This document shows positions 1-64,000 of a DNA stretch of 64,000 bases, in pieces (position 1 is the stretch's first letter; each line of letters opens with the position of its first letter). The position numbers and the translations under genes are program-made. The DNA is from Vicinamibacterales bacterium. GTDB taxonomy: Bacteria; Acidobacteriota; Vicinamibacteria; Vicinamibacterales; SCN-69-37. The stretch spans positions 12,815 through 76,814 of the forward strand of contig JBBDWL010000047.1 in the NCBI GenBank assembly GCA_040902895.1. Reading direction: 5' to 3'. The notes beneath the pieces are model-generated. The model did not search any database and was not told where the DNA came from. It saw only the letters and a list, made by a program, of their open reading frames with translations.

Positions 1-1
1 A

Positions 2-985
2 ATCAGCAATCGCCATCCGAGCCTATTCGCCAACATCCTCAAGAAGCGGATCGGACAGGTATTCAGAAAATTCCTGAAGGCCGGTGTCGTCATCGAGGTG
101 AACGAGCAGCGGGTCGAACCGGTCGACCCGTTAATGCTTGGCGACGCCGATACGGAATTGGCCCTCGAAATGGACATGGAAGTCGACGGCCTCGGCAAAG
201 CATATATTCGCGCCGTCGAGTTGCCAGACCGCGGCGGCCCGACGAACAAAGCTCTGGGCATCAACGCCGACAGTTCGGGATTCTACGTGGTCAGGAACAA
301 CCGCGAGATCATGGCGGCCGAAACCTTCGATTTCTACAAGAAGCATCCAGAATATGCGCACTTCCGCGCGGAACTGGCCTTCGGAGGTGAGCTCGATCCA
401 GCGTTCCACACTGATGTCAAGAAAATGGTGATTCAGCCGTCGCAGAGTTTCCTCGACAAACTCAAGCAGGCCACGATGGGGCTGATCACGAAATCACAGC
501 GCGAAAAGAAGAAGCGCGCCGGTGTCGAACGCGGAAAGATGGATCATTCGGCAGCAGAGGCGAACATCAGTCATCGCGCGACCCTTCTTCCGAAGGCACC
601 GGGAAAGGGTCTGACGGAGCCCCGTGCCCCACGCTCGACGAAGAAGGCGATAGGTGAGGCGAAGCCGACAGATGGAATGGCGAGGCTGAGGCCTCACGTC
701 ACTAGCATCAAGACGGCTTCTGGCTTGAAGGTCGCGTTCAACGAGGGAAACTTCGGCGAAGCTCCATTTTACTTGGTGAAGCAGGAAGGCAAGACGATCG
801 TGATCACGTATAACCGTGACCATCCGTTCTGGCGCGAGCTAGTGGTTTACTCGGACGAGACGAAGATTATCGCGTTATTCGACTATTTGGTGTTCGCTCT
901 CGCGAACACGGAACTTCTCGTACCGGAGCAGGCAGAGGTCGTGAAGGCGAACGTCAATTCGACCTTGATCGGCCTCCTCGTGTAG
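2..985 (+). CDS. GHKL-type (HATPase_c_3 / MORC-like) ATP-binding protein, C-terminal part; the 5' end lies outside the window
   Basis: The frame of listed ORF 98..985 stays open back to nt 2 (ISNRHPSLFANILKKRIGQVFRKFLKAGVVIEVNEQRVEPVDPL...). The middle region (GFYVVRNNREI, FHTDVKKMVIQPSQSF) matches what I remember of HATPase_c_3 proteins encoded beside RM genes. Its 3' end overlaps the convergent methyltransferase gene by 32 bp. Confidence 0.55.
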   Translation: MSNRHPSLFANILKKRIGQVFRKFLKAGVVIEVNEQRVEPVDPLMLGDADTELALEMDMEVDGLGKAYIRAVELPDRGGPTNKALGINADSSGFYVVRNNREIMAAETFDFYKKHPEYAHFRAELAFGGELDPAFHTDVKKMVIQPSQSFLDKLKQATMGLITKSQREKKKRAGVERGKMDHSAAEANISHRATLLPKAPGKGLTEPRAPRSTKKAIGEAKPTDGMARLRPHVTSIKTASGLKVAFNEGNFGEAPFYLVKQEGKTIVITYNRDHPFWRELVVYSDETKIIALFDYLVFALANTELLVPEQAEVVKANVNSTLIGLLV

Positions 986-2969
986 CGGGCTGGTCTCCGA
1001 TCGTGGGATGAACTCCAGGTTTGTCACTGTATGGCGCGGCGCCGACTTCAAAGACGCCGCGCCGTCGTTCGAGCACACGATCAGAGCGCCGGGTCACCAA
1101 GACGGCAACAAAATGTCGTTGAGTGATTGCACTCATCACGACGGCCGCGTTTGCCTTCATCCTATCGAGAATGGCCGTCACCGCTGTCAACGGAGGGAGT
1201 TCCTGCCCGATCCCGCGGACGATAATTCCAGACCGCAGCCGCCGCTCCCCCTTCTTTAGAACGAACGTGCCCACCGCGTGCGTGCGCGTCGCTGCGCCGT
1301 TCGACTCTATGCGCGAGATCGTGACTTGCCCGACCCGGAATAGCGCATCCGACACCTTCTTCCTCGACAGATAATCAGCGAGCGCGTCGTCGGAGATCCG
1401 GCCGTGTCCAATAGCAGGCACCCTCGTCGCTAGCGTGATCTCCTCACTGCTGACAGTAATGAAGTCGCGAGCCTCCAAAGTGCCGACCGTCCCCTTGCGA
1501 ACGAACCGACCGTATGTTCCGTTTTCGTTTACTGGAACGATGGACAGTCCTTCAGCAAGAACGCCAGACATGATCCAGCGTCTATTTCGGCTACGCGCGA
1601 TGTCTTGTAGAAAACGATCGGGCGGAGTTCGCGGCATTTTCGCGTCTGTGTCCTTGTACGCCTGTCGAACATCGTCAACACTGAATGCTGGCCGGCGGAC
1701 TCGCCCCCGGCCGATAACTCCCGCCTTTTCCAACAGCCGATCAAGAACCTTAGGCCACTCGTCAACTTGAGGAATGCGTCCGTGATGCTTGGCCGCATCC
1801 GGGGGCAACGAAAACTCGTTCGTGAGCTTCAATACCTTCGAGGGCCGCAGCACCTCAGCGTCAAGGGCACGAATAATCGAGCCACCGAGCGCACGCGCGA
1901 TCGGCGGGCATACGGAATTCCCGATCTGGCGGTGCGCATGCCACTTCACAGGGTAGAAGTCGAACCAGTCAGGATAGCCATGAAGGCGCGCCGCTTCCCG
2001 GACGGTGATGCATCGGGGCTCGTACGGATGAATCGGCCGCGGTGCATTGTATGAGCCGTGCTCGCTGTCGGTGCCGGCGCGCAACGTTGGAGCGAGACCA
2101 TCGGGATCAAGGCGCGGCAGATTATGCGCGGGCACCGTTGCACCAGGAGCAGTGGCAGCATAAAGCCGTTCGATTTCTGGACGGTGCTTGACGCGGCGGC
2201 AGCCAGTCACCTTGGAATTATCCCAATCCCGTCGCCATGAGAGATCGCACGGATCCGCCCTGAGGCCGCGGGCAGCGAGGACGTACGGATGCAGGTCGTG
2301 GCCAACTTTGCGATATTCGCTCGTGTCTAGCTTCAAGAGATCTTCGCGCTCGCCCAACGCTGGGAGATCTTCTATCGCTTGCCACACGGTGGGGCGCGCT
2401 GGCTGTTCCTTGCAAGGGCCAGTCGGATAGACCGCCTCGCCGCCTCGCTCCTTCAGGATGCCGATGACGAACAGCCTTTCTCGTCGTTGCGGAACCCCGA
2501 AATCCGCTGCGTTTAACGTTCGCACTGGCGCCGTAATGTTGTAGTGGTTCGACAGTCGGTCGATCGTTCGTTCAAACACGACAGCTGTTGCACCGCTCTG
2601 CATACCGGGGACGTTTTCCATCAAGAATGCAGCTGGCATTACCTCCATCACCAGACGGGCAAAATGGTCGACGAGCGTGTTGCGAGGGTCGGCGACGTAT
2701 CGTTTGCCCATTGTGCTGAAGCCCTGGCATGGCGGGCCGCCACAAATCAGACCTATATCCTTGGTCCCGGCAAGCGCGATGAGCTCGGATCCCGTGAGGG
2801 AGTCAACGCTGGCACACTGAACCTTCCCATGCGGAAAGTTCCGCTGGTGGGTCGCCACGTGGTACGGATCGCGATCGATCGCTAGAACAACGTCGAAGCC
2901 CGCCTGCTCGAGGCCAAGGGATAGCCCGCCGGCGCCCGCGTACAAATCAATTGCAATAGGACGGCTCAT
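954..2969 (-). CDS. DNA (cytosine-5)-methyltransferase with a ~290-aa uncharacterised C-terminal extension
   Basis: Canonical C5-MTase motifs appear in order: DLYAGAGG (I), GGPPCQGFS (IV, catalytic Cys), ENVPG (VI), QRRERLFVIG (VIII), GNSVCPPIARALG (X). The MTase core ends near residue 380 of 671. The remainder has no motif I recognise. The ATGA start/stop overlaps the upstream gene. Confidence 0.9.
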   Translation of the reverse strand: MSRPIAIDLYAGAGGLSLGLEQAGFDVVLAIDRDPYHVATHQRNFPHGKVQCASVDSLTGSELIALAGTKDIGLICGGPPCQGFSTMGKRYVADPRNTLVDHFARLVMEVMPAAFLMENVPGMQSGATAVVFERTIDRLSNHYNITAPVRTLNAADFGVPQRRERLFVIGILKERGGEAVYPTGPCKEQPARPTVWQAIEDLPALGEREDLLKLDTSEYRKVGHDLHPYVLAARGLRADPCDLSWRRDWDNSKVTGCRRVKHRPEIERLYAATAPGATVPAHNLPRLDPDGLAPTLRAGTDSEHGSYNAPRPIHPYEPRCITVREAARLHGYPDWFDFYPVKWHAHRQIGNSVCPPIARALGGSIIRALDAEVLRPSKVLKLTNEFSLPPDAAKHHGRIPQVDEWPKVLDRLLEKAGVIGRGRVRRPAFSVDDVRQAYKDTDAKMPRTPPDRFLQDIARSRNRRWIMSGVLAEGLSIVPVNENGTYGRFVRKGTVGTLEARDFITVSSEEITLATRVPAIGHGRISDDALADYLSRKKVSDALFRVGQVTISRIESNGAATRTHAVGTFVLKKGERRLRSGIIVRGIGQELPPLTAVTAILDRMKANAAVVMSAITQRHFVAVLVTRRSDRVLERRRGVFEVGAAPYSDKPGVHPTIGDQPATRGGRSRSN

Positions 2970-3814
2970 GACGCCGCGGCGCGACGATTAACGCACAACA
3001 AGTTGATCGCACATGAAGAGCATCGCGGAGACACGGCGACGCACGTTTCTCGGCCGTGTGCGACTGCGTTGACGTGCAGCGAGTAGCGGATATCTTCAGG
3101 GACTGCGGCCTGAAGCGGCTCTTGTGCGTATTCGAAGCGCATGCGGGCGCGGATCAATCCCAGGTTTTGGAAGAGACGCATGCAGTGCGTGTCGACCGGA
3201 AATACCGCGCGGTCGAGCGCGTAGAGCATGACGCACCGAGCAGTCTTCAAGCCGACGCCAGGCAACGTGATGAGATAACGCTCAAGATGTTCCGTATCCA
3301 TGCGCCGAAACGCGCCGGCGGAAAGGCTGCCGAAGTCTCTCGTGATCTTGCGGAGCAGGCTCGTAATCTGTCTCGCCTTCACACGACTCAGGCCAGCCTC
3401 GCGAATGACTCGCTGTACGTCGGAAACGCTCGCATCGCGAACGTTTTCCCACGTGCCGAAATGACGGCGAAGCCGGCGGTAGATCGCCTCATGATTGCCG
3501 CCTTGGGTCCGGGCCGACAGAATGATGAAAACGAGCTCGCTGACCACGTCCCGCTTGTTACCGAGACGAGGGGTGCCATACCGGCGAGCGAGGCGTTGGT
3601 TCGCTCGCAGAAGCAAAGAGGCGGCTCGCTGAGGATGGCTAGCCAGCGGACGCGCCGCAGATAAGCTATTATTTTTCAATGACTTATGGCGCATGAACTG
3701 GGTCGTTACCGCCGCGCAAATCACATCGAGTTTAGGTCCTTCAGAATACCATCCCGCCGCATCGGAAAGCCGACGAAGTCGAGGTGGGATGCCCGGTGCC
3801 GTGGCCTCCGTCAC
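2966..3814 (-). CDS. HhH-GPD superfamily DNA glycosylase, endonuclease III (Nth)-like, with a 4Fe-4S cluster loop
   Basis: The helix-hairpin-helix LPGVGLKTARCV carries Lys at the Nth K120-equivalent position. The catalytic Asp lies in FPVDTHCMRL. The C-terminal CVAVSPRCSSCAINLLC gives the Nth C-x6-C-x2-C-x5-C spacing. The GTG start overlaps the upstream stop (GTGA). Confidence 0.85.
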   Translation of the reverse strand: MTEATAPGIPPRLRRLSDAAGWYSEGPKLDVICAAVTTQFMRHKSLKNNSLSAARPLASHPQRAASLLLRANQRLARRYGTPRLGNKRDVVSELVFIILSARTQGGNHEAIYRRLRRHFGTWENVRDASVSDVQRVIREAGLSRVKARQITSLLRKITRDFGSLSAGAFRRMDTEHLERYLITLPGVGLKTARCVMLYALDRAVFPVDTHCMRLFQNLGLIRARMRFEYAQEPLQAAVPEDIRYSLHVNAVAHGRETCVAVSPRCSSCAINLLCVNRRAAAS

Positions 3815-4752
3815 GGTATCCCCCGCATGTAGTACGGCGAATACCGGTGGAACGTGGCGTACTGCTTGAACATCTCGTTGCTCTCAGTCGGGTCCTCATC
3901 TATTCGATAACCGAGCGCCCGACGTAAAGTCCGTCCGGAACTCTGCCGCGCAGGCAAGAAGTCCTGGAGATACAGACGCTCCTTTGTGGTGAGTACGGGC
4001 ACGGCGATTCGTTTCGGTGATGCCCAGTGCAGGCTCGCAAAGGGCCAATCTGCAAAGTGATCGCGAATCTCAGCTCTATCGACGCGTCGGCAGACGATTC
4101 CAGTGACCGTGAGCATCGGCGTCGCGTCGGCGTAGAAGAACGAGCACAGCGGCTGATAAGCAAACGGGTTCGTCCCAGGAAACGCGCGCTGGGCCGCGAC
4201 ACGCACCATCGTTTGAACGAGGCGGGCGAATCCCTCTTTGCTAGACGGTGGAGCGGCATTCGGATCCGGCAAAAGCGCGGCAAATTCCTGCTTGAAGGAC
4301 TCCACCTGTTCTGGCCTGAGGTAATCAGCCGACCGGGATCGAAGAGTGATTTTGACCACGCTGTTTACTGCAACCTTCGACAGCAGGGCTTCGAAATCTG
4401 CTAGATCCGCATACGCGAGGCGCATGTAATCGAGCCAAAAGATGCTTTTCCGATCTCGCGATTGGTATTGCGCGATGAACGAATGGAGATCCGTTCGCCG
4501 TAGCCTTAGGTGTCGGCAGGGGAGATGAAACTTCTGCCGTTTGATGACCTCCGCATCGGTCTCAATCGACACCATGCGAATGTTTTCATCGACGTCGTAA
4601 AGTGATCGGAAGTCCTCCAAGTACGGCCCGCCGAGGCTGTGATACGTGTAGTCAGCCAGTCGTTCGCGCCGATCTAGGCGCCGAAGGACATCCATGAATG
4701 CCAGGCGATCGACCGCTTTATTCGGCCTGATCTGATAATTGAGCTGGCTCAC
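3811..4752 (-). CDS. Hypothetical protein (313 aa); possible Rossmann/SAM-MTase-like fold
   Basis: A long ORF with coding-like composition, coupled by 4-nt start/stop overlaps on both sides. The weak motif order YHSLGGPYLED ... MVSIETD ... IFWLDY resembles MTase motifs I/II/IV. This is a guess only. Confidence 0.6.
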   Translation of the reverse strand: MSQLNYQIRPNKAVDRLAFMDVLRRLDRRERLADYTYHSLGGPYLEDFRSLYDVDENIRMVSIETDAEVIKRQKFHLPCRHLRLRRTDLHSFIAQYQSRDRKSIFWLDYMRLAYADLADFEALLSKVAVNSVVKITLRSRSADYLRPEQVESFKQEFAALLPDPNAAPPSSKEGFARLVQTMVRVAAQRAFPGTNPFAYQPLCSFFYADATPMLTVTGIVCRRVDRAEIRDHFADWPFASLHWASPKRIAVPVLTTKERLYLQDFLPARQSSGRTLRRALGYRIDEDPTESNEMFKQYATFHRYSPYYMRGIP

Positions 4753-6167
4753 CGCGTCGCCTCCCTCAGCGCCAATTCAAAACACTGCTCCCCGACCGCG
4801 GAGGGAGGCACGGCAGAATCCTCAAAGAGGTACTCTGACACTCGCCGAATCTCGTCGATGTCGCGGCTGAACGTGATCCTGCGAGTACGCCCCTCGACGG
4901 CCTTGGGCATCGGCAGCGACGGCGTGTACTGCTGGCCGATCGGTACGGTGCGGCGCGTTGTGACGAAGGCGAGTTGACGTGCCCGCTCTTTTAGCTGCGT
5001 TAGCGCTAGCGCCTCTCCCTGCTTGATGTGCTGCTGTGACTCCTCGGCGAGCCCCTTCCATTTGTTTGTGTAATCGACGAACAGACGCATGCCTTCTCGC
5101 ATCTTGTTTTTGATTTGCAGATACAGCGCCGAAGACGCATCGACACCGCGCTTCGTCGTCGTGGTGGGCAGTTTCGAAGGGTCGTCGGATTTGAATTCGA
5201 CAATCCCAGCAATGGCGATGAACTGATTGTGGTAGCGCGGCACGCTGGCTTCACCCCAGCCAGTCAACTCGGTGCGGTCGCAATAGAGAACTGCTCGCTC
5301 GTTGCAGACGATCGTCCATCCCGCATCGAGAGACGAGTATTTCGTTTCCTCCTGCTCACTGGCGGCTTCGTCTTGCGATGGAATGGGTCTAGTTAGACCG
5401 ACTGCTAGAAACACGCTCACGTCGTCCGCTTCCGCTTTGAAGATAAACGGCTGGATCGCCGGTTGCTTGCTGCGAGGCTCTTTCCTTCCAAAGATCAGCT
5501 TGATCGGCTTGGGTTTAACACGTGTTCCGTTGATTGATACCGCAAAACCTCTCTCGATAATGAATGCATAGTGGGTCGCAATCATCCGACTCAGGTCGGA
5601 TTCAAAGGCTTCAGCATTTTCGGTGAAGCGCGCCTTGATGCCCGGGTACAAATGACCGATGACAATCTCGGTGCCGTCCTTCTTTTTGGTGCGAGTCGCG
5701 GCGGCGACTGGAATGTCCCAGAGGTTCTCGTCGGCGAGCCATTTCGGAGTGATTTCAATTTCGTACCTGTCGTCGGCGTTCTGAGTGGAGATGAGGCAGT
5801 GACGGCCCATCTTGAACATCGCCCGCTTCAAACCAATCCCGTAGACGCCGATCGTGCCCGGAGCGCGATCGGAACGATTCGGATCTGGTCCCATTCGAAA
5901 GGCGTAGTTATATAACTTCCAGGGAATGCCGCCACAGTTGTCCGAGATCGAAAAGGAGTCTTTGTTGAATTCGATCTCCGCCTTGTAGCCGGCGTACGGT
6001 TGATCTCCGTCCGTGCCGTTCTGTCGATGGATTCCATCGACACAGTTGTCGAGGAGGTCGAGGATCGCTTCTTCGAGGGTTATGTCGCGCGTGAGCATCG
6101 ACACGAAGAACGACTTGACGGGCGATGCGTCGACCGATGGGTATTCCTTATCTGCTGTGGCCGCCAT
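4749..6167 (-). CDS. GHKL-family ATPase (HATPase_c_3 / MORC-Hsp90-like)
   Basis: Bergerat-fold motifs are present: EAILDLLDNCVDG (N-box), ISDNCGGI (D-x-G-x-G), GVYGIGLKRAMFKMG (G2 box). An AGGAG lies about 8 nt upstream of the ATG at 6167. It is the first structural gene of the operon. Confidence 0.8.
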   Translation of the reverse strand: MAATADKEYPSVDASPVKSFFVSMLTRDITLEEAILDLLDNCVDGIHRQNGTDGDQPYAGYKAEIEFNKDSFSISDNCGGIPWKLYNYAFRMGPDPNRSDRAPGTIGVYGIGLKRAMFKMGRHCLISTQNADDRYEIEITPKWLADENLWDIPVAAATRTKKKDGTEIVIGHLYPGIKARFTENAEAFESDLSRMIATHYAFIIERGFAVSINGTRVKPKPIKLIFGRKEPRSKQPAIQPFIFKAEADDVSVFLAVGLTRPIPSQDEAASEQEETKYSSLDAGWTIVCNERAVLYCDRTELTGWGEASVPRYHNQFIAIAGIVEFKSDDPSKLPTTTTKRGVDASSALYLQIKNKMREGMRLFVDYTNKWKGLAEESQQHIKQGEALALTQLKERARQLAFVTTRRTVPIGQQYTPSLPMPKAVEGRTRRITFSRDIDEIRRVSEYLFEDSAVPPSAVGEQCFELALREATR

Positions 6168-6188
6168 CGAGCTGCTCCTGATCGAGAT

Positions 6189-6425
6189 CTAAGACCGTTC
6201 AAGTTTGGCGATGATGCCAGCGGGGTTGAGTGATAGGGCGCGCGCAACCTCAATGAATTCAAGAACATCCAGGCGCCGCTCTCCACGTTCGAACTTGGAG
6301 ACGAACGACTGCGGACGTCCAAGCTTCTTCGCAAGAGCCACTTGGGTTACGCCTGCCGCGCGGCGTGCTTCGACGAGAACCCTTCGAAATTGTTCGTGCT
6401 TACGGGTGAAGGCCGACCTCGTCAC
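6189..6425 (-). CDS. XRE-family helix-turn-helix transcriptional regulator (controller-protein-like)
   Basis: GVTQVALAKKLGRPQSFVSKFERGERRLDVLEFIEVARAL is a classic Cro/C1 HTH. It ends 21 bp upstream of the GHKL gene start. The start is uncertain: I chose GTG at 6425, and the ORF is open to 6485. Confidence 0.75.
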   Translation of the reverse strand: MTRSAFTRKHEQFRRVLVEARRAAGVTQVALAKKLGRPQSFVSKFERGERRLDVLEFIEVARALSLNPAGIIAKLERS

Positions 6426-6570
6426 CGGGGCAGTCTCTATCCCGTCTTGGAATATCCCAAAACGGGTTCGCACCCCCACCCCCACCCCACGACAGTTCCA
6501 CGCTGGAGACCGCGTGAGGCGACGCGGTGGCCGCGCAGTTCGGTGATCGACTTGGACGGCTGACGTGACG

Positions 6571-6957
6571 TCAGTCGAACGCCCAGAGAACTTCCACGGG
6601 AGAGGAATCCTTCACTTCAAGCGCCTTCCCCCGTCCGGCGTACGTGAACGGATCCCTCGTGTTCGTTCGCCAGAAAATGTGAACCGGAGTCGCCGGGTCT
6701 ACGAGTCGCCTTACTTGCGGCTGGCGGGTCGATGACCCCGTCTTGGCGAACCAACGAAGGTGGCTGCCCTCCCGCGCGTTGGCGTAGTCGTGGCCCGTAC
6801 GCCCGGCGGTACCGACATTGGCGAAGACGCACGCAGCCCCTCCGTGCTCGTGGTACCCCGTGAACCAGTTTCCGCCCCACGTGTGCTCTGGCAGCCCGAG
6901 CAGTCGAAGAACGTCTCGCTGCGTGTAAAGCGCTCCGCGTTTGAAGAGAACCGACAT
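6571..6957 (-). CDS. Small stand-alone protein resembling the C-terminal module of DUF3427-type helicase/nuclease defence proteins
   Basis: YTQRDVLRLLGL...GYHEHGGAACVFANVG...GHDYANA...LRWFAKTGSS...VHIFWRT...FTYAGRGKALEV fits my recollection of the DUF3427 pattern. This is unverified. Confidence 0.4.
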   Translation of the reverse strand: MSVLFKRGALYTQRDVLRLLGLPEHTWGGNWFTGYHEHGGAACVFANVGTAGRTGHDYANAREGSHLRWFAKTGSSTRQPQVRRLVDPATPVHIFWRTNTRDPFTYAGRGKALEVKDSSPVEVLWAFD

Positions 6958-7326
6958 AAGCAGGGACCTGAGACTCGCCAGTCGTAAATCCGTACCCGAA
7001 TCGCTCTGTTCGCAGATGTGGCGAGAGACGCGGGGATCGGAACGCGGGGAATCTCGTCCAAAACGATAGCCGAAATTGTTCGGGATGCACTAGCAGCGGC
7101 AGGAGCGGGCGAAGGCTCCGCCACGGTCAGCATGGTTCACGAGTATCTGGAGACGGTGGAGCCGCGTGCGCCCAGCGCGCCTGGTTGACGTGTCTATGTT
7201 AGTAGACAGCTAGAAGCGCGACCCCTATATAGACATTGATGACGGCTCGGCACCTCCGACGCATTCTGGGGGCTGCGTCGACGCGCAAACTGGCGACAAG
7301 CCGAACCTGCTTGGGCGCTCCGCTCG

Positions 7327-7623
7327 CTAACCACACTTGTACTTCCTTACAGCGATTACAAGGACACTGCCAAGAAAGAGGAACGCCGCAATTATCGGCA
7401 AACTGCTGGAGTCCTGATCCCGCGAGTCAGACGTCTCGTCTGTCGAGGTCGAGGGCATGTCGGTCGTTTGTCCAACAACTACATCTCGGAAGATTGCGCT
7501 CGTTCGTCCATTCCCTCGTAGTAGTAGATTGATAAGCTTTACGTCGCCAGATACCGGGCCGAGTTCAATCTCCGACCTGACAACGGCGTCCGGGCGGAAC
7601 ATCCGCCGGCTATGCCCTCGCAC
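7327..7623 (-). CDS. Small tail-anchored membrane protein (hypothetical)
   Basis: A single C-terminal hydrophobic helix, LPIIAAFLFLGSVLVIAV, is followed by RKYKCG. It lies in the lowest-GC stretch of the window. The start is ambiguous (GTG at 7623 or an ATG 7 codons in). Confidence 0.4.
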   Translation of the reverse strand: MRGHSRRMFRPDAVVRSEIELGPVSGDVKLINLLLRGNGRTSAIFRDVVVGQTTDMPSTSTDETSDSRDQDSSSLPIIAAFLFLGSVLVIAVRKYKCG

Positions 7624-7626
7624 CTC

Positions 7627-7830
7627 CTACGCTTGCCACGGTCGAAATGGATTGACCGCGTCGAGGTCGTACTTTTCCGCGAACCAGCGCACGAACTCCT
7701 CTGGCGATTCGCCCGCCTGGAATGCAGCCTGCAACGGTTCGACGTCGCCCGCCAAGTCTGGCCAGCTACACGCTAGATGCACCCGACAAAGTGCATCAAC
7801 CCTCTCAGACCACTCTTGAAAGGCGTCCAT
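7627..7830 (-). CDS. Small acidic hypothetical protein (67 aa)
   Basis: The ORF lies immediately upstream of, and in tandem with, 7327..7623. I recognise no motif. Confidence 0.4.
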   Translation of the reverse strand: MDAFQEWSERVDALCRVHLACSWPDLAGDVEPLQAAFQAGESPEEFVRWFAEKYDLDAVNPFRPWQA

Positions 7831-7918
7831 GGCCGCCCATGCTACCCAGGGTCATCTGCTGGAACAACCGTCGATTGACGCTCGGACAAATCCCTTCCAA
7901 ACAGGCTAGGATTCGACC

Positions 7919-8761
7919 GTGCCTCCGCAGCCTTGGTCCGTCCCGGAAGTCGAGGCGACCGTCGCAGCCTACTTTGAGATGCTGCGGCTGGAGCTTGCGG
8001 GCATTCCCTACCAGAAATCCGACTTCAACTCCCGGCTGAGAACGGTCCTTGACAATCGGAGCAAGGCGGCCGTCGAGTACAAGTTCCAGAACATCTCCGC
8101 GGTGCTCATCAATCAGGGGCAGGGATACATTCGTGGCTACCTGCCGGCACAGAACTACCAACGTATGCTCGAGACCGCCGTACTCGAGTGGCTCGAGGGC
8201 GCCGATCAACTGGTCGATGTCATCGACACAAGTCCAGTGCTGAATCCACCTGACGCCGCGGCGTCGCCGGCCTTCTCCGCGCTCGTCTCCTCACCGCCAG
8301 AACGTGCCCGCGCGGCGCGTGAGCCCCAGTTCAAAGCCGGACGGATCGACTTTGTGCGGCGTGATGCCGAGAACCGGGCGCTGGGGCAGCGCGGTGAAGA
8401 ATTCGCCTTCGATCTCGAACGGCAGCGGCTGCATGACGAGGCCGGACGTCCGGACCTTGCTCGGCGTGTCCGCTGGGTGGCGCGCGACGAGGGTGACGGC
8501 CTTGGTTATGACATTTCTTCGTTTGCCGCCAGCGGCGAAGCGCGATTGATTGAAGTCAAGACCACTGGTCTCGGGAAGTACTTTCCGTTCGCGCTCACGC
8601 GAAACGAGCTCGATTGCTCGCGCCGCGAACGGGAACGCTATCAGCTGTATCGATTCTTCGACTTCGGACGCTCGACTGGTCTCTACGTTCTTGACGGCGC
8701 GCTTGACGATGTCTGCATCCTGACGCCGACGATGTTTCGCGCGTCAGCAGGCAAGGCCTGA
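7919..8761 (+). CDS. DUF3883 (PD-(D/E)XK-like) domain protein with an N-terminal domain seen in putative restriction enzymes
   Basis: The C-terminal GDGLGYDISSFAASGEARLIEVKTTGLGKYFPFALTRNELDCSRRERERYQLYRFFDF matches the DUF3883 signature (GYDI..IEVK..T.nE..y.LyR). The N-terminal RSKAAVEYKFQNISAVL motif recurs in HNH/Mrr-type proteins as I remember them. Confidence 0.7.
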   Translation: MPPQPWSVPEVEATVAAYFEMLRLELAGIPYQKSDFNSRLRTVLDNRSKAAVEYKFQNISAVLINQGQGYIRGYLPAQNYQRMLETAVLEWLEGADQLVDVIDTSPVLNPPDAAASPAFSALVSSPPERARAAREPQFKAGRIDFVRRDAENRALGQRGEEFAFDLERQRLHDEAGRPDLARRVRWVARDEGDGLGYDISSFAASGEARLIEVKTTGLGKYFPFALTRNELDCSRRERERYQLYRFFDFGRSTGLYVLDGALDDVCILTPTMFRASAGKA

Positions 8762-8864
8762 GCCCTCGTGCTGCCAAGCCGACGGGGGCCGATTCACGAC
8801 CCGCGCCTGAAGCCCTTGTGTACGCTGCCCGCCGGAGCTGAAGCTCAGGCCTACGGTTGGGGCT

Positions 8865-9068
8865 GACAACAGCCACCGTTTCCCGCGTTGCCCCAGCCAC
8901 AGCGCCGAGCGGTATCGTGCGAGCGAACGTCGCCAGCCGCCCTTTCCGATTCACAGCAAGCCCCAGCAGGTAGATGTCCGTCAGCTGCTTCGCGCCTCCC
9001 GCGCCGGAGAGATCGAAGGGCGCATCGCGCAGCGAGATCGCATCGCGCCAGAACTGATAGCATCCGGA
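8865..9068 (-). pseudogene. vapC (PIN) gene fragment, 3' portion only
   Basis: The minus-strand translation QFWRDAISLRDAPFDLSGAGGAKQLTDIYLLGLAVNRKGRLATFARTIPLGAVAGATRETVAVV aligns to the C-terminal ~65 aa of the intact VapC at 21451..21891 (FWRDALSLRDDVFDL...IYLLGLAVNRKGRLATFDRSMPLGAVKGATAETLALI). An in-frame TGA lies directly upstream at 9069-9071. The N-terminal half is absent and the native stop is lost. Confidence 0.75.
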
Positions 9069-9145
9069 TCATCGATCAGTTTCGGATTACTTTCCGCTGG
9101 GAACAGGGGCATGCCTACGAAGTCCGCGTCGAAGACTATCACTAA
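9056..9145 (+). pseudogene. higB (RelE-like toxin) gene fragment, 3' portion only
   Basis: Only the last ~28 codons (SIRIIDQFRITFRWEQGHAYEVRVEDYH) look like a HigB C-terminus (..ysiRin.qwRi.F.w..g.a.dV...DYH). Everything upstream in that frame is antisense to the vapC fragment. Confidence 0.65.
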
Positions 9146-9416
9146 AGATCCGGACTGGCTGGGACCGGCGATTTCACCCGGCGAGATTCTGCTCGAGGAG
9201 TTTCTGAAGCCGCTCGCACTCTCCCAGGTCGAGGCGGCATCACGGCTGGAGATCTCGCTGAACAGGCTCAACGAGATTGTCCTGGGAAAGCGGCGCATCA
9301 CGGCCGACACCGCCCTGAGGCTGTCGCGACTTCTGAAGACCTCCGCCCAGTTCTGGATGCGGCTGCAGGCCGATTGGAACCTGCACGAGGCGATCAAGGC
9401 CCGAAAAGCCTCCTGA
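9111..9416 (+). CDS. higA: HigA-family antitoxin (XRE HTH)
   Basis: SPGEILLEEFLKPLALSQVEAASRLEISLNRLNEIVLGKRRITADTALRLSRLLKTSAQFWMRLQADWNL is the HigA addiction-module antidote signature. Confidence 0.85.
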   Translation: MPTKSASKTITKDPDWLGPAISPGEILLEEFLKPLALSQVEAASRLEISLNRLNEIVLGKRRITADTALRLSRLLKTSAQFWMRLQADWNLHEAIKARKAS

Positions 9417-9715
9417 CCGCTAGCCGGAGACAATCACCAGCGCCTGCCACCCGTAACGTACCAGCCTCGCCGCTTCATACTCTCAGCATGAGGCACACAC
9501 TCCTTTCCACGTTACTCCTCGTCAGCCTGGCGGTCCCTGCGGCGGCCCAGAGCCCGGCCGCCCCGCTCACGATGGTGAAGGCGGACGGGCTGCCGACGGT
9601 CTTTCTCACCGACCTCCAGGGCGCGGAGCATCGCGGGCAGCTGATCCGCGTGGCCCCGGACGAGGTCGTCCTGCTCGGGACCAGCGGCGAGCGTACGTTC
9701 AGGCGCAAGGTTCTG

Positions 9716-10132
9716 ATGCGGTACTTCGACGCCAGTGCCCTCGCAAAGCGGTACCTCATTGAGGCGGGCAGTGCAGAGGTCACGGAGCGTCTCGAACATC
9801 CGGCATCCACCAGCAGGCTGTCGGCAGTCGAAGTGGCTTCGGCAATCGTGCGCCGTTCGCGCGAGGACAAGTACTCGCGGGAAGATCGGGACCGGGCACT
9901 GCAGGCGCTGTCGCGCGATCTGGAAGACATGCTCGTCGTCGAATTGAGTGCGGACGTCGCGGCACTCGCGGCAAGGCTTCTTGTCAGTCACCCCGTTCGA
10001 TCATCGGATGCGATCCATCTCGCAAGTTGTCTGGCACTTGGCGCCGGCCTCGGCGCCGACATCCCATTCGTCGTCTTCGATGCCCGGCTCCGTGCCGCAG
10101 CCACAGCCGAGGACCTCCTGGTGGAACCATGA
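9716..10132 (+). CDS. vapC: PIN-domain toxin VapC with no cognate antitoxin gene; the ORF is open upstream to 9488/9374
   Basis: MRYFDASALAKRYLIE..., the later SSDAIHLASCL, and FVVFDARL supply the PIN acidic residues. The upstream in-frame 76 codons start with a signal peptide (MRHTLLSTLLLVSLAVPAAAQ). The stop overlaps the next gene's ATG (ATGA). Confidence 0.75.
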   Translation: MRYFDASALAKRYLIEAGSAEVTERLEHPASTSRLSAVEVASAIVRRSREDKYSREDRDRALQALSRDLEDMLVVELSADVAALAARLLVSHPVRSSDAIHLASCLALGAGLGADIPFVVFDARLRAAATAEDLLVEP

Positions 10133-11619
10133 AGCGCATCGCCGCCCTGGGCGCTCTTCTCTCTCTTCTCGTCGGCTGCGCGACCACGCCGCCCGGGCCA
10201 CAGTCCGAGCCGGCCGCCGGCCTCGTCACCGCCACGATCCTGCAACTCAATGACGTCTACGAGATCATGCCGCTTGGCGGCAGTGGACTGGGCGGGCTGG
10301 CGCGCGTGGCGACGCTGAAGAAGCAGCTGCTGCGGGAAGACCCGAACACGTTCATGGTGCTCGCGGGCGATGTGTTGAGTCCGTCCGCGATGAGCAGTGC
10401 GCGCGCGGGCGATGGCGGCGCGGCCCTCAATGGGCAGCACATGGTCGACATCATGAACCGCATCGGACTCGACTACGCGACGTTCGGGAATCATGAGTTC
10501 GATCTGCGCAAGGCCGACTTCGACAAGCGGATGGCGGAGTCGAAGTTCACGTGGTTCTCGTCCAACGTGCTGGGCGAAGATGGCAAGCCGTTTCCGAATG
10601 TGCCGGCGAATGTCGTGGTTGCGGCGAAGGGCGGCGGCCGCGAGCTGCGCATCGGGATGTTCGGGCTCACGATCGACAGCAACGCCGCGGCGTATGTGCG
10701 GTATCGCGATCCGTTCGAGACTGCGCGCGCGCAGATGGCTGACCTGAAAGGGAAGTCCGACGTCATCGTCGCGCTCACGCATCTGGCCATCGATCAGGAT
10801 GTCGCACTGGCAGAAACAGTGCCCGGTCTCGCGATGATCCTCGGCGGTCACGAGCACCAGAACATAAACGTGCAGCGCGGCAATGAGTTCGTGCCGGTCC
10901 TGAAGGCCGATTCGAACGCGAAGTCGGTCTATGTGCACCTCCTGCGCTACGACACGCAGACGAGCCGGCTGAGTATCGACTCGAAACTGATCGAAGTCGA
11001 TGACTCCATACCGGAAGATCCCGAAGTCGCCGCCGCCGCGCGCGCGTGGGTCGACAAGGCGTTCGCGGCATTCAGGAAAGACGGTATCGATCCGGACAAG
11101 ACCGTCACGACGCTCACCGAAATGCTCGAGGGACGCGAGGCCGCCGTGCGCAACGGCAGCACGAACCTCACTCGGGTGCTGAACGCCGCGATGATCGACG
11201 CGTTCGCCGGCGCTGATGCCTCGATCTACAACAGCGGCTCCATCCGCATCGACGATACGCTCGGCCCAGGGCCGATCACGCAGTACGACGTGCTGCGCGT
11301 GCTGCCGTATCGCGGCGATCTGTTGCTGACCAGCATGAAAGGGTCCCTGCTCGCGAAGATTCTGGCAGCCGGCTCCGAGGACTCGCGCCGCGGACAGGGC
11401 GGCGGGCTGCAGTCCGCCGGCGTGGATCCAAAGACCATCGACCCCAACCGCGACTACCGCGTCGTCATCAACGACTACTTATTGAATGGAAACGAACGCG
11501 GGCTCGAATGGATCAAGCCCGAGACGTCGGGCATCAAGGTGCTGCCCGACGCACCGAAGGAGTTCCGGCAGGCGGTAATCGAGCGGCTGTCGAGCGCGCG
11601 GGCGAAGCTGGCGGCCTGA
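10129..11619 (+). CDS. Bifunctional metallophosphatase / 5'-nucleotidase family lipoprotein
   Basis: It has a lipobox (LLVGC) and metallophosphoesterase motifs NDVYEI, GDVLSPS, GNHEFD, GGHEHQ. A 5'-nucleotidase-type C-terminal domain follows. Confidence 0.85.
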   Translation: MKRIAALGALLSLLVGCATTPPGPQSEPAAGLVTATILQLNDVYEIMPLGGSGLGGLARVATLKKQLLREDPNTFMVLAGDVLSPSAMSSARAGDGGAALNGQHMVDIMNRIGLDYATFGNHEFDLRKADFDKRMAESKFTWFSSNVLGEDGKPFPNVPANVVVAAKGGGRELRIGMFGLTIDSNAAAYVRYRDPFETARAQMADLKGKSDVIVALTHLAIDQDVALAETVPGLAMILGGHEHQNINVQRGNEFVPVLKADSNAKSVYVHLLRYDTQTSRLSIDSKLIEVDDSIPEDPEVAAAARAWVDKAFAAFRKDGIDPDKTVTTLTEMLEGREAAVRNGSTNLTRVLNAAMIDAFAGADASIYNSGSIRIDDTLGPGPITQYDVLRVLPYRGDLLLTSMKGSLLAKILAAGSEDSRRGQGGGLQSAGVDPKTIDPNRDYRVVINDYLLNGNERGLEWIKPETSGIKVLPDAPKEFRQAVIERLSSARAKLAA

Positions 11620-11639
11620 CGATGTGGGAGTTTCTGCTT

Positions 11640-12056
11640 TCAGAAAGGGTTCTCGATCAGGAGCCCCGCGATCGACTGGTCCGCATTCAGATCTTCCGAC
11701 AAGACCCGGGCGGCGCCGGCCCTCGCGGCAACAGCGAGGATCAGGGCATCCCAGAAACTGATCTTCGCGGTGTCCTCTATCTCATACGCCGCAGTGAGGT
11801 CGGCCGGCGTTGGGCCTTCGACGCACCAGGGCGCATAGGTGCTGACGATGCCGCGGGCGGTCGGCTTTGACAACGGCGCCGATATCTTCCGCGTGGCGTT
11901 CACGTAGAACTCCTGCAACACCTGCATGCTCAGCACGCCCGATCGTTCTTCCCACAGTTCGCGCAGACGAGCCGCCGCCACGTCATGCTTCGCACCGGCG
12001 TCGACGTCGTGCGCGTAGATCAGCACGTTCGTATCGACGAAGGTCCTATCGTTCAT
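11640..12056 (-). CDS. vapC: PIN-domain toxin VapC
   Basis: FVDTNVLIYA ... QVLQEFY ... FWDALILAVA ... LSEDL carries the PIN acidic quartet. It overlaps the upstream antitoxin gene by 11 nt. Confidence 0.85.
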   Translation of the reverse strand: MNDRTFVDTNVLIYAHDVDAGAKHDVAAARLRELWEERSGVLSMQVLQEFYVNATRKISAPLSKPTARGIVSTYAPWCVEGPTPADLTAAYEIEDTAKISFWDALILAVAARAGAARVLSEDLNADQSIAGLLIENPF

Positions 12057-12300
12057 GCCACTCGTCGCGCGTCGACGTCACCTTGCCGCCGAGGTGAAAG
12101 CCCTCGTCCAGCAGCGCCATCGCGCGCCGGCGCGCCTGTTCGTAGGCATCGTCGGCGCCGACGAGCGCTTCAATCTGAAGCTCGAGAAGACCGCTGACCG
12201 ACGTGTTGCGCCTGGCGGCAAGCACCTTGGCCTTCCGCAACGTATCGCGGCGCAGTTTTACCGTGATGTTTTGGCGATCGGCCTGGCCGGGAGGAGGCAT
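12046..12300 (-). CDS. vapB: VapB-type antitoxin (probable ribbon-helix-helix)
   Basis: An 84-aa ORF directly upstream of, and overlapping, vapC. NITVKLRRDTLRKAKVLAARRNTSVSGLLE is RHH-like. Confidence 0.7.
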   Translation of the reverse strand: MPPPGQADRQNITVKLRRDTLRKAKVLAARRNTSVSGLLELQIEALVGADDAYEQARRRAMALLDEGFHLGGKVTSTRDEWHER

Positions 12301-12312
12301 GGACCAATCCTA

Positions 12313-12347
12313 GCACGTTACATACGTGCAGCACGTATTGTGCGTGC
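12313..12347. promoter_or_regulatory. Two tandem palindromes upstream of vapB, candidate autoregulatory operators
   Basis: GCACGT-tacat-ACGTGC lies at 12313-12329. GCACGT-attgt-GCGTGC lies at 12331-12347. They sit 13-47 bp upstream of the vapB start codon. Confidence 0.45.
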
Positions 12348-12395
12348 TGACATATGTCGACGGCGCGCTGTGCGCGCCCGGACTAAAGTCCCGGC

Positions 12396-13079
12396 CTACA
12401 AGCCGTCCGGCGTCACGCCCAGCACGATGTCGAACGTCGCCGCGAGCTCGCCGGCGCGCGAACCTGGCATCGGCGCGAACTCCACAATCACCGACTCGCG
12501 CGCGCGCACATCCCGAATCCCGCGCAGGATCCCGTCGCGATCGTTCTGCGGCTCTCCCTTGATATAGCACTGGGTCGTCAACACATCGCGATCGCCGCGC
12601 TTGACTTTCACGTGAATGTGCGGCGTGCGGCCGGGATAGGGCACCGGCTTGATCGTGCGGAACCGGTACTCGCCCGTCGAAGCGGTCTCGAAACGGCCGA
12701 AGCCCTGGAAGTTGGCGTCGCGCCGGCCGCCGACGATGCCGCCCGAATGCAGATAGCTGCCGTGATTGTCGACCTGCCAGATCTCAACGGTCACGCCGCG
12801 CATGGGCGAGCCGCCGCGATCGAGGACGCGGCCCGAAAGATGCGTGATCGCGCCGACCGCAGGCGTGAGGCCACTGCCGAGGATGATCAGATCGTTGTCG
12901 GTATCGAGCGGAAGCCGGTCGGGATAGAACGGACCTTCCGTCTGGCGCGGGGTCTCGACCAGCGCCTGAGCGAAAAGCCCCGGAATGTCGTAGAAGGCCG
13001 CCGCGCCGAGGCCGATCGTGCCGGCGCCAATGGTGCCTATGAAGGTACGCCGGGTGAATGAAGCGGGCGGCTCAGTCAT
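12396..13079 (-). CDS. Intradiol ring-cleavage dioxygenase family protein with a Tat signal
   Basis: A twin-arginine leader (FTRRTFIG) is present. TEGPFYP, VEIWQVDNHG, YRFRTIKPVPYPGRTPHIHVKV are typical of protocatechuate/catechol intradiol dioxygenases. The listed ORF start at 13220 is trimmed to the ATG at 13079. Confidence 0.8.
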   Translation of the reverse strand: MTEPPASFTRRTFIGTIGAGTIGLGAAAFYDIPGLFAQALVETPRQTEGPFYPDRLPLDTDNDLIILGSGLTPAVGAITHLSGRVLDRGGSPMRGVTVEIWQVDNHGSYLHSGGIVGGRRDANFQGFGRFETASTGEYRFRTIKPVPYPGRTPHIHVKVKRGDRDVLTTQCYIKGEPQNDRDGILRGIRDVRARESVIVEFAPMPGSRAGELAATFDIVLGVTPDGL

Positions 13080-13102
13080 AACCGGCTTAGACTGCCCGCC
13101 GG

Positions 13103-13276
13103 CTACAGTGGTTGAGCCTGACCAGCCTGCTGCGCGGCTTTCGCCTCGAGCTCTTTTTGCCCCTTGAGAATGCTGCACCAGTCTTTGTGCTCGGCGACCG
13201 GCATGCCGCACTCGACACACACGCGAACGCGGACCTTAGGCTCAGCTTTGCCCAGAAGCTTCTTGAGGAAAGTCAT
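13103..13276 (-). CDS. Small hypothetical protein (57 aa) with a CxxC...C motif
   Basis: MTFLKKLLGK...CVECGMPVAEHKDWC. Support is ORF and context only. Confidence 0.35.
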   Translation of the reverse strand: MTFLKKLLGKAEPKVRVRVCVECGMPVAEHKDWCSILKGQKELEAKAAQQAGQAQPL

Positions 13277-13327
13277 GGGGAGTAAGACGGATGGAACCGG
13301 CAATCCGTTCGCACGCCCAGGCCCGAA

Positions 13328-13825
13328 TTATCGCTTTTTCTGAGGCTTTTTCTTCGCGATCCCGACTTTTCGTCTGGATTTCAGGGCTGATTTGGCCGCG
13401 GGCCGCTTCGCACTGAGTTGTTCCGAGGCGTCGTAAGCCTCCCGCAGCCACTCCGTCAGCGGCGGCTCCACCTGGTCGCGGTGGATGATCCGTATGACGT
13501 GCGCGACCTTGCTCCGCGACGGCCGCATCGACTGCCGCACCTGCGGCGATTTCAGTTCGCGCCCCAGGAAGAACACGACCTCCAGATCCTTCGTTCGCGG
13601 CCGGACGAAGAAGTAGCAGGCCTTCCGCGAAAACATGATCGAGTGATGCGAGGCGTAGATCCGCTGCTCGCCGAATTCGGTCGCAGTCTCGCGCAGGCGC
13701 TCCCACGCCTCGCGCAGATGCTCCTGCAACTCCGACGTCAGCGCCTCTTCCGTCGTCGTCCAGCAATCATGCGCGGCGCGGTCTTCGACCCACTGTTTGC
13801 AGTGGTGGCATTGGCGAGAGGCCAT
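13328..13825 (-). CDS. DUF5655-like protein with an N-terminal Cys/His motif
   Basis: Only the C-terminal 166 codons of the 475-aa listed ORF look protein-like (CHHCKQW...HDC; YASHHSIMFSRKACYFFVRPRTKDLEVVFFLGREL). The start is uncertain and overlaps the TetR 3' end. Confidence 0.5.
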   Translation of the reverse strand: MASRQCHHCKQWVEDRAAHDCWTTTEEALTSELQEHLREAWERLRETATEFGEQRIYASHHSIMFSRKACYFFVRPRTKDLEVVFFLGRELKSPQVRQSMRPSRSKVAHVIRIIHRDQVEPPLTEWLREAYDASEQLSAKRPAAKSALKSRRKVGIAKKKPQKKR

Positions 13826-14445
13826 GGAGTCATTATCAGCCGGTTGATTGCGTCCACCAGCCAGGCTTCGTACTTCCGTGCACTCCAGCCGGAGTCCTTC
13901 AATTCGGCAAACAGCGTATAGCTCGTGATCGCCGACAGGCTCTCGCCGGCATCGGCGGTACTGAGTCCCTTGCGCAGGGCGCCCGCCTTCGCCCACGCCG
14001 CTACCGTCTTCTTCATCCCCTGGCGATGACGTTCCATGCCCCTCCGCGCGAGGATCCGTAATCCCGGATCGCTGTCGCCGGCCACCCTCGCGGCCACGAT
14101 CACGTCCGCTCCCTTCGTAAAGAGCTGCGTCAGGAACCTGGCGAGCGCGTCGCGCTGGCTGGCGACCGACCCGCCCTCGAGGGCCGCGATAACCGCGCTG
14201 AGATCGGCCTCGTGCTCCATCGCGTCGAGCACGGATTCGAGAATCGCGCCTTTCGTGCCGAAGGCCGCGTACACCGTCGGCACCGCCACGCCTGCCTCGC
14301 GAGCAATGCGGTCGATTGGTGTGCCCGTGTAGCCGCGCGAGGCGAAGAGGCGCCGGGCCGCCGCGGTGATCGCCGCACGGGTGCCCTCCGCCGCGGCCGT
14401 TCTGACCCGGGAGTGATACTGCCGCTTGACACGCCGCTTCGACAT
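13738..14445 (-). CDS. TetR/AcrR-family transcriptional regulator
   Basis: The N-terminal HTH is AAARRLFASRGYTGTPIDRIAREAGVAVPTVYAAFGTKGAIL. Confidence 0.85.
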   Translation of the reverse strand: MSKRRVKRQYHSRVRTAAAEGTRAAITAAARRLFASRGYTGTPIDRIAREAGVAVPTVYAAFGTKGAILESVLDAMEHEADLSAVIAALEGGSVASQRDALARFLTQLFTKGADVIVAARVAGDSDPGLRILARRGMERHRQGMKKTVAAWAKAGALRKGLSTADAGESLSAITSYTLFAELKDSGWSARKYEAWLVDAINRLIMTPWPLANATTANSGSKTAPRMIAGRRRKRR

Positions 14446-14450
14446 GGCTG

Positions 14451-15059
14451 GTGTGGCGTTTATGGTTCGCGGCGGCGGCCGTGTTGATGCTCGCGGGAGG
14501 TCCGCGGCACCCCGGAGGATCGATGCTCGAGATGCTGATGCATCCCGACTGGTTCATGGCGCATGCGCTGGTCACGCTGGGATACGCGGCGATGGTGGCA
14601 GGACTCGTCGCCTTCTCGCGGACCTCGGCGAACACGCCGGCGATGAAGCGCTGGACGCGGCGTGCGATTGTGGGCACCGTGCTGATGACCGTGGAAATGG
14701 CCGTGCATACGGCGGCCATGGTCGACGCAGCGCATCTTGCGGCGGGGCACGCCACGCCGGTGCTGACGACGCATCTGGCGATGGCGGTACTGTTCTACCC
14801 GCTGTTCGGCATCACGAGTGCGGCCTTCTTCATCAAAGGCATGCGCGAGCGCGCGATCGGTTCGCCGTGGATCGTCTGGATCGGCGTGATCGGAACGCTC
14901 GCCAACGGCATTGCACCTGTCCTGGTTGGCGGGTTCGGCTGGATGCAGGCGCGCATCCTGTTTCCATTCATGATCGGCATCGCGATCTGGCTGCTGCTGG
15001 CGGCGATGTGGCCCGCCTCCGCGCGGGCAACCGCGGCCAGGCCGCAACCGGCAGTCTGA
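14451..15059 (+). CDS. Integral membrane protein (hypothetical), divergent from the TetR gene
   Basis: It has five to six hydrophobic segments. The start is uncertain. Confidence 0.55.
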   Translation: MWRLWFAAAAVLMLAGGPRHPGGSMLEMLMHPDWFMAHALVTLGYAAMVAGLVAFSRTSANTPAMKRWTRRAIVGTVLMTVEMAVHTAAMVDAAHLAAGHATPVLTTHLAMAVLFYPLFGITSAAFFIKGMRERAIGSPWIVWIGVIGTLANGIAPVLVGGFGWMQARILFPFMIGIAIWLLLAAMWPASARATAARPQPAV

Positions 15060-15063
15060 AGCG

Positions 15064-16173
15064 CTACCGAAGCTTCGTCAGCGCCTGTACCGCGAGCGGA
15101 TCCGGCGACTGGTCGGATCCGTTCGTCAGCACCACGATGCCGGCTTTGCGGTCGTGGGTGAAGCCGATGAAGCTGCGATAGCCGCCCGTGCCGCCGTTGT
15201 GCCACGTGAAGGCCGGGCCGTTCGGTGGCGTCGACGTCAGCCAGGCGAAGCCGATCTTCGCGGCGCCGAGCTGACCGCGCGGTTCAATCGCGAGGCGAAT
15301 GGCTTTCCCGGCGCGCGAATCAGGCGGCCGCATCAGCGCCTGCAACAGCCTCGTCATATCGGCAATCGTTGACCGCAGCGCGCCGGCGCCGGCAAGCGCA
15401 TCCAGATCCCAGTTGTTCACAGCGGCGCCGTTCGCATGGCCGGGCGCCAGCCGCGTGCGCTGATCGTCCGACAGCGCGATCGACGTGTCCTTCATGCCAA
15501 GCGGCTCGAGCACGCGCGCTTTGAGCAGCGCCTCGTATGGCGTCCCCGCCTTCAGAGAAAGGATGTAGCCGAGCAGACCGTATCCAAGGTTCGAGTATTC
15601 CGGCGTGATCGTCGTGCGGCCTGGCGGCGGCGTGTAGCCAAACAGAAACGCCTGCAGCTCTTTCGCGCCGTAGTGCGCGTAGGGATTGGTCGCGTCCTTC
15701 ATGCCGAACATCAGATTGCCCGGCAGCCGCGGAAGTCCGGATGCATGCGTTGCCAGCTGCACCAGCGTGATCTTCCGCACCGCCTCCGGAAAGTTCGCCG
15801 CGTCCGGCAGAAATTTGTCGAGCGTGTCGTGCAGCGAGACCTCGCCGGCCAGCGCCATGTCGGCCAGCAGGATGCCGGTGAGGCCTTTCGTGATCGAGCC
15901 GATTTCGTAGACCGTGTTCCTGTCAGGCGCAGCGTCGCCCGAGGGTGACAGCTTCCCAAACGACTTCATCTCGATCGTCTTGCCAACGATGAATCCCACG
16001 ACCGCGGATGGACGTGCAGGCGAGCCAGTCGCCGGCCCGAAGATCGCGGCCACGACTTCTGCCGGACGCCCCTGCGCCTCCGGAAATCGCGTGTGCGGTT
16101 GCGGCAGATGCGCAGGCGGCGGCGTGGCCTGCAGTGTGAAGAGGAGGACGCTGGCCAACAGGAGTCTGTTCAT
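15064..16173 (-). CDS. Serine hydrolase, beta-lactamase (class C)/PBP family, secreted
   Basis: It has a signal peptide, the S-x-x-K motif (GSITKGLT) and the Y-x-N motif (EYSNLGY). Confidence 0.85.
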   Translation of the reverse strand: MNRLLLASVLLFTLQATPPPAHLPQPHTRFPEAQGRPAEVVAAIFGPATGSPARPSAVVGFIVGKTIEMKSFGKLSPSGDAAPDRNTVYEIGSITKGLTGILLADMALAGEVSLHDTLDKFLPDAANFPEAVRKITLVQLATHASGLPRLPGNLMFGMKDATNPYAHYGAKELQAFLFGYTPPPGRTTITPEYSNLGYGLLGYILSLKAGTPYEALLKARVLEPLGMKDTSIALSDDQRTRLAPGHANGAAVNNWDLDALAGAGALRSTIADMTRLLQALMRPPDSRAGKAIRLAIEPRGQLGAAKIGFAWLTSTPPNGPAFTWHNGGTGGYRSFIGFTHDRKAGIVVLTNGSDQSPDPLAVQALTKLR

Positions 16174-16202
16174 GGGCCCTCGGGCGTGATTGTATATGCG
16201 GC

Positions 16203-17369
16203 ATGAAGCTCCTTGCCTTGCTGCTCTTCATGTTTCCCGGGTTCCAGGCGTCGCCGCCATCCGCGACGCCGGCGCCGTTCCACTGGCATGACGACTACAC
16301 GGAATATCACCTGCTCGAGCCCGCCTCGAGCTCTTTCCACATCGTCTATTACCTGAATCAGCGGCAGGCTGGGCTGACGTACGTGCTCAACCAGACGCGA
16401 TCGGGCAGCGCAGGCTCGGACATCTCGGTCACGGATCCGCGCACGGGCGAGCCGCTCAAGTTCGACTACATGACGGGGAAGGAGCTTGCGGCGGCCGGCG
16501 TGACGGGACGGCTGTCGCCCGAAGAGCACTACATCCGCGCGCATCTCCCGCGGCCGGTGCCGGCAGGCGGCGAAGGCCGCGTGCGCATCGAGAAGACCTA
16601 CGCGGACGCGCAGAGTTATTTCACGAGCGCCGAGACGATCACGTTCGCGCGATCGCTCGGCATCGGACGCAACGCCATCATCCTGCCGGCCGGATATGGG
16701 CTCGTGTCGTCGAACGTCGCGGCTGAAGTCGCGACGCTCGGCGACGGGCGTATCCAGTTGTCGTTCGAGAACATCAACAGCTACGCGTCGGACGTCAGCA
16801 TTCGCGCGGCCCGCCGGGCCGGCGCGAAGCGTCTGCCCGCGGGAGCGACGAGCAACGCGTTCCGCTCGACAAAGACGCTCTACGAGATCGGCGCGGACGG
16901 TCTGGTCGCCGTGCGGCACGAGCGCGTGCACTGGACGAGTCCGGAGCGCTTCGGTCCGGACGCGACGCTCACGACGGTTGGTCTGGAACAGTTTGGAAGC
17001 CTTCGCAACGTGCGTGTCACCGACCTCGACACCGGCGAACCGATGGCCGTTGTGCCGCCGGCGGGACGAGGTCAATTCCCCTCAGCGCGTCTCACGCCCA
17101 TGCCCGGCACGCCGATCCTTAGCGCGAACATTCGCATCGAAGGTACGCTGCGGGAGCCGGCCGACATCCGGCCGGTCGGTCTTACATGGTCGCGCGTGCT
17201 GTTCGAACCGCGCGCCACGATCGTGCTGCCCGCCGGTTACGAAGTGACGTACGTCAATGTACCGGTTACGACGGGCACGCTGCCGGACGGACGCATGTAT
17301 CTCCAGGTCGTGAACAACCGTGTGGCGAGCACCGTCCGGCTCGAGATTCGGGCAGGGAAGATCGAGTGA
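16203..17369 (+). CDS. Secreted hypothetical protein
   Basis: It has a signal peptide (MKLLALLLFMFPGFQA) and is a long ORF with coding-like composition. No family is recognised. Confidence 0.6.
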   Translation: MKLLALLLFMFPGFQASPPSATPAPFHWHDDYTEYHLLEPASSSFHIVYYLNQRQAGLTYVLNQTRSGSAGSDISVTDPRTGEPLKFDYMTGKELAAAGVTGRLSPEEHYIRAHLPRPVPAGGEGRVRIEKTYADAQSYFTSAETITFARSLGIGRNAIILPAGYGLVSSNVAAEVATLGDGRIQLSFENINSYASDVSIRAARRAGAKRLPAGATSNAFRSTKTLYEIGADGLVAVRHERVHWTSPERFGPDATLTTVGLEQFGSLRNVRVTDLDTGEPMAVVPPAGRGQFPSARLTPMPGTPILSANIRIEGTLREPADIRPVGLTWSRVLFEPRATIVLPAGYEVTYVNVPVTTGTLPDGRMYLQVVNNRVASTVRLEIRAGKIE

Positions 17370-17372
17370 CGC

Positions 17373-17756
17373 CTACGCGACCCGTTCGGCGCCGTCGAGT
17401 CGAGCGAGCGTCGTGTCGAATGTCCCCAGCGGCAGATGGCCGGCCTTTCGCGCGATCTCGAGCAGCAAACAGTCAGAGAAGCCGAGGGCGGGACGTTCGC
17501 GAAACCGCTCGAGTGCAGCGGCAATGACATCGGCATCCTGCAAGGTCAGACTGGTGTGGCTGAGGAGCATTTCGATCGCAACTGCAATGTCGTCCGGGCC
17601 TCGATCGTAGACAGCCGACAACACCCATGACGCCTCGGCCAGCGCCAGGGCGGGCACCCATGCTCCCGGCTCGACGAACCGATCCGCCGCCGCGGCCTGC
17701 TTCGCATCGTCGCGTGTGAGCAGTCGCACCAGGACGTTCGTGTCAACCGCGCGCAT
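17373..17756 (-). CDS. vapC: PIN-domain toxin VapC
   Basis: MRAVDTNVLVRLL ... LALAEASWVL ... GFSDCLLLEIA is PIN-like. It overlaps the upstream antitoxin gene by 14 nt. Confidence 0.85.
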   Translation of the reverse strand: MRAVDTNVLVRLLTRDDAKQAAAADRFVEPGAWVPALALAEASWVLSAVYDRGPDDIAVAIEMLLSHTSLTLQDADVIAAALERFRERPALGFSDCLLLEIARKAGHLPLGTFDTTLARLDGAERVA

Positions 17757-18006
17757 GGCGTTTCCGGATCTGCCGCCGGACGCCCTCCTTCAGCTCGGTC
17801 AAGTTCTTGGGCCTCGGCGTCTTGCTCCGAAAAATCGCCCGGTGGATGTCTTCCGAGCGGTACTGCCCGACACGCCGCACGACAACCTCCTGCCCGTCCT
17901 CGTCCCATTCGAGCACGGAGCCAGGGCCTACGCCTAGCTTGCGGCGTACTTCCGCGGGAACCGAGATTTGTCCCTGTGCGGTGAGCCTCGACCGGGCAAT
18001 AGCCAT
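17743..18006 (-). CDS. vapB: AbrB/MazE/SpoVT-family antitoxin (VapB)
   Basis: SRLTAQGQISVPAEVRRKLGVGPGSVLEWDEDGQEVVVR is the swapped-hairpin AbrB-type motif. Confidence 0.8.
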   Translation of the reverse strand: MAIARSRLTAQGQISVPAEVRRKLGVGPGSVLEWDEDGQEVVVRRVGQYRSEDIHRAIFRSKTPRPKNLTELKEGVRRQIRKRHARG

Positions 18007-18015
18007 GCTTTCATA

Positions 18016-18027
18016 TTACCATGGTAA
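18016..18027. promoter_or_regulatory. Perfect 12-bp palindrome upstream of the AbrB-type vapB, candidate operator
   Basis: TTACCATGGTAA begins 10 bp upstream of the start codon at 18006. Confidence 0.4.
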
Positions 18028-18113
18028 GGAGAGCCGGCGCCCAGCCAGCTGGGCCGCCATGTGTTTCGTTATAGGACAGCATCCCCCAGACCCGACGTAG
18101 TACTCTGGAGGGC

Positions 18114-20423
18114 TTGCCTTCATACCGAAAGACCCACCGTTCGATCGACATCAACCGCCTCGCCGTGCTCGGCAACCATCTGCCGCGGCATTGCGGCATC
18201 GCGACGTTCACCACGCACATCGCCGACGCGCTCGCGGAAGAGCTGCCGGGCGCTGACGGGTTCGTGCTGGCCGTCAACGATGCCGGCCGCCGGCACGCCT
18301 ATCCCTCGCGCGTGCGCTTCGAAATCAAGGAAAGCGATCTCGCGTCGTACCGCCGCGCCGCCGACTATCTGAACGTCAACCGTGTTGACGTGCTGTCAGT
18401 GCAGCACGAGTACGGCATCTTCGGCGGCAAAGCCGGCGCGCATCTGCTGACGCTGCTCGGCGAGCTCCGGATGCCGATCGTCACGACGCTGCACACGATC
18501 CTGTCGGAGCCCAACGACTCACAGCGGGCCGTGATGGACGAGCTCGCCCGCGTCTCGGACCGCCTCATCGTCATGAGCGAGACGGGCGCCGATCTGCTCA
18601 AGCGTGTGCATGGCATTCCGGCGTCGCAGATCGATCTGATTCCGCACGGCATTCCGCAGGTGCCCGCGGTGGGGCGCAGCAAAGAGCTGCTCGGCGTCGC
18701 CGGCAAAACGGTCATTCTGACGTTCGGCCTGCTGTCGCCCGACAAGGGGATCGAGCACGTCATCGACGCGCTGCCCGCGATCCTCGCCGTCCATCCCGAG
18801 ACGGTCTACATCGTCCTCGGCGCGACGCATCCGCACATCATCGAGCGCGACGGCGAGGCGTACCGGCTGATGCTCGAGGCGCGCGCGCAGGCGCTGGGCG
18901 TCGGCGGCAGCATGATCTTTCACAACCGGTTCGTCAGCCAGGACGAGCTCGTCGAGTTCCTGTCGGCCACCGACATCTACATCACCCCGTACTTGAATCC
19001 CGAGCAGATCACGTCGGGCACGCTCGCGTACGCGGTCGGCGCCGGCAAGGCCGTCATTTCGACGCCCTACATCTATGCGCGCGAGCTGCTCGCCGGCGGA
19101 CGCGGCGTGCTCGTGCCGTGGCGCGATTCGGACGCCATCGCGCACGAAGTCATCGCGCTCGTGAGCGACGATGAGAAGCGCGAGGCGATGTGCGAGCGGG
19201 CCGCGGAGCACGGTCTCAGCATGTCGTGGCCGGCCGTGGCGCGGCAGTACGCGCAGAGCTTCGCGAAGGCGCGCAGGCAGTATGTGGGCCGGCGCCGGAC
19301 GGTGTTCCAGGCGCAGACGCTGGCGACGCGCCCGGCGGAGCTGCCCGAGATCGATCTGCGCCATCTGCAGGCGATGACCGACGACACGGGGATGCTGCAG
19401 CACGCGGCGTTCAACGTGCCGCGCTACGAAGACGGCTACTGTATCGACGACAACGCGCGGGCGATGCTGCTCGTCGCGCTGCTCGAGGATGCCGGCAGCG
19501 ACGACCCGGCCACACTGCGCGCGCTGTCGGCGCGGTATCTCGCGTTCGTCCGCTACGCGTTCGATCGCCCCTCGGGCCGCTTCCGGAACTTCCTCTCGTA
19601 CTCGCGCGAATGGCTCGAGCCCTGCGGATCGGAAGACAGCCACGGCCGCACGCTCTGGGCGCTCGGCGCGGTCGTCGGCCGCGCCTCCGATCCGAGCCGC
19701 CTGAGTCTCGCCGGCGATCTGTTCCAGGCCGCGCTGCCGGTCGTCACGTCGTTCAAGAGCCCGCGTGCGTGGGCGTACGCGCTGCTCGGCATCGACGAGT
19801 ACATGCGCGCCTTCCGCGGCGACAGCGTCATCGAAGCGCTGCGCATCGAGCTTGCGAACCGGCTGCTCGGCCTCTTCGAGCGATCGAGCGGCCACGACTG
19901 GCCGTGGTTCGAAGATAGCGTCACCTACTGCAATGCGCGGCTGCCGCAGGCGCTCATCGCATCCGGCTCGCGGCTGCGGAGGCCCGACATGATCGAGGCC
20001 GGCATGCGGTCGCTCGAATGGCTCGTGTCGGTGCAGACGTCGGCCGACGGACATTTCGCCGCGATTGGATCGAACGGCTTCTACACGCGCGGCGACGCTC
20101 CCGCGGCCTTCGATCAGCAGCCGGTGGAAGCGTGCGCGACCGCATCCGCCTGTCTCGAGGCGTATCGCGTGAGCGGCGATTCGCGCTGGCTCCAGCGCGG
20201 GCAGCACGCCTTCAACTGGTTCCTCGGACAGAACCACCTGCATCTGTGGCCCTATGACGCCTCGACCGGCGGCTGCCGCGACGGGCTGCATCACGACCGC
20301 ATGAACATGAACCAGGGCGCCGAGTCCACGTTGTCATTCCTGCTCGCCCTGCACGAGATGCGCGCGAGCGAGCGCGTGGCGATTCAACCTTCACCCGCGC
20401 TCGTCCTTCAGCCCGCATCATGA
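18114..20423 (+). CDS. Glycosyltransferase family 4 (GT-B) protein with a large C-terminal domain
   Basis: The N-terminal half is GT4-like (PRHCGIATFTTHIADAL..., LTFGLLSPDKGIEHVIDAL, a YITPY...E...GTLAYAVGAGKAVISTP type EX7E region). The C-terminal ~370 aa is unassigned. The listed start is TTG and is uncertain. Confidence 0.75.
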   Translation: MPSYRKTHRSIDINRLAVLGNHLPRHCGIATFTTHIADALAEELPGADGFVLAVNDAGRRHAYPSRVRFEIKESDLASYRRAADYLNVNRVDVLSVQHEYGIFGGKAGAHLLTLLGELRMPIVTTLHTILSEPNDSQRAVMDELARVSDRLIVMSETGADLLKRVHGIPASQIDLIPHGIPQVPAVGRSKELLGVAGKTVILTFGLLSPDKGIEHVIDALPAILAVHPETVYIVLGATHPHIIERDGEAYRLMLEARAQALGVGGSMIFHNRFVSQDELVEFLSATDIYITPYLNPEQITSGTLAYAVGAGKAVISTPYIYARELLAGGRGVLVPWRDSDAIAHEVIALVSDDEKREAMCERAAEHGLSMSWPAVARQYAQSFAKARRQYVGRRRTVFQAQTLATRPAELPEIDLRHLQAMTDDTGMLQHAAFNVPRYEDGYCIDDNARAMLLVALLEDAGSDDPATLRALSARYLAFVRYAFDRPSGRFRNFLSYSREWLEPCGSEDSHGRTLWALGAVVGRASDPSRLSLAGDLFQAALPVVTSFKSPRAWAYALLGIDEYMRAFRGDSVIEALRIELANRLLGLFERSSGHDWPWFEDSVTYCNARLPQALIASGSRLRRPDMIEAGMRSLEWLVSVQTSADGHFAAIGSNGFYTRGDAPAAFDQQPVEACATASACLEAYRVSGDSRWLQRGQHAFNWFLGQNHLHLWPYDASTGGCRDGLHHDRMNMNQGAESTLSFLLALHEMRASERVAIQPSPALVLQPAS

Positions 20424-21394
20424 GCACGCTCACGCAGTACGAAACGCTCTTCGAGCGCCACGTCAGCAACCCGATCCTCACCGCCGCCGACTGGCCGTAT
20501 CCGGTGCACACGGTGTTCAACCCGGGCGCGACGAGGCTCGAGGACGGCACGACGCTGCTGCTGTGCCGCGTCGAGGATCGTCGCGGCCTGTCGCACCTGT
20601 GCGCGGCGCGATCGACGAACGGCGTCGATGGATGGGTGATTGATAAGGAGCCGACGTTCCCGGCCGATCCGGCGAAGCATCCCGAGGAACTGTGGGGTGT
20701 CGAGGATCCGCGCATCACATTCGTCGAGGAGCTCGGCAAGTACGCCATCGCCTACACGGCTTTCAGCCGCGGCGGTCCTGGTGTCGCGCTCGCGCTCACG
20801 AAAGACTTCCGCTCGTTCGAGCGGCTCGGACTGGTCATGCAGCCGGATGACAAGGACGCCGCGCTGATGCCGCGCCGCATCAACGGATGCTTCGCGCTGA
20901 TTCATCGCCCGGTGACCGAGTCAGGCGCGCATGTCTGGATGTCGCTGTCGCCCGATCTGCGCAACTGGGGCACGCACACATTGATTCTGCCGGCGCGCCG
21001 CGGCGCCTGGTGGGACGCCAACCGTGTCGGCCTGTCGCCGCCCCTGATCGAGACGCCGCGCGGATGGCTGATGATCTATCACGGCGTGAAGCGCACCGGC
21101 GCCGGCTGCCTCTATCGCATGGGCGCCGCGCTCTTCGATCGCGAAACGGCGCAGCGCTGCCTGCTGCGCGGCGACGCGTGGATCTTCGGGCCCGAGACGC
21201 CGTACGAGCGCGAGGGGGATGTCGGCTACGTCGCCTTTTCCTGCGGCTATACGCTGGACGATGACGGCGACGGGCTCAATCTGTATTACGGCGCAGCCGA
21301 TTCGAGCATCGCCCTGGCACGGGGAAGCGTCAAGCAGGTGCTCGCCTGGCTCGACGAGCACGGCGATCAGAAGCTCGATTCGTCGATGCGCTAA
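20420..21394 (+). CDS. GH130-family glycosidase / glycoside phosphorylase
   Basis: NPILTAADWPY..VFNPGA...LLCRVEDRRG...WGVEDPRITF...YAIAYTA is the GH130 (DUF377) beta-propeller pattern. Its start overlaps the upstream stop by 4 nt. Confidence 0.8.
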   Translation: MSTLTQYETLFERHVSNPILTAADWPYPVHTVFNPGATRLEDGTTLLLCRVEDRRGLSHLCAARSTNGVDGWVIDKEPTFPADPAKHPEELWGVEDPRITFVEELGKYAIAYTAFSRGGPGVALALTKDFRSFERLGLVMQPDDKDAALMPRRINGCFALIHRPVTESGAHVWMSLSPDLRNWGTHTLILPARRGAWWDANRVGLSPPLIETPRGWLMIYHGVKRTGAGCLYRMGAALFDRETAQRCLLRGDAWIFGPETPYEREGDVGYVAFSCGYTLDDDGDGLNLYYGAADSSIALARGSVKQVLAWLDEHGDQKLDSSMR

Positions 21395-21398
21395 AAAT

Positions 21399-21447
21399 GG
21401 GGACGGGTCTCTATTTTTCAGTTTTCGAAAAATAGAGACCCGTCCCC
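21399..21447. terminator. Family-B hairpin copy 1: 20-bp perfect stem between convergent genes; probable bidirectional intrinsic terminator
   Basis: GGGGACGGGTCTCTATTTTT-cagttttcg-AAAAATAGAGACCCGTCCCC is preceded by an A-run. It sits between the GH130 stop (21394) and the vapC stop (21451). Confidence 0.7.
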
Positions 21448-21450
21448 TGC

Positions 21451-21891
21451 TTAAATGAGCGCCAGCGTCTCCGCGGTTGCGCCCTTGACCGCGCCGAGCG
21501 GCATCGATCGATCGAACGTCGCGAGACGGCCCTTCCTGTTCACCGCGAGCCCCAGCAGGTAAATGCTGGTAACGCGGCCGTGGCCGCCGGCCCGCATCAG
21601 ATCGAACACATCATCCCGCAGCGAGAGGGCGTCGCGCCAGAACTGGTGATCGCCGCTCTCGCAAAACGCGCGCAGTCGATCGAGCGCCGTCGCCGCGCGC
21701 TCGCCGGCCGCGCCGTACGCTGGGTCCGACAGCACGCGCACGAACGCGCTCTCGGTGATCGGACAGGTCGCCCACCCGAAATGCCGGTTCGCCTCGAACC
21801 AGTCATGCGCGGCGTCGTGATGGATGTGATGCGGATCGAACAGCGCCACCAGCACGTTCACATCGAGCAGCGCCGGCGCACCGGCACTCAT
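21451..21891 (-). CDS. vapC: PIN-domain toxin VapC
   Basis: LLDVNVLVALFDPHHIHHDAAHDWF ... PITESAFVRVL ... TSIYLLGLAV. Its start shares one nt with the vapB stop (TAATG). Confidence 0.85.
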   Translation of the reverse strand: MSAGAPALLDVNVLVALFDPHHIHHDAAHDWFEANRHFGWATCPITESAFVRVLSDPAYGAAGERAATALDRLRAFCESGDHQFWRDALSLRDDVFDLMRAGGHGRVTSIYLLGLAVNRKGRLATFDRSMPLGAVKGATAETLALI

Positions 21892-22205
21892 TACTCTCCG
21901 GCGGGGACCCCTGCACCCCGCCTGGCTCGCTCGCTCGCGGGGCCCCCGCGCCCCGCTCCGCTCACTGCGCCCTCCTTGTCCCGCAGCTCGTTCACCAGCT
22001 TCATCGTCGGCCGCGGTTCGCCGGACGCACGCGGAGGCAGCAGCGGCACGCCGTTCCGCACAGGGATCTGTTCGGAGCCCCCCGCCTGCGCGAGCCCGCG
22101 CCGGGCCAGATCGGAGACAACTTTGCCAATCGTCGACCGCCTGCCGTGCGCTAACTCCTTGGCTGCCTGCAGGATGTCGTCATCGAGGTCGATAGTTGTC
22201 CGCAT
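21891..22205 (-). CDS. vapB: VapB-family antitoxin whose C-terminal ~25 codons and stop are encoded by a family-A repeat
   Basis: MRTTIDLDDDILQAAKELA is the VapB N-terminal signature. The tail AVSGAGRGGPASERARRGAGVPAGE is the translation of repeat copy 21899-21965. Confidence 0.75.
   Translation of the reverse strand: MRTTIDLDDDILQAAKELAHGRRSTIGKVVSDLARRGLAQAGGSEQIPVRNGVPLLPPRASGEPRPTMKLVNELRDKEGAVSGAGRGGPASERARRGAGVPAGE
21899..21965 (+). repeat. Family-A GC-rich double-hairpin repeat, copy 1
   Basis: GGCGGGG-acccctgca-CCCCGCC tggctcgctcgctc GCGGGGC-ccccgc-GCCCCGC. It is about 85 percent identical to the copies at 25438-25504 and 38647-38710 (the latter inverted). Confidence 0.85.
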
Positions 22206-22291
22206 GATGTGCGCTATCATCAAACATCACGCATCAGATGTCAAGAGATCCGCGAGCCCTAAAGGGCTGCGCCACCGCCTGAAGTCCCGGC

Positions 22292-23350
22292 CTACATCGT
22301 CAGCACGACCTTCCCTACGTTCTGGCGGCTCTGGAGATAGGCGTGCGCGTCGGCCACTTTCTCGAGCGGGAAGGTCTCGGCGATGACGGGCTTCAGGCGG
22401 CCCGACTCGAACTCCTGCATCAGCATCGACACGATCGGCGCGAGTTGATCGCGGGCGTCCCAGAGGTGGCCCACGTTGAGGCCGAAGACGCCGCGGTTGC
22501 GGTTGATGAGCGAGAGTGCCTTGAAGCGCGGCATCGACCACAGCGTCTTCGCGATCGCCACCAGGCTGCGCGTGCGTGACGGAGCGATGCGCGACACGCC
22601 GAACATCACCAGGCGCCCGAGCGGCGCGAGCAGGGCGTAGCTTTCGGCGAAGCTGTCGCCGCCGAGCGGATCGAGGATCACGTCGACGCCGCGTCCCGCG
22701 GTGAGGCGCTTCACTTCCTTGAAGACATTCGTCGTGTGGTAGTCGATCAGGTGCTCGAACCCGAACCGGTGCAGCGCGCCGTGCTTCGCGGTCGACGCCG
22801 TGCCGATCAAGCGCGCGCGCCGCAGCGCCGCCAGCTGCGCGGCCGCGATGCCCACACCGCCTCCGGCGTTGTGAATCAGCACCGTTTCGCCGGCCGCGAT
22901 GTTCGCCAGCTTGTAGAGCGCGATGGCCGCGGTGAGATACGTAACGGGAATGCCGGCGGCCTCGGCGTCGCTGAGCGCGGCAGGCGTGCGGAAGACGCGC
23001 CAGGCCGGCGCAGTCACGTACTCGCTGTAGCCGTTGAAGGCGGTGATCGCGATGACGCGGTCGCCCTCGGCGACGCCGGCCGCGCCGGGTCCCGCGCGCT
23101 CGATCACGCCGGCGACCTCATATCCGGGCACGTACGGCAGCGTCGGGGCGTCCGGATAGAGGCCCAGCCGCCCCAGCACATCCGCGAAATTGACGCCGGC
23201 CGCGCGCACCCGCACCAGCACCTCGCCCGGCCCCGGTTCGGGCACGGGCCGCTCGTCGATTCTGAAGACTTCGGGACCGCCGATTCGAGGGATGACAGCC
23301 GCGCGCAAGGCGGCAGTATAATTCCCTACCCATTTAGGAGGGGCTTCCAT
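22292..23350 (-). CDS. Zinc-type alcohol dehydrogenase / quinone oxidoreductase (MDR superfamily)
   Basis: GEVLVRVRAAGVNFADV, the GxGGVG nucleotide-binding loop (HNAGGGVGIAAAQLA) and GKVVLT at the C-terminus. The start is uncertain; the listed ATG forms CATG with the divergent gene's ATG. Confidence 0.8.
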   Translation of the reverse strand: MEAPPKWVGNYTAALRAAVIPRIGGPEVFRIDERPVPEPGPGEVLVRVRAAGVNFADVLGRLGLYPDAPTLPYVPGYEVAGVIERAGPGAAGVAEGDRVIAITAFNGYSEYVTAPAWRVFRTPAALSDAEAAGIPVTYLTAAIALYKLANIAAGETVLIHNAGGGVGIAAAQLAALRRARLIGTASTAKHGALHRFGFEHLIDYHTTNVFKEVKRLTAGRGVDVILDPLGGDSFAESYALLAPLGRLVMFGVSRIAPSRTRSLVAIAKTLWSMPRFKALSLINRNRGVFGLNVGHLWDARDQLAPIVSMLMQEFESGRLKPVIAETFPLEKVADAHAYLQSRQNVGKVVLTM

Positions 23351-23705
23351 GCGCCGAATCGCGCCGTATTTTCTAACGTTCGCTCTCGCCGGGCTCGTCC
23401 TGGCGCCCGTGTCCGCTCAGACCCAGGAACCGACCGCCGAGAAGACGATCACCGGTGAAGTGATCGACATCAAGTGCCATAAGGGCAAAGGCCATGAGGG
23501 CTGCGCCACCAGCTGCGTCCGCAAGGGCGAAGCGGCCGGCATCAAGGTCGGTGAAGAGGTCTACATGATCGTCGGTGATTTCACCGCCGACAAGAACGCC
23601 AAGCTCGTGGAGTTCGTCGCCAAAGACGTCGAGGCGACGGGCGTGATCGGCGAGAAGGACGGCCACAAGACGATTGCCGTCTCGAAGATCGCGCTGGTGA
23701 AGTAA
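23349..23705 (+). CDS. Small secreted hypothetical protein (118 aa)
   Basis: It has a signal peptide (FLTFALAGLVLAPVSAQ) and Cys-containing KCHKGKGHEGCATSC. Confidence 0.55.
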   Translation: MRRIAPYFLTFALAGLVLAPVSAQTQEPTAEKTITGEVIDIKCHKGKGHEGCATSCVRKGEAAGIKVGEEVYMIVGDFTADKNAKLVEFVAKDVEATGVIGEKDGHKTIAVSKIALVK

Positions 23706-23711
23706 AAAAAT

Positions 23712-23762
23712 GGGGACGGGTCTTAATTATTCATGCCGCGTGAATAATTAAGACCCGTCCCC
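23712..23762. terminator. Family-B hairpin copy 2: 22-bp perfect stem
   Basis: GGGGACGGGTCTTAATTATTCA-tgccgcg-TGAATAATTAAGACCCGTCCCC is flanked by AAAAAAAT and ATTTT. It starts 7 bp after the stop at 23705. Confidence 0.7.
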
Positions 23763-23839
23763 ATTTTCGAATATGCAGACCGCGGCGCGCGGGACCTACC
23801 GCGGCACACCAGCGTCATGAACGCGGTGGTCGCTCATTC

Positions 23840-24598
23840 ATGAAGACAGCAACGTCGGGCCTGACGGCCTTCCTGCTCGCCGTGCTCATGGCGCCGCCTG
23901 CCTCAGCTCAGAGCCTGCGCGGCAGCCCGGCGTCGCTCGATCGCCAGAACCGCCAGGCTCGTCGGCACGACTTCACGTTCCTGCGGCGGACCTCGCAGCT
24001 CGAGCGGTTCGTCGACGCCGGGCTGCTGGTGCCGCTCGAAGACGGCGGGCCGTACCGTCTGCACGACGTTTCCTTCAACGTCGCCAGGCCGGAGGTGAAG
24101 CTCTTCATCGAGCGCCTGTCGGCACAGTACCTGGCGGCGTGCGGCGAACGGCTGGTCGTCACCAGCCTGACCCGGCCGACGTCGCTGCAGCCCGCGAACG
24201 CGTCGCCGCGCTCCGTGCATCCGACGGGGATGGCCGTGGACCTGCGGGTCCCGGACGGCAAGTGCCGCGGCTGGCTCGAACGGACGCTCCTCACGCTCGA
24301 ACGCCGCCGGCTGCTCGACGCGACGCTCGAGCGGCATCCGCTGCATTTTCATGTGGCCGTGTTCCCCGACGGGTATCTTGCCTATGTCTCGCGCCTGACG
24401 GGACGTTCCGAATCGGCGCTCCTCGCCTCGGTGCTGCGGCCCGCGCGCCATACGGTGCGACGGTCCGAGACGCTCTGGGCGATCGCCGAGCGATACGGCA
24501 CGACGCCGGCGCGCATCAGCGAGGCCAACGGACTCACGTCCGACATCATTTACCCGGGACAGACGCTCGAGATCCCGCAAGACGGGGACGGGTCTTAA
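23840..24598 (+). CDS. Secreted protein with a C-terminal LysM domain (N-terminal domain possibly peptidase M15/DUF5715-like)
   Basis: It has a signal peptide. The LysM is HTVRRSETLWAIAERYGTTPARISEANGLTSDIIYPGQTLEIP. The last codons and stop lie inside a truncated family-B arm. Confidence 0.7.
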   Translation: MKTATSGLTAFLLAVLMAPPASAQSLRGSPASLDRQNRQARRHDFTFLRRTSQLERFVDAGLLVPLEDGGPYRLHDVSFNVARPEVKLFIERLSAQYLAACGERLVVTSLTRPTSLQPANASPRSVHPTGMAVDLRVPDGKCRGWLERTLLTLERRRLLDATLERHPLHFHVAVFPDGYLAYVSRLTGRSESALLASVLRPARHTVRRSETLWAIAERYGTTPARISEANGLTSDIIYPGQTLEIPQDGDGS

Positions 24599-24600
24599 TT
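24584..24600. repeat. Family-B half element (left arm only)
   Basis: GGGGACGGGTCTTAATT is identical to the first 17 nt of the left arm of copy 2. No right arm follows. It is squeezed between convergent stops at 24598 and 24601. Confidence 0.7.
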
Positions 24601-25665
24601 TCACCCCATCAGCATCGCCAGCAGCGCCTTCTGCGTGTGCAGGCGGTTTTCGGCCTGGTCGAAGACGATCGAGCGTGGACTGTCGATGACGGCGTCGGTG
24701 ACCTCATCGCCGCGATGCGCCGGCAGGCAGTGCATGAAGCACGCCTCGGGGCCGGCGGCCTGCATCAGCGCCTCATTCACCTGATACGGCCTGAAGATCG
24801 CATCGCGTTCCGCAGCCTGTTCTTCCTGGCCCATCGACGCCCAGACGTCGGTATAGACGGCGTCGGCGTCTTTGACGGCTTCGACAGGATCGCCGGTGAG
24901 CACCAGACGCGCGCCCCTGACGGCCTTGGCCCGCGCCGCGGCGGCGACATCCGCAGGCAGCTCGTAGCCTTTCGGCGAACCAATGCGGACGTTGATGCCG
25001 AGCATCAGCCCCGCCTGCGCGAGCGAGGCCGCGACATTATTGCCGTCGCCGACGTACGCCAGCGTCGCGCCCTCGAGCGAACCGCGCTGTTCGCGCAGGG
25101 TCAGCAGATCGGCAAGTGCCTGGCACGGATGCTCTTCGTTGGTCAGCGCATTGATGACGTGCATGCGCGGCGCCGCGGCGGCGAATTCCGCCAGCCGCGC
25201 CTGCTCGTAGGTGCGGACGACACAGCCTGCGACCCAGCGCTCGAGATTGCGCGCGACATCGGCGAGCGACTCGCGGCCGCCGAGCGCGACATCGGCCGGA
25301 GGCTCGATGACGTTGCCGCCCAGCTCGCGCACGGCGATCGTGAATGTCGATCGCGTGCGCAGCGACGGCTTCTCGAAGAGCAGCGCGATGTGCGCTCCAG
25401 CCAGCGGCATCACTTCCGGGAGATGCTCTTTTGATGGCGGCGGGGACCCCTGCACCCCGCCTAGCTCGCTCACTCGCGGGGCCCCGATGCCCCGCTCCGT
25501 TCGCTCGCGCCGCGCGGACTTCATCCCTGACGCGAGATCGAGACACGCTTCCAGTCCTTCAGGCGTGAAGTCGAGCACCGAAAGGAAATCCTTGGGCAGA
25601 CTGGTTGCTGGTTGCGGGTTGCTGGTTGCTGGTGCGACCGCCGCCACGCTGAGCGCTTGTTTCAC
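24601..25665 (-). CDS. argF: Ornithine carbamoyltransferase carrying an in-frame family-A repeat and a heptamer-encoded N-terminal extension
   Basis: FEKPSLRTRSTF (carbamoyl-phosphate site), HPCQALAD, HCLPAHRGDEV. The GTG start overlaps the argJ stop. The insert RERTERGIGAPRVSELGGVQGSPPP lies in the variable loop before the STRTR motif. Confidence 0.9.
   Translation of the reverse strand: MKQALSVAAVAPATSNPQPATSLPKDFLSVLDFTPEGLEACLDLASGMKSARRERTERGIGAPRVSELGGVQGSPPPSKEHLPEVMPLAGAHIALLFEKPSLRTRSTFTIAVRELGGNVIEPPADVALGGRESLADVARNLERWVAGCVVRTYEQARLAEFAAAAPRMHVINALTNEEHPCQALADLLTLREQRGSLEGATLAYVGDGNNVAASLAQAGLMLGINVRIGSPKGYELPADVAAAARAKAVRGARLVLTGDPVEAVKDADAVYTDVWASMGQEEQAAERDAIFRPYQVNEALMQAAGPEACFMHCLPAHRGDEVTDAVIDSPRSIVFDQAENRLHTQKALLAMLMG
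25438..25504 (+). repeat. Family-A GC-rich double-hairpin repeat, copy 2 (inside argF)
   Basis: GGCGGGG-acccctgca-CCCCGCC tagctcgctcactc GCGGGGC-cccgat-GCCCCGC. Confidence 0.85.
25601..25635. repeat. Heptanucleotide tandem array (CTGGTTG-like x5) inside the argF 5' coding end
   Basis: ctggttg ctggttg cgggttg ctggttg ctggtgc; it is translated as APATSNPQPATS. Confidence 0.75.
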
Positions 25666-26879
25666 GTTCTGTACTCCCCGTTAATCCGCACGTACTCGGC
25701 GCTGAAGTCGCACGTCCAGACGGTCGCGTGATGCGATCCGAGGCCGAGATCGACCGTGATCTCGATCGTTTTCTCCCGCAGCACCACCGCAGCCTGCTCG
25801 GCCCTGTCGTCGTGCGGCCGGCCTTTCGCGAACAGCTCGACGCCGCCGATCGACACCGACGTGCGCGTGAGATCGAAGTCGGCGCCCGATCGGCCCGCCG
25901 CGGCCACCAGGCGTCCCCAGTTCGGATCGCCGCCGTGAATGGCCGTCTTCACCAATGGCGAATTCGCAATCGTGCGCGCCGCCAGCCACGCGTCTGCGTC
26001 ACTCGCGGCGCCGGTCACATGGATGGTCACCAGCTTCGTCGCGCCTTCGCCGCCGCGCACGATCTCGCGCGCGAGAAACCCCGAGACGTCGATCAGCGCC
26101 GCCACGAAATCATCGAGATCGCTGTCGCGAATCGCCGTGCCACCCGCGCCGCTGGCGAGCGCGATGACGCAGTCGTTGGTCGAGCATTCCCCGTCGACGG
26201 TGATGGCGTTGAACGTCACGTCCACCGCCTTCACCAGCGCGCGCTGCAGCAGCGCCGGTTCAATCTCCACATCCGACGTCAGAAACGCCAGCATCGTCGC
26301 CATCCGGGGTTCGATCATGCCGGAGCCCTTGGCGATGCCGCCGATCCTGAACGCGCGGCCGTCGGCGAGCGTGCATTCGATTGCCCGTGCCTTGGGGAAC
26401 GGATCGGTCGTCATGATTGCGCGCGCGGCCGCCTCGCCCGCGTCTGTGGCACGTGCGCTCACAGCCCGGGCAATGCCGTTGCGCACGTTGTCCATCGGCA
26501 GGTTCACGCCGATGACACCGGTTGAAGCGACCAGCACCTCTTCGATCGCGCATCCGAGCAGTGACGCCGTGAGCGATGCCATCTCATAGGCATCGGCTGC
26601 GCCTTGTTCCGCGGTGCAGGCATTGGCGCATCCGGCGTTGATGACAATCGCCTGCGCGCGTCCGCCCGATGCCTCGAGATGGGCGATCGACAGCAGCACC
26701 GGCGCCGCCTTCGCCTTGTTGATCGTGAAGACGCCGGCCGCCGCGCAATCGCCATTGGCGGCGATCAACGCCACGTCGGGATTGCCGTTCTTCTTGATGC
26801 CCGCCGCGATGCCTGCCGCCGTGAATCCGGCCGGCGCGGTAATCGCGCCCTCGATCTGCCTGATCGCCACCTGCGTCAC
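25662..26879 (-). CDS. argJ: Bifunctional glutamate N-acetyltransferase / amino-acid acetyltransferase
   Basis: The length and the ATMLAFLTSD autoprocessing-site region are typical of ArgJ. It ends ...EYVRINGEYRT. Confidence 0.9.
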   Translation of the reverse strand: MTQVAIRQIEGAITAPAGFTAAGIAAGIKKNGNPDVALIAANGDCAAAGVFTINKAKAAPVLLSIAHLEASGGRAQAIVINAGCANACTAEQGAADAYEMASLTASLLGCAIEEVLVASTGVIGVNLPMDNVRNGIARAVSARATDAGEAAARAIMTTDPFPKARAIECTLADGRAFRIGGIAKGSGMIEPRMATMLAFLTSDVEIEPALLQRALVKAVDVTFNAITVDGECSTNDCVIALASGAGGTAIRDSDLDDFVAALIDVSGFLAREIVRGGEGATKLVTIHVTGAASDADAWLAARTIANSPLVKTAIHGGDPNWGRLVAAAGRSGADFDLTRTSVSIGGVELFAKGRPHDDRAEQAAVVLREKTIEITVDLGLGSHHATVWTCDFSAEYVRINGEYRT

Positions 26880-26880
26880 G

Positions 26881-27390
26881 TCAGGCAGCGCTCGCCGCCA
26901 GCCGCGACTGGTGCGTCGACCCTGCCATCAATTCCAGCGGCAGCAACATCGCGTACTGCTCACAGCGGCGGAAGAACGCGCACGACGTGCAGTTCGCCTG
27001 AATCTTCTCGGGCACCCAGGTATGCGGCACGATCGAAAAGCCCTGCTTCACGAAGAAGCTGGGGCTGTGCGTGAAGGCGCAGAGCGACAGATAACCGGCG
27101 TCGCGAGCCGCGCTCACCAGCGCCGCCATCAGGTCAGACGCCACGCCGCTGCCGCGATGCTCGCGATCGACGACGAGCGAGCGCACCTCGGCCACGTGTG
27201 ACGACAACTTCATGAGCTCCGCGCACGCGACAATCCGGCCGGCATCTTCGATCACGACGAAGCGATCCGCGTGCACCTGCAGCTCCGCCAGCGAGCGCGG
27301 CAGCAGATGGCCTTCCACGCGATGCGACTCGATCAGCGCGAACAGCGCGCCGGCTTCGGCCTGATTGGCGTTGCGGATGGTCTTCGTCAT
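26881..27390 (-). CDS. GNAT-family N-acetyltransferase, short N-acetylglutamate-synthase-like
   Basis: The GNAT core is VRSLVVDREHRGSGVASDLMAAL. It is embedded in the arg operon between argD and argJ with 4-nt/1-nt junctions. Confidence 0.7.
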   Translation of the reverse strand: MTKTIRNANQAEAGALFALIESHRVEGHLLPRSLAELQVHADRFVVIEDAGRIVACAELMKLSSHVAEVRSLVVDREHRGSGVASDLMAALVSAARDAGYLSLCAFTHSPSFFVKQGFSIVPHTWVPEKIQANCTSCAFFRRCEQYAMLLPLELMAGSTHQSRLAASAA

Positions 27391-28577
27391 AGCACGTCAC
27401 CCAGAATCGATACGGCCTCGTCGATGTGCGCTTCCGTCACGATGAACGCCGGCAGCAGCCGCAGCACGGTATCGGCGGTGCGATTGATCAGCAGTCCGTG
27501 CTCGAGTGCGGCGGCAACGACGGCCGCACTGTCGCCGTCCACTTCGATGCCGCGCATCAACCCGACGCCGCGCACGTCCTTCACTCGTGGATGGCGCGAT
27601 GCGAGGCGCTCGAGGGCCGCGCCGAGGTGCTGGCCCATGGCGCGCGCATGATCGAGCAGCCCGCCCTCGAGCTCGTCGAGCACCGTCAGCGCCGCGCGGC
27701 AGGCGAGCAGGTTGCCGCCGAACGTGCTGCCGTGATCGCCGAGCGCAGCCCGCTGTGCCACGCGCTCGCTCAAAAGCGCCGCGCCAACCGGCATGCCGCC
27801 GCCGAGCGCCTTGCCGATCGCCATCAGGTCGGGCACCAGGCCGAGCGTGGCCGAGTGAAACATCTGCCCGGTGCGGCCCATCCCTGACTGCACTTCGTCG
27901 GCAATCAGCAGCGCGCCGGTGCGGCCGCAGTGTTCCGCGAGAACGGCCACGACCTCCGCTGACAGCGGGCGCACGCCGCCTTCACCCTGAACGGGCTCGA
28001 CGATGACGGCCGCCGCGTCGCCGGTGATCGCCGTGGCAACAGACGCCGCGTCATGCGGATCCGCGAACACCACATCGGCGAGCAGCGGACCGAACGGCTC
28101 GCGATACGCGGGCTGCCACGTGACCGACAGCGATCCCATCGTGCGGCCGTGGAAGCTGTGCTCGAGCGCCACGAGCTTTCGTCGCGCAGGCGCCGCGCCC
28201 TTTTCGCTCCAGTACTTGCGCGCGAACTTGAGGCACGCTTCAACCGCTTCGGTGCCGCTGTTGCAGAAGAACGCGCGCGGCAGACCCGAGTGCGCCGCGA
28301 GACGCGCCGCGAGCTCGCCCTGCAGCGGATGAAAGTACAGGTTGCTCGTGTGCGCGAGCGATGCGGCCTGCGCGCCGAGCGCCTGTGCGAGTCCGGCATG
28401 CGCGTGTCCGAGCGCCGCGACGCCGACACCCGACACGAAATCCAGGTACCGCCGTCCGTCGCGGTCGAACAGATACATGCCCTCGCCGCGTTCGAACACG
28501 ACGTTCGATCGGCGGTACACCTGCAGGACGTGCGCATTCTCGATCGCCTGCGTTGTCTGCATGCCGGCCGCCGTCAT
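27387..28577 (-). CDS. argD: Acetylornithine aminotransferase (class III PLP aminotransferase)
   Basis: GEGMYLFDRDGRRYLDFVSGVGVAALGH, LIADEVQSGMGRTG, HGSTFGGN. The start is trimmed to ATG 28577, which overlaps the argB stop (ATGA). The listed 548-aa ORF is an upstream read-through artefact. Confidence 0.9.
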   Translation of the reverse strand: MTAAGMQTTQAIENAHVLQVYRRSNVVFERGEGMYLFDRDGRRYLDFVSGVGVAALGHAHAGLAQALGAQAASLAHTSNLYFHPLQGELAARLAAHSGLPRAFFCNSGTEAVEACLKFARKYWSEKGAAPARRKLVALEHSFHGRTMGSLSVTWQPAYREPFGPLLADVVFADPHDAASVATAITGDAAAVIVEPVQGEGGVRPLSAEVVAVLAEHCGRTGALLIADEVQSGMGRTGQMFHSATLGLVPDLMAIGKALGGGMPVGAALLSERVAQRAALGDHGSTFGGNLLACRAALTVLDELEGGLLDHARAMGQHLGAALERLASRHPRVKDVRGVGLMRGIEVDGDSAAVVAAALEHGLLINRTADTVLRLLPAFIVTEAHIDEAVSILGDVL

Positions 28578-29368
28578 CTGAGTGCCGTTCCCTGCTCGAA
28601 GCCCGCACTTCGTCCGTCGACGATGCGCACGTCGGCGACGCCTGCCTCGCGCGCGCTCTGACACGCGCGAAGCTTCGCCATCATGCCGGCCGTTGCCGTG
28701 CCGGCATCGAGCATCGACTGCAGCGCGTGCGAGTCGAGCGCATCGATGCGCCTGCCGGCCGAATCGAGCACGCCCGGCGTGCCGCCTGCGACGATCAACC
28801 GCTCCGCTCCGACTATGGAGGCCACGTGCGCCGCCATCACGTCGGCGTTGACATTGAGGAGCTCGCCTGCGCCACCACTCGTCGCGCCGATGCTGGCGAT
28901 CACCGGCACGTACCCGGCCGCGCACAGATCCGTGAGCAGTCGCCGATCGCCGCCCCCTATGGGACGCCCAACCAGGCCGGGATCGACAACGGCGCCTGAA
29001 TTGGTTTCCATGGCCGTGACGCGTTCGCACCACGCCAGTCCCGCGTCTGCGCCGGTCAGGCCCACGGCGCGCACACCGCGGGCGCCGAGTGCGGCCACGA
29101 GCGTCGTATTGGCAGTGCCGGCAAGCACCGCGACCACCGCATCGAGCGTGGCCTCGTCAGTGACGCGGATGCCGTCGCGTTTGTCCGGCGTGAGGCCGCG
29201 CCGCGCGAGCTCGGCATCGATCGCCCGGCCGCCGCCATGCACGATCACGAGCGTCGTCGCGCGGTGGCTCAGGTCACGTGCGAGTGCCGCCACGGCGTCA
29301 GCCGTGCGCGCCAGATCCTGCTGCGCTTCGATCAACTCGCCGCCCAGCTTCAGCACAGTGACGTTCAT
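28574..29368 (-). CDS. argB: Acetylglutamate kinase
   Basis: VLKLGGE...VIVHGGG...NVNADVMAAHVA. ATG 29368 overlaps the argC stop. Confidence 0.9.
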   Translation of the reverse strand: MNVTVLKLGGELIEAQQDLARTADAVAALARDLSHRATTLVIVHGGGRAIDAELARRGLTPDKRDGIRVTDEATLDAVVAVLAGTANTTLVAALGARGVRAVGLTGADAGLAWCERVTAMETNSGAVVDPGLVGRPIGGGDRRLLTDLCAAGYVPVIASIGATSGGAGELLNVNADVMAAHVASIVGAERLIVAGGTPGVLDSAGRRIDALDSHALQSMLDAGTATAGMMAKLRACQSAREAGVADVRIVDGRSAGFEQGTALR

Positions 29369-30372
29369 GACAGCCCGGCCCGCTCGTCGAAGTCGAAGGC
29401 GACGTTGAAGTTCTGCACGGCCTGCCCGGCGGCGCCCTTCACGAGGTTGTCGATGCACGACACGAGCACCAGCCGGCGCGACGGCTCGTCGAACATCCAG
29501 CCGATGTCGCAGAAGTTCGTGTGCGCCACGTGCTTGACTTCCGGCAGCGCATCGCGCGTGAGTCGCACAAATGGCGCCGAGTCATACGCGGCCGTGAACG
29601 CCGCCTCGATCTCGAACGCGGTGGTTTCCGGCTTCACCCGCACGTAGATGGTCTCGAGAATGCCGCGATCGATTGGCACGAGATGCGGCACGAACGTGAC
29701 GTCGGCTCCGAGCTGCTGCTCGATCTCGGCGACATGCCGGTGGCCGAAGACGCCGTACGCCGCGACGCTTCCGTGCACTTCGGAAAAGTGGGTGCGATCG
29801 CTCGGCGTGCGTCCCGCGCCCGAAATGCCCGATTTGGCGTCGATGACGATGCCGCTCGCGAGGTTGAGCAGGCCGGCATCGGCGAGAGGCTGCAGCGCAA
29901 GCAGGGCGGCGGTTGGATAGCAGCCGGGACACGCCACGAGCGACGCCTCCCTGATCTCCGGGCGCGCGAGCTCCGTCAGCCCATACGCCACATCATCCGG
30001 CTGCATCGACGTCGCCGGATACCACTTCTGCCGGAGATCCAGATCGCGCAGGCGAAAGGCGCCGGAGAGATCGAAGATGCGCTTCACGCCGCGGGCGCGC
30101 AGGTCGGGCACGAGCGCCGCCGACGCCGCTTCGGGCACGGCGAGAAACACGACATCGGCGCTCGCGAGGCGATCGGTATCGAGCGGCTCGAGCTCGCCGT
30201 CCCACACGCGGGCGAGCTTCGGCAGCGGCCGCGCCGTGCTGCCCGCGCTCGACGTCATCGCGGCGGTCAACGAGGCGGCAGGATGGCCGGCGAGTATCCG
30301 CAGCAGCTCCTGTCCGGCGTATCCACTGGCTCCCGCGATGGCCACCGATACGGCGCTTGAATAATTATGCAT
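29365..30372 (-). CDS. argC: N-acetyl-gamma-glutamyl-phosphate reductase
   Basis: AIAGASGYAGQELLRIL, the catalytic-Cys region LVACPGCYPTAALLAL, and DNLVKGAAGQAVQN. Confidence 0.9.
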   Translation of the reverse strand: MHNYSSAVSVAIAGASGYAGQELLRILAGHPAASLTAAMTSSAGSTARPLPKLARVWDGELEPLDTDRLASADVVFLAVPEAASAALVPDLRARGVKRIFDLSGAFRLRDLDLRQKWYPATSMQPDDVAYGLTELARPEIREASLVACPGCYPTAALLALQPLADAGLLNLASGIVIDAKSGISGAGRTPSDRTHFSEVHGSVAAYGVFGHRHVAEIEQQLGADVTFVPHLVPIDRGILETIYVRVKPETTAFEIEAAFTAAYDSAPFVRLTRDALPEVKHVAHTNFCDIGWMFDEPSRRLVLVSCIDNLVKGAAGQAVQNFNVAFDFDERAGLS

Positions 30373-30373
30373 C
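30356..30373. promoter_or_regulatory. Candidate ARG box (ArgR operator half)
   Basis: cTTGAATAATTATGCATc matches the TNTGAATWWWWATTCANW consensus at 13 of 16 defined positions. It overlaps the argC start codon in the 81-bp argC-argR divergent region. Confidence 0.4.
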
Positions 30374-30453
30374 GTATGGTTTAGTTATACAGTCATAGGA
30401 CGCCGGGCGCAACTGTTAATGCGGATCTGGCGATCTGGTGATCTTTCTGAGTA

Positions 30454-30912
30454 GTGATGAAATCCTTCCGTCAGGCCCAGATCGCCGAGATCGTCGAGCG
30501 CGAGCAGATTCACTCGCAGCATGAGCTGCTTGCCCTGCTCAGGAAGCGCGGCATCGAGACGACGCAGGCCACGCTGTCGCGCGACATTCAGGAGCTGGGC
30601 CTGGTGAAGCGGGCGGCGGATGGCGCCTATGCGCGTCCCGCGCAGGCCGGGCTTGCGGTGGTCGATCGATCGGATTCGCTTCGCCGGCAGATCGCAGTGC
30701 TGCTGCGCGGTATCGAGCGCGTCGATCAGCTGCTCGTGCTGCGCACCGATCCCGGGCAGGCGCAGGCGCTGGGCGTGGCCATCGACCGCGCGCGTCTCAG
30801 AGAGATCGCCGGCACCATTGCCGGCGACGATACGATCCTCTGCGTGTGCCGGGGCAGGCCGGCCGCGGAAGGAGCGGCAGAACGGCTCGAGAACTGGATG
30901 TTGGGCAGGTAA
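30454..30912 (+). CDS. argR: Arginine repressor
   Basis: The winged-helix N-terminus is HELLALLRKRGIETTQATLSRDIQELGLVK. The C-terminal oligomerisation/arginine-binding domain contains GTIAGDDTIL. Confidence 0.9.
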   Translation: MMKSFRQAQIAEIVEREQIHSQHELLALLRKRGIETTQATLSRDIQELGLVKRAADGAYARPAQAGLAVVDRSDSLRRQIAVLLRGIERVDQLLVLRTDPGQAQALGVAIDRARLREIAGTIAGDDTILCVCRGRPAAEGAAERLENWMLGR

Positions 30913-30917
30913 AGCAG

Positions 30918-32177
<1,260 letters not shown>

Positions 32178-32188
32178 GCGTGGCAGCG

Positions 32189-33583
32189 ATGTGGTCGGGC
32201 CGCTTCGATGGCGGCCCTGACCCAGACGTCTTCGCGTTCGGCCGATCGTTTCCGTTCGATCGCCGGCTCGTCGAGGACGACATCACCGGCAGCATCGCCT
32301 GGGCCTGGGCGTTGGCGGCGGCGGGTGTGCTGTCGAGTGATGACGCAAAAGCGATTACGGCTGCACTCGAAGATATTCGGGCAGAGGCCCGGCTCGAAGG
32401 AATCTCAGACATGGGTCCCGCCGGCCGCCAGGCCGGTGGGGGCAACGACGAAGATGTGCATAGCTTCGTCGAGCGGCGGCTGATCGAGAAGGCCGGCGAT
32501 GCGGGCCGCCGTCTTCATACCGGACGGTCGAGAAACGAACAGGTCTCACTCGACCTGCGCCTCTATCTGCGCCGCCGCATTCCGGTCATCCAGCAGGAGG
32601 TGCGCGCGCTTGGCCTGGCGCTCGTCGAGCGCGCCGAGGCCGCCGGCGACGCCGTCATGCCGTCGTACACACACCTGCGCCGCGCGCAGCCGGTGCTGGC
32701 CGCGCATTTCTTTCTGTCGCACGTCGCGCCCCTCGAGCGCGATCTCGAACGATTCGATCAGGCGGCGTCAGCCGCCGACGCGATGCCGCTCGGGTCGGGC
32801 GCCATCGCAGGCACGAGCTACGACGTCGACACGCAGGCGCTCGCCACGCGGCTTGGATTCTCCAAGGTCGTCGCGAACAGTCTCGATGCGGCCGGCGATC
32901 GCGACTTTGCCGCCGAGTTCCTGTTCGCCGTCTCGATGACCGGCATCCATCTCAGCCGTCTCTGCGAAGACCTGATTATTTTTTCCACCGACGAGTTCGC
33001 ATTCTTCGATCTCGACGATGCGGTGGCGACCGGCAGCAGTCTGATGCCGCAGAAGAAGAATCCGGATCCGCTCGAGCTCGTGCGGGGAAAATCGGCGCGC
33101 GGGATCGGGCACCTGATGCAGTTTCTCGCGCTGCTCAAGAGCGTGCCGGCCGGCTATTCGAAGGACCTGCAGGAGGACAAGGAATCGATTTTCGACGCCG
33201 AAGACACGATCGTCGGCAGCCTGAAATCGACGGCCGCCGTCGTGCGCTCACTGACGTTCAATGCCGACGCCGCCCGCGCCGCGGCCTCAGGACTTCTGCT
33301 CGCAACCGAGGCCGCCGATTATCTGGTGTCGAAAGGGATGCCGTTTCGCCGCGCGCACGAAGTGGTCGGCGGCATCGTACGCGATCTGGTCGCGACGAGC
33401 GCTGATTTCTCGTCGCTGTCGACGGCCGACTGGAAGCGGTATGACGCGCTGTTCGATGAAGGTGTTCTTAAATGGATGACGCCGGAAGCGGCTGTCCGCA
33501 ACCGGCGCACCCCACAATCCACGAATCCCGCGCACGTTGCCGGCAAGCTGCAACAGGCCCGGGAACGGCTCTCTAGAACCTGA
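32189..33583 (+). CDS. argH: Argininosuccinate lyase
   Basis: MWSGRF..., HTGRSRNEQV, and GSSLMPQKKNPD (fumarate-lyase signature). An alternative GTG start lies at 32180. Confidence 0.9.
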   Translation: MWSGRFDGGPDPDVFAFGRSFPFDRRLVEDDITGSIAWAWALAAAGVLSSDDAKAITAALEDIRAEARLEGISDMGPAGRQAGGGNDEDVHSFVERRLIEKAGDAGRRLHTGRSRNEQVSLDLRLYLRRRIPVIQQEVRALGLALVERAEAAGDAVMPSYTHLRRAQPVLAAHFFLSHVAPLERDLERFDQAASAADAMPLGSGAIAGTSYDVDTQALATRLGFSKVVANSLDAAGDRDFAAEFLFAVSMTGIHLSRLCEDLIIFSTDEFAFFDLDDAVATGSSLMPQKKNPDPLELVRGKSARGIGHLMQFLALLKSVPAGYSKDLQEDKESIFDAEDTIVGSLKSTAAVVRSLTFNADAARAAASGLLLATEAADYLVSKGMPFRRAHEVVGGIVRDLVATSADFSSLSTADWKRYDALFDEGVLKWMTPEAAVRNRRTPQSTNPAHVAGKLQQARERLSRT

Positions 33584-34157
33584 AACTGATCCCGACTGTT
33601 CCCCTCCAGAAACGGAACGCCGTCACGTCAAAGTCGAGCTCTTCATCGTCAGCTTCCGTCATCTGACGGAAGTACCGCAGATCGCCGCGAATGCCGACAC
33701 GATCGGTGAAGAACCCCATCACGCCGCCGCCGAGGTTGAACCCCAATGCGTTGCGATCGACGTCGAAGGCATCGTCGACGTCGTCGACGAAGGTCTTGAG
33801 CATGCCGACGCCGGCCGTGGCATAGGGTCGAAACGCGCCGCGCGGGGCGCTCAACACGACGTTCGCCATCAGCGACGTGTAATTACTGCTGTCGACGAAG
33901 TCGACGTCGTCATCGTCTCCCTCGAAATACTCCGGTGCATACCCGAAGTCCACTTCGAAGCCGAGGATGCCGCCGCCCACGTACGTGAACGTGCCGCCGT
34001 ACGTCATCTTCGAGCCGTCAACGACGTCGTCGAAGTCTACGTTGTCGGTGCCTGCCGCGAAGCTTGCGCCGATGAAAGGAGTAAGAATCCACTCGGCCGC
34101 AGCCGTGGAGGGCGCGAGGCATAGCGCCATCGCGGTAATAACGAACAGTCGCTTCAT
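33573..34157 (-). CDS. Outer-membrane beta-barrel protein (OmpW/OmpA-like small porin family)
   Basis: It has a signal peptide (AMALCLAPSTAAA), alternating beta-strand pattern and a C-terminal ...GISFRF. It converges on and overlaps the argH 3' end by 11 bp. Confidence 0.7.
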   Translation of the reverse strand: MKRLFVITAMALCLAPSTAAAEWILTPFIGASFAAGTDNVDFDDVVDGSKMTYGGTFTYVGGGILGFEVDFGYAPEYFEGDDDDVDFVDSSNYTSLMANVVLSAPRGAFRPYATAGVGMLKTFVDDVDDAFDVDRNALGFNLGGGVMGFFTDRVGIRGDLRYFRQMTEADDEELDFDVTAFRFWRGTVGISFRF

Positions 34158-34249
34158 GGTGTCGGTAATCTCCCGACCGACACCCAGCAAGGACCGTGCC
34201 TTGAGAGCTCAGCGTTTGCCGTCGGCTGAGCCGCAGTGCGCCGCGCGGC

Positions 34250-34342
34250 CTACACAGGCGACGCCGCGCCTACCGCGATCATCGTCGCCCACAGCACCAC
34301 GCCGAAGGTGGCGATCATGAACGCGATCTGGTTTCTCGTCAT
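34250..34342 (-). CDS. Possible 30-aa single-pass membrane peptide (not in the ORF track)
   Basis: MTRNQIAFMIATFGVVLWATMIAVGAASPV. Its ATG overlaps the stop of the upstream gene (ATGA), which suggests coupling. Confidence 0.3.
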   Translation of the reverse strand: MTRNQIAFMIATFGVVLWATMIAVGAASPV

Positions 34343-35295
34343 CGCTCCCTCTCGATCGTAACCGGCGCGTCGAGGCGCACCGACAGCGGCGTGCCGGCGA
34401 CGAGCGTCGCCACAGAACGATCGCCTGCGACGACAGCCGCGGTGCCCGCGCCCGCCCCGGCTGCGCCGCCGAGAACTGCGCCTTTGCGTCCGCCCATGAT
34501 GCCGCCGATGATGGCGCCGCCCACGGCGCCGCCGCCGATCTTGGCCACGGATTGGCGGGCCGGCGAATCCCCCTCGCGGGCGATCGAATCCACGCGAACG
34601 GTCTCACGCGTTCCATCGGCGAGCACCAGTGTGTGGAATCGCACGCTCAGCCGCGCGCGCTCCTTGAACTTTCCGCCGCGGGTGACTTCGTTGACCGATC
34701 CCAGCACCTTCGTGCCGGCCGGAATCGCCACGTCGCCTTCGACGATGACGTCGCGCGTCACTGTGGCTTCGACGCGATCCTCGACTTCGGCGGTGTCGGA
34801 CGACAGCGTCGTGTTGAGGCGCACGCCGATGACCGCGTTGACGGGGATGGTGAGCTCGCGGAAGCGGACCGGGGGAGCCGCTGGTTCCACAGGTTCCACT
34901 CGTTCCTCGGGTTCCACAGGTTCGGTTCGCGGGTTCACGGGTTCGCGGTTCACGGGTTCGTGGTTCGCGCGTTCACCGTGCGCGGGTTCAGCCGCTGGCC
35001 GATCCTGCGCGTTTCGAGCGGATGCGATTGGCGTGCGGCTGGTGCGGACGGCGGGGACGCGACCGCCGATGAATGCGGGCGCGGGCGAGTCGGCTTCGCC
35101 CGCCGCGATTTCGGGCAGTGAGGATGCCGGCGGCAGCAGCGCTTCCGTCTCGGTCACGCCAGGCGCCGCAAGCGCCGTCTGAGCGCTCGCCTCCGCCGTC
35201 TTGCGTTCCGCGTCAACGGCAAGCCAGCCGGCGACCCCGGCCGTTCCGGTGATGACGAGCGCCGCGGCTGCGATATAGGAATTCTTCTTGTTCAT
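34339..35295 (-). CDS. Membrane-anchored hypothetical protein with EPV-rich repeats and a C-terminal glycine-zipper
   Basis: It has an N-terminal anchor (IAAAALVITGTAGVAGWLAV), the repeats HEPVNREPVNPRTEPVEPEERVEPVEP, and IGGGAVGGAIIGGIMGG. The start is trimmed to ATG 35295. Confidence 0.6.
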   Translation of the reverse strand: MNKKNSYIAAAALVITGTAGVAGWLAVDAERKTAEASAQTALAAPGVTETEALLPPASSLPEIAAGEADSPAPAFIGGRVPAVRTSRTPIASARNAQDRPAAEPAHGERANHEPVNREPVNPRTEPVEPEERVEPVEPAAPPVRFRELTIPVNAVIGVRLNTTLSSDTAEVEDRVEATVTRDVIVEGDVAIPAGTKVLGSVNEVTRGGKFKERARLSVRFHTLVLADGTRETVRVDSIAREGDSPARQSVAKIGGGAVGGAIIGGIMGGRKGAVLGGAAGAGAGTAAVVAGDRSVATLVAGTPLSVRLDAPVTIERER

Positions 35296-35457
35296 GGTTC
35301 TGTTCCGTGGCCGGTCACATCGCAAGCGACGTACCCGAAGAACCATCAAAAACAGGCCTGAAAACGCCGATTCCGATACGCGCACGACGTCTAATCAGGA
35401 CAACACCTGTCCTCTGCAGGCCGGTGTGCTATAACCGGCGCACCAGGAGTTTCCAGA

Positions 35458-38421
35458 ATGACACGCGCGTTTTCACTCAGGCCCGCCCAGGCGGCGGCTG
35501 CCGTCCTTTTTCTGATCGCCCTCGTCACCACGTCGGCGGCCCCGGCCGCGCGGCAACAGACGCGCTCGGCGCAGCGGATCGACGAAGCGTATACGAAGCT
35601 GATTCGTGAGCACTCGACGGAAAAGCGCGTGATGACCGAGCTCGTCGATCATCTGCCGGCGTCAGACTCGGTGCCGACGCCGCTCAAGTTTCTTGGCTAC
35701 GTGCCCGGCACGCCTGGCAAGCTGACGTATCACTCGGAGATCGTCCGGTATCTCGAGGCGCTCGACAAGGCGTCGGACCGTGTGACGCTGACGGTGATCG
35801 GCAAGAGCGACGAGGGGCGCGACATGGTGAGCGTCGCCATCGCCGACGAGGCCACCATCCGGAATCTCGAAAAGTACAAGCAGATCACCGCCGAGCTCGG
35901 CGATCCGCGGAAGATTTCAGACGAGCATGCGCGGCAGCTCGTCGCAGCGGGCAAGCCGATCTACTACGCGCTGGGCAGCATCCACTCGACCGAGTACGGC
36001 AGCCCCGAGATGCTGATGGAGCTCGCGTACCGCATGGCGGTCGGCGAGTCGCCGTTCATCCAGCAGATCCGCAACAACATCATCTTCGTGCTCACGCCGT
36101 CCACCGAAGTCGACGGACGCGAGCGCGCGGTCGACAACTTTCGCTTCCAGCAGGCGAATCCGGGCGAGCCCGCGCCGGGGATGGTCTATTGGGGCAAGTA
36201 CGTCGCGCACGACAACAACCGTGACGCGATGGGGCAGGGCCTGCGGCTCACGCAGGTCATGATGAAGACGTTTCTCGACTGGCATCCGACCGTGTGGCAC
36301 GACCTGCACGAGTCGGTCACCCTGCTGTACACCTCCACCGGCACCGGTCCCTACAACCCCATCGTCGACGCCATTCAGGTCGACGAGTGGTGGCTGCTGG
36401 CGAAGACCGAGATCATGGAGATGACCAAGCGCGGCGTGCCCGGCGTGTGGACCTACAACTTCTATGACGGCTGGGTGCCGAACTACCTGTTCTGGATCGC
36501 CAACACGCACAACTCGATCGGCCGCTTCTATGAGACGCAGAGCTATCGCGGCGTGAACTATGCGCTCGGCGCGGCGCAGAGCCGCGAATGGTACCGGCCG
36601 AATCCGACGCCGGCCGGCGTGCAATGGGGACCCCGCAGCAACATCAACATGCAGCAGTCCGCGATTCTGCTCGCGATGAATCACGTCGCGAAGAACAAAG
36701 AGACGTACCTCGACAACTATTACGTGAAGAGCAAGCGGGCGATCGCCCGCGGCAACGAAGGCACGGACGTGCCGAACGCGTACGTGATTCCGGCCGCGCA
36801 GCACACGGCGGCGCACGCGGCGGATCTCGTGAACCTGGTGCGCGTGCAGGGCGGCGAAGTGCATCGCGCGACGGCGGCGTTCAAGGCGGGCGGCGTGGAC
36901 GTTGCGGCGGGCGACTACATCCTGCGCATGGATCAGCCGTACGGCCCGCTGGTCGAGACGATCATGGGCGTGCAGTGGTATCCGCCCGACAACCCGCGTC
37001 CCTACGACGATCTCGGCTGGACGTTCCCGTACCTGCGCAATGTCAAGCACGACGTCATTCGCGACAAGGCCATTCTCACGCAGCCGATGACGCTGATGGC
37101 GGCCGACGCGAAGCTGGCCGGCGGCGCGTCGGGCACGGGCCGCACACTTGTCATCAACCACACGACCGACAACAATCTGGCGACCTTCCGCTTCATGCAT
37201 CCGAACGTGAAGATGCTGGCGGGCGAGAAGGAATTCGAGGCGGGCGGCAAACGGTTCGTCGCGGGCTCGTTCATCATTCCGGATGCGGATCGTGCGGCGC
37301 TCGACAAGTCGCTGACGGCGCTGGGCATCACGGCTGTGGCCGTCGATGCGGTCCCCACCGTGGCGACGCACGATCTCGACGTGCCGCGCGTCGGCTACAT
37401 CCACACCTGGACGAACACCCAGGATGAAGGCTGGGTGCGCCTCGCGTTCGATCACTACAAGATTCCGTACACGTACTTCGCCGACAACACGATTCGCGCC
37501 GGCGCGAACCTCAAGTCGAAGTACGACGTGATCATCTTCCCGCACACGAGCGGCAGCGCCGCGTCGATCCTCACGGGACGGCAGGGCCCGACGCCGGTCC
37601 CATACAAGAAGAGCAGCGTGACGCCGAACATGGGCGGCGTCGACGAGACCGATGACATGCGGGGCGGACTCACGCGCGACGGGTTGCGCGAGCTGGAGAG
37701 GTTCGTCGCCGAGGGCGGCGTGCTGATCACCGAAGGCGTCACGTCGACCTTGTTCCCCGAGTACCGCCTCACCGAAGGCGTGACGATCGAGCAGGCGAGC
37801 GGCCTGTGGGTACCCGGCTCGGTGCTCAAGGCGAACATCGCCGACAGGTCGAGCCCGCTTGCGTATGGCTACAACCAGAACTCGATCGGCGTGTACTTCG
37901 ACTCGTCGCCCGTGATGCGCGTCGGCAACGCCGGCTTCGGCGGCGGACGCGGCCGCGCGGGCGGTCCGGATCTCGGCCAGCCGAACCAGCAGCCGAACGC
38001 GGCGGCCCCGCGCCTGACAACGCTCGAGGGGGGGACGGCGCCGACGCCTGCCGGCGCGCGTGCCGGTGCCGGCGGCGGCGGACGCGGTGCCGGTCAAGGA
38101 CGCGGCGGCGGCGGACGCGGCGGCGCGCCGAGCACTTCGGCAACGGCATCAGGGCCGCGCGTCATCCTGCAGTTTCCTGACGATGCAGACGATCTGCTGT
38201 TGTCGGGCGGCATGGTTGGCGGCGAAGCGCTCACCGGCCGCGCGGTGCTGGTGGATGCGCCGCTCGGCAAAGGCCATGTCGTGATGTTCGCCACGCGCCC
38301 CTACTGGCGCTGGCAGACGCACGGCCTGTTCTTCCTCGGCTTCAACGCGATTCTGAACTGGAACGATCTCGACGCCGGCCGTCCAAAGCCGACAACTCCG
38401 ACGAACCAGGGCGGCCAGTAA
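35458..38421 (+). CDS. Large secreted M14-family metallocarboxypeptidase-like protein
   Basis: It has a signal peptide and the M14-type region IHSTEYGSPEMLMELAYRM. An RGG/Gly-rich low-complexity segment lies near residue 840. Confidence 0.7.
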   Translation: MTRAFSLRPAQAAAAVLFLIALVTTSAAPAARQQTRSAQRIDEAYTKLIREHSTEKRVMTELVDHLPASDSVPTPLKFLGYVPGTPGKLTYHSEIVRYLEALDKASDRVTLTVIGKSDEGRDMVSVAIADEATIRNLEKYKQITAELGDPRKISDEHARQLVAAGKPIYYALGSIHSTEYGSPEMLMELAYRMAVGESPFIQQIRNNIIFVLTPSTEVDGRERAVDNFRFQQANPGEPAPGMVYWGKYVAHDNNRDAMGQGLRLTQVMMKTFLDWHPTVWHDLHESVTLLYTSTGTGPYNPIVDAIQVDEWWLLAKTEIMEMTKRGVPGVWTYNFYDGWVPNYLFWIANTHNSIGRFYETQSYRGVNYALGAAQSREWYRPNPTPAGVQWGPRSNINMQQSAILLAMNHVAKNKETYLDNYYVKSKRAIARGNEGTDVPNAYVIPAAQHTAAHAADLVNLVRVQGGEVHRATAAFKAGGVDVAAGDYILRMDQPYGPLVETIMGVQWYPPDNPRPYDDLGWTFPYLRNVKHDVIRDKAILTQPMTLMAADAKLAGGASGTGRTLVINHTTDNNLATFRFMHPNVKMLAGEKEFEAGGKRFVAGSFIIPDADRAALDKSLTALGITAVAVDAVPTVATHDLDVPRVGYIHTWTNTQDEGWVRLAFDHYKIPYTYFADNTIRAGANLKSKYDVIIFPHTSGSAASILTGRQGPTPVPYKKSSVTPNMGGVDETDDMRGGLTRDGLRELERFVAEGGVLITEGVTSTLFPEYRLTEGVTIEQASGLWVPGSVLKANIADRSSPLAYGYNQNSIGVYFDSSPVMRVGNAGFGGGRGRAGGPDLGQPNQQPNAAAPRLTTLEGGTAPTPAGARAGAGGGGRGAGQGRGGGGRGGAPSTSATASGPRVILQFPDDADDLLLSGGMVGGEALTGRAVLVDAPLGKGHVVMFATRPYWRWQTHGLFFLGFNAILNWNDLDAGRPKPTTPTNQGGQ

Positions 38422-38425
38422 AAAT

Positions 38426-38472
38426 GGGGACGGGTCTGAATTATTCAGAATGAATAATTCAGACCCGTCCCC
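38426..38472. terminator. Family-B hairpin copy 3: 22-bp perfect stem
   Basis: GGGGACGGGTCTGAATTATTCA-gaa-TGAATAATTCAGACCCGTCCCC is flanked by AAAAT and ATTT. It lies between the stop at 38421 and the ATG at 38477. Confidence 0.7.
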
Positions 38473-38476
38473 ATTT

Positions 38477-39610
38477 ATGCAAATCGGCATCATCGGCGCC
38501 GGCATCATCGGGTGCGCCATCGCCCACGAGCTTGCGTCACGCGGCGCGAAGGTCACGGTTTTCGAGCGGCGAGGCGTGGCGCGCGGCGCGAGCTGGGCGT
38601 CCGCGGGGGTCCTGGCGCCGTGGATAGAGGCGGGCCATGCGAGGAAGCGGAGTGGGGTGTCTGGGGCCCCACGAGCGACCGAGCCAGGCGGGGTGCAGGG
38701 GGCCCCGCCGACGGAAGAAGATCCGCTGCTCGAAATGTGCGCCCGCAGCCTCGCGCTCTACGATGACTTCGTCGACCGCGTGCGCGCCGATGGCGGCGCG
38801 GCCTTCGACTATGCGCGCGCCGGCACACTGGAAGCGGCCTTTACGGAAGATCAGGCCGCCGCGCTGCGGCGCACCGCGCAAGCGCTCGCGTCACACGGCG
38901 TCCGCGCGGCGTGGCTCGATCGACACGATGCGCGCGCGCTGGAGCCCGCCCTTGGTGGCGGCGTTCTAGGCGGCCTGCGCATCGATGAGCATGGCTTCGT
39001 CGAGATGCCCGGCCTCGTCGACGCGGTCTCGGTCGCCGCGCGCATGCGAGGCGCCGCCTTTCATTCGCCTGTCGACATCACGAAAATCGAGCCCGCGCCC
39101 GCCGGGAAGGTACGCATCCACGCGGCCGGCACCACTCACACCTTCGATCACCTCGTCATTGCTGCCGGAAGTTGGGCGAACCGGCTGAAGGCGGGTGGGC
39201 CGTCAATCAGGCCCGTCAAAGGCCAACTCGTCAGGCTGAAATTCGACGCGGCCCCTGCCACGCGCGTCCTTTGGTCCGAAGGCTGCTATATGGTTCCCTG
39301 GCGCGACGGAACGCTGCTGGTGGGCGCGACCGTCGAGGACGCAGGATATGACGAGCGCCCAACGGCAGCGGCGGTGACGTCGCTGCTGGATGCCGCGGCG
39401 GCGCTGCTGCCGGCCACGCGAGACGCGGGATTCGTCGACGTTCGCGCGGGCCTTCGGCCGGCTCCGGCCGACGGCGGCGGGCTGCCGCACATCGGTGCCG
39501 CTCCGGCGCTCGCGAACGTGACGATCGCGACGGGACATTTCCGCAACGGCGTGCTGCTCGCGCCATTGACGGCAAAGCTCGTCGCGGATCAGCTCATTCC
39601 CGCCAGGTAA
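38477..39610 (+). CDS. FAD-dependent oxidoreductase, glycine oxidase (ThiO)/DAO family, carrying an in-frame family-A repeat
   Basis: MQIGIIGAGIIGCAIAHELA is the dinucleotide-binding motif. The start is trimmed to 38477 because the listed upstream codons are the hairpin. The insert is RKRSGVSGAPRATEPGGVQGAPP. Confidence 0.8.
   Translation: MQIGIIGAGIIGCAIAHELASRGAKVTVFERRGVARGASWASAGVLAPWIEAGHARKRSGVSGAPRATEPGGVQGAPPTEEDPLLEMCARSLALYDDFVDRVRADGGAAFDYARAGTLEAAFTEDQAAALRRTAQALASHGVRAAWLDRHDARALEPALGGGVLGGLRIDEHGFVEMPGLVDAVSVAARMRGAAFHSPVDITKIEPAPAGKVRIHAAGTTHTFDHLVIAAGSWANRLKAGGPSIRPVKGQLVRLKFDAAPATRVLWSEGCYMVPWRDGTLLVGATVEDAGYDERPTAAAVTSLLDAAAALLPATRDAGFVDVRAGLRPAPADGGGLPHIGAAPALANVTIATGHFRNGVLLAPLTAKLVADQLIPAR
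38647..38710 (-). repeat. Family-A GC-rich double-hairpin repeat, copy 3 (inverted; inside the ThiO-like gene)
   Basis: The reverse complement reads GGCGGGG-ccccctgca-CCCCGCC tggctcggtcgctc GTGGGG-ccccagaca-CCCCAC. The second stem carries a compensatory C:G to T:A change relative to copies 1 and 2. Confidence 0.85.
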
Positions 39611-39740
39611 TCCGGCGAAGCGATAGGAAGCGACCGCAGCTGAACAGCATCAATCAATTGGAAGAAGGCGGTGGTGGAGGCCTCCATCGCTGAAGGCTCC
39701 AACCTTCGCGACATCCTATTCGAAGCGGTATGCTGTCGCC

Positions 39741-40052
39741 ATGCCGAAACTCACGGACGACCAGATCAACGCCCGGCTGCCAAAACTCAAGGGCTGGACC
39801 CGCGAGGGAGACGCGCTCACGCGCACGTTTGCCTTCCGCTCCTACGCCGATGCGGTGGCGTTCGTCGTGCGGGTCGCGTTCGAAGCCGAGGCCAACGATC
39901 ATCACCCCGACGTCTCGTGGAGCTTCCGCAAGGTCACGCTCAACTGGTCGACGCACAGCGACGGCGGCATCACCGAGAAGGACTTCGACGGCGCGGCGGC
40001 ATCCGAGCGCATCGCCTCGTCGACGCCGCAGTCGACCGCCGCGAAGTCATAA
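39741..40052 (+). CDS. phhB: Pterin-4-alpha-carbinolamine dehydratase (PCD/DCoH)
   Basis: L..W........L.RTFAFRSYADAVAFVVRVAFEAEANDHHPD is the PCD signature. Confidence 0.85.
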   Translation: MPKLTDDQINARLPKLKGWTREGDALTRTFAFRSYADAVAFVVRVAFEAEANDHHPDVSWSFRKVTLNWSTHSDGGITEKDFDGAAASERIASSTPQSTAAKS

Positions 40053-40060
40053 GCGCGCCG

Positions 40061-40540
40061 ATGCAGCTGAAGGGCAGCTACAGCGCGCGCGAAGTCTCGG
40101 CCTTCACGGGGCTCTCGGCGCGGCAACTTCAGTGGTGGGACCATCACGGCGTCTTTCCGCCCGCCGTCGCGCCGAAGCGCACCGCCGCCGGCGGTTTCAC
40201 CGAGCGCCGCTACTCGCCCCTCGACACGCTCGATCTGCTCGTCCTCGCGGAGCTCCGGCGCCGCAAATACTCGGTCGACGACATCCGCCGCATCATCCAG
40301 GTGCTGCGCACCCGCTTCGGCGCGCGCCCGCACGAAACGCTCGAGCACAGCGGCCGCATGACGCTGCTGACTGATGGCCGCGAGATCTTCGTCCGCGTCG
40401 GTGGTCGTTATTTCAATCTGTTGAGGGATCCCGAGCAGCCGCTCCTCGTCGGAGAGGAGCGGCTCAAGGGCATCAAGGTGAGAAAGCGATCTAGTCGATT
40501 GGGAAAACGTCTTCCACGCCTTCCCCCGGCCGTGGAATGA
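40061..40540 (+). CDS. MerR-family transcriptional regulator
   Basis: [25 protein letters not shown] is a MerR-type HTH. The start is trimmed to ATG 40061. The 3' end overlaps the convergent BMC gene by 50 bp. Confidence 0.7.
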
Positions 40541-40781
40541 CGTGCACGCCGACCAGCTGACCGACTTTGCGCGCGGCGGCGGCGCCCGCATCGGTCGCCG
40601 CCTTCACTGACGCGGTGTCGCCGCGCACAATCGCAGTGACCATGCCGGCATCCACTTTCTGCCAGCCCACGAAGTCGACGTTCGCGGCCTTCACCATCGC
40701 ATCGGCCGCTTCAATCATCCCGACGAGGCCGATCGTTTCGACCATGCCGAGCGCGTCGCCGTCGTGCTTCTTTGGCGCCAC
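40491..40781 (-). CDS. Bacterial microcompartment shell protein, BMC-H (Pfam00936-type) domain
   Basis: [85 protein letters not shown] matches the PduA/EutM/CcmK consensus almost end to end. The GTG start lies 2 nt after the upstream stop. Confidence 0.85.
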
Positions 40782-40783
40782 CG

Positions 40784-41482
40784 TTACTTCTTTCCGAATC
40801 CGCTGACGACCACGTCGAGATTGTGGCTCGCGCGAAGACCGTAGATGCCGTCGGTCGACGCGAGCTTGCCCTCGCCGATGAGCGCGGCCTTGTCGAACGA
40901 GGCGACGACCTGGCCGTTGATCGAACAGGAGGCCGTGCCGTCCTTGACGGTCCACGCGATCGTCTGCGTGACGCCATCCGCGCCGGCCTTGTTGACGGCT
41001 TCGTGCGCCGCGGGGCGAGTCCGACCGCCCGGGGTCGCGGGCGCGGGCGAATAGTTGACGACCTGGCCGCCGCTGAAGCCGCGCACCAGGTACGTGCCGT
41101 TGCTGTACGCGATGCAGTAGACCAGATTCGGCGCGTCGGTCTCGAGATCCTTGCCCCCGATGAAGATGCCGTATGGATGCGGGTGGCCCGCATCGGGCTT
41201 GGCTTCCTTGAACGTGGCGCTGACCGTGTAGTCGCCCGACGCCTTGTGGGCATCGTTCCAGTAGAACGCGGCGGGGCCGACCGTCAGATGCAGATCGTCG
41301 CCCGACTTCGCGAACTTCGAGTCGTTGATCGTCAGGCCCTTCTTCACGGCCCCTGCGTCGATCTTGCCCTTCCATCCGTCGACGGCAATGCCGCCGCCGG
41401 CCACCTTGCGGTCGGCGTCCTGGGCCAGGGCCAGCCCCGGCACCGCGAGAGCAATAGCGAGTGCGAGAGAAATCCTCTTCAT
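40784..41482 (-). CDS. Secreted hypothetical protein
   Basis: It has a signal peptide ([16 protein letters not shown]). It is probably a beta-rich lectin/jelly-roll-like protein; no firm family is assigned. Confidence 0.6.
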
Positions 41483-41492
41483 AGTGCGAATC

Positions 41493-42617
41493 CTACAGGA
41501 TCCGGCCCCGGGCGGCTACCCGCGGGCTATCCAGCACGCTGTCGCCGTCGACGATGTGCACGGCGTCGACAAGGTTGGAGACCACGCACGCATGATTGGG
41601 GATGACCCGCACGCGGTCGCCAATGCTCAGCGCCGGCGCGCCGTCGGCGACCTTCACGATGGCGTGCTCCTCCGAAAGCCGCTCGATTGAAAACCCGTCG
41701 TGCGGCTGCAGCTCAGCGTCAGCCGACGGCGACAGCATGCCGTGGCCGGCGAGCGGCGCGAAACCGCGCGCGCCGTCGTTGGTGAGCGTCTTGCTGCCGG
41801 CGTCGAGAATGATCCGGCCGGGATGCTTTGCCACGACGGTCGACAGCACGGTCAGCGCGCAATCGTCAACCGTGGCCGCGCCAAGGCCCACCTGCGTCCG
41901 ATCAAAATAGACGTAGTTGCCCGGCCGCATCTCGGTCGGTCCCTTGTGTTTGAGCGAGAACCGCGCGGTTGGCGTCGCGCCAACGCTGATTTCTTCGATG
42001 TCGACGCCCTTGTTCCGCATGTGGGCGGCCAGGCGCGTCATCGCGTTGACCTCCTCTTCGGCGATCAGCTTCAGCGCCGTGTCGGAGCCGGCATGATAGC
42101 CGTGCCCGGCATGGCTCAGGATGCCGCACAGTTTGAGTCCCGGCAGCGTGTGCACGAGTGAAATCAGGTGCGGCGCCTCTGGCGACACCGGGTCGACGCC
42201 GCAGCGATGGAAGCCGACGTCGACTTTCACCAGGACGCCCAGCGTCCGCCCGGCACCCGCCATCACTTCCGCCCACGCCGTCGCCACATCCGCATCGTCG
42301 ACGATGATCGACAGGCGCGTGCGATCCATCAGGGCGAAAATCTGGTCGCGTTTCGATGGATGAACGGGATAGGGAATGCGGATGTCTTCGATGCCGGCCT
42401 CCGCGAACACCATCGCTTCGGATGGCTTCGCGCAGCAGATGCCGACGGCGCCGCGGTCGATCTGCTGCTTCGCGAGCGACGGCAGCTTGTGGGTCTTGGC
42501 GTGGGGACGAAGCAGAAATCCGGCGGCGTCGGCGGCGCGCTGCATCGTGTCGATGTTGCGGCCGACGCGGCCGGATTCAATGATGACCGCGGGGGTCTGG
42601 AGCTCGCTCAGCGTCAC
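41493..42617 (-). CDS. PLP-dependent alanine-racemase-fold enzyme (D-threonine aldolase / D-serine dehydratase DSD1-like)
   Basis: LRPHAKTHK carries the PLP lysine. The length and C-terminal beta-domain are typical. Confidence 0.75.
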   Translation of the reverse strand: MTLSELQTPAVIIESGRVGRNIDTMQRAADAAGFLLRPHAKTHKLPSLAKQQIDRGAVGICCAKPSEAMVFAEAGIEDIRIPYPVHPSKRDQIFALMDRTRLSIIVDDADVATAWAEVMAGAGRTLGVLVKVDVGFHRCGVDPVSPEAPHLISLVHTLPGLKLCGILSHAGHGYHAGSDTALKLIAEEEVNAMTRLAAHMRNKGVDIEEISVGATPTARFSLKHKGPTEMRPGNYVYFDRTQVGLGAATVDDCALTVLSTVVAKHPGRIILDAGSKTLTNDGARGFAPLAGHGMLSPSADAELQPHDGFSIERLSEEHAIVKVADGAPALSIGDRVRVIPNHACVVSNLVDAVHIVDGDSVLDSPRVAARGRIL

Positions 42618-42626
42618 GCGTCAACG

Positions 42627-43862
42627 TTAGCTCATAAACCCCGCGAATCTGCGTGGATCGATCGTGTAGCCCGGGAAGACCTGCGACGCGTCGCGCAGCT
42701 CCAGATGCCGCATGACCACCTCCGCGAAGACATCGCGGAAGTCGGTCGTGATGGCGAGGTCGCGGCCGTGCCAGCGCTGTTCGACGGCGAGACCGGGCCA
42801 CTTGCCATAGACTTTTCGGCCTTTGACGCCCGCGCCGAGGGCGATCATCGCGTTGCCATGCCCATGGTCCGTGCCGCGGTTGCCGTTCTCGGCCACCGTG
42901 CGCCCGAACTCCGACATCGTCAGGATGACCACGTCGCGCATGGCTTCGCCAAGGTCGGTGGCGAGCGCCGCGAGGCCGCGCGCGAAGTCGTCGAGACGGT
43001 TCGCGATCAGGCCGGTTGCCGCGCCTTCGTTGGCGTGATGGTCCCAGTTGCCCGATTCCGCGAAGGCGATCTCGAGACCGACATTCGCCTTGATCAGCTG
43101 CGCGATCTGCCGCAGTGATTCGCCGTAGGGCGACCGCGGATACTCTGCGCCATTGGCCGGCGTGTAGCGCCTGGGATCGACATTCTTCAGCGCGCGCACG
43201 GCGTCGAAGGCGTCTTTGCTCGTGCGATTGAGCACCTTGTCGGCGGCCGCGGCGTACTCGGCTTCAAACGACGCCTGCACGTTCTCGGTGGCCTCACCGG
43301 CCCTGATGCCGAACTGATCGAGGCGCGCGATCGCGAGCGCCGGCGCATCGCCCTGCAGCGTGCGCGGCAGCTGCGGCGCGAGCGCGACGGCGCGGAACGG
43401 CGTCGCCTTCTGATGTTCCTTCGCGTGCAGATAGCGATTCAGCCATCCGTCGGACGTGCTCTTGACGCCCGGCGTGCCGCTCTCCATGTAGTCCTGCGCG
43501 TCGAAGTGCGATCGCGTGATGTCGTGCGAGCCGGTCGCATGCACGATCGCCAGATCGCCGCGATCCCAGAACGGCTTCAGGGCGGCCATGCGCGGATGCA
43601 GGCCGAAGAACCCGTCGAGATCGATCGCGCTCTCCGGACGTCCGGGGCGCGCGATCGCGATGCTGGGCCGCGCGGCGTAGTAGCCGGCGTCACCGTAGGG
43701 CACCACCATGTTCAAACCGTCGACCGCGCCGCGCTGAAAGAGCGCGATGAGCACCTTCTGGCGATCGGCCGCCCACGCAGTGCGCGCCAGAAATGTCGGC
43801 GCGAATCCCAGGCTCACGAGCGCCATGCCGCCGTTCTTGAGGAATATGCGTCTGTCGATCAT
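42627..43862 (-). CDS. DUF1501 domain protein (sulfatase-fold) with a Tat signal
   Basis: MIDRRIFLKNGGMALVSLG plus MSEFGRTVAENGNRGTDHGHGN. Confidence 0.85.
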   Translation of the reverse strand: MIDRRIFLKNGGMALVSLGFAPTFLARTAWAADRQKVLIALFQRGAVDGLNMVVPYGDAGYYAARPSIAIARPGRPESAIDLDGFFGLHPRMAALKPFWDRGDLAIVHATGSHDITRSHFDAQDYMESGTPGVKSTSDGWLNRYLHAKEHQKATPFRAVALAPQLPRTLQGDAPALAIARLDQFGIRAGEATENVQASFEAEYAAAADKVLNRTSKDAFDAVRALKNVDPRRYTPANGAEYPRSPYGESLRQIAQLIKANVGLEIAFAESGNWDHHANEGAATGLIANRLDDFARGLAALATDLGEAMRDVVILTMSEFGRTVAENGNRGTDHGHGNAMIALGAGVKGRKVYGKWPGLAVEQRWHGRDLAITTDFRDVFAEVVMRHLELRDASQVFPGYTIDPRRFAGFMS

Positions 43863-43868
43863 GGTGTC

Positions 43869-45476
43869 CTACCGCTTCTGGAATTCGGGCGAGCCGAGCA
43901 GCAGGACGAGCTGCTTCGGTTTGTCGGTGGCCTTCGCGACCGTCGCGCGCGTGCCTGGCGACAACGTGTCTTGCGACACGACGGTGTCGGGATCGACCGT
44001 GGCCGGGGCGACGCGTGTGCCGGGCAGCCGGTTCGCGACGAGCGCCACGGCAAAGTTCATGCGGTTGATCAGCGCGCCGCTGTTCACCCACGTCACCGCC
44101 CTGTCGCTGTAGCCGGTCGGCGGCTGCGCGCCATAGAGCGGCATCCCGAGCGTGCGCAGCTGCTGCACGAGAGGCGCAGCGTTGCGCACGTCGGCGCCGG
44201 TCGCGCGCATCGCGCTGACGACGAACTCGAACGGCGTCTTGACCTTCGCGCGCCGCGCCTCGGCCGACATGAACTCTGGCGACGTCACGATGGCGCGCGT
44301 CACCTTCTTCAAATCGCCGTCGCTGTCGAGAAACACCTTCGCGACGCGATCGACGAGCGCCGGCGGAGGAGTGTCGCACACGAAGCGCGTCACGAGCTTG
44401 CGCGCGATGTGCTTCGCCGTCGACGGATGGCGGGCGACGATGTCGAGCACGAGCTCGCCGTCGCGGCGGCCGCCATTGGCGGGAATGCGGTGGCCGAGGA
44501 CGATCTTTTCGCCTTTGTCGTGAATGCGATCGTTGAACGTGAAGTCGCCGCCGCCGCGACGCGGCGCCTCAATCGTCCACCCGGTGAAGGCGCGCGCCAC
44601 TTCGATGACGTCCTTCTGCGTGTAGCCGCCGTCGACGCCGAGCGTGTGCAACTCGAGCAGCTCGCGTCCGTAGTTCTCGTTGAGGCCGCGCGCGGGCCGG
44701 GCTGGCTGCTGCATCGAACCCGGTTGATTATTCCCGGTTCGCCTGCGCGCTCCTGGGCGGAACCGGGAATAATCAACCGGGTTCATTTCGGGCGCCGCAC
44801 TCATCCAGTTGTCGAGATACCAGAGCATCGCGGGACTCTCTGCCGTGGCGCCGAGCATCTCGCGGAAGTTTCCCAGCACGTGCGGACGGATCGCCTCGCG
44901 TTCGTACTCAGTGAGATAGAAGCGCGCGAATTGCCCCTTGCCTGCAAAGACGTTGAAATGGTTGAACCAGAAGTCGACCAGTACTTCCTCGAGCTGACGC
45001 TCGCTGTAGACGGCCCGCAGCAGCTTCTGCTGCGAGAGCTCGATGAGGGGAAGATTGGCCTGCTGCCGTTGCCGCATCTCGGCAGGAGCGGGCGCCGGCA
45101 TCTGCCCAGGCTCGGTCGGCGGCGGCGCCATCTGCGGCGCGCCTTGCGCGCGGTTCGGCTGTCGGGCCTGCTGCGCGTTCCGCTGCTGCGGCGGCGTGTA
45201 GAACCGCGAGGCAATCTCGCTGCTCGAGAGATCCAGCGTCTGGAACGCAGACAGCTTCTGCTCGACCGCTTCATCGGGGATGGATGATGGACTCAGCTGC
45301 GACGCGATGTACTTCTCGAGTCCCATCGCGCGCACGCGATCGACATCGCCCGGCCGGGCTCCAAATCCGATCCGGCCAAGCACGTGCAGGATTGCCTCAT
45401 CGTCCTGTCCCGCCGTGAGGCTTGCGGTTCCGGCAGCCAGAACGGCGCAGAAGGTGATCGCCTTGAAAACTTTCAT
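43869..45476 (-). CDS. DUF1800 domain protein, secreted
   Basis: LLELHTLGVDGGYTQKDV is the DUF1800 hallmark. It forms the usual DUF1800-DUF1501 pair. Confidence 0.85.
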   Translation of the reverse strand: MKVFKAITFCAVLAAGTASLTAGQDDEAILHVLGRIGFGARPGDVDRVRAMGLEKYIASQLSPSSIPDEAVEQKLSAFQTLDLSSSEIASRFYTPPQQRNAQQARQPNRAQGAPQMAPPPTEPGQMPAPAPAEMRQRQQANLPLIELSQQKLLRAVYSERQLEEVLVDFWFNHFNVFAGKGQFARFYLTEYEREAIRPHVLGNFREMLGATAESPAMLWYLDNWMSAAPEMNPVDYSRFRPGARRRTGNNQPGSMQQPARPARGLNENYGRELLELHTLGVDGGYTQKDVIEVARAFTGWTIEAPRRGGGDFTFNDRIHDKGEKIVLGHRIPANGGRRDGELVLDIVARHPSTAKHIARKLVTRFVCDTPPPALVDRVAKVFLDSDGDLKKVTRAIVTSPEFMSAEARRAKVKTPFEFVVSAMRATGADVRNAAPLVQQLRTLGMPLYGAQPPTGYSDRAVTWVNSGALINRMNFAVALVANRLPGTRVAPATVDPDTVVSQDTLSPGTRATVAKATDKPKQLVLLLGSPEFQKR

Positions 45477-45491
45477 ACAGCAGAATTAGAC

Positions 45492-46463
45492 ATGACCGGT
45501 CCGCGGTTGGTAAAAGCTCCCACAGTCCCCATTTTGCGCCAAATTTACGACGACACGTGGCGCATCTGGGCCGAGGGCCTGTCGCGGGCCGGGTACGAAC
45601 GCTACAACCGCGCCCAGTTGGCGTCGCCGTGGGGAAGCACCCACCTCGACCGGGTGGCCCTCATGGACGGGGACACCGTGCTGGCCAGTGCCAAGCGCTA
45701 TCGACTCACGCTTCGAGTCAATGGCGCGAACGCAGTTGCGATCGGGATTGGAGCCGTGTTTACGTCGCCCGCACTGCGCGGCCGGGGTCACGGCGCGGCC
45801 ATTGTCGAAGAGATCATCGCCGGCGCCGCGAACGATGGAGCGCATTACGCCCTGCTTTTTTCGGAGATCGATCCGGCGTTCTATGCGCGCCTCGGCTTCG
45901 AGCCGATCCCCATTGCCGAAGCCACGCTTCTTCTCAAAATGCAGAAGCGTGAAGGCGCGCCTGCCGTGCTGATGCGTGACGGCGCGGATCGCGATCTCGA
46001 CAACATTTCCGCCATGCACGAGGACCGCGCTTCGCAGTATGCGTTTTCGTTGAGACGCGATCCGGACTACGTGCGCTTCGCGATCTCGAAGCGGCGCCTG
46101 CTCGCCGCCTCGGGGCCGCCGGGCCTGCGCCACGTCGAGTTCTTCGTCACGGAAGAAGGCGGCAACGCCGTGGCGTATGTCGTGGTGACGCGCGGGCCGG
46201 AAGGCCACGTGCTGGAAGAGTGGGGCGACCGCGATCCGTCGGGCGCGCGCGCCGGCGCGATGCTGCAGGCGCTGGCGGCGCGGACGCCCGCCGAAGATGT
46301 GGCGCCGCTTCGCACGTGGCTGCCGGCCGACTTCCATCCGCCGCAGCTCGATCGCGCGAGCGAGAAACCGGCCGCCGAGCAGGGCATGATCCGCGGCATC
46401 GGCCGCCCGGCGCCGGCGCTGGACGCCGGCGGCGTCTTCTATCTCAAGGCTGATGCTTTTTGA
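45492..46463 (+). CDS. GNAT-family acetyltransferase (Eis-like, with a C-terminal sterol-carrier-like domain)
   Basis: IGIGAVFTSPALRGRGHGAAIVEEII is GNAT motif A. The start is trimmed to ATG 45492. Confidence 0.7.
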   Translation: MTGPRLVKAPTVPILRQIYDDTWRIWAEGLSRAGYERYNRAQLASPWGSTHLDRVALMDGDTVLASAKRYRLTLRVNGANAVAIGIGAVFTSPALRGRGHGAAIVEEIIAGAANDGAHYALLFSEIDPAFYARLGFEPIPIAEATLLLKMQKREGAPAVLMRDGADRDLDNISAMHEDRASQYAFSLRRDPDYVRFAISKRRLLAASGPPGLRHVEFFVTEEGGNAVAYVVVTRGPEGHVLEEWGDRDPSGARAGAMLQALAARTPAEDVAPLRTWLPADFHPPQLDRASEKPAAEQGMIRGIGRPAPALDAGGVFYLKADAF

Positions 46464-48016
46464 GGCGTGCGTTTGAGCTCCGACGCCACATGCTGCGCAG
46501 CGAGCAGGCCGGGCAGACCGGTGATGCCGCCGCCGGGATGCGCGCCTGCCGATCCGAGATAGAGCCCGCGAACGGGCGAGCCGTAGCCGCCCATCCCCAG
46601 CGCCGGCCTCGCGACGAGCATCTGATCGAGTGCATGCTCGGCATGATGGATGTGTCCGCCGTCCATGCCGTACGTGAGCTCGAGGTCTTCCGGCGTGATG
46701 ACTTCAGCGTGGACGACGATCTGCGCGATGCCCGGTGAGACGGTCTCGAGCACGCGCATCACGGACGCAAGCAGCGCGGCGCCTTCGTCTTTCCATGTGC
46801 CGGATCGCAGCGTGCGCGGCGCGTACTGCGCATAGATCGACATGACATGCTTGCCTGCCGGCGCAAGCGTGGCATCGTGCGTCGACGGCACCGCGATTTC
46901 GAGCCACGGCTCCGGTGACGCCTGGCCGTACTTGGCCGCGTCGAAGGCGCGCTCGAGATAATCGACATCAGGACCCACATGAATCCGTCCGCGCAGCGAC
47001 GACGGATGCGCCGCCAGCGCCGGAAAGACCGGAAGCGCGTCGAGCGAAAGGTTGACCTTGGCGGTGACCCCCCGCGCGCGGATGTTCTGCGTGTGTCTGA
47101 CGGCGTCCGGAGGAATCAATCCTGGTTCGATCAGATCGAGCAGCGTGCGTTTCGGTCCGGCCGCTGACAGTACGGCGCGGCACGCAATCGTCTCACCGGA
47201 TTCGAGCGACACGCCCGCGACGGCATCGTCTTCCATGACGATGCGTCTCACCGCGGCCGACACCAGAATCTTCGCGCCCGCCGCGGTGGCGGCCTTCGCG
47301 AGCGCGTCAGAAAATGCGCTGACGCCTCCCGTGAGCGTGAGACCGCTGCCGGCTGGATGCGGATCGAATGCGAGCTGATAGAGATAGGTCAGCGTGCTGC
47401 CGGCCGAGCGCGGTCCGAGCATGGCGCCGAGCAGTCCCCGCGCCGCAATTGCCGCCTTCAGCAGATCGTCGGTGAACCACTCGTCGACAAAGTCGGCGAT
47501 AGGCATCGGTCCCCAGCGCAGCAGTCCGTATGCCGTGCGCCGATCGAGCGCTCTGAACTTTCGCGCCGCCCCGCCCAGGGCCAGCATGTCGGTGATCGCC
47601 GGCGCATCGATGTCGGGCGCACGTTTTTCGAGCACCGCACCCACGACGGCCGCCGCCTGGCGCACCTCGCCGACGAAGCGGCGGTACCGTTCCGCGTCGA
47701 CCTCTGAGCTCACCGACAACGCCTCGACCGTCTTGGCGTGATCGGCATAAAAAGGAATGGCTCTGCCTGACGCGCTGACGGCGGTCAGTGGAATGTCGGG
47801 CCGCACCCACTCGAGACCGTTGAGGGTGATGGCACGCGTAAGCGCGGGATGCATCGGCGGCAGCGAGTGCGACAGCGCATTCGATGCCGCGCCGCCGACC
47901 GTCGCACGTTGTTCGAGGACGAGCGTGCTGAATCCCGCGCGCGCCAGCTGCTCGGCTGCGACGAGTCCATTGTGTCCGGCGCCGATGACGATGACGTCGA
48001 CCGGGTCGTGGCTCAT
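46439..48016 (-). CDS. Phytoene-desaturase-family (CrtI-like) NAD(P)/FAD-dependent oxidoreductase
   Basis: VDVIVIGAGHNGLVAAEQLARAGFSTLVLEQRATVGGA, with the C-terminal GSAGAHPGGGITG. ATG 48016 overlaps the upstream stop. Confidence 0.8.
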   Translation of the reverse strand: MSHDPVDVIVIGAGHNGLVAAEQLARAGFSTLVLEQRATVGGAASNALSHSLPPMHPALTRAITLNGLEWVRPDIPLTAVSASGRAIPFYADHAKTVEALSVSSEVDAERYRRFVGEVRQAAAVVGAVLEKRAPDIDAPAITDMLALGGAARKFRALDRRTAYGLLRWGPMPIADFVDEWFTDDLLKAAIAARGLLGAMLGPRSAGSTLTYLYQLAFDPHPAGSGLTLTGGVSAFSDALAKAATAAGAKILVSAAVRRIVMEDDAVAGVSLESGETIACRAVLSAAGPKRTLLDLIEPGLIPPDAVRHTQNIRARGVTAKVNLSLDALPVFPALAAHPSSLRGRIHVGPDVDYLERAFDAAKYGQASPEPWLEIAVPSTHDATLAPAGKHVMSIYAQYAPRTLRSGTWKDEGAALLASVMRVLETVSPGIAQIVVHAEVITPEDLELTYGMDGGHIHHAEHALDQMLVARPALGMGGYGSPVRGLYLGSAGAHPGGGITGLPGLLAAQHVASELKRTPQKASALR

Positions 48017-49668
48017 ACGGGCAGGCTCCACGGATCGCGTCTGCGCGTGGAGGTCGACGCGTCGCTTGTGCGGCCGTCACCCGTGCCGCGGCCCGTGGCA
48101 CGCAGAATTGCCGCCGCGGCATTGCGCCCTGGCGCCGCCATGATGCCGCCGCCCGGATGCGTGGCCGATCCGCACATATACAGGTTGCGCACCGGCGTGC
48201 GATACGAGGCCCACCCCGGCGCGGGACGCAGGAAGAAGAGCTGCTCGAGCGTGAGCTCGCCCTGAAAGATGTTGCCTTCCGAAAGTCCCCACTCCCGCTC
48301 GAGGTCGAGCGGCGTGACGACCTGGCGGTGCAGGATGATGTCTTTGATGTTGGGCGCGTGCTCGGCGATCGTATTGATGACGGTGTCGCCGAACGCCTCC
48401 TTCTGCTCGTCCCAGGTGCCGTCCTTCAGGTGATACGGCGCGTATTGCACAAAGCACGACATTACATGCTTGCCTGACGGCGCGACGCTGGGATCGGTCA
48501 GGCTCGGGATCACGATGTCCATGTACGGCCGTCTCGAAAACCGTCCGTACTTCGCATCGTCATACGCCCGTTCCATGTAATCGATGCTGGGCGAGATCGA
48601 CATCGCGCCGCGCAGGTGGGGGCCGGCGCCCGGCAGCGATGTGAAATTGGGGAGCGCGTCGAGCGCGAGATTGACCTTGCCCGACGATCCGCGGAATTTG
48701 TAGCGGTTGATGTCTTCGACGAAATCCTCCGGCAGGTGCTCGACGCCCGTCATCTTGATGAACGTGAGCCGCGGATCCACGCTCGACGCGACGACGCCGC
48801 CAAGGATGTAGTCGCCGTTCTCGAGGATGACGCCGGTGGCCGTGCCGTTCGACACGATGATTTTCGCCACCGCGGTTTCGGTGCGAATGTCGGCGCCCGC
48901 GGCACGCGCGGCGCTCGCGATGGCGTTCGACACCATGCCCGTGCCGCCTCGCGAAAGGCCCCACGACCGGAACGCGCCGTCGATTTCTCCCATGTAGTGG
49001 TGCAGCAGCACGTACGCGGTGCCGGGGGATCGCACGCCGAGGAAGGTGCCGATGATGCCCGACGCCGACATCGTGGCCTTGAGGACGTCGGTCTCGAACC
49101 ACTGATCGAGAAAATCGACCGCGCTCATCGTCATCAGCTGCAACTGGTTGTAGCGGTCGCGCGGCGGAAGGCGGCGAAAGCGATTGACGAGCCCGATCAT
49201 CTCGCGGATGCCCGCAAGACCGGGCCTGGTTGGATCGGGCGGCGTCATCGCCATGATCGGCTTGACGAAGCGTCCCATCTCGATCATCGCCTGCGAGTAC
49301 TCATCGTAGGCTTCGGCGTCGACCTTCGAGTGACGGGCGATCTCGCGGCGCGTCTGCCCATGGTCGTTCGTGCGCCACAGATAGTTGCCGTCGGGCATCG
49401 GCGTGAACGTGCCGTCGAGCGGCAGAATCTCGAGGCCGTGCCGCGCGAGATCGAGCTCGCGAATAATCTCGGGACGCAGCAGCGACACGACGTATGACGC
49501 GACCGAAAACTTGAAGCCGGGAAAGATCTCTTCGGTCACCGCCGCGCCGCCAAGCACGTGCCGCCGCTCGAGCACGAGCACCTTGCGCCCCGCGCGGGCC
49601 AGATAGGCGGCCGTGGTCAATCCGTTGTGACCGCCACCGATGATGATCGCGTCGTATTTCTGCGACAT
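48013..49668 (-). CDS. Phytoene-desaturase-family (CrtI-like) NAD(P)/FAD-dependent oxidoreductase, a paralogue of the downstream gene
   Basis: YDAIIIGGGHNGLTTAAYLARAGRKVLVLERRHVLGGA, with the C-terminal GSATHPGGGIMAAPG. Confidence 0.8.
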   Translation of the reverse strand: MSQKYDAIIIGGGHNGLTTAAYLARAGRKVLVLERRHVLGGAAVTEEIFPGFKFSVASYVVSLLRPEIIRELDLARHGLEILPLDGTFTPMPDGNYLWRTNDHGQTRREIARHSKVDAEAYDEYSQAMIEMGRFVKPIMAMTPPDPTRPGLAGIREMIGLVNRFRRLPPRDRYNQLQLMTMSAVDFLDQWFETDVLKATMSASGIIGTFLGVRSPGTAYVLLHHYMGEIDGAFRSWGLSRGGTGMVSNAIASAARAAGADIRTETAVAKIIVSNGTATGVILENGDYILGGVVASSVDPRLTFIKMTGVEHLPEDFVEDINRYKFRGSSGKVNLALDALPNFTSLPGAGPHLRGAMSISPSIDYMERAYDDAKYGRFSRRPYMDIVIPSLTDPSVAPSGKHVMSCFVQYAPYHLKDGTWDEQKEAFGDTVINTIAEHAPNIKDIILHRQVVTPLDLEREWGLSEGNIFQGELTLEQLFFLRPAPGWASYRTPVRNLYMCGSATHPGGGIMAAPGRNAAAAILRATGRGTGDGRTSDASTSTRRRDPWSLPV

Positions 49669-49671
49669 GAG

Positions 49672-49745
49672 CAGGAGACAGGATACAGGAGACAGTAAAC
49701 AGGAGGGAGCTCCTGTCTCCTGTATTCTGTATCCTGTCTCCTATG
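49672..49745. promoter_or_regulatory. Dyad-symmetric array of heptamers filling the divergent intergenic region
   Basis: caggaga caggata caggaga cagtaaa caggagg - gagc - tcctgtc tcctgta ttctgta tcctgtc tcctATG. AGGAGACAGGATACAG (49673-49688) is the exact reverse complement of 49726-49741. The array lies between the start codons at 49668 (minus) and 49743 (plus). Confidence 0.7.
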
Positions 49746-50957
49746 CCTGTCGCGTCTCCGTTGCACTCTCGCACCTTTCCCCTGTGCACCAGCCTGAACT
49801 ATCGCGATTGGGCCGGGTACTACGCGGTGAGCGCGTACGAGACGCATCACGAGCATGAGTACAACGCGATCCGCAACGGCGCGGCGCTGATCGATATCTC
49901 TCCGCTGTTCAAATACATCCTTCGCGGTGCCGATGCGACGCGGCTCGTGGACCGCATCATCACGCGCAATGCGCAGAAGATGAAGCTCGGGCAGGTCTAC
50001 TACACGCCGTGGTGCGATGAACGCGGCATGGTGCTCGACGATGGGACAGTGACACGGCTGGAGGCGAACGCGTATCGCTGGACCGCAGCAGAGCCGAATC
50101 TGCGGTGGATACGCGAGAACGCGCGCGGCTTCGACGTGGAGATCGAAGACGCGTCGGAACGCATTGCGGCGATGGCGCTGCAGGGGCCGACGTCCGGCGC
50201 GTTGCTGCTGCGCGCAGCGGAGGCCGACATCGCGTCATTGAAGTACTTCCGGATGACCGAGGGCCGCATCCAGGGCATTCCGGTCGAGATTTCACGCACC
50301 GGATATACCGGCGATCTGGGGTTCGAGATCTGGGTCGCGGCCGACCAGGCGTCTGCCGTGTGGGACGTGCTGATGAAGGAAGGCCGCGCGTTTGGCGTGA
50401 AGCCCACCGGCATGCTCGCGCTCGACGTGTCGCGCATCGAAGCGGGGCTGCTGCTGATTGACGTCGATTTTTTCAGCGCGCGCAAAGCGCAGATCGCGTC
50501 GCAGCTTTACACGCCGTACGAGATGAGCCTCGACAGGCTGGTGGATCTCGCGAAAGAATCATTTATCGGCCGCGCGGCGCTGGCACAAGCCGCCAAACGC
50601 GGCCCGGCCCGCCGCATCGTCGGACTCGAATTCGACTGGCCCGAGGTTGAGCGCATCTACGAACACGTGGGACTGCCGCCGATGACGACGGCGACGGCGT
50701 CGCGTGTGGCCGTGCCCGTGTACTCGGGCGGCCGGCAGGTTGGCCGCGCGACCTCGACGACCTGGTCACCGATCCTCAAGCGCATGATCGCGCTCGCCAC
50801 GCTCGACGCATCAATGTCGGCGCCAGGCACGCACGTCGACGTCGAGCACACCGTCGATGCCGTCCGGCACCGCGTCGGCGCGACGGTCACGCCAACACCC
50901 TTCTACAATCCGCCTCAGAAGACGGGGCCGCTAGGAACAGCCCAAGGTAAATCGTAG
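49743..50957 (+). CDS. Aminomethyltransferase-family (GcvT-like) folate-binding protein
   Basis: YNAIRNGAALIDISPLFKY, RTGYTGDLGFEIW and the C-terminal barrel. It is longer than, and diverged from, canonical GcvT. Confidence 0.8.
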   Translation: MPVASPLHSRTFPLCTSLNYRDWAGYYAVSAYETHHEHEYNAIRNGAALIDISPLFKYILRGADATRLVDRIITRNAQKMKLGQVYYTPWCDERGMVLDDGTVTRLEANAYRWTAAEPNLRWIRENARGFDVEIEDASERIAAMALQGPTSGALLLRAAEADIASLKYFRMTEGRIQGIPVEISRTGYTGDLGFEIWVAADQASAVWDVLMKEGRAFGVKPTGMLALDVSRIEAGLLLIDVDFFSARKAQIASQLYTPYEMSLDRLVDLAKESFIGRAALAQAAKRGPARRIVGLEFDWPEVERIYEHVGLPPMTTATASRVAVPVYSGGRQVGRATSTTWSPILKRMIALATLDASMSAPGTHVDVEHTVDAVRHRVGATVTPTPFYNPPQKTGPLGTAQGKS

Positions 50958-51002
50958 ATTGTAAATAGCATTGTCTATTGCGCCATTGTGCCCGTCGCGC
51001 CG

Positions 51003-52184
51003 TCACTGGCTCGGATCTTCCCCGAGCACCACGGTGATGAAGCGATCGAAGGCGTATAGCAGATCCTCGCGATCCGAATACGGACCGGGCACGTAGCCGC
51101 GCGACGAGATGCCCAGCTGCGAGAGCTCGCAGACGTGCCAGTCCTGGCGGTTCGTCATGTCCCAGAACTCGAGCACGTCGCTGGCGTCAAAGCCGGGCCT
51201 GGCGAGCTCCTCGGGCGCGAAGAGCCATTCGCAGGTGAGACGCGTGTGATTCGGCGCGAGCGGCTCGGTGCGGTGCACCATGACGTAATCGGGGTGCAGG
51301 CTCAGGAAGAGATTCGGGAAGATCGCGTAGTAGTAGACGCCGCGGCGTTCCGTTTCGGAGAGGCCCGGCAGCAGATCGCGCGGGCACGTGCCGTCGGGCG
51401 ACATCGTGATGATGCCGGGGCGCAGATCCATGCGGCCGCCCATGTAGGTGGGCCGCAGCGGCTCGTTCTCGCCGCTCATATAGTGCGAGAGCTTGTTGAG
51501 CGCCGGATGCAGGTTCGGGCAGTGCAGGCACTCGTTGAAGTTCTGGATGATCAGCTTCCAGTTGGCCGCAATCTCATAGACCTGCCGTCCGCCTCTGCGT
51601 AAGTGGCCCATCCGCCATGACGCAAACTTCGCGGGCAACTCCGCCAGATGATCGGCAAGCGGATCGCCGTCGGCGAAGTTGATGAAGACAAATCCATCCC
51701 ACATTTCCGTTCGGATCGCGTGAAGCGGAAAGGCGGCCTTGTCGAAGCCGGCCGTCGCGTCCATGTGCGGCGCGCCGATCAGACGCCCCGACAGGTCGTA
51801 CGTCCAGGAGTGATACGGACACTGGATCGATCCGGGGAAGTGGCCGTGCGATTCGACGCAGAGCCGCGTGCCGCGATGGCGGCAGACGTTGTGGAACGCG
51901 CGAATCGAGTCGTCGGCGTCGCCGCCGCGCGTGACGATGATGCTTTCGCCGGCGACCTCGCGCACCATGAAATCGCCTTTGCGCGGAATCTCTTCGGCGC
52001 GGCCGACGTGCACCCATGTCGAGCGGAAGAACAGATCGAGCTCGCGCTCGAACAGGCGAGGACTGGTATAGAAGCGCGCCGGCAGTGTGGCCGCGCCTTC
52101 CGGCATCGGCGCGCGCGGCTTGATCTGCGATGGCGGAACGTCTGAAGCTGACTCGCTCACCTCGGGCATGATACAACCTCCCAC
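51003..52184 (-). CDS. Rieske [2Fe-2S] aromatic-ring-hydroxylating oxygenase alpha subunit-like protein
   Basis: The Rieske motif is CRHRGTRLC...(17)...CPYHSWTY. The catalytic domain contains NFNECLHCPNLHP. The start may be the ATG at 52169. Confidence 0.85.
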   Translation of the reverse strand: MGGCIMPEVSESASDVPPSQIKPRAPMPEGAATLPARFYTSPRLFERELDLFFRSTWVHVGRAEEIPRKGDFMVREVAGESIIVTRGGDADDSIRAFHNVCRHRGTRLCVESHGHFPGSIQCPYHSWTYDLSGRLIGAPHMDATAGFDKAAFPLHAIRTEMWDGFVFINFADGDPLADHLAELPAKFASWRMGHLRRGGRQVYEIAANWKLIIQNFNECLHCPNLHPALNKLSHYMSGENEPLRPTYMGGRMDLRPGIITMSPDGTCPRDLLPGLSETERRGVYYYAIFPNLFLSLHPDYVMVHRTEPLAPNHTRLTCEWLFAPEELARPGFDASDVLEFWDMTNRQDWHVCELSQLGISSRGYVPGPYSDREDLLYAFDRFITVVLGEDPSQ

Positions 52185-52224
52185 GCCCGGCCTTCGCCTC
52201 GGCTACGGCGGGCAGGCCACCACC

Positions 52225-53553
52225 ATGATCAACACGCCAGGCTCAGCCCCCGCCCCTGCCGCGCGGCCGCCGCTCAAACGCGCACTCGGTCCGTGGGATC
52301 TCACGGCCATCGGCGTCAACCAGGTGATCGGCACCGGCGTGTTCCTCATGCCGGCGCTGGTGGCGGCGCAAGTCGGATCGTGGAGCACCGTCGCCGTGCT
52401 GGCCGTGGGCGGCCTGTCGATGATGATCGCGTTGTGCTTCGCCGAGGCGTCGAGCCGCGTCGAGGCGACCGGCGGGTCGTATCTCTACACGCGCACCGCG
52501 TTCGGCCGCTTCATTGGCTTCGAAGTGGGCTGGATGATGTGGTTCACGCGCGTCGCCAGCTGGGCGAGCGTGGCCTACGGTCTGACGATGTACCTGGCCC
52601 GCTACTGGCCGGTGCTGAACGAAGGCATGGGCCGCGGCCTCTTCCTCACGATCGTGTTTGCCATCCTCACGGCCGTCAACATCCGCGGCATCAGGCAGAG
52701 CGCGTGGGTCGTGAACGCGCTGACCATCGGCAAGCTGTTGCCGCTGGTGATCTTCGTGATCGGCGGCATTGCCTTCGTGGAGTGGTCGCGTGTAACGCCG
52801 GTGCCGCCGTGGCCGCCGATGGAACAGGCATCCGCGGCGCTGCTGTATCTGATCTTCGCATTCGGCGGCTATGAGGTCGTGCCGGTGCCGGCGGGCGAGG
52901 CGCGGCGCCCGACCCGCGATATTCCCTTCGCGATGGTCATGACCATCACCATCATCACGATTCTCACGATTCTCGTGCAGGTCGTGGCGCAGGGCGTGCT
53001 GCCGGACGTCGCGGCGTCCAGAGCACCGCTGGCCGATGCGGCCGTGATTTTTCTCGGCACGTCAGGCGCGCTGCTGCTTACCGTCGGCGCTGCGATTTCG
53101 ACGACCGGCAACAACATGGGCCAGTCGATTTCGGGATCGCGCAGTCTCTTCGCGCTGGCCGAGCAGCGGGATCTGCCGTCGCCGATCGCGTGGGTGCATC
53201 CTCGCTGGCGCACGCCGGTTGTCGCGATCCTCCTGACGTCAGGCGTCGCGCTGGCGCTGGCGCTCACGGGATCGTTCGCCACCCTGGCGCTCGCCAGCGC
53301 GGTCAGCCGCCTGCTCGTCTATGCGGGCACCGCCGCCGCGGTGCTCGCGCTCCGCCGCCACGGGCGCGCGCCGTTCACCATTCCCGGCGGGCCAGTGGTG
53401 CCCCTTGCCGCGCTGCTGATTTCGATAGCGCTCGTCGCCGCCGCAACGTCCGAGCAGTTCAAGATTGGTGGATTTACGCTCGTCGCGGGTGCCGTGCTAT
53501 TTGCCATCGCGCGCGGGACGGACGCACTGAGAGGGCGAGACAGCAATTCTTAA
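52225..53553 (+). CDS. APC-superfamily amino acid/polyamine permease
   Basis: It has about 12 TM segments and GPWDLTAIGVNQVIGTGVF. The start is trimmed to ATG 52225. Confidence 0.8.
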   Translation: MINTPGSAPAPAARPPLKRALGPWDLTAIGVNQVIGTGVFLMPALVAAQVGSWSTVAVLAVGGLSMMIALCFAEASSRVEATGGSYLYTRTAFGRFIGFEVGWMMWFTRVASWASVAYGLTMYLARYWPVLNEGMGRGLFLTIVFAILTAVNIRGIRQSAWVVNALTIGKLLPLVIFVIGGIAFVEWSRVTPVPPWPPMEQASAALLYLIFAFGGYEVVPVPAGEARRPTRDIPFAMVMTITIITILTILVQVVAQGVLPDVAASRAPLADAAVIFLGTSGALLLTVGAAISTTGNNMGQSISGSRSLFALAEQRDLPSPIAWVHPRWRTPVVAILLTSGVALALALTGSFATLALASAVSRLLVYAGTAAAVLALRRHGRAPFTIPGGPVVPLAALLISIALVAAATSEQFKIGGFTLVAGAVLFAIARGTDALRGRDSNS

Positions 53554-53571
53554 TTCTTAATTCACCAACTT

Positions 53572-54330
53572 TCAATTCCCCAGGTTCACCTGATAATCCT
53601 GCGAGTGTCGTTCGAGCAGCCGATATTTGACGGCGGCCATGAAGAAGAAGAGCGGCAGCAGCAGGCCAGCGGCGGTCGCCAGAAGGTTGGCCGTCCAGAG
53701 CTTATAGCGATCGCCGCCCGCGACGAACGCGAACATCAGTCCCAGCAGCAGATCCACGGCGATGCCGGCGACCATGCCCGCGAGCACGCCCAGAACGGGC
53801 GCGCGGTACCTGCGCCGTTGGTCCGCGGTCATCTCGCGATAGCTCCGATAAATTGATACGCAGGCCACCCCCGATGCGACAAGCACGAGCAGCCCGACGC
53901 CAATCAGCGTGCCGTCGAGCGCGTCCTGCACCGACGCCTGCACGCGCGGTCCGATGGCGGCCGCCGCCACCGGTGTCAGCCCGACAAGCACGGCGGCCAG
54001 ATACAGAACGTTGATGTTGCCGCGCCGCAGCCACGGGCGCGCGTGCGGAAAGGACATGCCGAAGTGCAGAAAGATGGTGGCCGAGACGAGCCCTGTGGCG
54101 AGCACGAAGCCGTCAACGGCCGCCACACCAATCGGATGACGCGGAAGCGCCGTTGCTGAAATCAACAGGGGAATACCAAACGCGAGCTCTGATGCGCCGA
54201 GCGCCAGGAACACGCGCGCGCGACGATCGGCGCGATGGCGCTGCCAGATGATCAGGCCGACGATGAGCGCGATGATGCCGGGGGCGGCGTCGAGCGGTTC
54301 GGTGCCGAGGCCGATGAAGATGTCGCTCAC
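53572..54330 (-). CDS. Stand-alone 7-TM membrane protein resembling the N-terminal sensor module of histidine kinases
   Basis: It has seven hydrophobic helices and no output domain. Confidence 0.5.
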   Translation of the reverse strand: MSDIFIGLGTEPLDAAPGIIALIVGLIIWQRHRADRRARVFLALGASELAFGIPLLISATALPRHPIGVAAVDGFVLATGLVSATIFLHFGMSFPHARPWLRRGNINVLYLAAVLVGLTPVAAAAIGPRVQASVQDALDGTLIGVGLLVLVASGVACVSIYRSYREMTADQRRRYRAPVLGVLAGMVAGIAVDLLLGLMFAFVAGGDRYKLWTANLLATAAGLLLPLFFFMAAVKYRLLERHSQDYQVNLGN

Positions 54331-54336
54331 AGGAGG

Positions 54337-55725
54337 ATGATATCGTCACCCACGATGCGAACCATGATCCGCGCCGGCGCCGTGTCATGCGCCTTGATCC
54401 TGTCGGCGTGCGCCGCGCGCGGCGCCGGGGTTGAGTATCCCGCCGGGCCATCGACCGACATGCTCGCGCGCGCCTGGGACGCCGAACATGTATCGGCGTC
54501 GCTCTCGCCGCTGGTGGCCCACGCGGAGGTGGAGCGGCGGATCACATTGCTGCCGACGGATCTGTTTACCGTTCGCGAAGCCGGCCGATCCGTGGAAAAC
54601 CGCGCGATCTATCACGTGAAGACCGGCACGGGCCCCATGGCCGTCATGCTGTGGTCGCAGATGCACGGCGACGAGCCGACGGCGACGTCGGCACTCTTCG
54701 ATGTCTTTGAGTATCTGCGGCGGCATCGCGCGGAACCGGTGGCCGCGCGGATTCTCGATCGGCTGACCGTGCATGCCGTGCCGATGCTCAATCCCGATGG
54801 CGCCGAGCGCTTCACGCGCCGCAACGCGCAGGGCATCGACATCAATCGTGATGCCTTGAATCTCGTGACCCCGGAGGGACGGCTGCTGAAGCAGCTGCGC
54901 GACGAGCTGCAGCCGTCAGTGGGTTTCAACCTCCACAACCAGAGCTGGCGCACGGCGGTCGGCCGTCCTCGGCGGCCGGCGGCGATCTCGCTGCTGTCGG
55001 TCGCCTATGACGAGGCGCGCAGCGTGAATGCGGGACGACTGCTCACAAAGAAGCTGGCCGCTGTCGTGCGCGATGCCATCGAGCCGATTGCGGGCGATCG
55101 CATCGGCAAGTACGACGACAGCTTCGAAGTGCGCGCGTTCGGCGACAACATCACGCGGTGGGGCACGCCGGTGCTGCTGATCGAAACGGGCCCCTGGCCG
55201 GCGGAAAATCCCGATCCCCATCTCGTGCGCCTCAACTTCATCGCCATCCTGTCGGCGCTCGATGCGCTGGCCACCGGGCGCGTGCACGCGGCCGATCCCG
55301 CGCGGTACGACTCGCTGCCCAACAACGACTCGGGTCTCTCGTACTGGGTGATTCGCGGCGGATCGGTTCTCCGTGGAGACGGGCAGCCGGCGTTCAGGGC
55401 CGATGTCGGCGTCACCGCGCAACGCCGTGTCAGGATCCAGAACGGCCGGCGCGAGCTGTGGGTCTCGACGAGCATCGATGACTTCGGCGATCTGAGAAAC
55501 ACGAGCGCCCTGTTCGTCATCGACGCGACCGGCCTGGTGATTGCGCCCGCGATTGACGCCGTCGCGGCGGGCGCCGAGATCAAGCTGCCGGAATGGACGA
55601 TGGATCGTCCAGCCAGCTCAATCGTGCAGCCCGGATCGGCCGCGAGCCTGATGCTGCTGCGGCCACTGGGCGACGGCCGCTACAGAGTTGAGCGCGTGCT
55701 CGAGGGAAGCTGGCGGGTGAACTGA
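54337..55725 (+). CDS. M14-family zinc carboxypeptidase lipoprotein
   Basis: It has a lipobox-like ALILSAC, the zinc-ligand region WSQMHGDEPTAT and MLNPDGAERFTRRNAQGIDINRD. The start is 54337 or 54355. Confidence 0.8.
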   Translation: MISSPTMRTMIRAGAVSCALILSACAARGAGVEYPAGPSTDMLARAWDAEHVSASLSPLVAHAEVERRITLLPTDLFTVREAGRSVENRAIYHVKTGTGPMAVMLWSQMHGDEPTATSALFDVFEYLRRHRAEPVAARILDRLTVHAVPMLNPDGAERFTRRNAQGIDINRDALNLVTPEGRLLKQLRDELQPSVGFNLHNQSWRTAVGRPRRPAAISLLSVAYDEARSVNAGRLLTKKLAAVVRDAIEPIAGDRIGKYDDSFEVRAFGDNITRWGTPVLLIETGPWPAENPDPHLVRLNFIAILSALDALATGRVHAADPARYDSLPNNDSGLSYWVIRGGSVLRGDGQPAFRADVGVTAQRRVRIQNGRRELWVSTSIDDFGDLRNTSALFVIDATGLVIAPAIDAVAAGAEIKLPEWTMDRPASSIVQPGSAASLMLLRPLGDGRYRVERVLEGSWRVN

Positions 55726-56733
55726 ATGCGCATCGCGATTCTGGGATCGGGCGCCGTCGGCGGATTTTATGGCGCGCTGCTCGCGCGGCAGGGACACGAC
55801 GTCGCGTTCATCGCGCGCGGCGCGCATCTCGACGCGATTCGCCGCAACGGATTGCGCGTGCGCGGCGCGGTGGGCGACTTCGCGGCGCGCGGCCGCGCAG
55901 ACAGCGATCCGTCGGCCATCGGCGAGGTAGACCTCGTCATTCTTGCGGTCAAGACGTACGACAACGACACGGCGCTGCCGATGCTGCAGCCGCTGGTTGG
56001 ACGCGACACCGTGGTGCTCACGCTGCAGAATGGCGTCGACAGCGTCGACCAGGTCGCCGCCAGCGTCGGCGCGGACCGTGTCCTCGGCGGCGCGACGTAT
56101 GTCGCCACAGCCATCGCCGAGCCTGGCGTCATCGAGCAGACAGGCACGCACCGCCGCATCGTGTTCGGCGAGGTGATCCATTCGACTCGCCCCGAGCAGA
56201 GTCCCGGGGATCGCTCGGGGCAAGATCCCGCGGAGCCCAGCGCGCGCGTCAACGAGATCGCGCAGATAATGCGCGGCGCCGACATCCAGGCCGAGGCCGT
56301 CGCCGACGCGCGGCCCGCGCTCTGGGAAAAATTCGTGTACCTCGCGCCGTTTGCCGGCTTCACCGGCGCCGCCCGGCTGCCGGTTGGTCCGCTGCGCGAT
56401 CTCCCTGGATTCTTCGATTTGGCGCTCCGCGCGTGCGCGGAAGTGGCGGCGGTCGGGCGCGCCGAAGGCGTGACACTCCCGGCCGACATGCCACAGCGGC
56501 TGCGCGCCTACATCGATGCGCTGCCCGCTACGACGCGCTCGTCGCTGCTGATCGATCTGCAGAGCGGCAAGCGCATCGAAGTCGAAAGTCTCCAGGGCTC
56601 CGTCGTCAGGCGCGCCGCCGCCGCGGGTGTGGACGTGCCGATCATGCAGACGCTGTACGCGCTGCTGAAGCCCTGGGCCGCCGGCACGCAATCCGACCCG
56701 GCCGGGACCTCCGAAGGCCCGGCGCAAAAATGA
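55726..56733 (+). CDS. panE: 2-dehydropantoate 2-reductase (ketopantoate reductase family)
   Basis: MRIAILGSGAVGGFYGALLARQGHDV, with the C-terminal SSLLIDLQSGKRIEVESLQG. Confidence 0.8.
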   Translation: MRIAILGSGAVGGFYGALLARQGHDVAFIARGAHLDAIRRNGLRVRGAVGDFAARGRADSDPSAIGEVDLVILAVKTYDNDTALPMLQPLVGRDTVVLTLQNGVDSVDQVAASVGADRVLGGATYVATAIAEPGVIEQTGTHRRIVFGEVIHSTRPEQSPGDRSGQDPAEPSARVNEIAQIMRGADIQAEAVADARPALWEKFVYLAPFAGFTGAARLPVGPLRDLPGFFDLALRACAEVAAVGRAEGVTLPADMPQRLRAYIDALPATTRSSLLIDLQSGKRIEVESLQGSVVRRAAAAGVDVPIMQTLYALLKPWAAGTQSDPAGTSEGPAQK

Positions 56734-57554
56734 CGTTGCTGCTTTTGCTCGGCACTCTGGCCGTCAGTGCAGGTGCCGGTTGTCTCGGTGCGCTGCTTGG
56801 CCTGGGCGGCGGCATCTTCATCGTGCCTTTTCTGCATTTCGTGATCGGTCTGCCGTTTGCCTCGGCGACCGCGGTGAGTCTCGTCACCATCATTGCGACC
56901 TCCAGCGTGACCGCCACCAATCCGGGGCAGCGGCAGCTGACCAACATGAAGCTCGGCATCCTTCTCGAGGCATTCAGCGCGCCCGCGGCGGTGGCCTCCG
57001 CCTACTGGGCGACTGCGATCTCCGAGCCAAACCTGCGGCGGGTATTCGGCGTGGCTGCCATCGGGATCGCGATCGTCATGCTCACGAGGCTCAACAAACG
57101 CAACGTCGTGCTGGATCCTGCGTTCGCGATCGGTTCACTCGGCGGCCGGTTTTTTGAAGCCGAAAGCGCCGCGGTCGTGTCGTACCGCGTCAAGCGGCTC
57201 CCGGTCGCCTGCGCCAGCTCCGTGCTGGCCGGCATTTTGTCGGGACTGATAGGCATCGGAGGCGGGATCATCAAGGTGCCGGTACTGAACGCGTGGTGCG
57301 GTGTGCCGCTGCGCGCGGCGGCCGCCACCAGCGCGTTCATGATCGGCGTCACCGTCGTGGCCAGCGCGATTCCGTACTACCTGCGGGGCGACGTGGTTCC
57401 GCACTATGCCGCGGCCACCGTGCTCGGTGTGCTCGCCGGCGGGCGCGCCGGCATCTGGCTGATGCCCAGGGTGACGGCGCGGCGCCTGAAGGTGCTGATG
57501 GCCGCGATGCTGCTGGCCGTCGCGATCTCGTCGCTGATCAAGGCGGGATGGTGA
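56730..57554 (+). CDS. TauE/SafE-family sulfite exporter-like membrane protein
   Basis: The duplicated GGGIFIVP / GGGIIKVP motifs are present. Its ATG overlaps the panE stop. Confidence 0.8.
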   Translation: MTLLLLLGTLAVSAGAGCLGALLGLGGGIFIVPFLHFVIGLPFASATAVSLVTIIATSSVTATNPGQRQLTNMKLGILLEAFSAPAAVASAYWATAISEPNLRRVFGVAAIGIAIVMLTRLNKRNVVLDPAFAIGSLGGRFFEAESAAVVSYRVKRLPVACASSVLAGILSGLIGIGGGIIKVPVLNAWCGVPLRAAAATSAFMIGVTVVASAIPYYLRGDVVPHYAAATVLGVLAGGRAGIWLMPRVTARRLKVLMAAMLLAVAISSLIKAGW

Positions 57555-57820
57555 TGGAACAGGCGCTGCGTATCGCAACGTGGATCGCCGCCGCGCTGTT
57601 GGCGGCCGGACTCGCGCTGTGGCTGATCGGCGCACCAGCGGCGCCGCTCGTTCTGCATGCCGGGTTGTGGCTGTTGATTTCGACGCCGATCGTGCGCGTC
57701 CTGATGGCGCTTGTGGAGTATCTGGCGGCGCGCGACTGGGCGTTCGTCGCGCTGACGCTCATCGTGCTGGCCTGTCTGGTGGTTCCGCTCTCCGTCTATT
57801 TCCTGTCGCTGGCTACCTGA
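57554..57820 (+). CDS. DUF1634 small membrane protein (usual TauE partner)
   Basis: An 88-aa protein with three TM segments. Its ATG overlaps the upstream stop. Confidence 0.65.
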   Translation: MEQALRIATWIAAALLAAGLALWLIGAPAAPLVLHAGLWLLISTPIVRVLMALVEYLAARDWAFVALTLIVLACLVVPLSVYFLSLAT

Positions 57821-58853
57821 TCGCTTCGCCGGTCTCCGGAATGCCGCCCTGCACCTGCTGGGCCACTTCGCGCAGGCGCTCCTGCGCCGCCGTGCGCATA
57901 CGTTCGAGCAGATCCTGAATGCGCTGTGCCTGCCGCGTGATCACGGCGACGTCTCGCTGCAGCGCCGGATCCGGATATCCCCGTTCGAGCAGATCGCAGT
58001 GACCGGTGATCGTCTGCAGCGCGCTCTGGATCTCGCTGGCGATCGACAGGGTCAGCTCCGCCATGGCCTCCATCGTGCGGTAGCGCGCCACGGCCTGCTG
58101 CAGCTGCTGCGCGACGTAGGCCACCGCCAGAATCTCGGCGATCGGCGCGAGCGCCGCGCGATGTTCGTCGGTGAAGGCGTTTTTCACGCGCGAGACGACA
58201 TTCAGCGTGCCGACCGCTTTGTTCTTCGAGACGAGCGGCAGCACCATGCCCGATTGAAATCCACTTTGGTGCAGCACGTTGGCATCGAGGAAGTCGGCCG
58301 CCTGGGCCGAGACGTCGGGCACGATCAGCGCCTGACACGTGCGGACGACCTGGCCAATGTGGGTGCGATCGATGTTGAACGCGAGATCGACGCGCGGCCG
58401 GGTGCGGCGCTCCGGCTCGGCCACGCGTGCCGTGAAGGTCTGAAACTCCTGCCCGCCGTCCTTCAGCAGCGCAAGACCGACGCGGTCGCAGGGCACGATG
58501 CGCGCGACGCGCCGGGCCAGCGCCTGAAACGCCAGCGTCACGTCAGTCGATCGCGCGAGCGTTTGCAGCATCTCGTTGTGCGCTTCGAGCTGCTCGACCT
58601 GATCGACCGTGGCGCGATAATCCCGCTCGCGCGCCTCCATGACGCGCCGCAGTGACGAGAAGGAGCTGATGGCGACCGCTGTGAGCGCGAAGACGACCAT
58701 CCACGCGATGAGGATAAGTCCCGGCTCGTACAGGCCCGCGGGCACAAGGCCGCGGCCGGCGGCAAACCAGAAGACCAGCTGCAGGATCGCGCCCGCCGCG
58801 ATCAGCATGAAGACAAGGCGGCGTGACTGCGCACCCTGCAGCTGGGGGTTCAT
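57813..58853 (-). CDS. Membrane-anchored GAF-domain protein with a degenerate DHp (HisKA-like) helix and no kinase catalytic domain
   Basis: It has two TM segments, a GAF region (VGLALLKDGGQEF...GTLNVVS) and then ASEIQSALQTITGHCDLLE. This aligns to SHE(I/L)R.PL..I.G..ELLE with Ser in place of the phospho-acceptor His. The ORF ends without an HATPase domain. ATG 58853 overlaps the upstream stop. Confidence 0.65.
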   Translation of the reverse strand: MNPQLQGAQSRRLVFMLIAAGAILQLVFWFAAGRGLVPAGLYEPGLILIAWMVVFALTAVAISSFSSLRRVMEARERDYRATVDQVEQLEAHNEMLQTLARSTDVTLAFQALARRVARIVPCDRVGLALLKDGGQEFQTFTARVAEPERRTRPRVDLAFNIDRTHIGQVVRTCQALIVPDVSAQAADFLDANVLHQSGFQSGMVLPLVSKNKAVGTLNVVSRVKNAFTDEHRAALAPIAEILAVAYVAQQLQQAVARYRTMEAMAELTLSIASEIQSALQTITGHCDLLERGYPDPALQRDVAVITRQAQRIQDLLERMRTAAQERLREVAQQVQGGIPETGEAIR

Positions 58854-61513
58854 GGCCCGGTAATGGTATATGCGTCGAGCACCGGGCGCAGCGGCCGATC
58901 GAACCAGAGCGGACGGCGGAGGCCGCCGGGCCCGGGAGCGGGCCGGGTGCGCTCCAGCCACTCGCGATAGAGCTCGTGCGAGCGGCCGGTGTCGACCTCG
59001 ATATCGCCGTACGCGTCAGTGTCGCCCGCCTTTTCGACCGTGACGCGCAGATGCCAGCAGTGCATGCCGCTCACAGGGTCTGGCTGCACGGGAAAGGTCA
59101 GGTTCTGGTGGACGCCGATTTCGCTCCACCAGACGCGGCCGCTGTCGGGATCGCCGCTCTCGAACGGCTGCGCGCCATGCACCTGCTTCATCGAATAGCG
59201 CCCACCGGTCTTCCGCTCGATCCGCACCAGCGCCGACGCGCTGCGCGATCCGCCCTCGTCTTCGTGCAGCCGCCAGCGTCCCAGATGATGCGACATGGCG
59301 ACGATGCCGGGGCGGAGGCCTTCGGTGACCCAGGCGCGCGTGACGAAGTAGCCGATGGCCGTCTTCACTTTCACCAGACCGCCGCTTTCGATGCCGAGTC
59401 GCGCGGCATCAGGTGTCGCGATCCAGAGCGGATTGGAATGCGAGATCTCGTACGCCCACTTCACCGCGCCGCGGGTGTGGATGAGCGTCGGCAACCGGAA
59501 GTTCGGCAGCAGATCGAACTCGCCGTCTTCGCGCTTCAGATCCTTCCAATGCACGTGGCCCGGCACGTAGCGCGGAATCGCGTGCTCGCCCCATCCCCAG
59601 TCGACGAGCGTCTGTGAGTAAAACTCCAGCTTTTTCGACGGCGTGTTGAAGCCGTCCTGTTCGTGCGTCCGGCTGTACGCGTCGTCCTCGACCTTGAAGA
59701 CGCCGTACTTGCGCATGTATTCGAGCGGCTTCAGCCCTTCGCGCGCGGCGGTCTCGGGAAGACCGGGCACGGAGTTCTCGAACATCCAGCCGTAGTACTC
59801 GTCCATCGTGATGCGCTCACCGGGGCGGTACGGCGACTCCCAGAACTTGCGCAAGCCGAGCGACCCGTCGTGATCGATGCGCCACGTGAGCTCGGCCCAG
59901 AACTCACTCTCTTCCCAGACCTCGCCCGGATTGGCGTCCTTCGTATCGATCGCCGGATTGCCCGCTTTCTCGCGGGCGACGCGCACGACCGGCTGCCGGA
60001 AGCCGAGCCACCTGGCGGCGTGCGTCTCCTGACTCATCGTGTCGTGCCGTTCCGTGCCAAGCCCCATCGGCAGAATGTAGTCGGCGAACCATGCCGTCTC
60101 GCTCCACGTCGGCGTCAGCGCGATATGCATGCCGATCTTCGACTCGTCTTCGAGCACTTCCATCCACGAGAAGCCGTCGGGATTGGTCCAGAGCGGGTTG
60201 TACACGCGCGTGAAATAGACATCGAGCTTTCCGCGCCCCTCTTTGAGGAAGTGCGGCAGCAGGAAGCTCATCTCGTGGAACGACAGCGGGAACTCGCGAG
60301 GGAAGAGCAGCTCGTTCCAGTAGCCCGGCGGCGGCGGAGGATTCGGATGCTTCGGCACGAACTTGTTGGTGGCGTTGAGATTGACGCCCCCTTTCGCGCC
60401 GATGGCGCCCGTCAGCACCACCAGCAGATACACGCAGCGCGTGATCTGCCATCCCCAGAGATTGCCCGCGGCGGCGGCGCGCCAGCTGTGCGTCGAGAAG
60501 GCCGTGCCGGCATCGGCCACCGCGCGTGCCGCCTGCTCGATTCGATCCGCGCTCACGCCCGTTTCGGCGGCGGCATATTCGAACGTGAAGGGCGCGTACT
60601 CCTCCTTGAGCGCGTCGATGAACGCCTGGAACGTGGAAGGGGACGCCGGCTTCTCGGCGGCGAGGTACTCCTGCCAGTTGACCCACGTCTCGACGAACGC
60701 GCGATTGAACCGATTCTCGACCAGCAGATACCGCGCGATCGCCAGCAGGATGGCGCCTTCGGTGCCGGAGTAGGCCGGCAGCCACAGGTCTGACTTCGCC
60801 GACGTGTTCGAGAGCCGCGGATCGATCACGATGAGCGTCGCGCCCTTGGCCTGGCCCTCGATGATGCGCTGTGCATGCGGATTGAAGTAGTGGCCAGACT
60901 CGAGATGCGACGAGAGCAGCAGAATCGTCTTTGCATTGGCGTGGTCGGGCGACGGGCGATCCGATCCGCACCACAAAAAATGCCCGAGACGGGCCGACGA
61001 TGAGCAGACGTTCGTGTGGCTGTTGTGCCCGTCGACGCCCCACGTCTGCAGCGTGCGATTCGCGTAGCCGTCTTCGCCGGGCCGGCCGACGTGATACATC
61101 AGCTCGTTCTTGCGCCCGTCCTGAATCGCGCGGCGAATCCGTCCGGCGATGTCGTCGAGCGCCGCGTCCCAGCTCACGCGCTCCCACCGCCCGTCGCCGC
61201 GTTTGCCCGTGCGCTTCAGCGGATAGAGGATGCGATCGGGATCTTCGAGCTGATTGGGCGTGACCACGCCCTTGGCGCACGTGCGGCCGCGGCTGCCGGG
61301 ATGCACCGGATTGCCCTCGATCTTGCGGACGTCCAGCGTGTCTTTGTCGACATACGCGAGGATGCCGCACGCCGACTCGCAGTTGAAGCAGATCGACGGA
61401 ATGATCCAGTAGCGGCGCCGATCCTTCTTCGGCCACGACGTCGACTCGAAGTCCACGTAGTTGTCCCACTCGGACGGATCGGGATGAGTTCGGAAGCCTT
61501 TGTCGGGTCTCAT
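58850..61513 (-). CDS. Molybdopterin (bis-MGD) oxidoreductase catalytic subunit, Psr/Phs/Ttr/Arr-like, without a Tat leader
   Basis: The N-terminal FeS motif is CFNCESACG...C. The Cys-type Mo ligand region is HTNVCSSSARLG. It has a typical MopB length plus a C-terminal extension. No S/T-RR-x-F-L-K motif is present in the first 45 aa. Confidence 0.8.
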   Translation of the reverse strand: MRPDKGFRTHPDPSEWDNYVDFESTSWPKKDRRRYWIIPSICFNCESACGILAYVDKDTLDVRKIEGNPVHPGSRGRTCAKGVVTPNQLEDPDRILYPLKRTGKRGDGRWERVSWDAALDDIAGRIRRAIQDGRKNELMYHVGRPGEDGYANRTLQTWGVDGHNSHTNVCSSSARLGHFLWCGSDRPSPDHANAKTILLLSSHLESGHYFNPHAQRIIEGQAKGATLIVIDPRLSNTSAKSDLWLPAYSGTEGAILLAIARYLLVENRFNRAFVETWVNWQEYLAAEKPASPSTFQAFIDALKEEYAPFTFEYAAAETGVSADRIEQAARAVADAGTAFSTHSWRAAAAGNLWGWQITRCVYLLVVLTGAIGAKGGVNLNATNKFVPKHPNPPPPPGYWNELLFPREFPLSFHEMSFLLPHFLKEGRGKLDVYFTRVYNPLWTNPDGFSWMEVLEDESKIGMHIALTPTWSETAWFADYILPMGLGTERHDTMSQETHAARWLGFRQPVVRVAREKAGNPAIDTKDANPGEVWEESEFWAELTWRIDHDGSLGLRKFWESPYRPGERITMDEYYGWMFENSVPGLPETAAREGLKPLEYMRKYGVFKVEDDAYSRTHEQDGFNTPSKKLEFYSQTLVDWGWGEHAIPRYVPGHVHWKDLKREDGEFDLLPNFRLPTLIHTRGAVKWAYEISHSNPLWIATPDAARLGIESGGLVKVKTAIGYFVTRAWVTEGLRPGIVAMSHHLGRWRLHEDEGGSRSASALVRIERKTGGRYSMKQVHGAQPFESGDPDSGRVWWSEIGVHQNLTFPVQPDPVSGMHCWHLRVTVEKAGDTDAYGDIEVDTGRSHELYREWLERTRPAPGPGGLRRPLWFDRPLRPVLDAYTITGP

Positions 61514-61544
61514 GCCGATGCTCGGGGCTTGGTCCGGTATTGCA

Positions 61545-61573
61545 CCCCAACGCGCAAAGAACGCGCGTTGGGG
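61545..61573. other. 11-bp perfect hairpin in the intergenic spacer of the oxidoreductase operon
   Basis: CCCCAACGCGC-aaagaac-GCGCGTTGGGG lies 32 bp upstream of the catalytic-subunit start. No U-tract follows on the transcribed strand. Confidence 0.6.
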
Positions 61574-61602
61574 GCCCGCCTGAGCGCCGGCGAGGAAATG
61601 AC

Positions 61603-61645
61603 CGGGCGCGGCTGCGATTTCTTAACGCCGTCGCGAATGAACACC
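61603..61645. repeat. Family-C repeat core, intergenic copy
   Basis: CGGGCGCGGCTGCGATTTCTTAACGCCGTCGCGAATGAACACC. Its 31-nt centre differs at 2 positions from 63365-63395. Confidence 0.7.
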
Positions 61646-61671
61646 GGACACCGCCCCTGCGCGTGGACCAT

Positions 61672-61703
61672 ACCAACAACCAGCAACCAACAACCAGCAA
61701 CCG
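61672..61703. repeat. Heptanucleotide tandem array (ACCARCA x4.5) immediately downstream of the FeS-NrfD gene stop
   Basis: accaaca accagca accaaca accagca accg. It is the reverse complement of the unit in the argF array. Confidence 0.7.
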
Positions 61704-63227
61704 TCATGAAATAGGCACACACTGTCCTGCATCCACCCACACGTACTCCCACGCGAAGGCGCCCGCGAGCGCGAGCAGCGATGCCACCATCAGCAGCGAA
61801 GCGGGAACGGTGCCGGCGATTCCGAATGCGAGCATCGCCAGCGGCACGATGCCGCCGAGGCCAAGGGAGATACCCCAGAACAGGCGCGCGTAGGGGCCGC
61901 GGCGGATCGCGCCGACCGCGAGCTCGTGATGGCGCGTCGGACTCGGCGCGAGCAGGTTCTCGAAGACAAGGAAGACGAGATGCACCGCGAGCGCGCCGAA
62001 CAGCGAGAGCGCGAGCATCCGCGTCGCGCCGGCCGCATCCGCCAGGAATGGCGCGACGAGCAGCAGCACCGCGGCGGCTTCAACGACGGCCTGCGCGATC
62101 AGATCGACGGCGGCGTACGGGCCCTGCCAGAGATCGCGCGCGAGGCCTTGCGCGAACAGAAATCCGGTGTACGACGTGGCCGCCAGCGCAATGACGAGTG
62201 CCGGCGCAGCCATCCAGGTCATCAGCCACGGCAGCCCGAACACGCCGGCCGCAAGCCAGAGTGTCGAGATGGCCCCATGCGCCGTCAGAAAATACGCGCC
62301 CCACGTCATCCACGATCGCCAGTTCGGCCGGATCAGAATGTAATAAAAGCGCTCCGGCCGCTCGAGATCGATGATGAGTACCGCCGCCGTGATGATTGAA
62401 AAGACGAGCGACACGATTGGGGCGGCAATCTGCACGAGCGTGCTTCGCTCGCCCGCGAACCACAGCAGCGCCGCAAGCAGCATCGCTCCTGTCGCAATGC
62501 CCTTCGTGAGCAGATAGAGCGCCATGTCGAGCCCCCACGCCTGCGCGTGCGGCACGTCGTAATCGACACGCGGCGCGCCGGGCTGTTTCGGGTCTTCGGT
62601 GAGTGCGCCGAGAGGCCGCATCACGACCTGGCCCTCTTTGTACATGAAGGGCCGCGTCGCCACTTCAGGCTGAATCGCCGCTTCTTCGGCGCCGATGTAG
62701 AAGATCTTCGGCTTCGTCCCCTTGTCGGGCCTGCGCACCGTGACTGCCTCGCGCTGCAGTATCTGCGCGACCTCGCTCGCAGGATCGTCCAGGTCGCCGA
62801 AGATGCGGCATTCGGTGGGACACACGCTCACGCACGCCGGCTGCAGCTTGTTCTCGACGCGGTTCGCGCAGAAGTTGCACTTCTCGGCCGTATGCGTGTT
62901 GGGATCGATGAACAGCTGGTCGTACGGGCACGCCGCCATGCATGCGCGGCATCCGATGCACGAATCGCCGTTGAAGTCGACGATGCCGTCGCGGCGCTTG
63001 AAGAGCGTGTTGGTCGGACAGATCGTCACGCACGGCGCGTCGTCGCACTGATTGCAGAGGACGGGGAAGAAGAACCGCGTCGTGTCGGGAAAGGAGCCTT
63101 TCTCGACGGTCTTCACCCAGCAGCGATGCACGCCGACCGGAATTTCGTGCTCGGCCTTGCAGGCGATCGAGCAGGCGTGGCAGCCGATGCACTTGCGGAG
63201 ATCGATTGCGAAGCCGTAGTTCGCCAC
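61704..63227 (-). CDS. Fused 4Fe-4S ferredoxin (PsrB/DmsB-like) and NrfD/PsrC-like integral membrane subunit
   Basis: The N-terminal half has four Cys clusters (CIGCHACSIACK, CNQCDDAPC, CIGCRACMAACP, CNFC...C...CP). The C-terminal ~300 aa form about 8 TM helices. Confidence 0.8.
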   Translation of the reverse strand: MANYGFAIDLRKCIGCHACSIACKAEHEIPVGVHRCWVKTVEKGSFPDTTRFFFPVLCNQCDDAPCVTICPTNTLFKRRDGIVDFNGDSCIGCRACMAACPYDQLFIDPNTHTAEKCNFCANRVENKLQPACVSVCPTECRIFGDLDDPASEVAQILQREAVTVRRPDKGTKPKIFYIGAEEAAIQPEVATRPFMYKEGQVVMRPLGALTEDPKQPGAPRVDYDVPHAQAWGLDMALYLLTKGIATGAMLLAALLWFAGERSTLVQIAAPIVSLVFSIITAAVLIIDLERPERFYYILIRPNWRSWMTWGAYFLTAHGAISTLWLAAGVFGLPWLMTWMAAPALVIALAATSYTGFLFAQGLARDLWQGPYAAVDLIAQAVVEAAAVLLLVAPFLADAAGATRMLALSLFGALAVHLVFLVFENLLAPSPTRHHELAVGAIRRGPYARLFWGISLGLGGIVPLAMLAFGIAGTVPASLLMVASLLALAGAFAWEYVWVDAGQCVPIS

Positions 63228-63238
63228 GAGTGGAGCGA

Positions 63239-64000
63239 CTATATCGCAGCCCGCTCGTCTTCGGTCAGGCCGTAGAGGTTGGCGACGGCTGCCTCAACGG
63301 CCTCTGGCTCCGAGCGGTGATCTCCTCCGCGTCGCCGGACTGCGGCCGCGCCAAAGAGCGGTCGCGGCTGCGATCTTTTAACGCCGTCGCTGCGGAAATC
63401 ACCACTCGGAGCCAGAGGCGCGAGTCCGTCAACTGCTCTGTCGCGCTCCGGCACCGGCAGCCATTCCATCAGCGACGTCGTCAGGTGCGAGCCGACGAAG
63501 AGGCGGATGAGAAAGTTCGCGACGCGGCTGTTCAGGATGATGCAGAGAGCCTGCAGTGCCGGCGCGTCCCAGTCGTTGCGAAGGCAGAAGAGGCTGTGGC
63601 TCGTCACCATGCCGGCCGGCACGATCGCGGCGATGACGGTCTGGCGGTTGGTGGCGGCCGTGACGTCGCGATAGGCGAGCCGGGGCCGATCGAACGGGCA
63701 ATGGGGAAGCAGGCGGCGCGCGGCGGCTCGAGTGATGCGATGGCAGCCGCCGCTGATATCGATGCGATGCGGGTGCACGTGCTTGCCCTCGAGCACCGGC
63801 ATGCCCGATCGCCCGAACGACGGCCGATCTTCCGTCAGGTTCAGCTCGCGGCCGAACGAAGCGCTCCAGCCGAGCGGATCGCCGAGCGCGCGATGGCTGC
63901 GCGCCAGCTTCGCCGCAATCGCCAGTGTGCGCTCGTCACGGACGTCCGGCACGCGCCTCGAGGGACCGCCGAGCGCGCGCAGCACCGCGTCGGTGAGAAC
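63239..64000 (-). CDS. C-terminal part of a DNA-methyltransferase/type IIG-like protein (5' end outside the window) carrying an in-frame family-C hairpin
   Basis: ELNLTEDRPSF....GMPVLEGKHVHPHRID and the C-terminal ANLYGLTEDERAAI resemble the Eco57I-type/N6-MTase C-terminal regions I remember. The frame is open to the window edge. Confidence 0.45.
   Translation of the reverse strand, partial: VLTDAVLRALGGPSRRVPDVRDERTLAIAAKLARSHRALGDPLGWSASFGRELNLTEDRPSFGRSGMPVLEGKHVHPHRIDISGGCHRITRAAARRLLPHCPFDRPRLAYRDVTAATNRQTVIAAIVPAGMVTSHSLFCLRNDWDAPALQALCIILNSRVANFLIRLFVGSHLTTSLMEWLPVPERDRAVDGLAPLAPSGDFRSDGVKRSQPRPLFGAAAVRRRGGDHRSEPEAVEAAVANLYGLTEDERAAI
63301..63418. repeat. Family-C element: 118-bp hairpin with 21-bp terminal arms, inside a coding region
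   Basis: CCTCTGGCTCCGAGCGGTGAT (63301-63321) pairs with ATCACCACTCGGAGCCAGAGG (63398-63418) at 20 of 21 positions. The interior holds the shared core GCGGCTGCGATCTTTTAACGCCGTCGC. It is translated as PLAPSGDFRSDGVKRSQPRPLFGAAAVRRRGGDHRSEPE. Confidence 0.75.

Follow-up and report, generated by a model that had tools for sequence, protein, structure and literature searches.

The 64,000-nucleotide stretch analyzed here (the window, part of a 159.6-kb contig of a Vicinamibacterales bacterium) encodes an endonuclease III (EndoIII)-family glycosylase. Gene neighborhoods and sequence comparison suggest that it is probably a base-excision repair enzyme dedicated to the adjacent C5 cytosine DNA methyltransferase (C5-MTase) and a non-homologous functional replacement for Vsr. 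Cytosine methylation causes mutations chiefly because 5-methylcytosine (5mC) deaminates. Two dedicated prokaryotic countermeasures are textbook knowledge, Vsr and Mig, the latter encoded on an archaeal plasmid. Our results suggest a third lineage, which is widespread, unannotated and often fused to the MTase, and which has retained the Schiff-base lysine; Mig had to give this residue up.

Catalytic residues and fold

The longest open reading frame of the glycosylase gene (positions 2966–3814, minus strand) comprises 282 amino acids from a GTG codon and combines an HhH-GPD domain (Pfam PF00730, E = 1.1e-12) with a 4Fe-4S loop. A PDB search returned Deinococcus radiodurans EndoIII-1 (E = 1.7e-34), which was also the best fold match of the AF2 model (pLDDT >90 over residues 61–282). 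All top Foldseek matches were EndoIII-family proteins with TM-scores, normalized to target length, of 0.78–0.86; structures of plant ROS1 (PDB 7yho, 7yhp and 7yhq) were among the fold matches as well. According to the model and the fold search, the protein is a bare catalytic core of about 200 amino acids with no extra sequence-reading domain.

The sequence-only reading had listed an HhH motif with the lyase lysine, a VDTH aspartate and a complete iron–sulfur loop, all of which were confirmed in the reading frame and by alignment. The motif LPGVGLKTA (L184–A192) maps to positions 3239–3265 with the K190 codon at 3245–3247, VDTH (V207–H210) to 3185–3196 with the codon of the catalytic D208 at 3191–3193, and the loop C258-x6-C265-x2-C268-x5-C274 to 2993–3043, all on the minus strand. 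In an alignment with verified reference sequences, K190 corresponds to K120 of E. coli Nth, D208 to D138 of the same enzyme, and the four cysteines to its cluster ligands. Mig.MthI and E. coli MutY carry Tyr126 and Ser120, respectively, in place of Lys190, a difference that had likewise been anticipated. The window protein thus belongs to the EndoIII/Nth superfamily (HhH-GPD fold plus FeS cluster loop) and has retained every catalytic residue. The HhH lysine was invariant in all 312 clade sequences checked (120/120, 42/42 and 150/150) and is, judging from these sequences, under strong selection.

Residues 1–44 of the reading frame lacked conservation in homologs and were modeled as disordered; translation probably begins with the ATG at 3694 (M41), giving a protein of 242 amino acids. 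In the GenBank record of this MAG, the gene call (P0002, 193 aa) begins at V90 and loses the conserved YGTPRLGNKR segment.

Phylogenetic placement

In a neighbor-joining tree with bootstrap supports obtained by split counting, 28 MTase-linked glycosylases, including the window protein, were monophyletic (99.5%). Their clade was sister to D. radiodurans EndoIII-1 (100%) and stood apart from canonical Nth (90%) and from Mig plus MutY (94.5%). Scores of the window protein fell below the cutoffs of the housekeeping models TIGR01083 (86.1 bits; cutoff 211.7) and PRK10702 (56.2; cutoff 405), and the protein lay outside the clade formed by the E. coli, Gst and 9nzc Nth sequences. With NF053634, the model of the EndoIII-1 family (monofunctional DNA glycosylase), it reached 127.6 bits against a cutoff of 400. 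By scores and tree position, the protein is sister to the EndoIII-1 family, not a member of it, and is neither a housekeeping Nth nor a Mig-type enzyme.

PADLOC assigned the protein to "Type II nicking endonuclease" (PDLC03398), a model that is Mig.MthI itself. We rejected this hit as a sign of Mig membership because E. coli Nth scores better (3.8e-21 versus 8e-11 for the window glycosylase), indicating generic similarity. Taken together, Lys190, the tree position, the 25% identity to Mig.MthI and the weak PDLC03398 score point to a recruitment of the MTase-linked clade that was independent of Mig and started from the Nth/EndoIII-1 side. The clade comprised 344 clusters at 50% identity (E ≤ 1e-30) and was found in Acidobacteriota, Gemmatimonadota, Proteobacteria, Chloroflexota, Planctomycetota, Firmicutes and others. 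Plasmid and phage collections yielded only Nth-like matches of ≤35% identity and no informative annotated relative, and literature searches for bacterial MTase-linked EndoIII proteins gave nothing specific.

The operon in the window

The glycosylase gene is part of a four-gene operon on the minus strand. Its stop codon overlaps the ATG of the C5-MTase gene (954–2969; 671 aa; PF00145, E = 5.7e-59) by 4 bp (ATGA, 2966–2969), in line with the earlier statement that the two genes are neighbors. The C5-MTase domain spans residues 7–366 and contains PCQ, ENV, QRRER and GNSV motifs. It is followed by a C-terminal extension of about 290 amino acids, for which a word-index search returned a single homolog and neither a PDB match nor a Pfam match, even at E ≤ 5, was obtained. 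On the other side, the stop codon of the gene for a PF20553 (Methyltransf_35) protein (3811–4752; 313 aa; E = 3.7e-63) overlaps the GTG of the glycosylase frame (GTGA). The AF2 model of this protein (pLDDT 90.5) exhibited a class I SAM-MTase fold with Trm1 as best PDB match, which led us to reject the idea of a disguised nuclease; literature searches for PF20553/Methyltransf_35 gave nothing specific. The first gene of the operon (4749–6167) encodes a paraMORC-like GHKL ATPase of 472 amino acids (HATPase_c_3).

Upstream lies a gene for a small HTH_3 protein (6189–6485, minus strand; PF01381, 3.4e-09; PADLOC Control_protein, 3.1e-06), possibly a controller (C) protein. A second, MzaB-like GHKL ATPase gene (2–985, plus strand), of which the window edge leaves the C-terminal two thirds, converges on the C5-MTase gene. 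Its product is 66% identical to a 496-aa protein of locus L004 that is itself MzaB-like (3e-29). The C-terminal halves of both GHKL proteins showed no Pfam or PDB match and no recognizable nuclease. Since the four-gene operon as a whole contains no recognizable nuclease either, the glycosylase may have a second role there. Promoter/terminator and tRNA scans gave nothing above background near the operon.

Linkage to C5-MTases and exchange with Vsr

A C5-MTase adjoined the clade glycosylase in 49 of 50 related loci (median HSP gap 35 bp), the sole exception, L006, being a deletion remnant. This linkage spanned at least 12 phyla or classes. Furthermore, at least 20 of the best 150 cluster representatives were glycosylase–MTase fusions, and these occurred in both domain orders (e.g., L022, P0259/P0264). 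The paired MTases were only 30–63% identical to one another. Partner modules comprised a Type II REase (PDLC03404, lowest E-value 1.5e-110), present in two subclades including that of the window protein; operons with an SNF2 helicase; operons with HD-CE, ORC/CDC6-like and CARF6-like genes; and the GHKL+PF20553 pair. Thus, at least four architectures surrounded the glycosylase, and only the MTase was common to them. One representative, P0387, was fused to a MutH/Sau3AI-like REase. Linkage to a C5-MTase is obligate and fusion frequent, while the glycosylase is independent of the rest of the system.

An unbiased, PF20553-seeded metagenome scan retrieved 53 Dcm-GHKL-PF20553 triads. The fourth gene was Vsr in 24 cases and the glycosylase in 19; no triad had both and 10 had neither (Fisher p = 1.7e-7). 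Eight of these ten were on truncated contigs, and two had room for a fourth gene. The GHKL and PF20553 proteins were equally similar to those of the window in Vsr-type and glycosylase-type triads. Searches of the window and of L001–L031 (27 glycosylase-seeded genome loci and four homolog-carrying contigs) by tblastn gave no Vsr homolog. Operons combining GHKL/paraMORC, Dcm and Vsr are an established theme (PMC2292703), and the mutual exclusivity demonstrates that the glycosylase occupies the Vsr slot of Dcm-GHKL-PF20553 systems. It shows that both enzymes fill the same niche, not strictly that they share the same substrate.

Proposed function and alternatives

In the proposed pathway, the partner C5-MTase would produce 5mC, and its deamination would give T:G mismatches that are invisible to ordinary uracil repair. 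The glycosylase would flip out and excise the T (probably also U) opposite G by Nth/ROS1-type chemistry, with D208 activating K190 and the [4Fe-4S] loop aiding DNA binding. Beta-elimination may then nick the strand, and host AP-endonuclease, polymerase and ligase would restore C:G. Both the T:G substrate and the extent of lyase activity are inferred. One of the recovered ROS1 structures, a lysine-bearing family member, is bound to T:G DNA (PDB 7yho).

The lysine had been taken to predict strand nicking. It is indeed the textbook diagnostic of bifunctionality (PMC3045615), but the prediction was overstated: EndoIII-1 of D. radiodurans retains Lys and Asp and yet is mostly a monofunctional glycosylase (PMC10523315), so that the lysine alone is no proof of lyase activity. 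Likewise, the conversion of Mig into an AP lyase by a Tyr-to-Lys exchange holds for the gain of lyase activity, which Y126K acquires only while losing T:G/U:G glycosylase activity (PMC9945173). Because this exchange abolishes T:G excision in Mig, a lysine enzyme must recognize T differently.

There is some chance, though a small one, that the glycosylase repairs another 5mC- or MTase-linked lesion; it would then still serve the MTase as a repair accessory without being a T:G enzyme in the strict sense. The lesion could be thymine glycol or 5-hydroxymethyluracil, each opposite G (oxidized and deaminated 5mC), U:G arising when the MTase promotes cytosine deamination, or 3-methylcytosine from an MTase side reaction. 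Glycosylases for oxidized pyrimidines typically have a Lys/Asp pair of the Nth type, the Dcm linkage would suit any lesion caused by the MTase, and the nearest characterized relative, EndoIII-1, handles thymine glycol and ssDNA lesions (PMC10523315). However, oxidized pyrimidines would already be covered by housekeeping Nth, and Vsr, which the glycosylase replaces one-for-one, is specific for T:G mismatches.

An extension of T:G repair, which we regard as doubtful, starts from the observation that Dcm-GHKL-PF20553 systems contain no recognizable nuclease besides Vsr or the glycosylase; the T:G-processing enzyme, whichever of the two is present, might therefore double as a DNA-cutting arm, licensed by the MutL-like GHKL protein and, in the case of the glycosylase, nicking by means of its lysine. 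MutL is known to stimulate Vsr. In a milder form of this doubtful proposal, the protein would be a lysine-dependent bifunctional T:G glycosylase/lyase in complex with the MTase, and the clade would give bacteria a third, independent way of dealing with 5mC deamination, one whose mechanism parallels that of plant ROS1/DEMETER.

The sequence-only reading had judged an effector role to fit at least as well as repair. Such an effector would act in the manner of a restriction enzyme, its glycosylase/lyase activity nicking DNA that is unmethylated or foreign while the adjacent MTase shields the host. The retained Lys and Asp, the fusion of P0387 to a REase, and the want of another recognizable DNA-cleaving enzyme in the window's operon and in the triads would agree with such a role. 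The comparative data did not bear out this parity and make an effector improbable: the MTase is constant while the partner module changes, a separate Type II REase stands beside the closest relatives, and the partner MTases share only 30–63% identity. Moreover, the glycosylase and Vsr, which acts as a nickase in mismatch repair, substitute for each other in the triads and never co-occur there; two triads with space for a fourth gene leave it empty; and the bare core lacks a sequence-reading domain.

Still less credible is a ROS1/DEMETER-like 5mC glycosylase that erases off-target or foreign 5mC. ROS1, itself a lysine-bearing, FeS-containing family member, was recovered both by sequence (E = 1.9e-14) and by fold (E = 2.4e-07), but the window protein is no nearer to it than to ordinary Nth and has neither the DML insertion nor the C-terminal domain. 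With the MTase translationally coupled or fused to it, the enzyme would be removing the 5mC that its own partner makes, which would be futile and self-damaging, and the replacement of Vsr argues for mismatch repair. Finally, a displaced housekeeping Nth with ordinary oxidized-pyrimidine specificity, adjacent to the MTase by chance, can practically be discounted; the sequence-only reading had named such an origin as one that would refute its proposal. The protein has every catalytic residue of a full EndoIII-family enzyme and no second nth lies within the 64-kb window, but its sub-cutoff scores, its position outside the Nth clade, the C5-MTase linkage across phyla, the existence of fusions, and its location in a low-GC island (0.58–0.60 versus about 0.66 elsewhere) all speak against this origin.

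If T:G activity of the glycosylase is confirmed, clade genes should no longer be annotated as "endonuclease III". The clade would then serve as a bacterial model of normal-thymine recognition by an EndoIII of the lysine type, a problem also solved by ROS1/DEMETER, and the fused MTase–glycosylases would be natural write-and-proofread enzymes. The analysis also delineates a common, uncharacterized system of Dcm, GHKL ATPase and PF20553 protein.

Comparison with known enzymes

Vsr (PF03852) takes the same slot as the glycosylase and alternates with it as the accessory gene of a C5-MTase, whatever the restriction–modification or defense system. The two differ in fold and chemistry: the endonuclease Vsr nicks the DNA on the 5′ side of the mismatched T, whereas the window protein, which showed no similarity to the PF03852 fold, is an HhH-GPD/FeS glycosylase that would excise the base, possibly followed by a 3′ cut through beta-elimination. 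Mig.MthI (PDB 1kea), encoded beside M.MthTI, belongs like the window protein to the EndoIII superfamily, carries the FeS loop and has the same presumed role next to a C5-MTase. It differs by its tyrosine at the lysine position and by grouping with MutY, while the MTase-linked clade groups with EndoIII-1 and Nth. EndoIII-1 of D. radiodurans (DR2438; PDB 4unf) is the closest relative that has been both solved and characterized (35.6% identity, E = 3e-34) and shares with the window protein a 9-residue insertion before the HhH motif as well as the Lys, the Asp and the FeS ligands; it falls, however, outside the MTase-linked clade. Its substrates are thymine glycol/oxidized pyrimidines and ssDNA and, as far as reported, do not include T:G (PMC10523315).

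The plant enzymes ROS1 and DEMETER are lysine-dependent, FeS-containing members of the EndoIII family as well and act on 5mC and T:G; ROS1 has been described as bifunctional (PMC3045615). They differ in their large size and eukaryotic origin, in their split glycosylase domain and in their additional domains. Restriction glycosylases of the R.PabI type have a half-pipe fold, in contrast to the EndoIII fold of the window protein. Such enzymes excise normal bases in a sequence-specific manner and are blocked by methylation. In END nucleases, an EndoIII-like domain has likewise been recruited to a defense context (PMC12191111). There, the catalytic residues have been lost and the domain serves as a sensor fused to nucleases, whereas the clade of the window protein keeps an invariant Lys/Asp pair.

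Catalytic motifs and fold

The glycosylase was read from the sequence as an ORF of 282 aa (3814–2966, minus strand). Its motifs were confirmed as the sequence-only reading had described them: the HhH motif LPGVGLKTA (L184–A192), the catalytic-Asp motif VDTH (from V207) and the iron-sulfur loop C258-x6-C265-x2-C268-x5-C274. In a MAFFT alignment with E. coli Nth, Mig.MthI and the E. coli MutY core (references 100% identical to PDB 2abk, 1kea and 1kg2), K190 fell on Nth K120, Mig Y126 and MutY S120, D208 fell on Nth D138, and the four cysteines coincided with the cluster ligands of the references. The proposed difference from Mig and MutY at the lyase-lysine position thus stands, and the EndoIII catalytic apparatus is intact. 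Pfam assigned HhH-GPD (E=1.1e-12), and the top PDB sequence match was D. radiodurans EndoIII-1 (DrEndoIII1; E=1.7e-34). An AlphaFold2 model built with 57 homologs as input reached pLDDT >90 for residues 61–282; its fold matches were, best first, EndoIII-1, EndoIII-3, Geobacillus and E. coli Nth, ROS1 (PDB 7yho), NTHL1, Mig and MutY. Residues 1–44 were disordered in the model and showed no conservation among homologs; translation probably begins at the ATG at 3694, giving 242 aa. The public annotation of the gene (P0002, "hypothetical protein", 193 aa) begins at V90 and is too short, as it lacks about 40 conserved residues, the YGTPRLGNKR segment among them.

Family placement and clade size

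The nearest NCBIfam model was DR2438/EndoIII-1 (127.6 bits against a cutoff of 400); scores were 86.1 for nth (TIGR01083, cutoff 211.7) and 22.8 for mutY, and the glycosylase is a member of none of the three. In a neighbour-joining tree (195 columns, 200 bootstraps), 28 MTase-linked glycosylases formed a single clade (99.5%), sister to DrEndoIII1 (100%) and separate from canonical Nth (90%) and from Mig plus MutY (94.5%). The alignment and phylogeny suggested in the sequence-only reading put the glycosylase in this MTase-linked clade; its identity was 35.6% to DrEndoIII1, 28.5% to EcNth, 25.3% to Mig and 17.8% to MutY. It also matched the PADLOC "Type II nicking endonuclease" model (8e-11), which is Mig.MthI itself (1.4e-161); we rejected this match as a sign of kinship with Mig because E. 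coli Nth scores better (3.8e-21). Taken together, the NCBIfam scores, the tree and the scores against the Mig model show that the protein is neither a housekeeping Nth nor a Mig relative. A displaced housekeeping Nth, the alternative named in the sequence-only reading, is excluded by scores, phylogeny and MTase linkage.

HMMER searches of 1.84 billion cluster representatives returned 7237 matches at E<=1e-3, of which 344 reached E<=1e-30. All of the best 150 representatives contained the lysine, 148 the aspartate and 130 the FeS motif. A length of 480 aa or more was reached by 24 of the 150, and no fewer than 20 of these 24 carry a whole C5-MTase as fusion partner, on either side. The lysine was likewise kept in 120/120 close homologs and in 42/42 locus-derived proteins, including the triad subclade with its HhH motif LPGVSxKVA. 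Two other fusions were seen: P0387 (680 aa) joins a clade glycosylase to a MutH/Sau3AI-like Type II REase (PF02976; PADLOC PDLC03553, 1e-71), and P0347 joins one to Mur-ligase domains, which may be a gene-calling artefact. A plasmid collection contained 205 records with a distant EndoIII-like gene (<35% identity); 127 of these plasmids are conjugative, and many come from Klebsiella, Escherichia or Enterobacter.

Linkage to C5-MTases and varying partners

A glycosylase-seeded scan of one genome per species yielded 27 loci (35–70% identity), which represent 12 or more phyla or classes. Combining these with contigs carrying metagenome homologs and with PF20553-seeded loci gave 50 clade-bearing loci, typed by tblastn thresholds, of which 49 contained a C5-MTase (median HSP-to-HSP gap 35 bp). 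The sole exception, L006 (9487–10414), is a remnant that has lost the MTase by deletion and in which the glycosylase and REase genes, both truncated, adjoin each other. At L029 (7000–10700), glycosylase and MTase are split across several frames, which could be frameshifts or long-read errors; both loci are decayed copies of the system. The glycosylase is thus obligately coupled to C5-MTases.

The context of the pair changes in step with glycosylase subclades. The window's subclade (G1) combines a long MTase with a Type II REase of PADLOC family PDLC03404 (L001, L004, L005 and L029; E from 1e-25 to 1.5e-110), G2 has the order glycosylase, MTase, PDLC03404-family REase, G3 has MTase then glycosylase beside an SNF2 helicase operon, and in G4 a glycosylase-MTase fusion follows HD-CE, ORC/CDC6-like and CARF6-like genes. 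The glycosylase is hence indifferent to the restriction partner. A tblastn search with an E. coli Vsr query detected no Vsr homolog in the window or in L001–L031 (the 27 loci and four homolog-bearing contigs).

The window operon and its surroundings

The operon comprises four minus-strand genes with a 4-bp overlap at each junction; besides the glycosylase, Pfam identified a GHKL ATPase (PF13589; 6167–4749), a PF20553 "Methyltransf_35" protein (4752–3811) and a C5-MTase of 671 aa (2969–954). The PF20553 protein models as a class I SAM-MTase fold, nearest to Trm1. At its C-terminus the MTase is extended by about 290 aa (954–1814), a stretch that has no Pfam or PDB match and was found only in MTases paired with the window's glycosylase subclade (L001–L005, L029, L052). 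The operon contains no recognisable nuclease, and a search of the window revealed no PDLC03404 REase. Upstream lies a small HTH protein weakly resembling R-M controller proteins. A second GHKL gene (2–985, plus strand) is truncated at the window edge and convergent with the MTase gene; since its product is 66% identical to the 496-aa MzaB-like protein of locus L004, a Mza-like system may lie just beyond the left edge.

GC content is 0.58–0.60 across 1–8000 and about 0.66 elsewhere. Just past the operon, within the low-GC island, a NOV_C-domain protein (7919–8761, plus strand) matches the PADLOC candidate defence gene PDC-S36 over its full length (2.7e-93). A 128-aa ORF (6571–6957, minus strand) covers no more than the central part of DUF3427 (positions 127–244 of the 280-position profile) and is probably a gene fragment. 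An HTH_3 protein (9111–9416) followed by a PIN-domain ORF (9374–10132), and a second PIN protein (11640–12056), probably make up toxin-antitoxin modules, on either side of a 5'-nucleotidase/metallophosphoesterase gene (10027–11619).

Alternation with Vsr

Homologs of the window PF20553 protein (~50% identity) were found in Dcm-GHKL-PF20553 triads with Vsr (PF03852) as fourth gene. A metagenome scan with the PF20553 alignment as only seed gave 80 loci, 53 of them with a complete triad; typing queries included the Vsr sequences of L033, L034 and L036, labelled Vsr by Pfam beforehand. Vsr was present in 24 triads, an EndoIII-like gene in 19, both in none and neither in 10 (one-sided Fisher p=1.7e-7 for exclusion). 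Eight of the latter ten had a flank of <700 bp, and two with room for a fourth gene have none. Similarity to the window proteins was about equal in the two triad types for GHKL (61% vs 63%) and equal for PF20553 (49% vs 49%), so that one system uses either Vsr or the glycosylase: the two are interchangeable, a classic case of non-orthologous displacement. Dcm, the GHKL ATPase (~470 aa) and PF20553 form a common, conserved three-gene system (window 3811–6167, minus strand; L032–L117), for which PADLOC has no model and in which no nuclease was recognised. Operons combining GHKL/paraMORC, Dcm and Vsr were predicted as R-M systems in 2008, with no mention of a glycosylase (PMC2292703).

Proposed function

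We propose that the substrate would be the T:G (and U:G) mismatch arising by deamination at the MTase's sites, with K190 working as the lysine of Nth and ROS1. ROS1 shows that T:G is within the reach of an EndoIII enzyme of the lysine type (PDB 7yho); if T:G is the substrate here, the clade would recognise thymine differently from Mig. The most serious rival is that the enzyme repairs a different lesion tied to 5mC or to the MTase (Tg:G, 5hmU:G, U:G, 3mC). The effector role, which the sequence-only reading had considered at least as fitting as repair, is disfavoured: close relatives have a separate REase of their own, the partner module varies as the MTase stays constant, Vsr takes the glycosylase's place, the fourth gene is missing from two triads with room for one, and the glycosylase consists of little more than its catalytic core and lacks any additional sequence-reading domain. 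Residual doubt comes from the operon, in which no nuclease was recognised: PF20553 has an MTase fold, and the MTase extension and the GHKL C-terminal regions received no assignment from Pfam or PDB comparison. Beside a coupled or fused MTase, excision of 5mC would be self-defeating.

The prediction of a bifunctional nicking enzyme from the retained lysine goes too far. The lysine is invariant and is regarded as diagnostic of bifunctional glycosylases (PMC3045615), but DrEndoIII1 is mostly monofunctional despite Lys and Asp (PMC10523315) and Mig Y126K gains AP-lyase activity only at the cost of T:G/U:G excision (PMC9945173), so we temper the prediction. Invariance argues that the lysine is needed and does not tell which step it serves.

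Comparison with known systems

Repair enzymes dedicated to C5-MTases are already known in Vsr and Mig. What is new is that a large and independent lineage in bacteria belongs to the Nth/EndoIII-1 side of the family, with an invariant lysine, frequent MTase fusions and reciprocal alternation with Vsr. No curated model names the clade, source annotations call its members "endonuclease III" or "hypothetical", and the openly searchable literature (thus outside subscription journals and REBASE) yielded no description of it. Mig has Tyr126 at the lysine position and groups with MutY, whereas the clade has Lys and is sister to DrEndoIII1; Vsr alternates with the clade glycosylase as fourth gene of the Dcm-GHKL-PF20553 triads.

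Follow-up and report, generated by a model that had tools for sequence, protein, structure and literature searches.

A short two-hairpin repeat of Vicinamibacterales, found at gene boundaries and, in a minority of copies, in frame inside genes

A stretch of 64,000 nucleotides from a Vicinamibacterales genome (hereafter the window) holds three copies of a GC-rich repeat of about 80 nt which probably represents a new family of dispersed, structured short repeats of the Vicinamibacterales, akin to REP/BIME, MIRU and RPE but unrelated to them in sequence. The latter two names stand for the mycobacterial interspersed repetitive units, reportedly described by Supply et al. in 1997, and for the Rickettsia palindromic elements, said to go back to Ogata et al. 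in 2000. No description of the repeat was found in the literature searched, and it is absent from Rfam.

The repeat unit, its three window copies and their host genes

An earlier note, made from the letters of this DNA, had reported three copies of a hairpin repeat of about 65 bp, the third of them inverted. By direct reading and pattern matching a copy is present at each of the three places (Table 1) and the third is indeed inverted, but the unit is longer, about 79-80 nt, the extra length consisting of a 12-nt leader, GCGAGGGAGCGG (gene-sense strand), and a 10-nt A-rich tail. On the gene-sense strand the unit runs from the leader through hairpin 2, a 14-nt spacer and hairpin 1 (GGCGGGG-UGCAGGGGN-CCCCGCC) to the tail; its ends are GCGAGG... 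and ...AAGAA, with a conserved end ...CTCGC (alignment A5), and its composition is about 75% G+C and 7% T. Hairpin 1, in the form GGCGGGG-N9-CCCCGCC, is found in all three copies, and the spacer is as had been described, as is the stem GTGGGG...CCCCAC in hairpin 2 of copy 3; the loop of 8 nt given for hairpin 2 applies to copies 1 and 2, but in copy 3 it has 9 nt. Copy 3 lies on the opposite strand to copies 1 and 2, yet is oriented like them with respect to its host gene. In other subfamilies (see below) a longer interrupted hairpin takes the place of hairpin 2.

Identity is 90% over 68 nt between copies 1 and 2, and 94% over 48 nt between copies 1 and 3. The conserved 23-nt core, GGCGGGGNCCCCTGCACCCCGCC, matches three times in the window, with 0.00 matches expected from 100 dinucleotide shuffles, an expectation that stays at 0.00 with three mismatches permitted; an nhmmer profile made from the three copies found no fourth copy in the window.

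Table 1. Coordinates of the repeat copies, their hairpins and their host genes in the window
Feature	Position	Strand	Basis or remark
vapC (PIN domain)	21451..21891	-	ATG 8 nt after hairpin 1, overlaps vapB stop (TAATG)
Copy 1, full element between vapB core and vapC	21890..21974	-	covariance-model match, 77.5 bits
vapB-like antitoxin ORF, last ~25 codons formed by the element	21891..22223	-	ORF reading through copy 1
Hairpin 1 of copy 1	21900..21922	.	core pattern match
Hairpin 2 of copy 1	21937..21956	.	sequence reading
OTCase (argF), 354 aa, host of copy 2	24601..25665	-	ORF; Pfam PF02729 + PF00185
Segment absent from orthologous OTCase genes, exactly 78 nt, encodes TERGIGAPRVSELGGVQGSPPPSKEH	25423..25500	-	DNA alignment A7, protein alignment A2
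Copy 2 (flagged copy), full element in frame inside OTCase gene	25429..25513	-	covariance-model match, 84.3 bits, full model
Hairpin 1 of copy 2, GGCGGGG-ACCCCTGCA-CCCCGCC	25439..25461	.	
Hairpin 2 of copy 2, GCGGGG-CCCCGATG-CCCCGC	25476..25495	.	
FAD-dependent glycine oxidase (ThiO-like), host of copy 3	38477..39610	+	start as in NCBI record P0121
Copy 3, full element in frame inside ThiO-like gene	38634..38719	+	covariance-model match, 86.2 bits
Hairpin 2 of copy 3, GTGGGG-N9-CCCCAC, compensated pair	38652..38672	.	
Hairpin 1 of copy 3	38687..38709	.	core pattern match

The claim that all three copies lie inside ORFs stands for the OTCase and ThiO-like genes, where the insert is internal, but the vapB copy forms the end of its ORF. 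The element is read in the same frame in OTCase and in the ThiO-like gene (..GAPR..E.GGVQG.PP..; the encoded peptide includes ..GAPRVSELGGVQGSPPP..) and in a different frame in the vapB-like ORF (..ARRGAGVPAGE*), both as the note had it. The OTCase ORF is 100% identical to the NCBI record 'MAG: ornithine carbamoyltransferase [Vicinamibacterales bacterium]', and its 78-nt insert is delimited by DNA comparison with the empty sites L114 (P0003) and L116 (P0005). The comparison with orthologues, which had been proposed as a check, gives the same picture for both genes: the 26 OTCase residues are missing in P0003, P0005, P0006 and P0008, which are 78-87% identical, in others, and likewise in the distant P0075 and P0097, and about 25 ThiO residues are missing in P0125, P0127, P0128 and P0134 as well as in the distant P0170 and P0231 (protein alignment A3 and DNA junctions). 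Overall, the orthologues without the segment are 75-87% identical to the window proteins, and all distant ones are also without it. At the level of these alignments, the OTCase and ThiO copies are confirmed as genuine insertions. In a close relative (DATKDT01) the ThiO copy is present (L022) and the OTCase, P0020, is without insert, both genes apparently belonging to one contig of 48,621 nt.

In the AlphaFold2 model of OTCase (pTM 0.80) the fold is otherwise confident, but the insert is predicted as a loop of low confidence, residues 66-80 having a pLDDT below 50 between a helix (35-57) and a strand (92-97); PDB OTCases align to the window protein from residue 88 on. In the ThiO-like protein, residues 49-80 stand where the solved chain of PDB 4YSH has 6 residues. 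As for the vapB-like protein, the Pfam family VapB_antitoxin covers residues 7-26 only and scores below the cut-off (E = 4.5e-4, 20.5 vs 23.4 bits). Its stop TAA overlaps the vapC ATG (GGAGAGTAATG), up to which the tail of copy 1, GGAGAGTA, runs, and this copy holds the start-codon-adjacent position typical of the family. A vapBC paralogue fragment at 8872-9056 was rejected as an element-free comparison, being degenerate and without an intact ORF.

In other genomes, in-frame inserts are hosted by Era, Obg, a PALP enzyme, MetRS, DNA polymerase III delta' (HolB), Hsp70, a beta-lactamase-family protein and ThyX; in eight host proteins besides those of the window, Pfam domains flank the element on both sides or span it. 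With only 7% T in the element, most of its frames are stop-free, and copies are translated as a Gly/Pro/Arg-rich loop. Such frames need no special explanation because random sequence of the same composition is open in 72% of frames; the openness of the element equals this expectation, and an adaptation for open reading frames was rejected on that ground. A 47-aa insert profile matched only 15 short ORFs in a search of 5.8 billion proteins, and a profile search of 1.84 billion cluster representatives gave 16 matches; presumably the insert carriers sit behind cluster representatives without the insert.

Spread, genomic position and selection on structure

Further copies, whose existence the earlier note had made a test of its reading, are numerous. 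The exact 23-nt core occurs in at least 111 stretches of at least 51 other assemblies (species-level, nearly all Vicinamibacterales or Acidobacteriota), hence in at least 52 with the window genome; loci were sampled by the exact hairpin 1/core pattern, and these counts are lower bounds. A covariance model run over 0.8 Mb of loci recovers 132 copies. The core was not found in viral contigs, and Rfam had no match in the window and matched tRNAs alone in 18 loci, with no copy of the element reaching the gathering threshold. Within each genome the copies either multiply or become homogenised: subfamilies are genome-specific, in that 30 of 107 copies have their nearest neighbour in their own genome, with 4.4 expected, tandem arrays occur, and modules are shuffled, the same hairpin 2 recurring in L064, L055 and L070 in combination with other hairpin types.

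Genes around the copies were called by a GC3/ORF heuristic, not by a gene finder, and this applies to all counts of orientation, position and upstream stops. Among 129 copies, a start codon follows within 14 nt in 32 and at 15-30 nt in 14; 15 are adjacent to a tRNA gene, 17 are intragenic, 9 are internal to a tandem array and 42 have no recognisable boundary context, so that coding inserts are a minority (about 13%). An ATG, mostly opening a long ORF, stands 8-12 nt after hairpin 1 in 43 of the 129. The downstream gene is on the same strand as the element for 65 copies and on the opposite strand for 7, and the element often occupies the whole gap between two genes, its A-rich tail touching a start codon or the end of a tRNA. 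Where a start-adjacent copy has a recognisable upstream gene, the stop of that gene lies 4-12 nt before, within or after the element in 15 of 22 cases (4-12 nt before it in 7, within it in 4, at an overlapped stop/start in 4). ATGA is found, as a raw count, at 24 of 39 adjacent starts. The frame through the element is entered from the upstream gene by read-through only, in 4 cases; no internal start codon for a complete MIRU-style coupled mini-ORF was found, and none is conserved at the 5' end. Copies located 3' of tRNA genes run antisense to the tRNA. Taken as a whole, the copies survive where they are least harmful, that is, in co-directional spacers with the tail at the start codon, beside tRNAs and in tolerant surface loops; about one copy in eight is intragenic, with an insert length that is a multiple of three and a tolerant surface loop as its site.

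The compensatory change in copy 3 had been read as a sign of selection on structure, and this argument is strengthened by the wider alignment and by orthologous sites. Of the cells at hairpin pairs, 98% are paired, and changes on both sides occur in 11 of the 13 pairs, values reached by 0 of 500 shuffles, in an alignment fitted to the model structure. At a site 3' of tRNA-Gly(GCC) in four species, both module 2 stems differ by fully compensatory changes while the remaining spacer is unalignable. Between the orthologous ThiO copies, a U·G pair in L022 (the intermediate GTGGGG...CCCCGC) corresponds to U:A in the window, and the two copies differ at 2 of about 70 positions while the coding flank has diverged. 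The folding energy of single copies is unexceptional (z from -0.7 to -2.2 against shuffles), and the case for structure is therefore drawn from covariation, not from energy; because the loci were found with the exact hairpin 1 pattern, the conservation of hairpin 1 is partly an ascertainment artefact.

Mismatches on the gene-sense strand are of the G·T type in 20 instances and of the A·C type in 3. A transcription-linked mutation bias could partly explain this asymmetry, and the pattern would look no different if selection acted on that strand as single-stranded DNA; the transcript-strand argument does not extend to the copies 3' of tRNAs since these are antisense to the tRNA. On the reading that we prefer, the element would be transcribed together with its host gene, and selection acting on the transcript strand would maintain both hairpins, which would serve as a stable RNA fold between cistrons. 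Its roles may lie in mRNA protection or processing or in the translation context of the next gene, and an upstream ORF that passes through the element and ends at an ATGA or TAATG overlap would permit translational coupling. Against this, a stable hairpin 9-10 nt before the ATG might hinder initiation as easily as help it.

Comparison with known repeats

The repeat had been likened to the RPEs as an in-frame element. The orthologues without insert bear this out, but coding copies are the minority, and MIRU and REP are at least as close because the usual niche is immediately 5' of a start codon or beside a tRNA gene, in a fixed orientation. The MIRUs "insert themselves at start codons", with a -4 spacing (review PMC12548453), and their ORFs overlap flanking genes (PMC3184786). 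They resemble the Vicinamibacterales repeat as GC-rich units of 40-100 nt in operons, oriented with transcription and placed at start codons, with open frames through the unit, stop/start overlap with the downstream gene and tandem arrays; they differ in belonging to another phylum, in a mini-ORF start codon of their own and in tetranucleotide direct repeats at filled sites, neither of which was found in the Vicinamibacterales repeat. The latter has in turn two covarying hairpins, an association with tRNA ends and frequent in-frame inserts, for which we have no MIRU source.

RPEs are palindromic and lie in frame in unrelated housekeeping genes, adding a peptide at fold-compatible sites (PMC10969869, PMC3733652); they measure about 100-150 nt (PMC3184786, PMC10969869) and carry a CGTC tag (PMC3733652). 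The likeness is in the in-frame inserts, here in OTCase, ThiO, Era, Obg, MetRS, HolB, Hsp70, the PALP enzyme and ThyX. Some RPE families have about half of their copies in ORFs, against about 13% in the Vicinamibacterales repeat, which is moreover about 80 nt long, confined to Acidobacteriota, settled in a start-codon/tRNA niche and strongly biased in orientation; in a comparison with RPEs made by description only, the CGTC tag was found at neither end of the element (alignment A5).

With REP/BIME and intragenic REPs (Di Nocera et al., 2013, PMC3733652) the repeat shares GC-rich hairpin blocks of 20-25 nt, species-specific variants, a location between co-directional genes, some copies that overlap or lie inside ORFs, a proposed RNA-hairpin role and, sometimes, the same site in relatives. 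REPs, however, are mostly downstream of genes, carry a GTAG/CGTC tag and usually form inverted pairs, and the GTAG REPs are RAYT-linked, whereas the Vicinamibacterales repeat has no GTAG/CGTC tag beside either hairpin (alignment A5), has its hairpins in direct order in a fixed 80-nt unit with an A-rich tail, and abuts the next start.

Several other classes were rejected. A DDE-derived MITE does not fit ends that are not inverted repeats and sites without target-site duplication; an intrinsic terminator does not fit a gene-sense hairpin 1 followed by an A-rich tail, the T-rich stretch of the other strand preceding the hairpin; the dispersal of copies beside housekeeping genes, with no cassette arrays or regular spacing, speaks against integron attC sites and CRISPR repeats. 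The Acido-1 RNA motif (Rfam RF01686) is likewise an acidobacterial structured RNA, and one copy gave a weak full-length alignment to it on the gene-sense strand, the best Rfam match below threshold, but at 12.5 bits (E = 3) against a gathering threshold of 50 and with the other tested window copy unmatched; the element does not belong to this family.

Alternative explanations and significance

It is possible, if doubtful, that the element is mainly a host-serving cis-acting signal, a 'punctuation' module at cistron and tRNA boundaries kept at orthologous positions as an RNA processing site, a stabiliser or a translation context, the coding copies being accidents. The four-species conservation after tRNA-Gly(GCC), with compensatory stems beside an unalignable spacer, speaks for it, as do the near-constancy of the ThiO copy between the window and L022 despite a diverged flank, and orthologous copies before tRNA-Trp in three species. 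The same genes are also preceded across species, trmD-like (L005, L011) and gmhB-like (L043, L095), as named from N-terminal sequences, and many copies stand directly before putative highly used housekeeping genes (eno, pgk, tig, lepA, prs and carA, by N-terminal reading). Yet presence and absence differ between close relatives, tandem arrays and subfamilies peculiar to one genome suggest that copies multiply or evolve in concert, the inserts in essential genes, with their subsequent decay and internally deleted forms (P0002, P0004, P0124, P0126), resemble tolerated accidents, and the 42 copies without boundary context remain outside such a scheme.

We regard as rather unlikely a miniature IS200/IS605- or RAYT-type derivative (PATE/REP), moved as single-stranded DNA by an HUH tyrosine transposase via its two subterminal hairpins and inserted beside a short target, for instance WTGR (YCAW| when read from the opposite strand), with selection leaving mainly the insertions at start codons and tRNA CCA ends. 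Miniature elements of the PATE/IS200-IS605 type have subterminal hairpins and strand asymmetry, and they lack both terminal inverted repeats and target-site duplications. All these traits are seen here as well: the hairpins lie about 10-12 nt from each end, terminal inverted repeats are absent, the strand asymmetry and the conserved end ...CTCGC suit the architecture, and the search for a target-site duplication, which the earlier note had suggested, found none, the longest shared flank word averaging 4.87 nt against 4.45 nt in mismatched controls. One 10-nt flank match (CAGGGGTCAG) falls in a locally repetitive flank.

The position of the copies can be read in the same sense, an ATG or TTG standing at offset 8-11 past hairpin 1 in 57 of 119 copies as against about 11% of control windows; some of these ATGs are not starts (out of frame in Hsp70, L104; His codons on the opposite strand in L101 and L117), and one ThiO site is filled in both orientations by different subfamilies. 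This excess is gone, however, where no gene boundary accounts for the ATG or TTG (12 of 74, 16%, vs about 11%), and with starts and tRNA ends left out of the count WTGR is not supported as target site. Nor is there a TG at the junction in copies 5' of tRNA-Trp; the GTAG and CGTC tags are missing, no fixed target tetranucleotide emerged, and the mismatch-tolerant strand would put the putative target 3' of the element, unlike the geometry of IS608. No parent IS or TnpA/TnpB with these ends was seen and no Y1/RAYT-like gene was found in the 0.8 Mb of flanks, where tblastn with approximate IS608 TnpA and E. coli RAYT queries gave best E values of 0.045 and 0.34, and the two best regions (L061, L087) hold unrelated ORFs that give no support for a transposase.

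A transposase-free spread by recombination, through gene conversion or template switching between copies or through microhomology-mediated capture at end-like sites, seems improbable. Recombination would not in itself account for the arrival of the element at new sites or for its tight fit against start codons. Between the leader and the OTCase target (GCGAGCG|) there is microhomology of 7-8 nt, but no second junction shows it clearly. Other traces that would suit such events are bases foreign to the element at junctions (GAGCAT in OTCase, ATGATCGAC in L117), the shuffled hairpin modules, an internal 39-nt deletion in P0124 between GGGGCCCCGC repeats, and filled and empty ThiO alleles interspersed among close relatives. 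Finally, it is scarcely credible that the shared peptide is an ancestral or convergent low-complexity linker, or the repeat an assembly or binning artefact: the peptide is Gly/Pro-rich and modelled as disordered and all genomes concerned are metagenome-assembled, but this reading is refuted by close and distant orthologues without the segment, by DNA-level identity that extends across three reading frames, non-coding spacers and tRNA-adjacent sites, and by the presence of the element in at least 52 assemblies from many independent projects.

The preferred reading, a dispersed family with hairpins under selection, unites in one family traits of separate systems, namely the in-frame insertion of RPE, the start-codon placement of MIRU and the selected hairpins of REP. 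If the hairpins act on transcripts, this would be a widespread operon-internal regulatory layer in Acidobacteriota. We give little credence to two further propositions taken together, either that the cell uses the repeat as a boundary module for processing, stability or coupling, kept at orthologous sites of different species by compensatory changes, or that an undescribed targeting of start codons and CCA ends re-inserts it at one and the same site in either orientation; if true, essential enzymes of a phylum abundant in soil would continually receive new surface loops. The Vicinamibacterales rank with the most abundant bacteria of soils, and nearly all knowledge of them comes from metagenome-assembled genomes. 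With most of its frames open, a repeat in high copy number will mislead gene callers, which can then add false N-terminal extensions, fuse ORFs and report spurious 'hypothetical proteins' of 44-73 aa, and it will inflate apparent protein diversity; a model of the family (R1) would allow annotators to mask it. The filled and empty alleles of OTCase and ThiO form natural pairs for tests of how a 26-residue loop is absorbed.

Anatomy and distribution of the element

The three copies described in the earlier note are found where it had placed them and align with one another over about 72 nt. The 23-nt hairpin 1 sequence GGCGGGGNCCCCTGCACCCCGCC, here called the core, occurs three times in the window, where chance predicts no occurrence even with 3 mismatches allowed, and a search of the 64 kb with a profile built from the copies gave no fourth copy. 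The sequence also confirms both hairpins, the spacer of 14 nt between them and, in copy 3, the GTGGGG/CCCCAC variant; the hairpin 2 loop is 8 nt long in copies 1 and 2, as had been proposed, but 9 nt in copy 3. All three copies are oriented alike relative to the host or downstream gene, and this common orientation, the reverse complement of the strand written earlier, is referred to as sense. On this strand, the unit defined from an alignment of 49 two-hairpin copies consists of a leader (GCGAGGGAGCGG), hairpin 2 (GCGGGG-N8-9-CCCCGC), the segment AGCGAC(C)GAGCC(A/T), hairpin 1 (GGCGGGG-TGCAGGGGN-CCCCGCC) and a 10-nt tail with 65-80% A+T, against ~35% farther out, whose subfamily forms are GATCnAAGAA, ATTCAAAAA and GGAGAGAAA. 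In other subfamilies hairpin 2 is replaced by a longer interrupted hairpin, and in a few copies the same hairpin 2 is joined to a different GC-rich hairpin where hairpin 1 would stand (e.g., GTGGGGCGGAGCCCCAC and CCGCGGGGGCGAAGCCCCGCGG); these exchanges suggest that the hairpin repeats of these genomes form a modular set.

Outside the window, where the earlier note had proposed to look for further copies, an exact-core scan of 185,579 species-representative genomes returned at least 111 stretches from at least 51 assemblies, and the viral contigs searched contained none. Among the matches listed, nearly all bear a Vicinamibacterales or Acidobacteriota label (one is given as Planctomycetaceae and one as Solibacteraceae), with 129 exact cores including those of the window, and R1, a covariance model of the element, found 132 copies in 0.8 Mb. 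For 30 of 107 copies, where 4.4 would be expected, the nearest neighbour belongs to the same genome; copies of one genome are thus more alike than copies elsewhere, which argues for multiplication or homogenisation within genomes. Tandem arrays are also present, with periods of 42, 69, 81, 85 and 170 nt; within them the tail is fused directly to the following leader, and the ATG that frequently follows a copy is therefore host sequence, outside the unit. One predicted protein of 225 aa (P0260) contains seven stretches matching the peptide of the element. In assembly JAHECP01 (stretches L048, L061 and L100), short tandem units like CACGGAATGG(N), read as PWRFPWRF.. in spurious ORFs, stand beside several copies.

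Coordinates of the element copies, their hosts and other repeats (in the window, or in stretches around copies in other assemblies, L-numbers)
Feature	Position	Strand	Details
Copy 1, vapB/vapC	21890-21974		core 21900-21922 (+)
Copy 2, OTCase gene	25429-25513		core 25439-25461 (+)
Copy 3, ThiO-like glycine oxidase gene	38634-38719		core 38687-38709 (-)
OTCase (ornithine carbamoyltransferase) host gene	24601-25665	minus	protein identical to NCBI record, Vicinamibacterales MAG
OTCase insertion	25423-25500		exactly 78 nt in DNA
ThiO loci compared	L112:1620-1820, L117, L118 versus window 38570-38770, L022, L119
Altered-module copies	L064:5119-5203 and 6034-6113; L055:7729-7815; L070:1169-1253
Tandem 42-nt units	L063:3171-3297		hairpin 1 only
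Tandem 170-nt units	L033:1617-2043		three units
Decayed and intact copy pair	L005:560-700
vapC-like fragment	8872-9056		77-81% identical to part of vapC at 21461-21645
Second-family copies	21392-21451, 23705-23767, 24577-24606, 38419-38476
31-nt imperfect repeat	25603-25633 and 61672-61702		inverted, 90% complementarity
Local inverted repeat	49662-49753		44-nt arms, 4 nt apart
Local inverted repeat	44716-44784		perfect 25-nt arms, 19 nt apart
Local inverted repeat	63300-63419		38-nt arms, 44 nt apart
Direct repeat	61577-61634 and 63333-63390

Selection on the paired structure

The structure of the element is under selection, as the earlier note had reasoned from a single compensatory change, and the evidence comes from covariation, from an orthologous site and from the asymmetry of mismatches. 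The folding energy of single copies is modestly below that of shuffles (z -0.7 to -2.2) and, in DNA of 65% G+C, energy by itself is little proof. In the 49-copy alignment, one hairpin 2 pair is mostly C:G (40 copies), with U:A (5) and U·G (2) also present. In the R1 alignment, which was fitted to the structure and is hence biased toward it, 98% of the cells are paired and 11 of the 13 pairs have changed on both sides (76 cells); none of 500 shuffles matches the observed pairing values, and pairing falls to 46-80% when the partners are slid along.

The independent and stronger case is the site past tRNA-Gly(GCC), where in four species the element is alignable and the remaining spacer up to tRNA-Cys is not. 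Here, in module 2, the inner stem is GCCAGCG/CGCTGGC, GCCGACG/CGTCGGC, GCTGGCC/GGCCAGC and GTCGGCG/CGCCGAC, the outer stem GCGGCC/GGCCGC, GCGACC/GGTCGC, GCGCCG/CGGCGC and GCAGCC/GGCTGC, and all changes in the stems are compensatory. A compensated hairpin 1 (GCCGGGG...CCCCGGC) is also found in one non-ascertained copy, and the ThiO hairpin 2, which is GTGGGG...CCCCGC in L022 and GTGGGG...CCCCAC in the window, gives a direct view of the compensatory path. On the sense strand, 20 mismatches are wobble pairs (G·T or T·G) and 3 are A·C or C·A, an excess which argues that pairing is kept in sense, whether the paired molecule is RNA or single-stranded DNA.

Placement at gene boundaries and mode of insertion

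A rough sorting of the 129 exact-core copies puts 32 at 14 nt or less from a start codon, 14 at 15-30 nt with the native Shine-Dalgarno retained, 17 in frame inside genes, 15 adjoining tRNA genes and 9 internal to tandem arrays, with 42 unclassified. An ATG is found 8-12 nt past hairpin 1, in sense, in 43 of the 129 (mode 9 nt, n=23), and the majority of these ATGs open long ORFs. According to a GC3-based frame heuristic, 65 copies share the strand of the downstream gene and 7 lie opposite to it, and 43 share that of the upstream gene, with 8 opposite. Where a gene is recognisable upstream of a start-adjacent copy, its stop codon lies 4-12 nt ahead of the leader in 7, within the element in 4, and overlaps the next start in 4 (L007, L105, L110 and the window vapB), so that the whole intercistronic spacer is often the element itself. 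The adjoining start reads ATGA in 24 of 39 cases, a raw count, and in 12 of these 24 the GGVQG frame of the element terminates at that TGA.

In copy 1, the vapB-like ORF, which matches Pfam VapB over residues 7-26 only and with a score under Pfam's cut-off, reads through the element, and its TAA stop overlaps the ATG of the PIN-domain vapC (GGAGAGTAATG). A degenerate vapC-like fragment lacking an intact ORF elsewhere in the window is probably a decayed vapBC paralogue. In L005, a decayed copy ending in GCTGTAGATGA is directly followed by an intact one ending in GATCTGATAAATGA, and the pair may represent successive insertions at one start codon; the downstream gene, whose product starts MKLDIVTIFP, is presumably trmD-like, as read from its N-terminus.

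Copies adjoining tRNA genes are of two kinds. The first kind adjoins tRNAs of the opposite strand (Gly-GCC, Gly-TCC, Cys, Leu, Arg), with 9-14 nt, or 21 nt in a single instance, separating the tail from the tRNA 3' end. The second precedes tRNAs of its own strand (Trp, Thr, Gln), with 9-16 nt between the tail and the tRNA 5' end. Several copies next to tRNAs occupy orthologous sites across species.

The element has no terminal inverted repeats, target-site duplication was not found (mean longest shared flank word 4.87 vs 4.45 nt in controls), and no Y1 or RAYT-like gene was found in 0.8 Mb of flanks. Two routes to the observed placement remain. Copies may have been inserted into short spacers, with subsequent loss of the non-functional DNA between two constrained features, or by targeting next to WTG, with selection acting afterwards. 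Of 119 copies, 57 have ATG or TTG 8-11 nt past hairpin 1, compared with ~11% of control windows; the count is 12 of 74 where no gene boundary accounts for it, a figure that leaves a sequence target unsupported.

In-frame copies and relation to known repeats

The insertions into genes claimed earlier are borne out by close and distant orthologues of both enzymes. In the OTCase, the 26 residues TERGIGAPRVSELGGVQGSPPPSKEH are absent from enzymes 78-87% identical (P0003, P0005, P0006, P0008 and others; P-numbers denote homologous or matching proteins, and 17 orthologues were aligned) and from the distant P0075 and P0097. The insert lies after the first helix and before the strand preceding the SxRTR motif, and 7-8 nt at its 5' junction (GCGAGCG) can be assigned to host or element alike. 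Shortened inserts are found in P0002 and P0004, the former having the same insertion with a 30-nt host deletion. In an AlphaFold2 model (pTM 0.80) the enzyme is confidently folded, and insert residues 66-80, between helix 35-57 and strand 92-97, have pLDDT <50; OTCases in the PDB are alignable only from residue 88 on. The N-terminal extension of the OTCase (..ATSNPQPATS..), which is common to orthologues, contains one copy of an imperfect 31-nt repeat (GGTTGCTGGTTGCGGGTTGCTGG..).

In place of about 28 residues of the window ThiO-like protein, P0125, P0127, P0128, P0134 and the distant P0170 and P0231 have HExG, and, compared with PDB 4YSH, 32 query residues stand in place of 6. The same place is occupied by an inverted element, translated as ..AGTPAPRLAxSLAG.., in P0122, P0123, P0126 and P0146, and is empty in their close relatives P0127, P0128 and P0156. 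The host flanks GCG GGC CRT / GAT CCG CTG CTC are common to sense and antisense copies, with tail GACGGAAGAA in the former (window) and GGAGAGTG in the latter (L112); in L117 the antisense tail adjoins a host His codon, CAT, which is ATG on the element's strand. Repeated insertion at a hot spot, in-place inversion or conversion from other copies are possible origins of the two orientations. In P0124, 39 nt were lost between the GGGGCCCCGC repeats of the two hairpins.

Another 14 copies are situated within long ORFs that show coding signatures to either side, and Pfam domains were checked in 10 of the coding-copy hosts. The domain match spans the insert in a PALP enzyme (PALP 28-346) and a Beta-lactamase protein (Beta-lactamase 51-407), and the HSP70 domain is divided into two stretches by 1.5 copies. 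In Era, MMR_HSR1 lies ahead of the insert and GTP_EFTU and KH past it; in Obg, GTP1_OBG and MMR_HSR1 end ahead of it and the NKxD motif, read by eye, follows; in MetRS it falls between the anticodon-binding and tRNA-binding domains. The DNA polymerase III delta' match starts at profile position 51, past the insert, the best Thy1 stretch of ThyX lies past two antisense copies, the matches of a DUF255 protein end well ahead of its single antisense copy, and a ParB-like candidate (L009) matched no Pfam family. Frame use is uneven, with ~11 copies reading ..GGVQGxPP.., ~5 ..ARRGAGxPA.. and none the third frame (manual count). Stop-free frames through the element (71-88%, against 72% from base composition) are no commoner than composition predicts, because T is only 7%.

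In-frame insertion into genes is known for the RPEs of Rickettsia (PMC10969869, PMC3733652), REPs are found inside genes in several species (PMC3733652), and MIRUs are placed at start codons and have overlapping ORFs (PMC12548453, PMC3184786). By contrast, the element lacks the GTAG or CGTC tags of REPs and RPEs, the flanking repeats of MIRUs and a start codon of its own, as well as TIR or TSD. Since these defining features are missing, it is a separate family with like behaviour, and the reading of the earlier note, an in-frame repeat of RPE-like kind, is supported as a real finding. The family had also appeared undescribed; no Rfam family matches it and literature searches returned no description. 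Among small structured dispersed repeats, a class already known, it is best treated as a new family. The combination of placement at start codons and tRNA ends, strand-specific conservation of structure and in-frame insertion in essential genes is unusually clean, and it would weigh more with the demonstration of an RNA-level function or of a new targeting mechanism.

A second repeat family in the window, a near-perfect 26-30-nt inverted repeat (AAAATGGGGACGGGTCTnAATTATTCA / TGAATAATTnAGACCCGTCCCCATTTT) with A-runs and T-runs alongside, is located at gene ends and looks like a repeated bidirectional terminator. At 38419-38476, a copy of this repeat gives the ThiO ORF a spurious N-terminal extension, MNNSDPSPF.
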